From Octopus bimaculoides (Eukaryota), in NCBI RefSeq assembly GCF_001194135.2, contig NC_068992.1:36813123-36866992 (forward strand): 53,870 bases of DNA, read 5' to 3'. This document shows, piece after piece, positions 1 to 53,870 of the stretch (the stretch's first letter is position 1; each line of letters begins with the position of its first letter). Under the pieces are notes generated by a model, which was given only the letters and a program-made list of their open reading frames with translations, was not told where the DNA came from and made no database searches. Made by a program: the position numbers and the translations under genes.

Positions 1-126
1 CGTACTGCGTTAACTTTGGATATCCTTGCTGCTTATTTTGATTTTAATCACCTGATTTTGAAATTGCATGGATGATACCATACTTAATTCTGGTGCCTAA
101 ATTTAAGTACCATATTCACCTTGAAG

Positions 127-163
<37 letters not shown>

Positions 164-167
164 AAAA

Positions 168-780
168 TAAAAAATGGAAGAAGAACGTAACGAGTAACAA
201 CAAAACATTCGGACAGTTAGACGATAGAAAAAAGGACAGGAAAAAACAAGGACGGGTCATTCGGAACTTCCTCAGTCAAGTTACAGATCATCTTAGCGGT
301 TTCGGCTGGTTACACGCGAGACTGCTCCAATCTGGCCGAGCCCAAGAAAATGTAAGCTAAGAGCACTAGATTCCTTGGAAGAAAGCAAGCGAACGTATGC
401 GAAAACAAGGATGAAAAACACGGAAAAATGGTACACAATTACAAATATGAACAGGACATTAACAATAAGTGTCATTCGACTAAGGCCGAATTAAATTAAG
501 CTGGCGTGTGTGGAAGTGAAGTCTTACGGCAGGGACATAAGAGATGAAAATCATGGGAAGGAATATAACAGATGCTACACTGATGGTATTCGAACCAATA
601 AAGAAAGGTCAGGCCTGGTGGAACACCGGTCACGTGGAAGGAGAAGAGAGAGGTAGGGCAAAAATATTGACGGATTAGGGAGGGACGAGAAAGAGAGAAA
701 ACGAAAGAAAAAGAAAGAAAAAGAAAGGAAAGGGACAGAGTGAGGTAAAAGGGGAGGGAAAGTGAGAATGAAGGGAAGGC
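168..780. repeat. Unclassified interspersed repeat, copy 1
   Basis: Shares long blocks with 5655-6145 (tttcggctggtta..gagactgctccaatct, agattccttggaagaaagca, ggcagggacataagagatga, ggtcacgtgga). A partial extra copy of its first part is at 827-930. Confidence 0.75.
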
Positions 781-1000
781 CAAGAAATGTGAGAGAGGGG
801 GAGCANNNNNNNNNNTATATATAAAGTTAAAAATGGAACAAGAAATGTAACAGGTGACAACAAAACATCCGGACAGTTAGACGATACAAAAGAGGACAGG
901 TCATTCGGAGCTTCCTGTCCTCAGTCGAGTTATATATATATATATTATTCTTTTCTTTCGAAGAAGTTACTTTTACACAATTGTTGGAAGTGCTGAGGTC

Positions 1001-1826
1001 GAACTTGAGATGCTAGACATTATATAACTTGGTTTAAGAATAGACAAAAATTTAGATAATCATGTCATAGTTATGATTTACATCAACAGCATATATATAA
1101 CATCAAATTACATCAAGACAAGGAATATATCTATATATTATTTAGAAGAGAAATAAGAGTTATATGAGGTAAAAATATACAAGAAAAACAAAAAAAAAAT
1201 AAAGGTTGATATATCGATTAAAAATCATATTAAATTCAAGTTAAAAAACCTTGAATTAAGGATTAAAAGTTGTAAGATACATTGGCAGTAGTGAGAAATC
1301 CTAATGATGGATTTAAAAGTTTAGAGGTGTTCCGAAGAAATGTTTATAAAGGGTTATAACGTCATATATGAAGCAGTTCGACGGTCGTTTCTGGCTATCA
1401 TTAGTCAACAAGGCATGAATCCTTTAGTTTCCCTTTGGCAATGTCCCCTTCATCAGGAATAAGTAAATAGATAATTAAATTTGAAGTGTAGGATGATGGG
1501 AGAATTACACTTTTAAATCAATCATTAGAATTTCTCACTACTTCCGATGTATCTTACAAATTTTAATCCTTAATTCAACGTTTTTTTTTTACCTTAAATC
1601 TAATAAGATTTTTAATCGATATATCAAATTTTATTTCTTTATCCTTTTCATGTATATTTTTACTTCCTATAACTCCTATTTCTATTCTAAATAATATATA
1701 GTTATGTTCCTTGTCTTGATGTAATTTGATCTTATATGTATTTATGTTGATGTAAATCATAACTATAGAATGATTATCTAATATTTTGTTTCTTCCTAAA
1801 CCAAGTAATATGTAGATAGTGAGTTC
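1001..1826. mobile_element. AT-rich fold-back / MITE-like element with ~320-bp diverged inverted arms
   Basis: 1001-1322 is the reverse complement of 1506-1826 (e.g. atagttatgatttacatcaaca / tgttgatgtaaatcataactat; aaattacatcaagacaaggaa / ttccttgtcttgatgtaattt), with a ~180-bp spacer. Confidence 0.75.
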
Positions 1827-1927
1827 AAAAAAGAAAAACGACAAAAAGACAACAAAAAAAAAACAAAAACAACAACGCGAGGACGTGATACAGATATTGT
1901 GTTACTAGACACTCAGGAAAGGAATGA

Positions 1928-1972
1928 AAGAGAATTTGACGTTTCGAGTGGAGCTATTCGTCGGAAATACAG
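1928..1972 (-). ncRNA. Degenerate minimal type-I hammerhead-ribozyme-like motif
   Basis: Minus strand reads gtattt-CCGACGA-atagctccactc-GAA-ACGU-C-aaat. The core has a U4>C change, stem III is the palindrome ACGU, the cleavage triplet is GUC and stem I is 4 bp. Stem II pairs poorly. Confidence 0.3.
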
Positions 1973-2427
1973 GAAAGTCCAAAGAAGGGAAGACGAAGGA
2001 AGAAAAAATCGCCAACGATATACACGAGGTTACATTGTGGAATGACTGGAAAGGAAAGGGTGGAGAAAATGTTCTTTCTAAGATAGGAGAGTGCAAGAGA
2101 GGGAAGTATGTATGTGTGCACGCGCGCGTGTCCGTGTGTGTGTGTAATAACAGCACGTGCATTTGCTCTGTGGATCGCACGTGGGTTATTTTGTGTGTGT
2201 GTGTGCGTGTATGCGCGTATGCGTGTAAGTCCATATATATGTACACACACACGCATACGCTACGCACATACATACATACATAATACATATATACATACAT
2301 ACATACATAATAATATTAATAAGTATCAACAAAAGAATGAGACCTCGATATTAGATAAACTTCGAGTAATAAATATAATGACAACTTTTTACTGTTTATT
2401 CTAAATTATAACATATAATTTTTGTGG

Positions 2428-2640
2428 CAGGGTATTGAAGAGCAGCGGGCCTTTGAACCCTAGGTTATTGCAGTACCTGGTCCTGAATTTAGATGGTGTG
2501 GATGATACCTTTTGTACAATACAAAGGCAGCAGTTCTGACGTTTGCATAACACTCAATGCGAGTTCTGGCATTTGTATAACACCTTAGAGCTGCGAAGCC
2601 GGTTGAAACTGTCGTATTGCACTAATACTAGACATTCTGT
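2428..2640 (-). mobile_element. CR1/L2-group LINE 3' fragment
   Basis: Reverse-complement homolog of 5222-5415 (aaattcaggacc..cctagggttcaaaggccc..ctcttcaat). Confidence 0.6.
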
Positions 2641-2651
2641 TACTTAGTTTG

Positions 2652-2689
<38 letters not shown>

Positions 2690-4587
2690 TATATATANNN
2701 NNNNNNNNNNNNNNNNNNNNNNNNNNNNNNNNNNNNNNNNNNNNNNNNNNNNNNNNNNNNNNNNNNNNNNNNNNNNNNNNNNNNNNNNNNNNNNNNNNNN
2801 NNNNNNNNNNNNNNNNNNNNNNNNNNNNNNNNNNNNNNNNNNNNNNNNNNNNNNNNNNNNNNNNNNNNNNNNNNNNNNNNNNNNNNNNNNNNNNNNNNNN
2901 NNNNNNNNNNNNNNNNNNNNNNNNNNNNNNNNNNNNNNNNNNNNNNNNNNNNNNNNNNNNNNNNNNNNNNNNNNNNNNNNNNNNNNNNNNNNNNNNNNNN
3001 NNNNNNNNNNNNNNNNNNNNNNNNNNNATATATATACATAATACATACATGCATACATACATACATACATACATACATACATACATGCATACATACATAC
3101 ATACATACATACATACATACATACAAAATAATGAGAAAAGTGCCCGCAGATTGTGATTTGGATCTTAGTGCTATTAACTACTAAAGATTTCCTTATCTAC
3201 TGCAGCCAAAAGTACGTCACATACCATCTCGATAATAAACAAAGGGAAGAAATTAAGATATCCACTTAATGCTTAGTAATAATAATGGCCACTATGTAAT
3301 TCACAGCATTGCAAGTCACATGGCTGTAGAAAGTTCTAACTTTAAAAATTATTCGGTCATACTAAATGATCGTATATAAACTTACTTGAGTCAATCAGCT
3401 AGAAAGCAATTTTCTGGTTGGTGTTCTGTTGTTGCTTTACATTAAAAGGACTAATGTTTTATATTTCACATTTATCCTTCAGTCGGTATGACATGAAAGC
3501 AGCTAATGAAGTTGTCATCTTTAATTATATGGTGGACATGTCAAAGAGGTTAGCGTGAAAGAGACGAACACGTACAAATTCCACAGATATACATATCCAT
3601 ATCTTAGAACTGTCACTTAGTGATATTTCATGTGTTTGAGTGTGTATGTTTGTGTGATTGTGTATGTGTGTGTATGTGTGTGTTCATGCTTATGTATATG
3701 CGTATATGCCTAAAATATAATGCACAGATGTCCTTACATGCATACATCCATACAAACATACACACACGCGCGCGCACAAATACATATATGCACGTGTATT
3801 GCATGAAATGTTTTTCTTTTAGTCATTCAGTCACGATTAAGTATTTCGATATAATGTGCTTTAATTAATACCAACTAAATCTTTATCAAGAGCTAATGAT
3901 ACAAATGATTTAACAAGTATATTACTAATTACTGGCTACTATGAATGACCTTTGGGTGAAAGTTTACCATTCACAGCACATTAATAAAAGTTGATAGAAA
4001 GCATCATAATGATATTAGTTCTATTTTTATGACGAAACACCCAGAATTATTCCCATGTGTGCCAAAGCAAAATTTGAATAGAGCTCTAACAAAATAAGCG
4101 CAGAAATTCTAGGATTGGTTTTATAAAATTTCCAAGATATAGCTGTAGGAGAAGCTCGAAGTGAGGCAGTTTTGATTTCGATCGAGTCAGTTGATTTAAT
4201 ACACTTGATATGTGTACCGTATACGAATAGCCACAAAGAGAAAATAAGGGGATAATTGTGAGTGCATATAATTTACACGCGCATTACAAATGTGAATAAA
4301 AATTAAGAACTTCGACTACATGTGAAAACAAATTCGCAGCTATGCTAGAAAGAAGAGTCAACTCCCCAAAGCCGCATATTTCTCACTATAAACATAACAC
4401 GCATGGTTAATGTAGCGAATATAAGAAAATGTACCCCTTACTTTTGCAAAAGCACAAAGCAAAGTACAGTCACCTGAGTATCAATTGAGTTCACCTTTAA
4501 TGCCAAACACTTAGGATCATCGGCTAAGCTTACTGTTTAAGCTTCCTGGACACTTTATTAATATTATTTTTGATAATAGTGATATCT

Positions 4588-4682
<95 letters not shown>

Positions 4683-5005
4683 TATTCTTTTATTCTTTTA
4701 CTACGGCCATGCTGGAGCACCGCCTTAAAGGGTGTTTTAGTCGAACAAATCGACCCCAGGCCTTATTGTTTGTAAGCCTAGTATTTATTCTATCGGTCTC
4801 CGAACCGCTAGTTACGAGGACGTAAACACACCAGCATGGTTGTCAAGCGGCGATCGAGAGACAAACACAAAACAAAGGCAACACACACACATACACAACG
4901 GGCTTCTTATAGTTTCCGCCTACCAAATCCACTCGCAAGGCCTTGGTCGATCTAAAACTATAGTAGAAGACACTTGCTCAATGTGCCACGCCATAGGACT
5001 GAATC
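4683..5005 (-). mobile_element. SINE family 1 (tRNA-type head), 5'-truncated
   Basis: Matches 12291-12705 (ttttagtcgaacaaatcgaccccagg..tgtaagcctagt..ctatagtagaagacacttgc); (TTCTTTTA)-type tail. Confidence 0.8.
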
Positions 5006-5221
5006 GCATATATATAGACATATATATATATATATTCACATATATGCATCTACATATCCATACATATANNNNNNNNNNACATATATATATTTATGTGTGT
5101 GAGACTGTATGTATGTATGTATGTATGTATGTATGTATGTATGTATGTATGTATGCATGTATGTATGCATGTATGTATGCATAAATATATATATTTATGT
5201 GTAAAATCAAAATAAATAACA

Positions 5222-5600
5222 GGATGTCAAACATTAGTGCACTACGACGTTTCAAGCGGCTCTGCGGCATTGAGGTGTTATACAAATGCCAGAACTAATA
5301 TTGAGTGTTATGAAAATGTTAGAACTGGCCACCATTGTACTGTACCAAAGGTACCATCCACTCCATCTAAATTCAGGACCAGCCTAGGGTTCAAAGGCCC
5401 ACAGCTCTTCAATGCCCAGCCACAAAAATTAACAAATCTGCATAAGGTGGAAGTAATTATCCTCTCCACAATACCGGATGAACCAACAGCTGGAACAAAG
5501 ACACACAAGAGTGCTGATGTGAAACACCCCAGACTGAGAAGATCAGAAAGAACACGGTTATATTCCACAATGACCGCAGCCGCATGGCTGACACGAATAA
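5222..5600 (+). mobile_element. CR1/L2-group LINE ORF2 C-terminal fragment
   Basis: ORF 5237-5659 contains SLGFKGPQLFNAQPQKLTNL...STIPDEP. This resembles the post-RT tail motif GPxLFNxLP...VPDxP of CR1/L2-group elements. Confidence 0.6.
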
Positions 5601-5654
5601 AAGTGTGTGTGTGTGTATATATATATAAAGGAACGCAAAACATCCAGACAGCTA

Positions 5655-6145
5655 GATGATACAAAAAGAGGGACAACAAAAGTTCCAGATTATCTTTGCA
5701 ATTTCGGCTGGTTATACTTGAGATTGCTCCAATCTAGCCTGCCCCAAAGAAAAACTAAGCTAAAAGCATTAGATTCCTTGGAAGAAAGCAGCGAATGTAT
5801 ACGAAAACAAGGACGGGAAAAAGGGGAGAAATGCAAATAACAGGCCATAACAACAGGTGTCTTTCGACTAAGGACGAATTAAATTAAACTGGCGTGTGTG
5901 AAAATGAAGCCTTATGGCAGGGACATAAGAGATGACAGGCATGGGGAGGAATATAGATGTTGCACGGATGTTGTCGAACCAAGAAAGGAAAGTCAGGCTT
6001 AGCCGAACACTGGTCACGTGGAGAGAGAGAAGAGAGGTAGAGGCAGAGGGAAAGAAGAATTAGGGACGGACGAGAAAAAAGGAAAGGGACAGAGTGAAGT
6101 GAAAGAGGGGGAAAGTGAGAATTAAGAGAAAGCCAAGAAATGTGA
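5655..6145. repeat. Unclassified interspersed repeat, copy 2 (same family as 168-780)
   Basis: Collinear, same-orientation similarity to 168-780. Confidence 0.75.
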
Positions 6146-6234
6146 AGAAGAAGAAGAAGAAGAAGAAGACCTCGATATTAGATACATAAAGGAATATTTA
6201 TATGCGTTATAACTTAGAACAAACAGTAAAAATT

Positions 6235-6297
6235 TGTCATTGTAGTACTCGGAGTTTCGAATATCGGAGCCATGCATTCTCGTCGGCTATTAATGGC
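6235..6297 (-). ncRNA. Minimal type-I hammerhead ribozyme motif (U4>C core variant)
   Basis: Minus strand: gccattaatag-CCGACGA-GAATg..tATTC-GAA-ACTC-c-GAGT-A-ctacaatgac. Stems I, II and III can all be drawn; cleavage triplet GUA. Confidence 0.5.
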
Positions 6298-6914
6298 AAC
6301 AGACGCTATGAAAAACCGTTGAATAAAAGGAAAGTAACTCTAATAGGTATCAAAAAAAGAAAAGAGATAAAAAAAATACGCACAACCATATTCTCACAAT
6401 AGATAGACATATACCTGCTTTCACAATGTGTACATACGTACACATTCACATAAACATGCATACGTACATACACATACACACACACAAACATATATGTGTA
6501 TGTACGTACTCATACATGCACACATATCCACACACATATATACACATATATACACACGCGCACACATATACTTATAAGATATATTATACATATACATATA
6601 TTCATACACCTACACATTCACACAATTAAAAAGGAAAAAGAATAAAATAAAAATGAAAGAACATATATGAAAATAAAAAATAAAAATTAATGGAAGTTAA
6701 GACATATGGGAAGCTAGTGCAGGAACATAGCCGTGATCTTAGGGGACCTAAAACCGTAACAGGTTACATGTGGACATGATCCAAAAAGTTCAGATCTTGA
6801 ATCTAGACATATGTATGTATGTATGTACGTATACATACATAGATACGTACATACATATATACACACACATACATACATGCATGCATACATACGTATATAT
6901 GTGTATATGTGTGT

Positions 6915-6965
<51 letters not shown>

Positions 6966-8454
6966 TGTGTGTGTATGGAACGTTTTTGTTTTGATTATAT
7001 GCCCAAGATTTTTAATATTGAACACCAGAAACTATTTTTACTCGCCTTTTCACCATTTCTTCACGCCATCAACCTCTAAATCCATAATAAATATCAACTG
7101 CTTCAACTAGGTCATTCTTGAATGGACCCTAATTCTACGGACTATAGAAAAGTTCATTTGAGAGTGGATAATCAATCTATCTTATGAATTTGAACCCAGT
7201 ATGGAAAGCCAATGAAACAAATGTGAATAGTTTATAGTGTTAACACTTCTGTAAGTGACCAATTTGGGGCCCGCTATATGCCATTGTATTTTGTTAGCAC
7301 AATACCACTGAAACACTGTGATACGACAAACTTTCACTGGGTATTTGTCTGTCTCAGTACTCTTATAAACGTCATTTTAGACTTTTTATAAATCTTTGAT
7401 ATTCATACTTGCCCAAGGCCATATACGGACGAAAATGTAGCCAAACATCTTCAACAATATTGAAACATCAACGCAACTTATCTAACTGGGAGGTAAGCTC
7501 TTACTAGGTGACTGTCAACAACAAAGTTTAAGAATATTAAAAATCTTTCTTTCGCTTTTCATTAAAACAGAATGAAATTAAATAGCATTTTGTTATATTA
7601 ACAGCAGATATTGAAATTATTTATTGATTTCTAGTTGAGATTAATAAGCAGATCAAACAACGTTGATTGGGTATCTTCTTAGGCATTAATCATATCGGCA
7701 ACATTATTCTGTCGATCCATATCGTTAAAATTGAGCTTTCATCTCATCTTTGTAGAAATGTCATCGACTTTACAATTATCAAATGAACATAATATAAACA
7801 ATTATCAACTGAAAATAATATATACATATACATATGAAGATATATAAAAAAATACATATTTAATGTGGCTCTAAAATAAAGTAATTCATTGAGTTATAAA
7901 CCTCGGCGAGAAAACAAATATCAGACGCATAATGGGTTGTTTTTTCGACCTCATTATGTTTGCATTTAGGTTTTGCTGCCAGAATCAAGCATGAAATCTA
8001 AATAATTTTCGTTACATATCAAAAAGTATTTGGAGAAAACCTTCTCGTGATGAAGATATGAAAATATGTGAAAAAAAATCATGTAACATATTAAAGAACA
8101 CAAACATTAATTAATTCTCTATACTATAAAAATCTGTAAAAAATTTTTTTAGATATGTAATACCACGTATAGCACAACTGACTACAACAGTAGACAATCT
8201 ACAATAATTTGATATATTTTCCATTTTTTATTTTGTATAGAATATATTGACTTGAAATATAAAATAATCTAAAAACCTAACGCAGCATCATTACATTATT
8301 CTAGTTGTCTTAATAAAAGTAGGGAAAATTTTGCGGCCTAATTCTGTGTATTGTACGTGCTCCTAATATTATTCTTTACTTAGGTCAAAAATATTTCGTA
8401 TCATACATGAAATTTGACGGTACTTCGTACATGCCTTCGTTGCATTATGAAAAG

Positions 8455-9090
8455 CATGGGTCACCAAACTACGGCGCGCGGGTCGGATCCGGTCCGCCGT
8501 CGTATCCTGAAAAAATAAACATGCTTTTATACTGCTTCTTACACTTTTTTAGATTATGCATGTCGTATGTATACTGAGTCAGTCACGTCACGCGCTATGT
8601 ATTTCACGCGCCATAATAATTACTACAGTACATCACGTGTACCATGGGCAAGTCAGTTATTAGTGATTATAATTAAAACGAGAATATCTGACGCCGAGGC
8701 CTAAGACTGCTTTTGATTTTTCTTACCCATCGTTATGGCTACTAAGAAGAGAAAGGTTGATGATGAATGTCGCATTTTCAATAAAGAATGGGGAGAAAAG
8801 CTAGTTGTCTGATATGCAACGAAAGTGTTGCTGTTATGAAAGAGTACAATATTCGTCGTCACTACGAAGCAAAACATCTCTCAACGCATTCTAAATATTC
8901 TGGCAAGTTGGGGTCCGAGAAATTTGAATCTATGAAACGTAGTTTGGAATCTCAAAGGAATTTCTTTACGAAAAAGTTTCTTGAAAATGAATCTATCACT
9001 CGTGTAAGGTACAAAATAGTGAATAAGTTGACAGAGCGAGGAAAACCATTTACTGACGGAAACTTTATAAAATAATGCATGATGGAATAT
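8455..9090 (+). mobile_element. hAT DNA transposon 5' fragment (Charlie/SPIN/GTF2IRD2-like): left TIR plus frameshifted transposase start
   Basis: Left end catgggtcaccaaactacggcgcgcgggtcggatccgg resembles hAT TIRs (CAGGGGT..CAAACT..GGCCCGCGGGCC). ATG at 8735 gives MATKKRKVDDECRIFNKEW, then a frameshift into CLICNESVAVMKEYNIRRHYEAKH (BED-type zinc finger). No right TIR was seen. Confidence 0.85.
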
Positions 9091-9152
9091 ACCCTTAAAT
9101 CGAATATACCCTTAAATCCACAAACACACACACACACACATACATATATAGA

Positions 9153-9312
9153 AGCAGGCGTGGCTGTTTGGTAAGAAGTTTGTTTCCCAACCACATGGTT
9201 CCAGGTTCAGTCCTACTGCGTGGCACGTTTGGCAAGTGTCTTCTACTATAGTTTCGGGCCGACCAAAGCTTTTGTGAGTGTATTTGGTAGACGGAAACTG
9301 AAAGAGGCCGTC
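9153..9312 (+). mobile_element. SINE family 1, 5' half
   Basis: ggcgtggctgtttggtaagaagttt..ggttccaggttcagtcc (A/B-box-like head) followed by the family body. Confidence 0.8.
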
Positions 9313-9351
9313 TTATATAAATATATATAAATATATACATATATTTATATA

Positions 9352-9474
9352 AAACGGCCTCTTTGGTCAGCCCGAAACTATAGTAGAAGGTACTTGCCCA
9401 ATGTGCCACACAATGGGACTGAACCTGGAACCATGTGGTTGAGAAACAAGCTTCTTACCAAACAGCCATGCTTG
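9352..9474 (-). mobile_element. SINE family 1, 5' half, inverted relative to 9153-9312
   Basis: Reverse complement of the preceding copy (ctatagtagaagg, gaacctggaaccatgtggttg, cttcttaccaaacagccatgc). Confidence 0.8.
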
Positions 9475-9657
9475 TGTCTATATATGTATGTATGTATAGA
9501 GAGAGAGAGAGAGAGAGAGAAAGAAAGAAAGAGAGAGAGAAATGAAAAAAAACAGAAAATTTGTTTTACAGGATTTAAGAGTATATTCGAGCCATGGCAA
9601 TAAAGATGTTTTTTTACAAAATAAGATTTTGTTCTTTCAACATAATTGAAGTAAGGA

Positions 9658-11592
9658 CCGATTTCGCATTGTTCATCGAACTGAGAGTTGAAAGAGATAA
9701 ATTGCTAGGGAGTGGGGAAATATTGATAGGAGAGAAAATTTTTCACTCATCTATTTTGCAGTAAAGGAGAGCTAAATCTGTAATTTTTATTTTTGCTTGT
9801 TGTTTTTTTTTTGTGTTCTCTACTTTATTCTGGCTTATATCTTCCATGATGGAGTAAGTCTTATTTTTAATATGGGTTCATATTTAATTCTGGTTTATAT
9901 TTTTTGATAAATGAGGCTCCATCATTCAGTCTTACTCGTGTGGAGGTCCAGAAGGCAAGTTGATAAAATGGAAAAATTACGAATTGTGGCTGTAATCGTT
10001 CTGCACATTTGTCAATGTGTTGACTGAGATATATTTGGCGATATTGTGAGGAGGAAATTTGTTGTTTGTGGACCGTACATCTTTCAGATTGAATTTCCTG
10101 TTGAGCCAATATAGTTTCGATGGCAGCCCGAGTATCTGATTACGTAAATAAGGTTTTGGGAGGCGCGAGTGAAGTTAGATTTGATTTTGAATATATATCC
10201 TTGTCTGAAATGGAATTACGATTTCGTTCGTTTATCGAACTCGTCAAGACAAAATCTAAATTATAAAAACAGAACGTTTCGTTGTTCATTTATATGAATC
10301 GGATGTTTGTTTTTTTTTTTTGCTTTGTTTAGAAGAGGAGAAAAATATTTTTTTGTGCTTTTGTTCTTTTTACTACTTTATTCTATTTTTTATAGTAGTG
10401 ATGATGGATGAAGAGAAAACATTTGTATTACACTGTTACTGTTATTTCTGAATGTGGCTGCAATGTCAATAATGTGATACTCATTTCTATAAACGGTCAA
10501 ATATATATATAACATTGGGACTTTGACAACTGTTGTTTTATAGAAAGAATATTAGAACCTTATTACCACTGATTAGGAAAGATATCTAGTGTAACTACAT
10601 AACAAAGTAATTCGTGAAAAAGATCACTTTTGAATTATCTTATCCAAGCAAACAAGAAAAAGAAAAAAAAATCCTGTAAAACGGTGAAAGATACTCAAAA
10701 GTATATTTAAGCAAGTTCTTCTTTGTTATATAATCTATATACTACAGAGTAGCTTCCAGCTAAATATACAATACACATGTTATTACAAAACTCATTTATG
10801 ACGTTTCATTAAATGTACATAGAGAATAGATTGAATTATAAACAGTACCGATCTCAAATTAATTTTTATATTCTGACTTTATTCACCTAATTTAGGAAAA
10901 TTTAATGTTCGTTCGTGCAGGAATAACACAGAATATGGGATTAGACTATACAAGTGTAAAGGAATATACATTTTCATAGAACTTTGAATTCTTTTTTATC
11001 TTTCAGTGATGACCGCACTTGCCCCTCTTTCCTTATCTTTCCCATCCTACTTCCTAAAATTGATATCTTGAAAGGTTACTTAGCTCTTGTGAGAAAATGT
11101 ATCTATTTACAAATATGTTGATAGGTATACAATGAGAAGGGAAAGAAGAGGAAGATAAAAGGAGAAGAAAAGAAAAAAGAAAAATGCTTTATAGTGAAAT
11201 TTCAATGGGTTAACCACATCAAATTGNNNNNNNNNNNNNNNNNNNNNNNNNNNNNNNNNNNNNNNNNNNNNNNNNNNNNNNNNNNNNNNNNNNCGATGTG
11301 ACTATCTATCTATCTATGCTTTCTCCATCCTTTACTTTTTTCCTCTTTCTTGATTATCCTGAAACCTCTCTCTCTGTTTTTCTCCTCTCTCTCTGTTTTT
11401 CTCCTCTCTCTCTGTTTTTCTCCTATCTCTCTCTCTCTCTCTCTTTGCTTTTCTTTCTCTCTTCCCCACTTTTTATAAAAAAAAAAGGATTTTCCTCAAA
11501 GCAAGAAAACATCTGATTCATATAAATGAACAACGAAACGTTCTGTTTTTATCAATTTGATTTTGTTTTCACAAGTTCGATAAACGAAAGCG
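9658..11592 (-). mobile_element. Penelope-like element (PLE) remnant with direct and inverted pseudo-LTR-like repeats
   Basis: A GIY-YIG fragment at 9870-10200 is flanked by degenerate direct repeats (9658-9860 and 10215-10410). An inverted copy lies at 11490-11592 (reverse complement of 10222-10325). Confidence 0.65.
9870..10200 (-). pseudogene. PLE GIY-YIG endonuclease fragment (stop/frameshift)
   Basis: Minus strand translates GYIFKIKSNFTRASQNLIYVIRYSGCHRNYIGSTGNSI*, then shifts to ERCTVHKQQISSSQYRQIYLSQHIDKCA...FIKKYKPELN. This is the (N)LIY..YIG.T..R..H pattern and KPxLN end of PLE endonucleases. Confidence 0.8.
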
Positions 11593-11724
11593 CTAATAAA
11601 GAATTATCCACAATTCTGACTGCCTCCTTTTTCTCAACATACAATATCTGAACACCACTTCAAACACTCTATACATATAGATATGTATATACGCAAATAC
11701 ATATGCATACATATATATATATAT

Positions 11725-11784
<60 letters not shown>

Positions 11785-11794
11785 ACATTTGTGT

Positions 11795-12288
11795 GTTGAC
11801 AGTAGCATTAGAGCATTTTAGCTCTTATTTATGGCAATGTATGTGTTTCTAACACCCCAGTCACATTTAGTGACAATCATAATTTTCGTTTTGGGTGAAA
11901 CATTGCAAAATGCCGTTTATATTAATTTTATGTGTACATATTAGCGAATCGCTAGTTAGTCCGTTGGTTTAGATGACGAAAACCTATATATACTAATAGG
12001 GAAGCGAGTCTGAAAAGAACCGAAGTTCGAGTCAGTCCCAACTGATGAGGCAACAAAAATTGCTGAAACTGACGTCAGTATAAGGAATTATCGATCGGCA
12101 TTTTTTGGCCGATTAAGGTCCCTGTTAGTACATATCTTTGCATTCATGTACGTTGACTACAGCCCTAGAGCATTTTAGCTCTCATTTCATGTAATGTAGG
12201 CGTTTCTAAAACACTAGTCACATTTAGTGTCAATTATAATTTTCCTTTTTGGTGAAACATTGCAAACTGCTCTTTATATTAATTTTAT
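11795..12288 (+). repeat. ~137-bp direct repeat with a 357-bp period, enclosing a hammerhead motif
   Basis: 11795-11931 vs 12152-12288 (tagagcattttagctct, agtcacatttagtg, ggtgaaacattgcaaa, tttatattaattttat). Confidence 0.8.
12034..12088 (+). ncRNA. Minimal type-I hammerhead ribozyme motif
   Basis: CTGATGA (12042-48), stem II GGCAA/TTGCT, GAA (12065-67), palindromic stem III ACTGACGTCAGT, A12080 (GUA cleavage site). Stem I (agtcccaa/taaggaat) has mismatches. Confidence 0.65.
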
Positions 12289-12290
12289 AT

Positions 12291-12515
12291 ATTCTTTTAT
12301 TCTTTCACTTGTTTCAGTCATTTGACTACGGCCCTGCTGAAGCACAGCCTTTAGTCGAACAAATCGACCCCAGGACTCATTCCTTGTAAGCCTAGTGCTT
12401 ATTCTATCGATTTCTTTTGACGAACCACTAGATTACGGGGACGTAAGTACACCACCATCAGCTGTCAAATGATGGGGGGGGAGGAATAAACACAGACATA
12501 CAAAAATACACATAC

Positions 12516-12547
<32 letters not shown>

Positions 12548-12701
12548 ACGACGGGCTTCCTTCAGTTTCCGTCCACCAGATCCACTCACAAGGCTTTGGT
12601 CAGCCCGAGGCTATAGTAGAAGACACTTGCCCAAGGTGCCATGCAGTGGGACTGAACCTGGAATTATGTTGGGAAGTAAATTTCTTACCACACTGCCACG
12701 C

Positions 12702-12705
<4 letters not shown>
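12291..12705 (-). mobile_element. SINE family 1, essentially full length
   Basis: Head (caggcgtggcagtgtggtaagaa..aggttcagtccc on minus strand), body, internal (CA/TA)n and (TTCTTTTA) tail. Confidence 0.85.
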
Positions 12706-12744
<39 letters not shown>

Positions 12745-13586
12745 GTTATGGTACATTCTGTTAAGAACGTAGTAGTGTACAGTATACAGCATGCATATCG
12801 TATTTGTGTGTGTATGGGTATATGCGTATGTATATGAGTGCGCGTACATATCCGTATATGTATATGTATGTATATGTGTATGTGTGTATATATATGCATG
12901 CCTACATACATACATACGTACATATACATATATAGAATTATAATTGTATAAAATACAATTATAATTGTATAAAATACAATTATAATTAAGGACATAGAAA
13001 AGACCATGCATATGCTGAAAGCAGACGTTAAATCGTCAAACCATTAAAACAATATCACTTTTATTGTACGCAGCGTGTTGAAATCGAGGGAGTAGGCTCA
13101 CAGAAATTCATAAAATACTTAACCCTGGATTGATCAAATTCTTAATTAGTCCAATAACTTTTCCTTATCAGCAAGGCATACGTAGGGAAATAAATGAGAT
13201 ATTTATACATACCAACACGAGGCGAATAGATACTCACATGAAACTGAGTAATAGTTTGTGAAGGTTTTGTTTATTACTGTCTCTTAAACTAAGTAGGTCT
13301 CTGATTCTTCATTGATTTATATTTTGTTATTATCATATATTATCAAAATAGCTAGCGATTGTTTTCACCTCAAATGCATTTGAATTAATATTATTGGAGA
13401 TGTGAAGGAACATTTTGAAAGTTGTGGATTATCTTTACCTAATTATTTTGTCCATTATTTTTGTTCTTTTGTGGTACTTGTTATGAATTTGAATAGCTAA
13501 AGTTCACGCTCCGAAACATAGGTATTTTGAATCAGTATTTTGCAATCTGTCAGACCTTTTACATAGATTATCGTCTGTCTTTTGGA

Positions 13587-13678
13587 CCAAAACCTTGAAG
13601 AGACTTGTATATATGAATATGATTTGTTTATAAATCAAATAATGTATATAAGTCGAAACAAATTGTTGGATATTTTGG
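13587..13678 (+). ncRNA. Type-I hammerhead ribozyme motif with long stem II (C3>U variant)
   Basis: ccaaaacc-TTGAAGA (13595-601), 10-bp stem II GACTTGTATA/TATATAAGTC, GAA, ACAA-a-TTGT, T (GUU site), then GG-ata-TTTTGG pairing with ccaaaa-cc. Confidence 0.55.
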
Positions 13679-13901
13679 CTTTTTAATAATTGTTTATATT
13701 TTGCTATCTATATTATATTATATTATTTATATATTATATTATATTATATTATATTGCAAATAAATTGTTAGCTTGTAGATTGTGTTTCTCTATTTAATTT
13801 ATTGTTTGTATTTTGTAGTTATACACCTATTTCCGTGGTATTCAACTGATGTACCTGTGAATTGAATGTTTTACACCTCATCGAAGGAATTTTCTCTTCC
13901 T

Positions 13902-13947
<46 letters not shown>

Positions 13948-13975
13948 NNNNNNNNNNGTCACACACACACACAGT

Positions 13976-14024
<49 letters not shown>

Positions 14025-15406
14025 GCTTGTGTGTATAAATTGGTGTTTTTCAATTAGTAGCGTTTAAACACGTGATTTCGTTAGTCACGTGTCAGAAGCA
14101 TGTGGCATATATTTCCTAAAAGATGACATATTGTGTGGATAGTTTATTTAGTTTATTTCTACGATGTTAAAAGTAAAAACAGAGGGAAACGCAATGCATT
14201 TTCATTATTTCATTCTCTTTCATTTTCGGAAAATAAACACATTGTACAAACAAGACAAGAAACATGTGCAGTTTATGGAGATTGTCCCACAGCTAAGATG
14301 ATACTTTGAAAGTAACTCCCTAGATTTAGGAGTGAACATTTTTTGATCTGGAAAAAACGTGAACGTTCTGGTAGCCTTATAGCTGTTTATGTTGATCAAT
14401 TCGAAACGCCAATAAAAAAGTATTCCCTGAAATTGTCCATATATCTCAGATGAACGTTAGTTTACAACCATCGGAACGCAGGTTCGTGAGATGGTTGTGA
14501 TTTGCAGACAGTTTTCAGTAGGAGCCGGAAAGAGAAGCATGAAACGGAAGAGAAAAATAAAAACGCAATGCGCATGTCAAAATAAAACAGAAGAGAAGAA
14601 CGAAACAAGTTATATGATGGTCGGTCTGCATGACACGTCTGACACGACTATGAGGATACACTTCATAAAAATGTTAGTCAATTTTATAAACCATAGTATT
14701 GTATTTGGTAGATAATGCATCTACCATACAAATGAAGAAAGGCAAAATTAATCGGATCTCATATGGTGTGGTAAACTCATGGCCGAATATCAAGAGGTAT
14801 TTTTGCTCTAAGAAAACCGGTTTTCCATGTCACCATGAAATAAGCAGATATTCAAACAAGTTTGCGTGAGTAGTTATATACGCATACACTGATAAGTGCA
14901 TTTGATTGGTATGTGCACCTGATATATTGTACAGAAGCTTTTCTAGAGTTTAACACGCAATAATTTAGACGACAGGTTAAAATTCACGCAGTGGGACCAA
15001 ACTCGAAATCACACTGTAAAGAAATGAAATTTCCTACATGCATTTCATAAGTTTTGTATGCACACATATCTAATCGTACACAGCCCCATATAAAAATACA
15101 TATCAATATTTATCATTCCAACGAAAGTTTGTGTGTATGTGTGTGAGTGAGTGTGTATGTGTGTGTGTATGTGTGTGTGCGTGTGTGCGTGCGTGGGCAC
15201 ATTTTTGTGCGCGCGTGAGTACGTGTGTGTGTGAGTGGGTGGAGAAAAAGAGGTACATATGCATACATATGTACATACATGTACAAATACAAATATACGT
15301 GCATATATCTGTAGGTATACATATGCATTGATATACATATACATACTTATACATATATGTGTGTGCTTCTGTGTATGAGCATACGTATACACACATATAC
15401 ATAGAG

Positions 15407-15456
<50 letters not shown>

Positions 15457-16539
15457 NNNNNNNNNNNNNNNNNNNNNNNNNNNNNNNNNNNNNNNNNNNN
15501 NNNNNNNNNNNNNNNNNNNNNNNNNNNNNNNNNNNNNNNNNNNNNNNNNNNNNNNNNNNNNNNNNNNNNNCATGTATTCCAATAACGACACACATACACA
15601 CACTCAAACACGCATACATTCACACAATAGACATATATATATATATATGGCCTCTTTCAAAATTGAAGCAATACATACATGTATTCCAATAACGACACAC
15701 ATACACACACTCAAACACGCATACATTCACACAATAGACATATATATATATATATGCACACATGTATATTCGCTAATCTTCAAATAATAGAATTATATTA
15801 AACTTTTAATAAATATCATTTATTAAAGTTAATCTAATAACACTGACATTTTTCACGTGGAAAGAATTCTTGTGACGTCATCTTTGGCACCTTGGGAGAA
15901 AACGGCGATTTGAAGAAATATTCTAAGAATGTGGCATTAAAAATAGACAATTATAATTACTAATAGCAATAGCAATAATAAGAGAAATAAAATTAGTGTT
16001 TTTTTACAATTCAAATAAACTACAATTATGCACGTAGATCCAACGAAATAATTATAGGCACAAACAAAATGCAAATCACGCGGGACAATTTTAAAAATTA
16101 CAAATCAAATTATTTACCAAAAATAACTAACCTCATAAAACCAGAGACAATAAGTCACACTATATAGCAATACCACACACAACTGAAAATAAAACTCAGT
16201 ACTAGGAAAACATTTGTATGCAACATAAACCACGAAACACTATAAAGCAGTAGAAAGAGTAATTAATAACATTATGAACAACACCAATAACGATCACAAC
16301 ATCATCCATATGATCGTAAGAATTTAAGTAACACACCAGTACTACAACAAGAAAATGCAAATATTAGCTATTTCACGAAAATTAATCACCAAAAACAAAG
16401 ACACGAATGCAAAACGAAAAATACGCACCCCCTAACTAGACCGCTATTTCAACACATTCCTCCAATCAGATATCCAGAAAGTGATAAGAAAATCTAATCA
16501 CTCAAAAGCTCAATCCACTCACAAACAGAATTGACAGAG

Positions 16540-16800
16540 ACTAAATCATGTCCCTCATATCATTAGATCTCGTTCTATCACGGAGACCAGGATTTCCGAC
16601 ACGCACACACTGCCTCCCATCCACGACAGTTATGAGATATCTGAATCTCAAAAATGAATTGGATCGAGAGGAGTGGCTTGTTCTAGAAAAGTCAGGATCT
16701 TGAGGTACGAGCGCTCTTACTAGACCCGGAGTGTAAGTTTCAGGCATCTGAAAACGATCTTGGAAATATCCCGCTCTTTAGTACGAGTGAGTGACTGAAA
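16540..16800 (+). mobile_element. Decayed LINE APE-endonuclease N-terminal fragment
   Basis: Frame with stops: LNHVPHIIRSRSITETRISDTHTLPPIHDSYEISESQK*IGSRGVA, resembling APE (I.ET....I.GY...R...GGVA). The upstream kb is A/C-skewed like a LINE sense strand. Confidence 0.35.
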
Positions 16801-17313
16801 GAGTATCTTACGCATATAATGGGAATGTGAAGGGCTAGACTATAAGAGAAGTGGGTGTAAAAGCTTCGCAAAACTGCTCAAACTTTTACATTTGACTGAC
16901 CCTATTGAGTGGATTTTTCGAATGTTCCACCGCTTAGAATCGAGTAGTACGCGGCCCATTCCACATCATCTGTTGCTGTTACTACGTTGCACCTCAATCA
17001 ACCAGGCCTGTCGAAAATGCCCTTCCCTCACGTCTTAGAAAACGTGCCGTCTCTCTTATGTAAACCCTCACAATATTTATATCATTTTTATGCTGTTTGG
17101 TTTGTATCTAACAAAGGTATCATTATTATCAGGTTGATTCGTTCGAATATCGGAGTAGTTTGTGCTATTTGTTTCAGTCATGAATTCAAATCCCACCAAA
17201 GTCAGCTTTGTCTTTCGCTTTTTCACAGTGGACTACTGGGGCCTATGAAGTCGACGTGCTCTCCTTCAAAATTTCTGGCTTTGGACTAAAATTATAAAGA
17301 ATTACTATCATTG

Positions 17314-17520
17314 GTGAGCTGGCAGAATCGTTACCACTCCGAGTAAAACGCTTAGTGGTATTTCGGCCATCTTGACGTTCTGAGTTCAAATTCCGCCGAG
17401 GCTGATTTTGCCTTTCATCTTTTCAGGGTCGATAAGTTGAGTACCACTGAAACACTGGGGTCAATGTCATCGACTATCTTACCACCCCAACACCTTTAGT
17501 AAAAAGGATTATTATTATTA
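17314..17520 (+). mobile_element. SINE family 2 (Meta-domain-like), copy 1
   Basis: ggtgagctggcagaatcgtta..gttctgagttcaaattcc..gcctttcatcttttcagggtcgataagttgagtacca, with an (ATT)n tail. Confidence 0.75.
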
Positions 17521-17522
17521 TT

Positions 17523-17732
17523 GAAAGGCAGTGAACAGATAAAATCGTTAGCACACTGAGCATAATGTTTAGCAGCAGTTCGTCCTTCTTCACATTCTGA
17601 GTTCAAATTCTAATGTGGTCGACTTTACCTTTCATCCTTTCTGGGTCATTAAAACACTGGGGTCGATGTAATTGACTTATGCATCACCCGAACTTGCTGG
17701 ATTTGTGCCAAAATTTGAAATCATTATTATTA

Positions 17733-17778
<46 letters not shown>
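17523..17778 (+). mobile_element. SINE family 2, copy 2, tandem to copy 1
   Basis: Same head and core (ttctgagttcaaattc..gtcgactttacctttcatcctttctggg), with a long (ATT)n tail. A third head starts at ~17997 and runs into an N gap. Confidence 0.7.
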
Positions 17779-17779
<1 letters not shown>

Positions 17780-17780
17780 C

Positions 17781-17897
17781 GCTGCAGGTTTCTCATTAAT
17801 TTGATAAAAAAAAAATTTGCTGTTATCTCTTTTATCTTTTACATTATTCATATTATTAACAACTGGACGACCGAATTCTACTGCCACTCACGATTTG
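17781..17897. repeat. ~115-bp dispersed repeat (second copy 19584-19697)
   Basis: ctgcag..ttaatttgataaaa..ctgttatctct..ttatcttttacatta..acaactggac..accgaattctactgccactcacgattt is present at both loci. Confidence 0.8.
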
Positions 17898-17902
17898 TTT
17901 TA

Positions 17903-17955
<53 letters not shown>

Positions 17956-18154
17956 GAATCCTCTTTCAAAATGCGACTATTTTGGAAATTATTATTAGGC
18001 TGTGTACTAGCAGAAATGGTAGAAAGGTTTGGTGAAATGNNNNNNNNNNNNNNNNNNNNNNNNNNNNNNNNNNNNNNNNNNNNNNNNNNNNNNNNNNNNN
18101 NNNNNNNNNNNNNNNNNNNNNNNNNNNNNNNNNNNNNNNNNNNNNNNNNNNNNN

Positions 18155-18202
<48 letters not shown>

Positions 18203-19253
18203 TGTGTGTATGTGTGTGTGTATGGGTGTGGGTGTGTTTGTGAGTGTGTGTGTGTGTGTGTTTGTGTTTGTTTGTGTGTATGTGGGGGGGGGTGTGTTTA
18301 ATATTAAGGATTCTGGAGAGAATCGTGTACTTAAATGATGTGCACCAGGTTAGTCGAATAGATATACTGGGTACTGAAGTAGATCAAGTAATATATTCAG
18401 ATTGTGCTTACAGAGAAAACTACCCCTATATTTAACGCCTAGAGGCTGGTCCAGAGCGCACGGTGTGTTGATTACACGGTGTTTGATATTCCCTAAGATG
18501 TCTGACATATATATATATATATATATATATAAGTCAGTAAATAGTGGGGTTGTGTTAACCGCACGTGGAGAAATAATAGGAAAATGAAAAAAAAAATGAA
18601 AAAAAGCCAGAATGCTGAACTGGAAGCATAATTTAATAAAGACCCCTTCCAACCGGTTCTCATTGCGATGAAGCAAACTTCCTTACACCCTTGTAAATAT
18701 AGAAGTAAAGCTCCCTTCCAACATTGAAACATATTCGATCAGGATACCCAGAAGCATCGTTAACATTGATGAAGGAGACTTTGGCGGCTCAGAGTGAGGG
18801 TGGAGGAAAAGATGATATAANNNNNNNNNNNNNNNNNNNNNNNNNNNNNNNNNNNNNNNNNNNNNNNNNNNNNNNNNNNNNNNNNNNNNNNNNNNNNNNN
18901 NNNNNNNNNNNNNNNNNNNNNNNNNNNNNNNNNNNNNNNNNNNNNNNNNNNNNNNNNNNNNNNNNNNNNNNNNNNNNNNNNNNNNNNNNNNNNNNNNNNN
19001 NNNNNNNNNNNNNNNNNNNNNNNNNNNNNNNNNNNNNNNNNNNNNNNNNNNNNNNNNNNNNNNNNNNNNNNNNNNNNNNNNNNNNNNNNNNNNNNNNNNN
19101 NNNNNNNNNNNNNNNNNNNNNNNNNNNNNNNNNNNNNNNNNNNNNNNNNNNNNNNNNNNNNNNNNNNNNNNNNNNNNNNNNNNNNNNNNNNNNNNNNNNN
19201 NNNNNNNNNNNNNNNNNNNNNNNNNNNNNNNNNNNNNNNNNNNNNNNNNNNNN

Positions 19254-19286
<33 letters not shown>

Positions 19287-20622
19287 GTATATATGTGTGT
19301 GTGTGTGTGTAAGTATATATGCACATGTGTGTATGTATATAAGTGTGTGTGTGTGTGTGTGTGTGTGTGGTGTACGTGGATGTACATTCCTGCATATACA
19401 AATATTGATGTGTTTGAGTGTATGTAAGTATGAAGGCGTATCTATCTATCTATGTATTTTTGCAAATGTTTGTCTGAGAAACTTGCGGTTGACACTCACC
19501 AATCGGTGTAGTGACATAATTACAAAATCACGTGTTCCAACAGTCACAGGCTATAGATCTGAAGCTGTAAGCCTGGTGTAACCTCTGCAGTTTTCTCGTT
19601 AATTTGATAAAAGATGTTTACTGTTATCTCTCTTATCTTTTACATTAGTCACATTATTTACAACTGGACAACCGAATTCTACTGCCACTCACGATTTCTT
19701 TTCTCAAACTCTAATAATTATGTATGGTCGCTATATTCATGCATGTGTTGGTGCCCGTAGATGTGTGTACATTTTACATGCATGCGTGTCAGTGAGTTTG
19801 TAAATCTGTATACTTTTAGAAGCTTGCTCAACACACAAGTACTTTTGTACACACGCACTCACACACTCATACACATATGTATGTATATACATCCATACTA
19901 CCAGCTAAATTTCTGAGTGTTTTACATATTTATACAGTTCCCTCCAAGACTTTGTCTTTTTTTAATTAGTCGTGAAACCCACCTCCACATAGTTGTTACT
20001 GCTCCAATAATCAAAGGCATAAATCTAAATTTATAGTTTTGATGTAGTATCTGCATATTTTGCAGTTGTTCGTCATAAATATTTTCTTTTATCTGGAATA
20101 CTATACTAACTATATGTTTTTGCATGGTAGCGTATCATAGTTTTTGATTGAATTCACTAACTCCATCATCTGTTGAGTGGGCAATTGCATGTATGTATGT
20201 TGTTTTTGAGAATATATATCTTAAGAAATAGTTAATTAGTGAAAGTTGCTACGTTCAGAATAAAATGAAGCAAATTTACGATCGAATTTCAGTCACCAAG
20301 TAACAGTATCAAAAGGTGGAATCAAATACAGACATCTGATGATGATATGATACTCTACGGATTAAAAATTGATTTTCAGACCATTTATATACTTAAGCGT
20401 ATAGTTGTTGCTTAGCCTCAGGTTCACCATGATTGAGAAGACTTTCAATCAAAACCGTTTCATTTCTTTTTTCTCTTTTTTTTTTATAATTACCACAAAG
20501 TATTCTCCCTTCCTGAAGTGATAAAACATGTTATTAAAAGAATTTGGCCGCTATTTCTTATATGCCGGGTGCTCCTTTAGAGTCTTTATTTCGCCTTGTA
20601 TTTTCAGAGATTTTACAGTAAT

Positions 20623-21374
20623 GGTTCCAGTTCAACTGCTCGACGTGTAATTGCCCGACGGACAGTTACCCGATGTACAACTGCCCGGCGGACAACTCTC
20701 CGATGGACAACTGTCCAACGGATAACTTCCCGACGACAATTACCCGATAGAAACAACTGCCCGATAGATAGCTTCCCAACAGACACTTTCACTTTATCTT
20801 TATCTGTCCTTCATTTCACTTTACATGTCATTTGGGCGAATCTTCCTGTACACAAAAATTGTATTTTTCCTCAGTTTGCTGAACTAAAGAACCACCAGGT
20901 GTCAAAAGACTTTAGCTTTTGTGCTAGCAATGTTGTAATAACATTTGAGCAATTACAAGAAAATTTGTGCCATGAAGCAGATCCAGTCATTGATTATTTT
21001 GAAGATGCTTATATCAGTGGAATACGACAGCGTAACAGAGGCAACCCACTCTTTTCTGTTTGTATGTGGAACATGAATTACCACGTATGCAATGATTTAC
21101 CACGAACAATTAATTTTTTGGAAGGATGGCATAACCATTTACAGGCGAATATAACGTCAAGTCATCCAAATATCTGGCGTTTTCATCAGGTATTGAAGGT
21201 GGAACAAGCACTTAACGACACTATCATCGACCAAATGCTGGAAGGATATCAGCCTTCACCCAAAAAGAAAAAAATATCAAGATTTAACTAAAAAATTGCA
21301 ATTGTCCGTCAAGCAACTGTCCGTCAGACACTTGTCCATCGGGCTCTTGTCAGTCGGGCAGTTGTCCCGATACC
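20623..21374 (+). mobile_element. Internally deleted Mutator (MULE), Phantom-like element with repeat-rich TIRs and 9-bp TSD
   Basis: Ends GGTTCC../..GATACC with inverted arrays of a ~15-bp gacaactgcccgacg unit. Flanks are TACAGTAAT (20614-22) and TACGGTAAT (21375-83). The interior encodes a MULE C-terminus (DYFEDAYI..MWN..LPRTINFLEGWHN..HPNIWRF). Confidence 0.85.
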
Positions 21375-21779
21375 TACGGTAATAGTGGTAATTGTATTTT
21401 TGTATTTGATCGCTAATAAAATTAACGGGAATTTGACTTTCTAGTTAGTATATGTAGTTTATGTAGTATAAACATGTTGGATTCTGATTAGGCTAGCACT
21501 TTAAAAGGAAGGGGATTAATCGATTCCTTCGACCTAATATTTAATGGGTACATTATTTCATCGACCTTGGAGAGATGACATGCAAAGCTGACTCAAAGCA
21601 TAAAAAATTTGAACAAATACAGTAAAGCGAATCTGTAGCTCTAACGATGCTACCAAGTCGCTGCCAGAAGAAATATACACACATAATTATGCAACGTACG
21701 CATGCAAACGTGCATATCAATTTACACTACACACATGTGCAGATTTGTTGGCGTTTGGGGTGTATCATTCACTGTACGC

Positions 21780-23820
21780 AGTAAGAATGAGATGAAGATA
21801 GCTTCTGATGTCCACAAAATTTGCCTATATGTTCAACTTCTTGCAAAGGTTCCGTTTTGTCCAGGTTCCTTAGTATACTAGTTTAATATTTCTCGATATT
21901 CTTCCTTCTTTCTCCTGGAGCTGCATCTGTGTCTGGATCATGCCTCTTCTTTTCTTGTTATCTGCATCCCTTCATTGCTGGAAACACTGATACCATGCCG
22001 TATTGTGCACGTCATTCCAACGATGTAGTATAATTTGTCTTACTGAGATGTCGGCTGCCCACATGCTTCCTGATTTTATAGTCACTCCAACATATCTGAA
22101 ATGTTCATTCTAAGAATCCCTGTGCATCTACAACTCTACACTTTACTACCTTGAATTCTCCGACTGTGGGTAGCTGGGGAACTTGGAAATGTTCATATCT
22201 TATGTACATACCTACTGAAGTTACGCCTGGACCGATGGCCAACCGTTTTCTGAGGTACATACCGATCTTTTCTACATTTCCACCCTTGTCATACAAACCT
22301 CATTACCTGTCAACAATCACAGAAGTCTTGTGAGCAGTCTGAGTTGGTAAAGCTGTGATTTGAAATTTCTTGGAAGGCTTGATCTTACACACACATACAC
22401 ACACACATGGTTAAACTTCATTCATGCCCACATGCCGTGTGTTCAACTAATGTTAACAACTATATTGCCTCCACGTGAGTTGTGGTTGTCACAGTAAGAT
22501 AATCACTTACTGACTGATCTACTTGAACTTGTTTCCTAGGAATTGTATATGCAGCCAGTTATGACACTTTATTCCAGGTCTTTCTGATATGTTGTAAACT
22601 GAACAATTTTGAAACACAACTAGATAGCTAAGATGTAGCTGGTTGCCATTTCCTTGATGTCTGGTGTGTTCTAGGGTTGCATGTATTAGAGAATACAGAA
22701 TTCATAGTTCGCATAATTCCGTTGCTTTTGTTTGTTTTTTTCTTTTCTTTTTGGTCACCTAGATCATCTTACTGAGAGCTGTTGTATTCAGTATATCCAG
22801 AGAAGAATGGGATAGCACTTTTCTGGTCACATGAATTTATGCATCCATTCTCCAGCATGTATGAAGTCGTTCTTTAGCCAATATTGAAAAGAATATTTTA
22901 CCTTCTACACTTAGAACTGATATAGTTTTGAATTGGCTGATAGCCCAGAGGCCTTCTTTTTTTGCAAAGTGGAACGCTTCCATTTTCCAGGAACATCGTT
23001 CACAAAATCTGACAGAGCGTCGAAAATTTCATATACCTTGTATGTTATACCTCTTGGGCCTTGGGAAAATCCTTTTCGGGTCGCCTTCGCTACCTCTTTT
23101 ACTACCTTCACCGAAGGGCTTGACTCTACAGTTATGACCCTACCCACAAAAACATACTTCTACGTCTTCTCTGGGACTAGTTAATCTTTTGAATTTTGCC
23201 TCACTCGGCAATGTTCTGGTGAATGTAAAGCAGCTCTTGGTAAACTGAGCCATTTTCTCTCTCTTTCTTTCCTTTCGCTTCCGCGAGCTTCCTATTCTTC
23301 CAAGACTACACAGACGTTCCCATCTCGTTATGCTCTTGGTGTTTCCCATTCCTCGATATGAATTCACTTATACAATGTGTTGAGAATCATAATTTCCTCC
23401 CTCAAGTGATGAAATTCTTTCTTTTCTGCTCTGTTGCTTTCCCTCTATCAAAGCGATCACTTGAAAGGTTTTGCGTTATTGCTGTGAAAGCATTCACTTA
23501 TGCTCAGTATGTCCTGTTAGTGTAGTTTAGTATATCCTGTCATGATTTTGGTCCGGTTGATACCATTCTATGGTGTCATTCATCTTGAGCTATTTGATCC
23601 GTTCTCTTTCTACATGGGCTTATTTCTCTAGGGTAGTATCAGTTAGATCCCTCCTGGGGGCTTGAATTGATACAATCACCGAGAAATTTTCACTTTTGTA
23701 GAATACTTCCTGCCTGGTATTCTCCTGCGTTTTAGTAGGTGCTATCATTGTGTGCTGTACTTTTCGACTGACAGCCCTAGCTCGGTGTATTCCGAGCACT
23801 TTTGTGTTCTTATTGGACAA
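21780..23820 (-). mobile_element. HERO-like (R2 superfamily, RLE-type) non-LTR retrotransposon, heavily decayed
   Basis: Minus-strand pieces in order: VLGIHRAR (N-terminal zinc-finger remnant); RKERKREKMAQFTKSCFTFT; GPRGITYKVY; ISQFKTISVLSVEGKIFFSILAK; YMLENGCINSCDQKSAIPFFSG; TTYQKDLE*SVITGC; QLPTVGEFKVVKCR. Confidence 0.75.
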
Positions 23821-26800
23821 AGGAAATGATAATCGTATAAAGTAACTGAATGAGAAAGAAATAAATTATGAGATTGAACTGTGTTTTGGTCTCGGCTTCT
23901 TTACATTTCACTTGAGGTGATTACATTAATGAAAAGATGTAAATAAATTCCAGATAGAAATAGACCATTATGCAATATGTGAGTGGTAATATTGATGTTA
24001 TCCAAAAACTAATCTTTTGTGTCTCCTCGTCGTCAATACGCCTTATTTGTCGCTAAAATTTCTTTTTAATTGTAGTTCTTTTTATTGAGTCAAACAGGGT
24101 TTCTGGAGGCTTAATTATGCCGTGGCACAAAATAAACTCTAACAAAATAAAATCCAGCAAGGCAATAAAAACCAATGTACAGGGTACTGTAGACCAAAAA
24201 CCCTTATATTCTAGATTACTGAATAATAATTGCTTTCTCAGCACAAAACTTTCTGAACTTAAGTCAAAAGGGAAAATATAATGCCTTGGAAGAAGATAAT
24301 AGATAAGAATATCAACGTAAATTTCGACGTTATGTTGTAATTCAGAGGAGGGTATGAGTATTGGTTTCTAGTTTATTTTATCAGTTCTATGGGGTGAGAG
24401 ATATATTTGCAGATATGAATAATACTGAATTATAATCACTAAATTATTAATAACGTAGCAGGAGTGTATGGATAAAATCCGTTTCGAAGATTTGCTCAGC
24501 TAACAACAGCATTTCACTTTAATTAGATAGAGCTACCAATATTTCTTATGATCACAATTACACATATAGGCACTAATGTGTATACACATATAACTTATTA
24601 CAAATCCCTAAATACAATAAACTTTCAAATACATACGCAATTTCAGAAGCCCATAAATAATACATACTTTATGAGTCCCCATAGCTCCCGAAGCCATTTA
24701 TCGTATGTATTACATGTGTATGTGCGTGTACGTACGTACGAATGTATGTTATTGGGTTTGAAGATGTGAAATGAGATTCTGTTGAAGCGGTACGTGAAAA
24801 ACTAAATCAAAACATTCAATCGCAATTAGAGGGCTGATAAAATAGAAAAGTTTCGTCGTCTTCACTATAGACATTGCTGAAAGACATCGATTCATTACAC
24901 TTTCCGTTTTGTTTTGATCATTTTTGTATATTACGTTGTAGTTTTTATAATATTCATTTATATGTTTTTACATCAATTATACTTAGGACATTAGCTTTTT
25001 GATGTGAAAAAATGTACACTTAAATATCTGATCCACCACTTAATCTGCTTGAAGGTATGAGAAAATCTAAGAATCGTGAAGTATTATATAAAATACTATT
25101 AACGTTCTATTATATTCGGTTGTTGAATAAGTGACTTCAGAAAATATACATATACAGAATTCTATATATTCGTTTGTTTTTGGAATGTATCTTGCCTCGT
25201 CATATTGATCTTATTTTTCTGTAGTCGATTATTGTCGTGCAACGGTTTGATGCTTCGTCATCTGAAAAAAATACTAACCACAGTGACTGCAATTATTCAA
25301 TGAGTTCTTGATTCAGTGGATGTAGAATCAGAAGGCTAGTGTCAGAGATTTTGATTTATTTTGTTACATTCAATTAAAAATTTTAAGAAATGGACAATAT
25401 CATGAAAAAATATTTACTAAAATTGAAACCTAATGTAACAGTCAGTTACCTATCTAAACATTGAGTATATTCAGATCAACGAAATGAAATATAATTCAGT
25501 TCAAATACATACGTGCTCTAGTGTCATCTGCGGTTTAGTGTCCTTTCTTTTCTTTTCTTTTTTTCTCTATTATAGAAAAACCGTGAATCAAAAGATATTG
25601 AAGAGGAAATGAAGAAATATTTACCTATTAGCTGATATTCAGAATAAATTCTGAAGATTATGAGTAACTAAAATCATTAAAATATTATGACCAAATCATA
25701 ACAGGTTGTATATTATCATAAAGATAGTCTCATAGGCGCAGTACATCCGAAAAAATATAGAGTCAGGGATGATCCGGGAATAAGAAACAACACCTTTAAA
25801 TAGTGTTTATAATTATTTTAGAAGTTGGAATGCACTGAAAAATGGCAATTTCTCGTTTATTCTAACGAACGAACCTCTATGCGGTCACGCAACATGGTAG
25901 ACATAGCAGAAAAATCTCGCTACCATGACTCATATTCTACTTTTTTTAAAATGAAGGACACTTTATATGGTGTAGCCATGGATGTACGAAAATATTAATG
26001 GCTACAACAGGAACGATGAAGGCTGACTTGGAGCTAAACAAAAACGATCGTTTGTGCCAAACTGGATACTTCATATATTTAAACACGCAGTATTTCAAAA
26101 CGCTTGGTCGGTATTCGTTGATGGTGATTAGAGTATGCGTATTAGTGTCAATTCTTGGTTGAGCCTTGAGCCATCTCATTTCGCAAGTACCAAGTAATTT
26201 TTACCTAACCGCCGTCAAAAACTGATTGTATTATCTATTTTATTGATATATTATGTTGATATGAGATTGTTATTCATTTACTAAGCAGAATGGATTGGTT
26301 AAGAAGTTCGCATCGCAATAAAAAGGTTCAAGAAATGATTCCATTGAGTGTCACTTTGCAGAAGTACCTTCTCATACAGCCTTCTGAATGAAATCGGAGA
26401 GACGGAATCTACGGAAACAGTTTGGATTGACTCTCTTTGTAATTCAAAATAGAGTTGACTTACACACGTCCATGGAATACTAAGCCACTTGCACACTGAT
26501 TCACTGAGTAAGCGGGTGTGCTGATCAAACAGTAGGAATACTTATCGTCGAAACAGACAAAGATCCATTTTACCAAAAGCTTAATGAAGATTACGAAGAA
26601 TTTTCAGAATTCAAAGAACATTTTAAAAGCATGGGTCTCTTGTTAATATTAGTTTTAAATGCGAACAAGAATCATTTGTCTTTCATGTTTGTACTTGTTT
26701 AGAGGTTTTGAAAGCTATCTTATTTATTAATCTGAAACACAAAATCAAACGTTTAATCTTCATTCTAAAATATTTTATCCTTAAAGTGTTCACCAAAAAT

Positions 26801-27812
26801 TTGTAGCTGTCTAACTTTTCCTCATTATATTCGATTTCACTCTAATGAAACATATTTTGTTACATCTCGTCGTAATATTCAATTGTTTCAACTACTATTT
26901 CTATTCTGATGCAGACTATGACTTTTCATGAGATCTTTCTATCTTTAATACCAACTGATTTGTCTTCTATTGTTGACGTTATCTGCATCTAGACGTCTCC
27001 AAATAACTACTTTACAAAACGTATCTCTCTAAAAATCAATCCTCTTTCAATATCTTGCAAAATGCCTTGGTTGTATCTGTCACCAATTGTTTAAGCTTAT
27101 CTCAGCAGTCAAATGAATTTTCTATTCTTGTTAATATTTAGATTAGTAACTGTAATTAATTCTAAATTATCGTTTTAACACACATTCACAAAGAAGTCTT
27201 TTATGCTTGAAAGGGTAGCATTTAATTATATTCCCAGGCTATAACAATCTGTTCAAAACTCGTAATTGCCCATACTTTTTCCTATACAGATGTTTTAATT
27301 ATTTTACAGTACTTAAGATTTAGTTCTTGATATAAAATAAAATAAATGAAATAATTTTCTATAATAAATAGAACAGTTACTGCCTTAGGCTCTATAAATG
27401 TTGATCAAACAAATAACTAAAAACATATACTTAAATAATAATTTCTTATAAACCCAGAAGATTTATAGAGTTAACAAAAATAAATAAATTATATGATCAC
27501 AACACTTTCCGAAAATGCATAAATTGGGGTAAAATACCAACAAACTTGAAACAAATTTAAACTGAATATTTAGACAGAGAGATCTTATTTTGACAGATGT
27601 ATTTGATTCGAGTACATTATTTTGGTATTTTGAGACTTTTGATGAAATGAAAAGTAAGTCAAAATTTCAAGGACAATTATTTTCATTATTATAATTAGTT
27701 TGATAAACGCATCAAGATTATCCTTCCTTAAAACATGAATTGCTTCATCTACAAAAATGGTCAATACTCAAAATTAAAATATTTCATGGATAACAAAGAC
27801 ATTTATAATATA

Positions 27813-28520
27813 TATTGCCAAACTAACATGGCAGTACAGAGAAATAGGACGAATGCTGCTGCTGATTAGCTCCGAGAGGCGATCGCCACTAGCTAGCTAT
27901 ATGATGCACGAACCTGCATCCATAAACCTTCGAACAGGGGAGGTCATCAGCTTCCGTTTGCTTGCTTGGCATCCACAGATCGGTTTCGGGGTAGTTTCCC
28001 CTTATCAATGTGGAGCAGCCGAGTCAAGCAGGGGTCGCTGTTGACCTCTGTTCAAAGGTTTTGTTTAAGTTTATTCAGTGAAACACATTCACTGATTTTC
28101 AAAAATAGAAATGTTATAATTTCTGAATCTCTCTAAAGGAGAGATACAGCAGCTGTACTGGGTATTAATATTTATTGCCAAACTAACGTGGCAGTCCAGA
28201 GAAATAGGAGGAAAGCTGATGTTGATTAGCTCTGAGAGGCGATCGCCTCTAGCTGCATCCGGGCAACTACCCCGAAAATGGTCTGTGGATGCCAAGCCAG
28301 TAAAGGGAAGTTGATGACCTCTCCTGTTCGAATGTTTATGGACACAGGTTGGTGTGTCATATAGCTAGCTAGAGGTGATCACCTCTCGGAGCTAATCAAC
28401 AGCAGCATTCGACCTATTTCTAAGGACTGCCACGTTAGTTTGGCAATAAATATTAATACCCAGTACTGCTGCTGTATCTCTCCTTTAGAGAGATTTAGAA
28501 ATTATAACATTTCTATTTTT
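27813..28520. mobile_element. Palindromic non-autonomous element plus an adjacent inverted partial copy
   Basis: 28101-28254 pairs collinearly with 28367-28520 (coordinate sum 56621 at both ends). 27813-28000 is the reverse complement of 28261-28449. Confidence 0.8.
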
Positions 28521-28556
28521 AAAGATATTTCTGTCCATCGTTAATAAAGGCCTCGT

Positions 28557-28695
28557 GGTTAACAAGATGACCATAGTTAACAAAGATATTCAAGGTTAAT
28601 AAAAATGTTCAAGGTTACAAAGATATTCAAGATAAACAAAATTTTCAATTCGAACAAAGATGTCAGAGGCTAACAAAGATGCTCATGGTTAACAT
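28557..28695. repeat. Degenerate ~19-bp minisatellite (aacaaagatattcaaggtt)
   Basis: About 7-8 recognisable units. Confidence 0.6.
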
Positions 28696-29820
28696 GGTAG
28701 ACTGTTAATGCCCTTTCAGAAATGATTTAAATCACTCTAGTATTCTACTAGCAGTTATGAATGAGATTGTAAATACATTACGTAAGTGCCATAGCGATTT
28801 TAATTACTTTGACTTTAAACTCGTTTCGGTACATTTTTGTCATTTCATATTATTTGCTGATAATTAGTAATATATTTTCATGGAAAATAATATCAGACTT
28901 AATATATGTCATTTTGTAGCTTGTGTGTATGCGAAAGTGCCATACTATTTTCCTATTGTCCTTTTGTTTAAATTTTGCAGGCTTGAAATGTACGATAGAT
29001 TGTATTTTTGAAGCAGTTGAAAATGGGTAGCTATATGCATGTAGTAAATCTTTGCTCCGTTATTTTGCTAATTTGTATATTTTGTTGGAACAAGTACAGG
29101 GCGTTTTAATGCAGTTTTAGAATATACACAACATAGGGAATATTTCCCATCGGTATTTTGCATGTTCCATACAATATTATAGCAAAGAGTATTCTCACTG
29201 AAGAGATAAGTTTTATAATACTGTCAAATTATTCGTTTAGATTTTCGTTCAGTCTGCTTTCACACTCTCATCTAAGACCAAATATTTATAGAACACGGGA
29301 ATGTTCAGTTCTCTATATATCTACTTCCAAATGTTACAAATGATCTGCTTGATTTATTATCATGTTCTTGTATTTTATATTCCAAAGGATTGCTAAAAGG
29401 TCATACAATATTGAGGAGACTTTTAAGTTAGAGTTAGGCTTAGGTTACAAATTTGGTTTATTCATGAAGAGATGATGGGTAAACAGGTCCTTATACTCTG
29501 CATGTTCTATCTCAAATTATATTGATAAGCATTTATAGATAACTCCTCTGCTCCTCAGAAATATCAAATGTGAAATTTGTATAATTTAATGAATGGTAGT
29601 CTTTTAAAAAGGTTATGAAGTAATATGGGAAAATTAAAATTTACTGCTTTTGATTTTGGTAAGTAGACTTTAGTATGAGAATCTTGAAATTCATATATGC
29701 CACTTTGGTAATTCTTCTGTGGTAATCCATAATAATTATGTATAAAATCCATTACACTGTCCTGTATTCCAAATATAGTTCATAGACTTAAATAATATAA
29801 TGTGAAATTATTTGTGAGAT

Positions 29821-32800
29821 TTCTTTTATTGCCCACGAGGGCCAACACAGAGAGGACAATACAACCTGATTTTGGGGGTCAGATACACGAATGGGAATAC
29901 ACAAAATATGACTTTTAAAAATTTAACATAATATAAATGAACGAATGATGGGACCGAGGATAGAGTGGAAGCACGGGTTTAGCTCGGGCCCCACGAGCTC
30001 CGCCTCGCCACTGATAACTGAGATAAGCCCTGTACCGCGTTCAAGAGGTTACTCCTCTCGCAACGTCCACGCTATATTCTTCCATCGGTTCTTAAACATT
30101 TCCGCAGTCAGGCATTTCCTCTCTAGCCCTATTTTCCATTTAAGGTGGAAGATGAAATAATCCACCAGTGCAGAGCCAGAAATGAAAATGCCCGACTTTA
30201 ACCCTTTCCCTCTAGTTCTCTAAATAACCTTTCTTGCAGTTGCTACTACAGTGAGAAAACAAATCTTACCTTCTTTCGAGAGGAAATCAGGTGGGTCAAT
30301 TTTTAATATAGACTCAGTCGATAGCTGTACTCTTCCTGTACTTGACAACAGTTGTTCAGCATAAACCCACACTTCCGACACCTCCGAACACTGCACAATA
30401 GCGTGCGGGACAGTTTCCCTATCCCGCCCACATCTTGGACAGGTCGAAGAGCCACGGCCACTATGCCTTGTGAGTTTGTCCAAAACAGGTAAAGCTCCTC
30501 GGTAACACTGTCATGCCAGAGACTTCTGAAAGTTATCCAGGGTCTTCGGCCCGAATGTACGTCGGAACAGACTGGTCAGATGATTATCGTCGAGACCTAA
30601 GGTATCGTTACATTTCGCCTCTACAAGCCCTCTATAAAAGAAAGTGGTGGAACTCCCACCGCAGTCATTGCCCGAGCAACGGAACAGCAGGAGGGCCTTT
30701 CGACACTCCGTATACCATGTACTCAACTTCGATCTTCGATTCAACCAGGTTTCCCATCCACCGAAACTAGTGAACTTGGGAAACATCTGTTTCGCCAGCG
30801 AAGACCACACCCGTTCACCATCCAGGTTGAGCAAAAGATGTCTCAACCTCAGCGCATTTTTGCGCATCAACAGCCAAGGCATCCCCAGCCCACCCTTTAA
30901 CGGTTGTTGGCAGAAAATAGAGCGTCTCGCAAGTGGATTCGAGCCCTTCGACAAAAAGTGGAAGAGCTATCTTTCCAACTTGATCAACCACGAATCAGAG
31001 CAAGGAACGACGGTTAGGCGGTAGGTTATGACCGATGCGATGAACATATTGGCTACCTCTTCCCTCCCTTTCAGGGATAGCCACCGCCAAGGCCAGGTCT
31101 TGACTATGTGGATCACCCTGCTCGATACCTCGGCCCAGTTCTTCTCTATTTGGAGGTCTGGTCCAAACCAAACTCCTAGCAACTTAATCGGACCCTCCGT
31201 CCAACGTCCTACGACGCTGTCAGGAGGCATCGACTTGCCTCTCCAGGTGCCGAGCTGCAAGCCGACTGACTTTTCACGATTAACTTTTGCTCCTGCCACC
31301 GTCTCGTAAACCTCAATGGCCTTGCCTACCTTCTGGAGGTGATCCAATTCGGTTACGATGATGGTGATGTCATCCACGTAGGCTGAAACCGACTTTNNNN
31401 NNNNNNNNNNNNNNNNNNNNNNNNNNNNNNNNNNNNNNNNNNNNNNNNNNNNNNNNNNNNNNNNNNNNNNNNNNNNNNNNNNNNNNNNNNNNNNNNNNNN
31501 NNNNNNNNNNNNNNNNNNNNNNNNNNNNNNNNNNNNNNNNNNNNNNNNNNNNNNNNNNNNNNNNNNNNNNNNNNNNNNNNNNNNNNNNNNNNNNNNNNNN
31601 NNNNNNNNNNNNNNNNNNNNNNNNNNNNNNNNNNNNNNNNNNNNNNNNNNNNNNNNNNNNNNNNNNNNNNNNNNNNNNNNNNNNNNNNNNNNNNNNNNNN
31701 NNNNNNNNNNNNNNNNNNNNNNNNNNNNNNNNNNNNNNNNNNNNNNNNNNNNNNNNNNNNNNNNNNNNNNNNNNNNNNNNNNNNNNNNNNNNNNNNNNNN
31801 NNNNNNNNNNNNNNNNNNNNNNNNNNNNNNNNNNNNNNNNNNNNNNNNNNNNNNNNNNNNNNNNNNNNNNNNNNNNNNNNNNNNNNNNNNNNNNNNNNNN
31901 NNNNNNNNNNNNNNNNNNNNNNNNNNNNNNNNNNNNNNNNNNNNNNNNNNNNNNNNNNNNNNNNNNNNNNNNNNNNNNNNNNNNNNNNNNNNNNNNNNNN
32001 NNNNNNNNNNNNNNNNNNNNNNNNNNNNNNNNNNNNNNNNNNNNNNNNNNNNNNNNNNNNNNNNNNNNNNNNNNNNNNNNNNNNNNNNNNNNNNNNNNNN
32101 NNNNNNNNNNNNNNNNNNNNNNNNNNNNNNNNNNNNNNNNNNNNNNNNNNNNNNNNNNNNNNNNNNNNNNNNNNNNNNNNNNNNNNNNNNNNNNNNNNNN
32201 NNNNNNNNNNNCTTCAATTACCTCCTCAGGTGTGATCGGCCCTTCACAGCTCTCTGTGTCCCGCCCCGATAGGCGCGGCAGCCCGGCGAGGAAGTCCGTT
32301 AGGTCCCTCCCGTTATCCGGTCCGCTGCCCCCACCGAAAAGCTGCGTGAAGTGCTCCTGAAAAGCCTCACACATCTCCTCGGGCTCGTTTATCAACTTAC
32401 TTTGGTTCGTCAAAGATCGGATTGTAGCATCATTACCACGTTGGGCTTCCACCACTCGGGCTCATCCTGCGGCCCTGATTCCCTCGCAACCCACAGCACA
32501 GAGTCTAGCCCTGACAATGCAACCCTTGTGTTTGGCTTTGAGGTGCTGGTTTAACGCCAGTCTCTTGGCCTTCACCTGAATCGCAGAGCCAGTTCTCATT
32601 GTTCCCTCTAATTCCTTAACTAAAACTGATTCCCTCCTACTCTCTCTAGCCACTAAACCTATGCTATATCTAATAGACTCAAATTTAATGGCTCGCTTGC
32701 GGGCATACCACCATTTATTATTAATAATGGTACCGGTTAATGCCCTCTGAATCAACAACCTAATCCGATCTCTGTACTCCTTAATCGCCAAAAGGGATGT

Positions 32801-35200
32801 ATTAAGTTTCCAGTAGCCGAAGCCTCTATTATATAGCTTATCTATGTCAAGCCTACAGGTGATCATTTTATGATCGCTGTAGCTGACTGGGTAAAACTGT
32901 GGACACTTAGCTATATTTCTATCTACTTTTCTAATTAAGACTATCTATGTATGATCTGGAAGATCTGTTGCTATTTGACCAAGTTCACATTGGAGCGTTC
33001 GGAAATTCCAGCCTATAAGGATCTGTTAGCTTAAAGCGGTTTAGCAGTTCCAGGAAGCAAGAATTACCTTTTCTAGTAGTTCTCGAGCTAACATAATCTA
33101 CGCGTACCTCGCAGATTGTGTTAAAGCCACCTAGCACAACTAAAGTGTGTGATGTACCGAGAAACTTCTCCAGATTCCGATAATAATCACTTTGCCCGGA
33201 TGGCTGGAGTGCATAAATTGCATAGTCTGAAAACTTTACCATGGCTGAACGTCAAGTCCATGACGACCAGCCTACCTTCTGGATCTGAAAAAATTAATTT
33301 TTTCTCAGAAACCTGGTTTCTTTTTAATAGGACCAACACCCCTCCCCACTAGAAGGACAGTCTGGAGAGAGAAAAACTCTCGTAGCCATTCAACAGGGGA
33401 GCAGATCTCTTGGCCCCCTTAACCGGGTCTCTTTAGCAACAATAACATCCAATTTCCGCAACATGATGTCATTAAGGACCTTACTTCCATTCTGACATCA
33501 GGCTACGCACATTTATACAACCTACATGAATGTTTGACATCGCTTACCTCTGCATCAGTGGTTCGAGGTTCCTTCGTTCTCGTTTTCTTTCTCCTTTTCC
33601 CGGGCTCGTGGCGTATTTGGACGTAGGCCCTCGTAAATATATGGAGAAAAATCCATTCTGAGAGGGCCTATGTCGTGAAAGAATTCGGACTTAATCCGTC
33701 GGTAATCCTTCCAGCCTACCCTGTAGATGAGAAAGTCTTTTGATGATGTTTTTTTCACCCGTTTGGCAGATGAAATAGCTGCCAAAAGGTTAATCAGTCT
33801 ATTACGTGATGCCTTGATGGCCATGTATGTATTTTCTTTTTTATTTTTCGTTCTTCTTTTTTAAGTTCAGTTTAGTAGGGGTGGTCTGTGTTCTTTTCTT
33901 CTTTTATTTTTTTGGAAAAAGTCGACCACCCCTCCTCTCTATCTTTCTCTTCACTCTATTCTGTCGATATTGGTGTTAACTCTACTTTCGGTGTTGGTGC
34001 TGGCGTTTCATTTGTTGTTTCTTCTAATTCTTCTTCTTCTTGTTCTTTTTCTTTCGGTTTACATTCCGACCTGATGTGGCCCTTCAACCTGCAGTTAAAA
34101 CACCTTAGTTTTCTTCCTTCAACAAATACTATCAATCTTTCTTCTCTGCCAACATTTACGATTTCCGCAATGTCTTCGAGGGTTGCGACTTCTGCTTGAA
34201 TTAGCATTGTCGATTCTCCTCCTTTCCACAGAGGCCTGGGGTATAGTTATTTTGTCCTCCAGGCCCATCGTGATAGCTGCCACTAAACAGGTAGCATCAA
34301 CTATTGGAGGGATGTTGTTGACTTTCCCCTTTGACGTTCTTCTTCCCATATATACGGGAAGAAGACCCACCTCCTCCGTTCTGAGGGTCACCGAGGAGTA
34401 CTTCTTATCTGCTTCTTCTGACCTAAACTTCACTTCGACCGTTCCAAATATTTTGCCACGGTTAATGTACGTAATATCAGGTCAAATAGGTTTGAGGTAT
34501 TTTTCCACAATTTTCTCCTCTGTTTTATATATNNNNNNNNNNNNNNNNNNNNNNNNNNNNNNNNNNNNNNNNNNNNNNNNNNNNNNNNNNNNNNNNNNNN
34601 NNNNNNNNNNNNNNNNNNNNNNNNNNNNNNNNNNNNNNNNNNNNNNNNNNNNNNNNNNNNNNNNNNNNNNNNNNNNNNNNNNNNNNNNNNNNNNNNNNNN
34701 NNNNNNNNNNNNNNNNNNNNNNNNNNNNNNNNNNNNNNNNNNNNNNNNNNNNNNNNNNNNNNNNNNNNNNNNNNNNNNNNNNNNNNNNNNNNNNNNNNNN
34801 NNNNNNNNNNNNNNNNNNNNNNNNNNNNNNNNNNNNNNNNNNNNNNNNNNNNNNNNNNNNNNNNNNNNNNNNNNNNNNNNNNNNNNNNNNNNNNNNNNNN
34901 NNNNNNNNNNNNNNNNNNNNNNNNNNNNNNNNNNNNNNNNNNNNNNNNNNNNNNNNNNNNNNNNNNNNNNNNNNNNNNNNNNNNNNNNNNNNNNNNNNNN
35001 NNGCTACCTCGGCGAACTTTTTTGACTTCGCTGACGGTGATATTTTCTCTTCAAAAATGTTTAATTCCCTCGGCGTCACTGTCGGTGAAATTCTTTCTTC
35101 GGATCTTTTCCTTTTGGCCGGCACATAAAAAAAGTAATTTTTTGTAACTGAACACTTTCGAATTTCGTATACTGGTAGAATGTGTCATTTAAAACATCAT
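29821..35200 (-). mobile_element. Near-full-length Tx1-clade (L1 superfamily) LINE, decayed and gapped
   Basis: ORF1 starts MPAKRKRSEE (35124) and has a CCHC knuckle CFNCRLKGHIRSEC. ORF2 has APE motifs (VGCINVRSL, LVVLGGFN, GFGYWKLNTSLL), RT SAYVDDITII and a C-terminal CPRCGRDRETVPHAIVQC. AATAAA lies at the 3' end near 29825. Confidence 0.9.
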
Positions 35201-35261
35201 TTACTGTTGGCGTTTTTAAGAAAATTCTTTATTTTCGAGTTATTTCGTGTTAAAGTTGTCG

Positions 35262-36172
35262 TATTTCGGTAATTTCAACCAATCAATGACATCTATTGAG
35301 GTGAAAACAATTACTGCTGTGGTTTGTCAACAAGACGTTTTGGCGGTGTAAATTTACTTTGTCACTGTTATTTATGACATCGTTCGTGCGTTTGTACTGG
35401 TTTCAGCCTTAGGGTTAGGGTTCGGGTTTTAGAGTTAGGGTTAGAGTATTAGAGTCAGGGTTAGTGTCTTAGCGTTAGGGATAGGGTTTTAGAGTTAGGG
35501 TTAGGGTTTTAGGGTTAGGTTAGGGTTTTATTCAGCTGCTATTTTCGGGAAGACATTTCCCCCCACCCCTCCAATTTCTTCATTTTTCACATTTTTCTGT
35601 AACTCTGACCCTAAAATTCCAATCCTAACCTTATCCCTAAAAACCCCCCACCTTAATCCTAAAACCCTAACCCTAATACTAAAACCCTAACCCTAACCCT
35701 AACTTTAAAACCCTAACTCTAACCCTAAAACCCTAACCCTGACCCTAAAACCCTAACCCTAACTCTAAAACCCGAACCCTAACCCTAATGCTAAAACCCC
35801 AAAGCTAAAACCAGTACAAACACACGAACGATGTCATAAATAACAGTGACAAACGAAATATATACCGCCGATAGTTGTTGTTGACAAACAACGGCAGTAA
35901 TTCTATTCTAGGGAAAAGATCTCAAAATAGGCAATTTCGAAAACGCTAAAACAAAACGAAAATACTTCCACAAACAAAATAGACTGAATTTTTTTTTTAA
36001 TAACTAATAACTGAAATGATTAAACTATATACACGTGTATCTCAAATGTAAATATATCAGAAATAACAGTGACAAAGTAAATTTACACCACCAGAACGTC
36101 TTGTTGACGAACCACAGCAGTAATTGTTTTCACCTCAATAGATGTCATTAATTGGTTGAAATTACCGAAATA
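35262..36172. mobile_element. Palindromic element containing inverted telomere-like (TTAGGG)n...(CCCTAA)n arrays
   Basis: TTAGGG variants at ~35408-35530 and CCCTAA variants at ~35605-35800. Non-telomeric arm 35300-35405 pairs with 35808-35900, and 35262-35380 pairs with 36060-36172. Confidence 0.8.
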
Positions 36173-36330
36173 CCTAATGCGCCTACTATTATAGGAATTG
36201 TTTCTGTTTTTAGGCTTCACATTCCAGTTAGCTTTATTTCCAGATCTTTGTATTTTGGAAGTTCCTCCGTTTCTTTTAGAGAAACATTATCATCTGTTGG
36301 TATTGATACATCGATTAGAAAGCATTTTTT
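36172..36330 (-). mobile_element. Dong/R4-like LINE RLE-domain fragment
   Basis: Minus strand reads KCFLIDVSIPTDDNVSLKETEELPKYKDLEIKLTGM*SLKTETIPIIVGALG, homologous to 44656-44930. Confidence 0.8.
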
Positions 36331-36565
36331 CTTGGTGATCTCTAACAACTATATCCAGCCTATTAACCTTCATTTCTTTATCTGTGTGTTTTGGCATATT
36401 CCAAAGTATGGTTGCTTTCTCATTGCAATACGGTTTATTGTCCTTTCTCCATCACCACATATTCTGCAGTTATTTGTTGCATTTTTTCATTATGTGATTT
36501 TGGTGATTTCTGGAGGGAAGTCTTCTCAGCCATTGTTGAGAATTTGCTTTGTCTATTTCTTTTCT

Positions 36566-36965
36566 TCGCAGTCACAGCATATCTCCAGAGGTCTCGGTCT
36601 TTTGCCATTGCCTCTGTGAGGCCCAACATTCGAAGGTCATGTTTCACCACCTCATCCCATGCCTTCATGGGTCTACCTCTACCCTGGATTCCTTCAACTG
36701 TTTGAGAGTGGCACTTCTTCACACATCTCTCCTCATCCATCCATAATACCAGCGCAACGTCTCTCTTGCACACCACATCTGATGCTGTTTATGTCCAACA
36801 TTTCTCTCGGAGCGCTTATACTCTGTCGTGTGTGCACACTGACATTACACATCCAACGGATCATGCTAGCTTCATTTCTTTCGAGCCTACGCATGTCCTC
36901 CGCAGTCATGGCTCATGTTTCACTGCCGTGAAGCATGGCAGTTCACACACATGCATCGTACAATC
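36566..36965 (-). mobile_element. RTE-clade LINE 3' fragment
   Basis: Minus strand has AMLHGSET.AMTAEDMRRLERNEASMIRWMCNVSV and GRGRPMKAWDEVVKHDL..DRDLWR. Confidence 0.85.
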
Positions 36966-37229
36966 TACTCCCTTTGTTATATTCTATATAACAAATTCTT
37001 TGTTATATTTAAAATTAATTGAAAGAAACACAGAGCATCTCAACAGAAATATGGTAACAGAAGGGTTACACATAAACAATCACATCATTGAAGCCTCAAA
37101 GCAACAATATAATGCAGGATAAATTCAAAACAATGTGAATAAATAAGCTTTACATTTGGCAGATTAATCTGAGCCCTAAAGGGCTAAACTTACTGTTTAT
37201 TTTCACATAATATTTTCCATTTAAGGGCT

Positions 37230-38372
37230 TTTCATGCCATCATTTTAACATGAGACGTTTTTGTTCCAACTCTAGTTTGGATTTGAGTTGTTTCACAGCT
37301 TTAGCTGTTTTTCTTTATCTTTATAGATATCAGGTACTATAATTTCTTTCTTGTATTTTTCAGCTTACTTAAAGACAGAAGACAATTTTGTGGCTATTTG
37401 TACAAGTTTCCTTGCTTCTGAATCCTATGGTAGTTATTTCATAGTAGTTTTCTAGCTGTATAAGGATTCTACCACCTTCAATATGTTATGTATATAACCT
37501 TTCTATGTCAGATTTTGGGCGGTGCATCCTAAATTCTCTCATTATTTTTCTTACTTTCCTGCCTATTTTGATTAGTTCATTTAGAGTCCAGTTAAGAATG
37601 TTGTAGCTGTAACTTATAACTGGGACGGCTAGAATATTGATACCTATTATCTTGTTTTTCGCATTGAGCGCTGTTTTCAGCATTAATCTAACTCGTCTAT
37701 AGAATTCCTTTCTTATCTTCTTTTTCATTTGTGCGTGTTGTATCGTATTTAGTTCATTGATTCCTAAGTATTTGTATGTCTGGTTTTGGTCTAACTCTCT
37801 TATTTCATTTGCTTTATGTAGTGTGACTTGTTTTTCTCTTTTCAAGGTTGCTCTGGCACATTTTTGTAAGCCGAATTTCATGTTTATTTCTTTGGTAAAT
37901 ACACGCACGGTCTGTAGTTTTAGATCATCCATATATAAGAGATGGTTGATTGTTTTGCCGTAACAGTTGTTTCCACATCCAGTTCTGTTTAGCATGTAAG
38001 GTAAAGGTGTTAGTGCTAAGCAGAAATGGGTGGAAAGAGCGTGTATCTCTTGAATATTCCTCTTTTAATGGAGATGGCTTTGGTTTTTATGAGTCCCTCT
38101 TTTGTCTGGAGCTGTTTGCCATTTATTCATGGCATGTTTTATATATTTCATGATTGTTGATGCTACCTTGCTGGTGGCTAGTGTTTCTAGGCCCTATGTG
38201 TGGGGAATACTGTCAAAAGCCTTTCGATAATCGATCCAAGCCATACCTAAACCCTTCTTTTTCCTTCAGCTGCGTTCAGTTATGGCTTTATTGATCAATA
38301 GCTGGTCTTTACAGCCTTATGAGCCCTTGCAGCATTTCTTTCGCTCTTTTGGAAACAGGTCTTCTTCCAGAT
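37230..38372 (-). mobile_element. Dong/R4-like LINE RT fragment
   Basis: KDQLLINKAI..GMAWIDYRKAFDSIPH, NHLLYMDDLKL, YKYLGINE, RRVRLMLKTALNAKNKIIGINILAVPV. Confidence 0.85.
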
Positions 38373-38417
38373 TGTTACTTTTATCATCATCATTATAATC
38401 CTCATTATTATTATTAA

Positions 38418-38645
38418 AGCGGCGAGCTGGCAGAATCGTTAGAACGCCGGGCAAAATGCTTAGCGGTATTTCGTTCGTCTTTTCGTTCTGGGTTCAAATG
38501 CCGCCGTGGCCGACTTTGCCTTTCATCTCTGCGAGGTCGATAAAATAGTACCAGTTGATTACTGGGGACGATGTAATCGAGTTAACCCACCTCCAACAAA
38601 ATTTCAGGCCCCGTGCGTATAGTAAAAACATTATTATTATTATCA
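38418..38645 (+). mobile_element. SINE family 2 (Meta-domain-like), well-preserved copy
   Basis: ggcgagctggcagaatcgttagaacgccggg..gttcaaatgcc..gactttgcctttcatc..ggtcgataaaatagtaccag, with (ATT)n on both sides. Confidence 0.8.
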
Positions 38646-38939
38646 TTGCTGTGGTTGTAACCAGATTTTTATGTATTGTTCTCGTATATTGCTAAAATCA
38701 TTGCAAAATGTGTGAAATCAAATATCATAATAATGACTTCGAAACTTGCAAAATTGTCTTCATATTAAAAATGACCATTGAGAAAATGTTTTCCTTGAAG
38801 TAGATAGAAAAATGGGAAAATGGGAATAAACAATCGCATGACTTGAAAAACAGAAACTAATGCATTATAACTGTCCAGTTTATATCAGATTAATATGCTC
38901 AGATTTTACATGACAAATGTATTACATTTTCTTTTGCAG

Positions 38940-39605
38940 TTACTCTCCAGTGAAAGAGAATCTCGTCCAGTGGAAAACGAGGAAAGTGCCCCAGATCTCA
39001 AGAAACGATACATTCTTCACTCCGTTGAATATCCAGGACTTGATCCAGAAGATCTTATAGAAACTACATCTTTGGATAAGCGAGGATTTGATTCAATCGA
39101 TGGAACAGGTTTCCGTTCAATGGGGAAACGACCTTTTGATTCCATATCGGGGAGTTCATTTTCACAATTAGGAAAACGAAAATTCGACTCTATTTCTGGG
39201 GGAGCATTTAGCCAAATGGGAAAAAGGCCTTTTGATTCGATTGATGGTGGTTCATTTAATACAATGGGTAAGAGGAAATTTGACTCCATTGCAAGCAGCT
39301 CATTTGGTCGTATGGGTAAACGTCCATTCGACTCAATATCTGACGGAATGTTCAACACAATGGGTAAAAGAAAATTTGATTCGATCTCAGATAGTAATTT
39401 TGCTAGCATGGGTAAGCGTCAGTTTGATGCTATCAGTCATAGTCGTTTCTATAAAATGGGAGATGGAGCTGGATCCCGACTCTTTCGAAGAAATTTCGAT
39501 CGTATTTCCGGTAATGAAGGATTGTCGCCTGGATTCCCAAGATTAATGGGAAGTCACGTGAAACGTCCCTTTAAACTTTACAGCCTTAAACCATCCAAAG
39601 ACTAA
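38940..39605 (+). CDS. Neuropeptide precursor, pedal peptide/orcokinin type; main (terminal) coding exon
   Basis: Intact ORF after a splice acceptor (ttttcttttgcag|38940; alternative ttactctccag|38951). Seven 48-nt units from 39084 each encode a 13-mer plus GKR (GFDSIDGTGFRSM, PFDSISGSSFSQL, KFDSISGGAFSQM, PFDSIDGGSFNTM, KFDSIASSSFGRM, PFDSISDGMFNTM, KFDSISDSNFASM). These are followed by QFDAISH.. and NFDRISGNEGLSPGF... No signal peptide lies within this exon. Confidence 0.9.
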   Translation, partial: LLSSERESRPVENEESAPDLKKRYILHSVEYPGLDPEDLIETTSLDKRGFDSIDGTGFRSMGKRPFDSISGSSFSQLGKRKFDSISGGAFSQMGKRPFDSIDGGSFNTMGKRKFDSIASSSFGRMGKRPFDSISDGMFNTMGKRKFDSISDSNFASMGKRQFDAISHSRFYKMGDGAGSRLFRRNFDRISGNEGLSPGFPRLMGSHVKRPFKLYSLKPSKD

Positions 39606-39643
39606 AAATGGACTCTGAGACTGGATTTAGAGAAATCAAAACA

Positions 39644-39653
39644 AATAAATAAA
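39644..39653 (+). promoter_or_regulatory. Candidate polyadenylation signals (overlapping AATAAA) for the neuropeptide gene
   Basis: aataaataaa ~40 nt after the stop codon; AT-rich DNA makes chance occurrence likely. Confidence 0.35.
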
Positions 39654-40179
39654 TGCATCAGTAAAAATGTAAAAAGCTGAGAACCAGCAGAATAGCAAAA
39701 TTTTACTACTCCATACCGGAAAGTGAGAACAATATGTTAAAAAATATAATAATCTGCGGTTCAACATCAATTGAATTTTTAAAAAAGTATTCAGATATTT
39801 TAAATGACCAAAAATTCCTAAACAATTTAATATTTTCAAGTATAAATAACTAATATGTTTTATATATANNNNNNNNNNNNNNNNNNNNNNNNNNNNNNNN
39901 NNNNNNNNNNNNNNNNNNNNNNNNNNNNNNNNNNNNNNNNNNNTATATATATATATATATATATATATGCATGTGTGTGTCTGTCTGTGTGTATTGTTTC
40001 TTTTCCGTTTCTCAGCTGGTTTTGTTCCAGTTTGGAAGATAATAAATTGCACCTTTGAACTAAATCTATGTCTATTGTCAGTCATTTACTTCCTGTTTGA
40101 GACAAATATTTGTTTCATTAATTATCAAACACTTACCAAATTATATTTTCATATCACTACTGTTTGCCATATGCATACA

Positions 40180-40422
40180 TAAAGTACCTACAACTACACA
40201 CATATAAATACATTGCACCAATGGAAACTCTAGTATCATCTGCATAATGAACTGCTAGATCATAATTGAAAGCTGCTTCATAAAAGTTACTTCTCTAAAC
40301 TGTTACAACTGCTCTTCGTTCTGCAGTGGAGATTCTATGCTTCCCTTTCTGCAGCTGGACAGAGACATTCTTTTGGCTGAACTTGACATTGTAGACAAAT
40401 TTGACACTTTCCTTCTAGGCAT
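40180..40422 (-). mobile_element. Helitron Rep/Hel N-terminal fragment
   Basis: Minus strand MPRRKVSNLSTMSSSAKR, then after a frameshift AAFNYDLAVHYADDTRVSIGAM. This resembles Helitron N-termini (MPRRKR..; AFxYDP..Y...IG.M...C). Confidence 0.5.
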
Positions 40423-41810
40423 GGTTATATATGTATACAGAAATATACGGGTGCTGAAGATAGTAAACAATAAAAATAACTGGGTAACGGAAATTATATT
40501 TCTTAATACGACGGGCAGAAAGTAAATAAGACATTTTTACGGAAAATAGAAAATTGCATGGGTTGAAGCGAAATTTGTCAGTGAACCAAAGAGCCAGTAT
40601 CGAAGGAACCAGAAAAAGCCGTTAACCACAGGAAAACACAAAACCGTTGCAGAAGTAAGTAAGAAATTTTTAGGGAAATTAACTAAGATTTAAGTGAAAT
40701 GTTTGAATAACTTCTGTCAGTAAATTATGAACTTACTTTTAACAGCAATTCCGCCAACAACAAGAAAGCACAAACTTTGCAAAAGTAAATAAGAAATTTG
40801 TAGGCAAATTTAACGAAGTGCACGGATTGAAGTGAAATTTATGAAGCTACTTCTGTCAGTAACTTATGTATGAAATTACTTTCACCAGTAATTGTGAACT
40901 TCTTTCGCTCAGTAATTTGCTGTTGTTTGTAAATAGCGATTGAAAACTTACTGTGAAAACAATAGTGAGTGAGATATAGAGAGAGGAGGAGAGGAAAGCT
41001 AGCTAGCTAGTTAAACAAATAAGATAGATAAGATATAGAGAGATACAAAGAGATAGATATAGAAACAGTGATGGATAGACAGATATAGAGAGACAGAGAC
41101 AGAGACAGAGAGAGAGAGAGAGGAGACAGAGACAGATAGAAAGATATAGACATCACTGAAGCTAGAAAACTGGAAGCAAATATTTTTTTAAACTTTCAAA
41201 GACATGAATCTAATATAAAAGCAATCTTTTTTTAATTACCAATGGGAGACAATCAATTTCAGTAAGGTGCCATTAGATGATCACACCGGAGCAGTCACCT
41301 TTCTGAGTATGATCTTAAAATGCATGCGATAGTTGGACCCGATACGTGAATTCCAAAAGTTTGAGGAGTGTGGAACTACTTCTTAACTATTATTATTCCC
41401 AGGTGTACTCTGACGCGGTGTAGTAGCACTTGCTAGGGTCCCAGGTATGGGCTAACTAGCATGTCGACTAAGCCTTGCCTTACCTTCCTTCTTTTGGCAT
41501 ATTTAGAACAGTATCTGTTCCAGTATCTGGCAGCTGCCCCTGGTCACATACCCTCTGCGTCAGTTCGTCATTGAGTGGCAAGTTGTATGTTTTGTGCTGC
41601 TATTAGATACAACAGGACAAACCAAGCAGGCTGGCTGTAAAGGCGCCTCGTCACGTACCGTAGTATGTAACGTTACATACCGTGGTAGGTCACTGTAGCT
41701 TGGACTCGATCCCGGTCGTCCTGGATCTCTTCTTTATCATTGTTTTCTTCGAAACATATGTCGGAAGTAAAAAGATGTGAATAAGAATAACACCTGCGTT
41801 TAACTCCAGT

Positions 41811-41871
<61 letters not shown>

Positions 41872-42238
41872 GTTGGCACTCCGTTGCTTACGACGTCGAG
41901 GGTTCCAGTTGGTCCGATCAACAGAACAGCCTGCTCGTGAAATTAACGTGCAAGTGGCTGAGCACTCCACAGACACGTGTACCCTTAACGTAGTTCTCAG
42001 GGATATTCAGTGTGACGCAGTGTGACAAGGCTGACCCTTTGAATTACAAGCACAACAGAAACAGGAAGTAAGAGTGAGAGAAAGTTGTGGTGGAAGAGTA
42101 CAGCAGGGTTCGCCACCATCCCCTGCCGGAGCCTCGTGGAGCTTTAGGTGTTTTCGCTCAATAAACACTCGCAACGCCCGGTCTGGGAATCGAAACCGCG
42201 ATCTTATGACCGCGAGTCCGCTGCTCTAACCACTGGGC
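41872..42238 (-). mobile_element. SINE family 3, tRNA-derived head, full length
   Basis: Minus strand begins gcccagtggttagagcagcggactcgcggtcataagatcgcggtttcgattcccagaccgg (A box, B box), then a non-tRNA body and a (TA)/(TG)n tail. Confidence 0.85.
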
Positions 42239-42319
42239 ATATATAGCGTACTGCTCCGTGATCAATGAAGAAAGCACTCCATCTGGTGAGAGATATTATT
42301 TAATAAACAAAAAATATTT

Positions 42320-42368
42320 ATGTGCTACTATTAGTTTCATGCGATATCGCAGTCTTCAGACAATGCCC
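42320..42368 (-). ncRNA. Minimal type-I hammerhead ribozyme motif with intact core
   Basis: Minus strand: cattgt-CTGAAGA-c-TGCG-atat-CGCA-t-GAA-ACTA-a-TAGT-A-gcacat (GUA site). Stem I is short. Confidence 0.6.
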
Positions 42369-42401
42369 GCGTGGTTTTATATATGATTATGCTACGATTA
42401 T

Positions 42402-42525
42402 GCTAAGGTTAACTTCCTTGATGTTACTTTGGGTTTAAGTACTGAACTATACCGCTCGTATCACAAATCAAATGAATGCTTAAGGTATGTGAGTGGGAGT
42501 TTTAGCCGTCCTGGAAGCATCATGG
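42402..42525 (+). pseudogene. Penelope-like RT C-terminal fragment
   Basis: KVNFLDVTLGLSTELYRSYHKSNECLRYVSGSFSRPGSI matches the PLE pattern VNFLDVT..L....Y..Y.KPN....Y....S.HP..I. Confidence 0.7.
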
Positions 42526-42770
42526 GTTCTATCTTGTAGGTATATCTACTTGTGTTTGGGGTATTTCGGCTAATCATGCTGGTGTTATATATTTCGGCTA
42601 ATGAGGATGTACTTGCACAAAATGAAAATCACAATAACCACGCATTATTTTGAAGCTGGGTGTCAGGACAGAACTAACTATATCCAGAATCAAAATAATG
42701 AAATACCCGGAAATGGTAGAATATTAAATAAGTTGGAACTTGATAGTGAGTGTAATAAAAATTAAAATAA

Positions 42771-43497
42771 AGTTATCTACACTTGGAAAAGTTCAGGACA
42801 AGTTATTACATCTGGTAGAGTACAGAACAAGAAAACTTTTACTTAAAATATTGCAGCTAAGGATTACGTTTCAAATAAAATATTTAGATTTAGAAAATAT
42901 TAGCTTTCATTAAAACTAAAAAGTATATTACAAGTTATTACTTCTATTTGTTATTACTTGTTATTTCTATCAAAAATTAAAAATAATTCAATTAAAATAT
43001 TTTTTGCACTTTAGAAAATTTATTCTTTTAATTATTAATTAATAATTTGAAATTTGAAAATAGGTTATAAAAAATAATAGTAGTACATAATTAGTACAAT
43101 AAATATAATAATACTAAAATTAGTAGTATATTACAGTAAAATCTACCTATAACAACAAATTCACAGTAAAGTCATAGCCAAATCATCACATTTTTTTGTC
43201 TTGACCCAATGCCTATTTTTTACATTATGAATTTGCCTACCATATATGCTTTTCTAATTCGCATAAAACATTAGCTATATTGGTACTTTTGGCCCTCATT
43301 TTTAAAGTATTTTAGTGAGCTAATATTTTAACAAAATGATGGTACCTTTTTTATTTATAATGTTATTTTGTAAATTAAAATCAAATATTTTTTTATTTTC
43401 AAAATTTATCCTTAACTGCAATATTTAAAGTAAAAATTTTCTTGTGTACTTTACCAGATGTAATAAGTTGTCCTGAACTTTTTAAAGTGTAATAACT
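42771..43497. mobile_element. MITE-like element with ~120-bp inverted terminal arms
   Basis: 42771-42890 pairs with 43378-43497 (aaaagttcaggacaa.ttattacatctggta; aaatattgcag.taaggat). The interior is AT-rich and non-coding. Confidence 0.75.
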
Positions 43498-44274
43498 TGT
43501 ACTGTAATTCTCCAGGTTTATAATCTTAAGAATATTATTTCTCTGGATCGCATATTTCCATGTAATCCTTGCTTTTGTCAGGCTATGCTATTATGCTAAT
43601 TAATAATGTCTCAAAGGTGTCAATTAGCGATGTCGTTGATAATTTTTTCCTTACCTCAATCATGCTGGTGTTATATATTAAAATTCCCCTAATCGAATTA
43701 TATTCATAAAAAGTATACAACTATATTATTACCCTCAAATTTGACAAACACTCACAACTTATTTCTTTTAAAACTTCATTGCATGAGATAGATACCACGA
43801 AATTCCTCGAATTGAGATCCATCATTTAATTTTAATTTAAATATAGCTTATTTTAAAAATAAATAAAGTTAATTATACTTAAATCCAATTTTTTGCTTTA
43901 TATTCATGATATTTTACCTCACAACTTTTTCACTACAACTTTTTGTTGCATGGGAACAAAACTATAACATTTTTAATACTTTCTTCTATCATTGAAGCTA
44001 AGATAAATATATTTTGCTTTTAAAATACAAAAGCTATTTAGATCTAAATTTGATTGGTGACGTTACTTACTCTCCTATAACGTTGCTACATGTAAAAAAA
44101 TTTTCTGCTGGATTAAATCTCAATTTTCTATACCAAAATGTAGCTAGGGATTAGTCCTCTTCAAAGATGTTAACAGTTTTCAATTTGGTTAAGAACTGAA
44201 TTGGCGACAAGCTCTGAAAGATGATGCGTGTAAGTAAATTGCGACCGTAGTTGAATAATAAATGTTTGGTATAA

Positions 44275-44277
<3 letters not shown>

Positions 44278-44341
<64 letters not shown>

Positions 44342-44364
44342 TGATGATGATGATGATGAGGATG

Positions 44365-44425
<61 letters not shown>
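44278..44425. repeat. Compound (AAT)n-(GAT)n-(AAT)n microsatellite
   Basis: Direct reading of the sequence. Confidence 0.95.
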
Positions 44426-44426
<1 letters not shown>

Positions 44427-45030
44427 GGATCCACCGGTATGAGAAACGCCAACGTTTCTTTGAACAAAACAAACAGTTCAAATTCAATACCCAAAAATTT
44501 TACCAACCAACAGCAGAAGTGGAAGAATTCTGGAAACAAATATGGTCGGTGAAGCNNNNNNNNNNNNNNNNNNNNNNNNNNNNNNNNNNNNNNNNNNNNN
44601 NNNNNNNNNNNNNNNNNNNNNNNNNNNNNNNNNNNNNNNNNNNNNNNNNNNNNNNCTTTCTAATTGATGTATCAATACCAGCAGATGACAACGTTTCCCT
44701 AAAATTAATGGAAAAACTTTCAAAATATAATGACCTGGAAATAGAGGTAACTCGAATGTGGAATCTGAAAACAGAAACAATTCATATCATAGTAGGTGCC
44801 TTAGGTATAATAAAACAATATTCAGACAAATACATAACAAAAACATCAGGACTATCACGCATATATAACATACAGAAAATAGCACTACTTGGCACTTCAC
44901 ACATCCTACGTAAAACACTTTCAATACAGTAACAATAAGAGCATCACAGCAAACCACAGCACATACCCAAGGCACACAGAGCTGCGCTCGGTAGTGAAGT
45001 GAAAGCACGTTATAAAAATAAAACTACCGA
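44426..45030 (+). mobile_element. 5'-truncated Dong/R4-like LINE (gapped) flanked by (AAT)n
   Basis: Starts RIHRYEKRQRFFEQNKQFKFN..EVEEFWKQIW. After the gap it encodes the RLE tail FLIDVSIPADDNV..KYNDLEIEVTRMWNLK..IVGALG..QKIALLGTSHILRK, then a short 3' UTR and aataatgataataat. Confidence 0.85.
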
Positions 45031-45099
45031 ACAATAATGATAATAATAAATGGGCTATAGTAGTAATAGTGAAATTATATTAGTGAACAAGTAAATAAG

Positions 45100-48000
45100 T
45101 ACCCAGATTGGTAATTACCCAGAATCATTAACAAGTGACGTCGTGAAACCGACTAGTCGTTGGCGACTAAACCAGCAACCCCGCTAAGTTTGCTTGGTGA
45201 GGAAGGTGGATTTTCGACACACTGCGGGATTAAAAACAAAACCCAGTAAGGGGCAGAGGAACTCAGAAAAGTCAATGTTCACTCTGAAAACGGCTAGAGA
45301 GAAAACGTGAGCCTTGGTTGGCAGTTTGTCTAGAAGGTTCACTTTGATTTAAAACTGGAGTAAATAGGACTCCTTAATCACAGTGGTGACAACCTGTCAG
45401 TGTCCAATGGCTCCATGCCTGGGATGAAGACGAATGAACCGCGAATCGGAGTTTGACTCCGGAGCAATATTTGGATGAAGAAATGGGACCAACTGACGCA
45501 CACCTTTCTGATAGTGAGAATCAGGATCATGGTCCCCAACAAACAGAAATTCGAAGAGAACAGGCCCAAGTTATGGGTAGTAAGAGCTCTGCAGTCTTGG
45601 TTGACAATCTTACTAAAGATAGCGTCTTGATATAAATACTGGCTGGTGGCTAACCCTAAAACACACACCTCAATGTTGAGTGAAAATGTTTAATACAAAT
45701 ATATCAAATAATGGTGTTAATGTGGCTGAAACCAAAGGTGAAACCCTTTCACCCGATAGGTGCCCTGTGGATGTGCAGCGCAAACCTTGTCGTCATCTAG
45801 AGACTACTTGTAAACAAAGCCAGCGGGAGAGACGAAAGTGAGATAAGGAGGTAAACCGAACGGTAATTGAATGTTGGATCAGTAGTGAACCCCAGCAGAA
45901 GAGGATTCCGACAACGAATGAAATTAAAATGGAATGAGATAAGGCTCTTCGAAACAAGTGAGCAACGGTTAGCCGACCAGGCAAGAGCAATAAGAGCAAA
46001 AGGGAGGTTAACAGATATGGAAATAGAAGAGATAAAAAGAAAAATAGTAGACAGAAATAATACTTCACCAACAGATAACGTGCCCAGTGAGACACAGAAA
46101 ATGAAAGGCGGTAGTGAAGAAGTAGAGCAAAGTGTAAATGTAAATGCATTCTCAGCAAATGAGGTACATTGAACGACTCGAGCTCAATGTTGAAACCTAA
46201 AATATAGATTCGGTTCTTGGACGAGGAATATAACAGAAACTAAGAAGATTATTTGGGCTGCAGCTATGGTTGCTGCAGACAAGGTTGGGTACAAAAGAAA
46301 AGAACAAGAGAAGGTAAAAAAACCATATTGGCGTAGACAAATTTTTGAGAAACAAACAAAATTAAAAACACATTTAGAAGTTGATAGAATAATGCCGGAA
46401 AGAACATACAGAATAAGAGATAAAGGTTATGATGGAGTATTGGAAGAATTGAAACAAGGAGTAGTAGCAATCAAAGCAAAACTGTAATGATATGACAATA
46501 GAAAAAGACAGATCATGCAAAACAGATTGTTTGAAGCAAATCAGAAGAAAATGTTTCAGAAACTAGATGGACAAAATCACGTAACAATGATATCAGATGC
46601 AGAGGAAAGCAAGGCTCTCTGGAGAGGGATCTGAGAACAACCAGTAGAGCATAATGATGAAGCGGAGTGGCTGCATGAAATCCCAGATAGATTAAGAAAT
46701 ATAGAAGTCCAAGAAGGCATAAAGATAACTACAGAAATGATTAAAAAAACAGTTACGAAAATTCCCAATTGGACTCTTCCAATTGGGAATTTTCGTAACT
46801 GTTTTTTTAATCATTTCTGTAGTTATCTTTATGCCTTCTTGGACTTCTATATTTCTTAATCTATCTGGGATTTCATGCAGCCACTCCGCTTCATCATTAT
46901 GCTCTACTGGTTGTTCTCAGATCCCTCTCCAGAGTGCCTTGCTTTCCTCTGCATCTGATATCATTGTTACGTGATTTTGTCTATCTAGTTTCTGAAACAT
47001 TTTCTTCTGATTTGCTTCAAACAATCTGTTTTGCATGATCTGTCCAAGGTCCAAGGTTGTTGGATGAAGAAGCTGAGAGGGCTCTATGAAAGGATAGCAC
47101 AACAGTTAGATGAATACTTGAAAGAAGGCGTAGTACGCAGCTGGATGACAAAGGGAAAGACATTGTTATGTGCCAAGGGTCCTGAAAAGGGAAATGTTGC
47201 ATCCAACTTTATACCAATAATATGCTTTCACTAATGTGGAAACTAATGGCAGGTGTTTGGTCGGTGAATTGTACAGATACTTGGAAATCAGTGGGCTGCT
47301 ACCCATTGAATAGAAAGGGTGCCGAAAATGGAGCCAGGTAGCGAAAGATCAGCTCTTAATTGATAATTTAATCATCAGGAACTGCAAGAGAAGACATACA
47401 AAACCGGAGCATGGCATGGGATGACTATCGCAAAGCATACGATGTGACACCAAACTCCTGGATAATAAGAGCAATGGAAATGTATGGAGTAGCATCGAAT
47501 ATGACAAGCCTTATATGGAATAGCATAAAATACGGGAGAACGGAATTGCCAGCAGGGAAGCAAGTACTAGGTGAAAATCAAGAGAGGATTTTCCACGAGG
47601 ACAGTGTGCCCCAACTGATATTCGTGCTGGGAATGATCCCCTTGAGTGAAATGTTACAGAAAACAAATTTGGGGTATGTTCTGAGAAGAGGTAAGGGAAA
47701 ATTAAACCACTTGCTATTCATTGACGACAAAAACTGAGGCAGAACTGGACAGCCTAGTCGAGACTGTGCGGATTTTCTATAATGATATGAAGATGGAGTT
47801 TGGACACTCAAAATGTGCTACGATGATGATGAGACGAGGAAAGTTTGCCAGAACAGAAGGCATATTGTTGCCAAGTGGTAAAATGACGAAGGCAATTCAA
47901 CCTTAATCCAGCTATAAATACCTGGGAATACTTGAGGCAGATGGAATCAAACACCATGACATGAAGGAAAGGACAAAAAGAGAGTAACTAAGGCGAGTGA

Positions 48001-48910
48001 GAAAAATATTGGCTTCACTGAGTGCGTATCGAACTCGAGAGTTTAATGAGTTACCTAGTCGTAAGTAAGGAAACCTTGCTACTGACAGTTAAGAACGAGG
48101 GAGTAGTCAGAGCAGAACAAAAGGGAAAACAAAGGGAGAAGTTCAAAAAGGACATGAAGAAGAATTACGCAAGAAGAGACTACATAATCAATTCCATGTA
48201 GCCACAACAGAAGTTGCTGGAAAAATAGATGGGATTTGGTTGATGAAAGAGACCGAGAGCACTATACCGGACCAATCTCTGACCACGAACTGGAGAGTCA
48301 ACCTGAGGGATGAGCAAGTGTCTCTGCTATAGAGTGGATGAACGAACGAATTACCTAGATTTTCCCAACACCACTACAAGTTGTGCCGATACGACCAGGT
48401 AGCGACAGTACTCCACTGGAAACTGTTCGACAATTGGGGGCTAGAGAGAGGCAAGACGACGTGGTATGAGTACGAACCACAGAGAGTGGCGGAGTCGGAG
48501 ACTAGCAAAATCCTTTGGGATTTCCCAATCCTAACAGACCAGGTGCTAGAGCATAACAGACCAGACCTAGTGGTGGTGGACAAGGCACACCACATATGCT
48601 ATATAGTTGACCCACGAATAGTCATGAACAAAATAGCCCGACTATGGAAAATGAAGGTGAAGATAGTACCAATTATTGTTAGGTCCTTAGGAACTGTATC
48701 AGAAGGCATCAAGAGGAATACAAAAGAAATTGGATAAGAGTGCCCGTTAGTACTGTTACAAAAGTTTGCCTCCATGACACGGCCATAAAAAACCAGGTAT
48801 TACATAGGTGAAAAGACTGAATAGCATGCTACCGTAGGCTGCAGGTAGTAAGCTCGCTACGCATGCAAGACACCAAGAGCTCCAACAAAACTTGTGATAA
48901 AGAAAAAATA
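45100..48910 (+). mobile_element. Near-full-length decayed Dong/R4-like LINE
   Basis: N-terminal [15 protein letters not shown]; RT pieces [42 protein letters not shown]; RLE KILWDFPILTDQVLEHNRPDLVVVDK. Ends in (AAC)n(AAT)n. Confidence 0.85.
46507..47044. repeat. Near-perfect palindrome (267-bp arms, 4-nt loop)
   Basis: 46507-46773 is the reverse complement of 46778-47044. I found two mismatches; the loop is ctct. Confidence 0.95.
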
Positions 48911-48942
48911 ATAACAACAACAACAACAATAACAACAACAAC

Positions 48943-49002
<60 letters not shown>

Positions 49003-49010
49003 AACAACAA
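48910..49010. repeat. (AAC)n-(AAT)n microsatellite at the 3' end of the LINE
   Basis: Direct reading of the sequence. Confidence 0.95.
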
Positions 49011-49639
49011 CATGGATATGCTACACGGGTTCTCCATTCAATCTAATCTAATAACATCGGTGGAATGGGATAAAGGAACCTATGGAAAACTTGAAGGAGG
49101 CGGCCTTTTAACGAAAATAATCACAAAAACGAAATTTTACTGCCAGACAAAGCACAGTCACAGTAAAACATGTGCGAAAGACACATGCGAAATCAACACC
49201 GGAATGTTTACAAATTATAAAGTATATGTGGAACAAAACAGTAAGTACTTAAATTGATTAATTACGCATACACTCGAATGTCTACACAATTATACATACA
49301 TTTAATAACGACAGGACTACACATACATCCCAATGTTTACATAACTACATGAAATTTACAGAACACACATACGCGCATATGAAAGAACGTGTCACAAACG
49401 AAGCAAAAAAAAATTACAAAACGATTCTATTTTATTTTTCGAACTAAGACAGACAGAGTGAACAATTCATAACTTTAAAAACACCACAGAAAGCTATGCC
49501 CGGAGATACATCTATCAAGAACAAAAAATATAGACAAATACAGATCTGTTAGCCTTAAGAATCTACGTTACGAGAAATGCTTTCATTCATAGAACGAACT
49601 CAGAGGTAGTGTTGTCTCAAAAAGTTAACCCTAAACATT

Positions 49640-52600
49640 CTGATCCGTCCCCTAATCTCAACGTCCAAGCTCTTCATGCCTCAGTGATAACAAAGCAAAA
49701 TACAAACCGAATCGGCCGTCAACTCGTGAACAAGGGCCGCGCACACCAGTGAGGAACCAGACTCGGTACGAAAAATCAGCTACTGATTCAAACGTTCCCG
49801 AAACACAGGAGCTGCAATACCCCACAACTGGAATATCCCAACAGATGGCCATCCACGCTCGTCATCAAATAACCAAAAGACAAAGAATGAAAAATGGTCT
49901 AGGGGAGATAATAAAGAAGTTTTAAGGACTTCTATCATGCCATGTATTTCTCCACAAATAAATCTAATTCTGAGCAAGCCTACCTAAACTGGAGACAGAA
50001 GCACCTTGAAGTAAGATCCGACATAGACAGTAACAAACTTGCCAAAGTTAAAAGAAACATTATGAAAAAGAAATTACTAACTGAATTAGAGATTGAGCAA
50101 ATTAAACAGTCAGTGAGGGATAAAGGGAACGAAGTTGCAGCTAAAGAAGATACTACAGAGGAAATAATTACAGACCAGCCCAGGTTTGATGAAAATGCAG
50201 TAATGATAGAAAGAGTCAATGTAACTGATAGGCAAAGTGAAATACTCGCTGAACCAACCATAAACACCAAGGTAGATGAAAATCAAATATATGAACAAAG
50301 TCACACAGAAATTGACCCAACTGAATTAAATGATCTAAAAGATCAAACCGTGACTGAATGACTGAAAATAAAGAAATCAGTATGAATGAACGTGACACTC
50401 TCCCCAAAATTCGCAACTCTAACCAAAGCCTGCAAGTAATTGGTAAAATCCGCCTTGCACTTAAGGATATAATTTCAGCTAATGATGTTGCCATTACAGA
50501 TCTCAACCACCTGTACTATGCATCCGCGTAGATCTCAACGATTCTGTTTGGTGAAACGATTAGAAAATGACAACATTCCCACAAAAAAGCCTACTTGGCA
50601 AGAGCGTATTCATCACCAAATTCAGCTACTTAGGTCTAAAAAAAACTTAAGTTTAAAAAAACTTAAGTTTAAAAAAACTTAAGTTTAAAAAAACTTAAGT
50701 TTAAAAAAACCTAAGTTTGACAAGACTAGCAAACCAACAAAATCCGAAAATTAAAGAAAAAATATATGAAAACCATATCTGACATCGATACCACCATAGA
50801 AACTTTCAAGAAAAAGGTATGTGCTAAAGCTGCTCGCATAGCACAGTATGAAAAGTGCGTTAGATTCTTTAAGTACAACAACATGTTCAGAAGTAACCCA
50901 AATGATTTTTACAGGAAGGTAGGGAAAATACAAGTTACAGTAAAGTCTGTCCCAGTGCAGGAATTTTGGAATAAAATTTGGGTAGAAGAAAAAGCACACA
51001 ATAAAAAGGCCCTTTGGATTGATAGAATATCTACTGACTTAGACTCCTAAGAATAGCAAAAGTGAGAGTGTATCAAGGTAGAGGATGTAAGATCTGCTCT
51101 CAGGAAGTCAAGCAAATGGATGTCTCCAGGAAAAGATAAAATTCCTAACTTTTGGTTGAATGCCTTCCCAGAGAGTCATGGACTGCTAACAAAACTTTTT
51201 GTAAACGTTTTGCAACAACCTAGTATGATTCCCTCTTGGCTAGTTAATGGTGTTACATTCCTACTTCCAGAAAAGGAAGAAAGAAATGAACCAAAAAATT
51301 ATGGATCCATAACCTACTTAACAACAAAATATAAAATACTAACATCATCCTAGATTGTATATACCTATACCTTTTTTTAATAAGAAGTGGCGTGTTCCCT
51401 AATGAGAAAAATGATGTAAACGTGGGTCCTGTAGTTGTAAAGATCAGCTACTCATCAATATGATGATCTTGGAAGATCGTCACAAACAAAACAAAACTTT
51501 TTGGTAGCCTAGGTAGACTATAAAAAAGATTTGGGTAGTCTACCACATAGCTGGATTAAGAAATGTCTGGAAATGTATGAGATTGTACCTACTCTGCGAA
51601 ACTTCTTTTCTGTAAGTATGAGATCATGGAGAATAAGACTGACCTTGAACAGTGACAATGAATCTCTCAATGCTGGAGATGTAAGAATTTCATGTGGTAT
51701 TTTCCAGGGTGACTCTTTATTACCACTCCACTTTTGTCTAGCTTTAATACCTCTTTCGAAATTGCTCAATGATGAACAATATGGCAATAAAATATTTGAT
51801 GAAAATATAAATCATCTCTTTTACATAGATGATCTTTGCGAAGAATGACCAACAACTACAGGGCTCACTAGCAATTGTTAAGCAATTCAGTGATGAGAGC
51901 AGGATGCAATTTGGCCTCGATAAATGTGTAAAAGCTACCTTTATCAAAGGAAAAAAATGACAGAAACATCCAACGTTAATCTTGACCAACAGAATGTCAT
52001 AAAGGAATTAGAACCAGCAGATAGCTACAAATACCTAGGGGTATATGAAGGTGATGGAATCAAACATACAACGATGAGGGAAAGGATCAGAAAAGAATGT
52101 TATCGCAAAGTAAGGGCAATACTCAAGATAGAGCTGAATGCAAGAAACAGGATCGAAGCAATCAATACTTTAGCCATACCAGTCGTGACTTACAGCTTCA
52201 ATATCATTAACTGGTCAATTACTGAAATATGTAATTTTGACTGAAAAATACGAAAATTGTTGACGATGCATAGAATGCACCATCCTAAGGCAGATATAGA
52301 ACGACTTTCCTTGCCAAGAAAAGAGGGTGGCCGTGGACTTTCACAACTGGAATTAAGAATGAAGATTGCCTCAATTGGCCTAAACACCTACCTGAAAAAC
52401 TCTGATGACCGGATGTTAAAACTTGTCTTAAAGCATGAAAACAAGAAAGCATCATACTCTGCAACAAAACAGGCAAAGGAATATCTAAGTGAATTCCAAA
52501 TACAACATATTCCAGAATTAAACGTACTGGAAACAAGCACAGAAAAAGCTAAGCGTATGAAAACCCGTGCCAAAACTGCTGCCTAGGATATTCTTACTGA

Positions 52601-53460
52601 TAAATGGTAAGAAAAACCTCTCAATGAGAACTAATAATACCGATGTTGACAAAACCCTTACCCATCATAGTGTCTTCTGGCTTAAAATCAGAAACAGATG
52701 GATTTATCATAGCAGCTAAATATCAACGCCTACCTACAAGGAACTACCAGGCCAACATATTAAAGAACGGTAGTAGCCCGACATGTCGTGTATGTAAACA
52801 ACAAATGAAACCATGTTGTCTCCATGTGCAGTTTTCTTGCGCCTACAGAGTATCTCAACAGGCATTATAGAGCAGCACAATATATTCGCTGGGTAATTTG
52901 CAAAAACCTGGACCTGCTCCATGATAAAAACTGGTGGGAATACAAACCACCTCCAGTGCATGAAAATGATCACATCTCACTCTTCAGGAACTTCACCATT
53001 CAAACGGACAGAAAGATAGATGCGAATAGGCCAGGCATTATATTGAAAGACTTCAAACCAAAATCATGCCTCCTCATTCATATGACTGTCCCAATCGACA
53101 TAAATGTATCTGTCAAGACCTACCAAAAACTGAGCAAGTATAAAGATTTTGAAATAGAAATTGGCAAAATGTGGAACCTTAAGACTAAAACAATATCTGT
53201 TGTCACAGTTGCCCTAGGAATGATCGCAAAAGGGGTTGAGTCTTACCTAGCTCAGATACCAGGAAACCCCAAAATGGCAGAAGTTCAAAAGATAGTGCTC
53301 TTGGGAACTGCCCATATCCTACGTAATCTCTATGTAATCTCAAATTTTAAAGCAAACTTATAATTTTACGTTTTCTTAAACATTCTCTAGAACAACACTA
53401 TGTGAAAAACCAAATATATGACACCTTAGGCATAACACCAACTTGAACTTCTAACTTGTC
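49640..53460 (+). mobile_element. Near-full-length decayed Dong/R4-like LINE (distinct subfamily)
   Basis: Pieces: NKLAKVKRNIMKKKLLTELEIEQIK; SPGKDKIPNFWL; GIFQGDSLLPLHFCLALIPLS; NHLFYIDDL; YKYLGVYE; CRVCK zinc knuckle; RLE TIQTDRKIDANRPGIILKD..KYKDFEIEIGKMW. Confidence 0.85.
50639..50718. repeat. 16-bp tandem repeat x5 (aaaaaaacttaagttt) inside the LINE
   Basis: Four identical units plus one with a single substitution. Confidence 0.95.
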
Positions 53461-53585
53461 TCTTGAGGTCACCGGGGAAGTTTAAGAGATAACACCGGGG
53501 AAGTTTAACATGTGAGTACGATAAATCACTGCTCCGAAACTTATCCAAAAACATCGGAAATAAAGACATCGCATGGAGCCCAAAT

Positions 53586-53870
53586 ATAGCTGACAAAGGG
53601 TTGGACTATACCCGAGTAAGTAATACTCATTGAAATTTATTCCTATTTTTCCAAATATAATGATGTATTTTAACTTGATACCTCCACTACCCGAACAGCG
53701 ATCGTAAACACACGTGTTACATCAAAATACAGACCATCCCCAAACCCAAACACCATATACAAAAAATAGCTGACAAAGGGTTGGACTATATCCGAGTAAG
53801 TAATACTCATTGAAATTTATCTCTATTTTTACAAATATAATGATGTATTTTAACTTGATACCTCCACTAC
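53586..53870. repeat. 105-bp direct repeat with a 180-bp period, running to the window end
   Basis: 53586-53690 vs 53766-53870 are nearly identical. Confidence 0.9.

What the first reader, a model, noticed from the sequence alone, without database searches (positions are those of the whole stretch)
38940..39605. Amidated pedal-peptide/orcokinin-type precursor, the only intact coding exon in a sea of dead TEs
Seen: seven exact 16-codon units with conserved xFDSIxxxxFxx(M/L)-G-KR but diverged synonymous sites, which suggests protein-level selection. Known: FD-x-I starts and a distal Phe typify orcokinin (NFDEIDRSGFGFN) and molluscan pedal peptides, most of which are not amidated. Here all seven carry a Gly amide donor, and the ninth peptide (NFDRISGNEGLSPGF..) looks like a classical non-amidated pedal peptide. 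Inference: one precursor releases both an amidated and a non-amidated class.
Basis: partly seen in the sequence, partly recalled or inferred. Interest (0 to 1): 0.7.

Follow-up and report, generated by a model that had tools for sequence, protein, structure and literature searches.

The report
Octopod pedal-peptide/orcokinin neuropeptide precursor exon
This is the main coding exon of an ordinary neuropeptide gene of the pedal-peptide/orcokinin family, probably from an octopus; it encodes seven short amidated peptides plus a conserved non-amidated one, and snails are already known to make amidated peptides of this type.

Summary
Window 38940-39605 (+) is an open exon that starts right after a strong splice acceptor and ends at TAA. 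It holds seven exact 16-codon units, xFDSIxxxxFxx(M/L)-G-K-R, at 39084-39419. A decayed eighth unit, a ninth peptide (NFDRISGNEGLSPGFPR...) and a short tail follow. Synonymous sites between units are saturated, while the motif residues hardly change.

An exhaustive HMMER search returned 129 hits. Every unit-bearing hit I inspected has an orcokinin- or pedal-peptide-like unit. The best hit (E 3.6e-96) is the Biomphalaria glabrata pedal peptide 3 precursor, which has the same unit length. Its 13-mer amides have been detected by mass spectrometry, so amidation is not new for this family.

The only ortholog found is a two-exon gene of Argonauta hians, annotated "orcokinin peptides type B-like". 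Its exon 2 starts at the homologous residue in the same phase. The ninth peptide's 17-residue core is under strong purifying selection between the two species (pN 0.05, pS 0.67).

The signal-peptide exon was not found in the window, which has twelve assembly gaps. Transcription and processing could not be tested.

Verdict: a real gene and a new member of a known kind. Interest is low to moderate.

The parts
38921..38939 (+). Polypyrimidine tract and AG splice acceptor (ttacattttcttttgcag)
   Evidence: Read directly. The Argonauta ortholog has ...ctgttttctttttcag immediately before the homologous codon (LLSREQ against LLSSERES), in phase 0.
38940..39605 (+). Exon 2: 221 codons plus TAA, the whole peptide-bearing part of the precursor
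   Evidence: It is the only frame of six without an internal stop. Homology: E 3.6e-96 to Biomphalaria pedal peptide 3 and E 6.5e-18 to the Argonauta ortholog.
38940..39083 (+). N-terminal propeptide: LLSSERESRPVENEESAPDL-KKR, then the acidic spacer YILHSVEYPGLDPEDLIETTSLD-KR
   Evidence: Translation. The basic sites lie at 39000-39008 and 39078-39083. This part is weakly conserved with Argonauta.
39084..39419 (+). Seven 48-nt units, each coding a 13-residue peptide plus Gly-Lys-Arg; predicted products xFDSIxxxxFxx(M/L)-NH2
   Evidence: Searches give unit coordinates, codon table and selection measures. The register is the same as in Biomphalaria PFDRIGTSSFTSF-GKR.
39420..39491 (+). Decayed eighth unit QFDAISHSRFYKMGDGAGSRLF-RR; the GKR site is replaced by GDG
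   Evidence: In Argonauta this stretch has no FD motif, but ...SRLF(K/R)R is conserved.
39492..39566 (+). Ninth, non-amidated peptide NFDRISGNEGLSPGFPRLMGSHV-KR with a conserved 17-residue core NFDRISG(N/S)EGL(S/A)PGFPR
   Evidence: Against Argonauta the core has pN 0.05 and pS 0.67. The KR site after SHV is not conserved; Argonauta has NR.
39567..39605 (+). C-terminal tail PFKLYSLKPSKD and the TAA stop codon
   Evidence: RP(F/Y)xLY is shared with Argonauta.
39644..39653 (+). Two overlapping AATAAA hexamers 39-48 nt after the stop, possible polyadenylation signals
   Evidence: The DNA here is AT-rich, so these could be chance matches. Not tested.

Best explanation
The region is the second and main coding exon of a neuropeptide precursor gene of the pedal-peptide/orcokinin (PP/OK) family. 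It is closest to the amidated 'pedal peptide 3' subgroup of molluscs, and the source animal is probably an octopod cephalopod.

Shown here:
- The exon is intact and starts at a splice acceptor whose position and phase match the Argonauta ortholog.
- It encodes seven 13-residue peptides, each followed by Gly-Lys-Arg.
- These peptides, and the ninth peptide's core, are under purifying selection.

Inferred from the standard neuropeptide processing pathway:
- An upstream exon supplies the signal peptide, as in Argonauta.
- Prohormone convertases cut after KR, KKR and RR, a carboxypeptidase removes the basic residues, and peptidylglycine alpha-amidating monooxygenase turns the exposed Gly into a C-terminal amide.
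- This would give seven Met- or Leu-amide 13-mers plus at least one non-amidated peptide, NFDRISGNEGLSPGFP(R...).
- Neurons would release these peptides. By analogy with relatives, I expect them to modulate muscle or reproductive-tract activity through receptors that are still unidentified.
For: - Anatomy and selection.
- Ortholog: P0002, 'orcokinin peptides type B-like [Argonauta hians]', has two exons. Exon 1 is a 29-codon signal peptide ending at a GTGAGT donor, and exon 2 starts at LLSREQ, homologous to window LLSSERES.
- Family: 129 HMMER hits; every unit-bearing hit inspected has a PP/OK-type unit.
- Best hit: P0004 (E 3.6e-96) is Biomphalaria glabrata LOC106074337. It contains the peptides PFDRIGTSSFTSFa, RFDRIDRGSAFSRFa and RFDRISKNSQFNPFa, which PMC5455113 reports as mass-spectrometry-detected pedal peptide 3. 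Its unit length is the same 16 codons.
- Ninth peptide core: pN 0.05 against pS 0.67 between the window and Argonauta.
- Octopus context: an 'orcokinin peptides type A' contig is among the 20 most abundant O. vulgaris CNS transcripts (PMC3387010), and 'orc' marks a sparse neuron class in the O. bimaculoides optic lobe (PMC9815951). Neither was shown to be this gene.
Against: - No signal-peptide exon was found in the 38.9 kb upstream by tblastn, blastn or two signal-peptide/donor scans. The secretory nature of this copy therefore rests on the ortholog.
- No transcript or peptide data could be queried for the source species.
- No Pfam model matches.
- No close ortholog other than Argonauta was found among 5.8 billion proteins, so orthology to gastropod pedal peptide 3, as opposed to another PP paralog, rests on short repeated units.
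- Assignment to an octopod is indirect: the best ortholog, 36% GC, and a short interspersed repeat shared with Argonauta.
Confidence: 0.88

Rival explanations
1. It is an orphaned or recently inactivated exon. The peptide exon is still open, but the signal-peptide exon or promoter has been lost among the transposon insertions, so no secreted product is made.
For: No exon 1 was found in the window. The upstream 8 kb is full of reverse-transcriptase fragments and gaps.
Against: - 221 codons are open in 36% GC DNA, while the other five frames carry 4 to 27 stops.
- The acceptor is intact and conserved in position and phase.
- All seven GKR sites are intact.
- Assembly gaps at 34533-35002 and 31397-32211 lie 3.9-7.5 kb upstream. 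The Argonauta intron is 5.3 kb, so an 87-nt exon could easily be hidden there.
Confidence: 0.08
2. It belongs to a different named cephalopod family. Candidates are So-orcokinin B (formerly FLGamide, annotated in Octopus as feeding-circuit-activating peptide) and an FMRFamide-type precursor, the label some Biomphalaria records give to the best hit.
For: GenBank entries for the best hit carry the name 'FMRF-amide neuropeptides-like'. Sepia So-orcokinin B also mixes amidated and non-amidated peptides (PMC9410093).
Against: - The exon has no RFamide ends, no DS(L/I)GGG hexapeptide, and no FLG-amide or PYY ends, which are the marks of So-orcokinin B.
- The Biomphalaria protein contains the pedal peptide 3 sequences verified by mass spectrometry, so 'FMRF-amide' is an automatic mislabel.
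Confidence: 0.02
3. It is a chance open frame in a DNA tandem repeat or transposon fragment, with no coding function.
For: Two other long ORFs overlap the array, 39017-39409 (-) and 39232-39546 (+), as repeats often produce.
Against: - DNA identity between units is only 0.60, and third codon positions are close to random at 0.38 (random expectation 0.26), while the motif residues are invariant.
- Homologs exist across phyla.
- Exon structure is conserved with Argonauta.
Confidence: 0.01

Closest known systems
Pedal peptide 3 (Pep 3) precursor of the snail Biomphalaria glabrata (LOC106074337; P0004)
   Same: - Best hit of the exhaustive search (E 3.6e-96).
- Identical 16-codon unit: a 13-mer, x-F-D-x-I-x4-F-x2-hydrophobic, followed by Gly-Lys-Arg.
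- Its amides were detected by mass spectrometry, including forms that keep a basic residue at the N-terminus (PMC5455113). That supports KFDSIS... rather than FDSIS... as the product here.
   Different: - The snail peptides end in Phe-amide and mostly read FDRIG; the window peptides end in Met- or Leu-amide and read FDSI(S/D/A).
- The snail precursor has about 21 amidated copies and no non-amidated C-terminal peptide.
- Orthology as opposed to paralogy was not resolved.
'Orcokinin peptides type B-like' of Argonauta hians (P0002), an automatic NCBI annotation
   Same: - The only ortholog found.
- Two-exon structure with the exon 2 boundary and phase conserved.
- Met-amide 13-14-mers (KFDSISDEGFGSM-GKR).
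- The SRLF(K/R)R-NFDRISG.EGL.PGFPR...RP.xLY tail is conserved, 63% identity over the tail.
   Different: - Argonauta has only two intact amidated copies plus one decayed copy, against seven plus one here.
- The KR site after the ninth peptide is NR in Argonauta.
- Synonymous divergence in the conserved tail is near saturation (pS 0.66), so the two species are distant.
Classical molluscan pedal peptides (Aplysia pedal peptide; Haliotis pedal peptide A, e.g. PFDSISSGGGMAGFA)
   Same: They share the PFDSIS N-terminal motif, tandem copies between dibasic sites, and expression in molluscan ganglia (PMC6523705). The window's ninth peptide has their long Phe2...Gly-Phe spacing and lacks an amidation signal.
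   Different: They are 15-mers with no C-terminal Gly and are not amidated. The distal Phe is at position 14, not 10. The seven main units of the window do not fit this pattern.
Arthropod orcokinins (NFDEIDRSGFGFN type), including amidated chelicerate forms
   Same: They have the same Phe2-Asp3-x-Ile5...Phe10 spacing. The spider Trichonephila 'orcokinin peptides type B' has NFDEIDRAGFRTM-GKR, also a 13-mer Met-amide.
   Different: They carry an acidic FDEIDR core and come from a different phylum. The Met-amide resemblance is most simply explained as convergent. Insect orcokinin genes use alternative splicing to make A and B forms, for which there is no evidence here.
Sepia officinalis So-orcokinin B (FLGamide) and So-orcokinin A
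   Same: So-orcokinin B is a cephalopod PP/OK-like precursor that yields both amidated and non-amidated peptides. It is made in the CNS and acts on the oviduct and nidamental glands (PMC9410093). So-orcokinin A is said to carry a 'DSI motif', like the window peptides.
   Different: So-orcokinin B is defined by DS(L/I)GGG and by FLG-amide or PYY ends, which are absent here.

Membership tests
Pedal peptide/orcokinin (PP/OK) neuropeptide precursors | Significant sequence similarity to recognised members | tested here: met
   129 hits at E <= 0.001 and 22 at E <= 1e-10. Named hits include orcokinin type A and B entries and Biomphalaria pedal peptide 3.
Pedal peptide/orcokinin (PP/OK) neuropeptide precursors | Multiple tandem peptide copies bounded by dibasic cleavage sites | tested here: met
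   There are seven exact units, each closed by a Gly-Lys-Arg site, plus further sites KKR (39000-39008), KR (39078-39083), RR (39486-39491) and KR (39561-39566).
Pedal peptide/orcokinin (PP/OK) neuropeptide precursors | Core motif: N-terminal x-Phe-Asp-x-Ile/Leu and a distal aromatic residue | tested here: met
   F2, D3, I5 and F10 are invariant in all seven units and also present in units 8 and 9.
Pedal peptide/orcokinin (PP/OK) neuropeptide precursors | N-terminal signal peptide (secretory precursor) | tested here: inconclusive
   The exon has none, and it was not found upstream. The window has twelve N gaps. The Argonauta ortholog carries one on a separate exon 5.3 kb upstream.
Pedal peptide/orcokinin (PP/OK) neuropeptide precursors | Expression in neurons and release of the processed peptides | not testable with these tools
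   No transcriptome or peptidome of the source species can be queried. The exact-sequence look-up found nothing.
Molluscan pedal peptide 3 subgroup (amidated 13-14-mers) | Units of 13-14 residues ending in a hydrophobic residue followed by Gly and a dibasic site | tested here: met
   All seven units are 13-mer + GKR, in the same register as PFDRIGTSSFTSF-GKR. Chemical amidation itself was not tested.
Molluscan pedal peptide 3 subgroup (amidated 13-14-mers) | Orthology to gastropod and bivalve pedal peptide 3 rather than to pedal peptide 1, 2 or 4 | tested here: inconclusive
   It is the best hit by a wide margin (337 bits against 198 for the next), but scores grow with copy number and the units are too short for a reliable tree. 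Synteny could not be examined.
Sepia So-orcokinin B / FLGamide (Octopus 'FCAP-like') | DS(L/I)GGG hexapeptide with FLG-amide or PYY C-termini (PMC9410093) | tested here: not met
   None of these motifs occurs in the 221-residue translation.

The most novel reading that the evidence does not exclude
Octopods may carry a hybrid pedal-peptide gene. One part is a variable array of Met-amide 13-mers of the pedal-peptide-3 type: seven copies here, two in Argonauta. The other is a single, much more strongly conserved non-amidated peptide with classical pedal-peptide spacing, NFDRISG.EGL.PGFP, ending at a conserved single Arg. If both are released they could act on different receptors. The gene might then preserve, or have re-created, the mixed state from which the separate pedal-peptide paralogs of other molluscs arose. 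No other protein with this tail was found among 5.8 billion.
Probability: 0.3. Interest if true: 0.4.

Novelty: new member of a known kind. Interest (0 to 1): 0.22.

Why it matters
- The exon yields a concrete, testable peptide set for an octopod: seven amides with [M+H]+ between 1370.66 and 1460.62, plus a conserved non-amidated peptide. The family is abundant in cephalopod brains, and no receptor for it had been identified as of 2017.
- It shows that an amidated, pedal-peptide-3-like form of the family is also present in octopods (this window and Argonauta).
- Copy number changes sharply between octopod lineages while one C-terminal peptide stays fixed.
- It does not change how the family is understood.

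Tried and rejected
- Tandem Repeats Finder on 38000-40500 found only a (TA)n run; the coding array is too diverged at DNA level.
- Pfam has no model for the exon.
- Exon 1 was searched four ways: tblastn with the Argonauta N-terminus, blastn with Argonauta exon 1 and its flanks, and two scans for ATG + hydrophobic stretch + phase-0 GT donor. Only microsatellite artefacts and weak candidates came up, for example 27113-27151 MNFLFLLIFRLVT|GTAATT and 37250-37333, which lies next to LINE remains. None is credible.
- The in-frame ATG at 38895 is rejected as a start. The 'FLLQ' it would add is simply the translated polypyrimidine tract, and the acceptor is conserved in Argonauta.
- The word-indexed searches found few or no further relatives. 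The window exon returned three proteins, and Argonauta is the only ortholog among them; the Argonauta protein returned only itself; a profile of the conserved tail returned nothing. An exact-sequence look-up of the 236-aa ORF also found nothing.
- The Sepia neuropeptidome paper that holds the So-orcokinin A sequences is not in the library.
- The O. bimaculoides 'orc' paper has no supplementary text, so the gene could not be matched.
- The strict P/K alternation at position 1 of units 2-7 suggested duplication of a two-unit block. DNA identity is no higher between same-parity units (0.60) than between cross-parity units (0.64), so I dropped the idea.
- Searches for a named PP/OK receptor found no paper.

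Full report
**What is in the sequence.** Reading 38700-39900 shows a pyrimidine-rich tract ending in AG at 38938-38939. An open frame follows and runs to TAA at 39603-39605. It is the only one of the six frames without an internal stop; the others have 4 to 27. The translation reads:
- LLSSERESRPVENEESAPDL-KKR
- YILHSVEYPGLDPEDLIETTSLD-KR
- seven units of exactly 16 codons (39084-39419)
- QFDAISHSRFYKMGDGAGSRLF-RR
- NFDRISGNEGLSPGFPRLMGSHV-KR
- PFKLYSLKPSKD, then the stop

The seven units are GFDSIDGTGFRSM, PFDSISGSSFSQL, KFDSISGGAFSQM, PFDSIDGGSFNTM, KFDSIASSSFGRM, PFDSISDGMFNTM and KFDSISDSNFASM, each followed by Gly-Lys-Arg.

**More than chance.** The units are only 60% identical as DNA, which is why Tandem Repeats Finder missed them.
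- Identity between units is 0.67, 0.74 and 0.38 at codon positions 1, 2 and 3. Random expectation for this base composition is 0.26.
- At the nine conserved columns the non-synonymous difference is 0.03 while synonymous sites are saturated.
- At the seven variable columns the two rates are similar, 0.61 against 0.68.
- Invariant Ser4 and Arg16 each use four codons.

So the array is old and has been kept at the peptide level, not by recent duplication or gene conversion.

**Family.** Pfam has no model. The word-indexed search found three proteins, one named: 'orcokinin peptides type B-like [Argonauta hians]', P0002. The exhaustive HMMER search found 129 proteins. Every unit-bearing hit I inspected carries an orcokinin- or pedal-peptide-like unit, and the names recovered include orcokinin type A and B entries from Limulus, a spider, a mite, a wasp and a mussel.

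The best hit by far (E 3.6e-96) is Biomphalaria glabrata LOC106074337. It contains PFDRIGTSSFTSF-GKR, RFDRIDRGSAFSRF-GKR and RFDRISKNSQFNPF-GKR. These are the peptides that Wang et al. 2017 report as mass-spectrometry-detected, C-terminally amidated 'pedal peptide 3' (PMC5455113). Its unit is also 16 codons, in the same register.

Amidated members are therefore an established subgroup. Further Gly-dibasic relatives occur in the snail Bradybaena (KFDSISGSSSFGRF-GKR), the spider Trichonephila (NFDEIDRAGFRTM-GKR), Limulus and the nematode Plectus. Classical pedal peptides such as Haliotis PFDSISSGGGMAGFA are 15-mers without Gly (PMC6523705).

**Gene structure.** The Argonauta gene has two exons.
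- Exon 1 encodes MKMESMFRVGFVVLLNLCLLTRAEQPTKT and ends at a GTGAGT donor in phase 0.
- After a 5.3 kb intron, exon 2 starts at LLSREQ behind ...ttttctttttcag.
- The window exon starts at LLSSERES behind ...ttttcttttgcag, so the acceptor position and phase are conserved.
- Both proteins end inside this exon.

The in-frame ATG at 38895 should not be read as a start, because the residues it adds are the translated pyrimidine tract.

I could not find exon 1 in the window. The window has twelve N gaps. Two of them (34533-35002 and 31397-32211) lie 3.9-7.5 kb upstream, in the range of the Argonauta intron length. An 87-nt exon hidden in a gap is the simplest explanation, but loss of the exon is not excluded.

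**Comparison with Argonauta.** Argonauta keeps only two intact amidated copies, both Met-amides, against seven here. The eighth unit of the window corresponds to a spacer in Argonauta, with only SRLF(K/R)R conserved.

The ninth peptide is the best-conserved part. NFDRISG(N/S)EGL(S/A)PGFPR has pN 0.05 against pS 0.67. Conservation drops right after the single Arg, and the KR site of the window is NR in Argonauta. This suggests a mature peptide ending at ...PGFP, cut at a single Arg. I did not apply a formal cleavage-site predictor, so the cut site is an inference that mass spectrometry can settle.

This peptide has the long Phe2...Gly-Phe spacing of classical pedal peptides. The seven amides have the Phe2...Phe10 spacing of pedal peptide 3 and of arthropod orcokinin. 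A profile of the tail found no other protein.

**How it most likely works.** By the standard neuropeptide pathway (established knowledge, not tested here):
1. A signal peptide takes the precursor into the secretory route.
2. Prohormone convertases cut at KR, KKR and RR.
3. A carboxypeptidase trims the basic residues.
4. Peptidylglycine alpha-amidating monooxygenase converts the terminal Gly to an amide.

The snail data show that a basic residue following KR is retained at the peptide N-terminus (RFDRI...a). I therefore predict KFDSIS... rather than FDSIS... for units 3, 5 and 7.

On function, relatives modulate muscle and reproductive-tract activity. Sepia So-orcokinin B peptides lower oviduct tonus and potentiate FMRFamide on nidamental glands (PMC9410093). 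No receptor for the family had been identified as of 2017 (PMC5656890), and no paper in the library uses the phrase 'orcokinin receptor'. I did not establish the current status beyond that.

In octopus, an 'orcokinin type A' contig is among the 20 most abundant CNS transcripts (PMC3387010), and 'orc' marks a sparse optic-lobe neuron class (PMC9815951). I could not link either to this gene.

**Source organism.** It is not named. The evidence is indirect: the Argonauta ortholog, 36% GC, dense microsatellites, and a roughly 100-bp interspersed repeat shared with the Argonauta locus at 76-86% identity. These point to an octopod that is distant from Argonauta, since pS in the conserved tail is 0.66.

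**Novelty.** The gene type is known, and automatic annotation recognises its ortholog. Amidated family members are known and chemically verified, and mixed amidated and non-amidated precursors are known. What may be new is modest:
- this particular precursor;
- the Met-amide form in octopods;
- the strong copy-number difference from Argonauta;
- the conserved classical-type peptide at the C-terminal end of an otherwise pedal-peptide-3-like precursor.

I rate it a new member of a known kind, interest 0.22. No step had to be referred.

Noticed in passing
window 12546-12645, 9217-9309, 4896-4991; L001 405-504, 3198-3292, 6371-6470, 13303-13397, 17445-17544, 22681-22769: A short interspersed repeat of about 100 bp occurs at least three times in the window and at least six times in the 26 kb Argonauta locus, at 76-86% identity between species. 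ARAGORN finds no tRNA in the window. It is probably an octopod SINE-like element and supports an octopod origin for the window.
   Followed up: partly
window 30967-31396 (-), 51531-51848 (+), 37486-37995 (-), 47411-47737 (+): Fragmented ORFs resembling reverse transcriptase. Two have weak RVT_1 matches below the Pfam cut-off (E 1.6e-5 and 0.0039). They are broken by stops and N gaps, consistent with decayed LINE-type elements around the gene.
   Followed up: partly
window 8788-9075 (+): A 95-aa ORF matches the Spin-doc zinc finger (zf-C2H2_12; E 3.3e-7, 30.4 bits against a cut-off of 27.3). From memory this finger is common in transposase-derived proteins, but I did not check that.
   Followed up: no
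window 20596-21291 (+): A 231-aa ORF without a Pfam hit. Its first third is a low-complexity Arg/Thr repeat. The rest contains a ...FLEGWHNHLQ... stretch that reminds me of transposase families. This is unverified.
   Followed up: no
window 39017-39409 (-) and 39232-39546 (+): Two long ORFs (130 and 104 aa) overlap the peptide array in other frames. They have no dibasic pattern and are most simply by-products of the periodic coding sequence.
   Followed up: partly
window 39084-39419: Position 1 of the units reads G,P,K,P,K,P,K, a strict Pro/Lys alternation in units 2-7. DNA identity is no higher between same-parity units (0.60 against 0.64), so it is either chance (about 1 in 10) or maintained at protein level. 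The Lys units create KRK tribasic sites.
   Followed up: yes
window 44189-44552; also 17672-17998 and 48756-49037: Long trinucleotide or low-complexity runs translate as poly-Leu, poly-Asn or poly-Ile. (TG)n, (TA)n and (CA)n microsatellites flank most of the twelve N gaps, which suggests the assembly broke at simple repeats.
   Followed up: no
P0004 cluster (Biomphalaria glabrata KAI8795535.1, KAK6965209.1): GenBank records of the pedal peptide 3 precursor are labelled 'FMRF-amide neuropeptides-like'. The sequence has no RFamide peptides, so this is an annotation error that could mislead name-based searches.
   Followed up: partly
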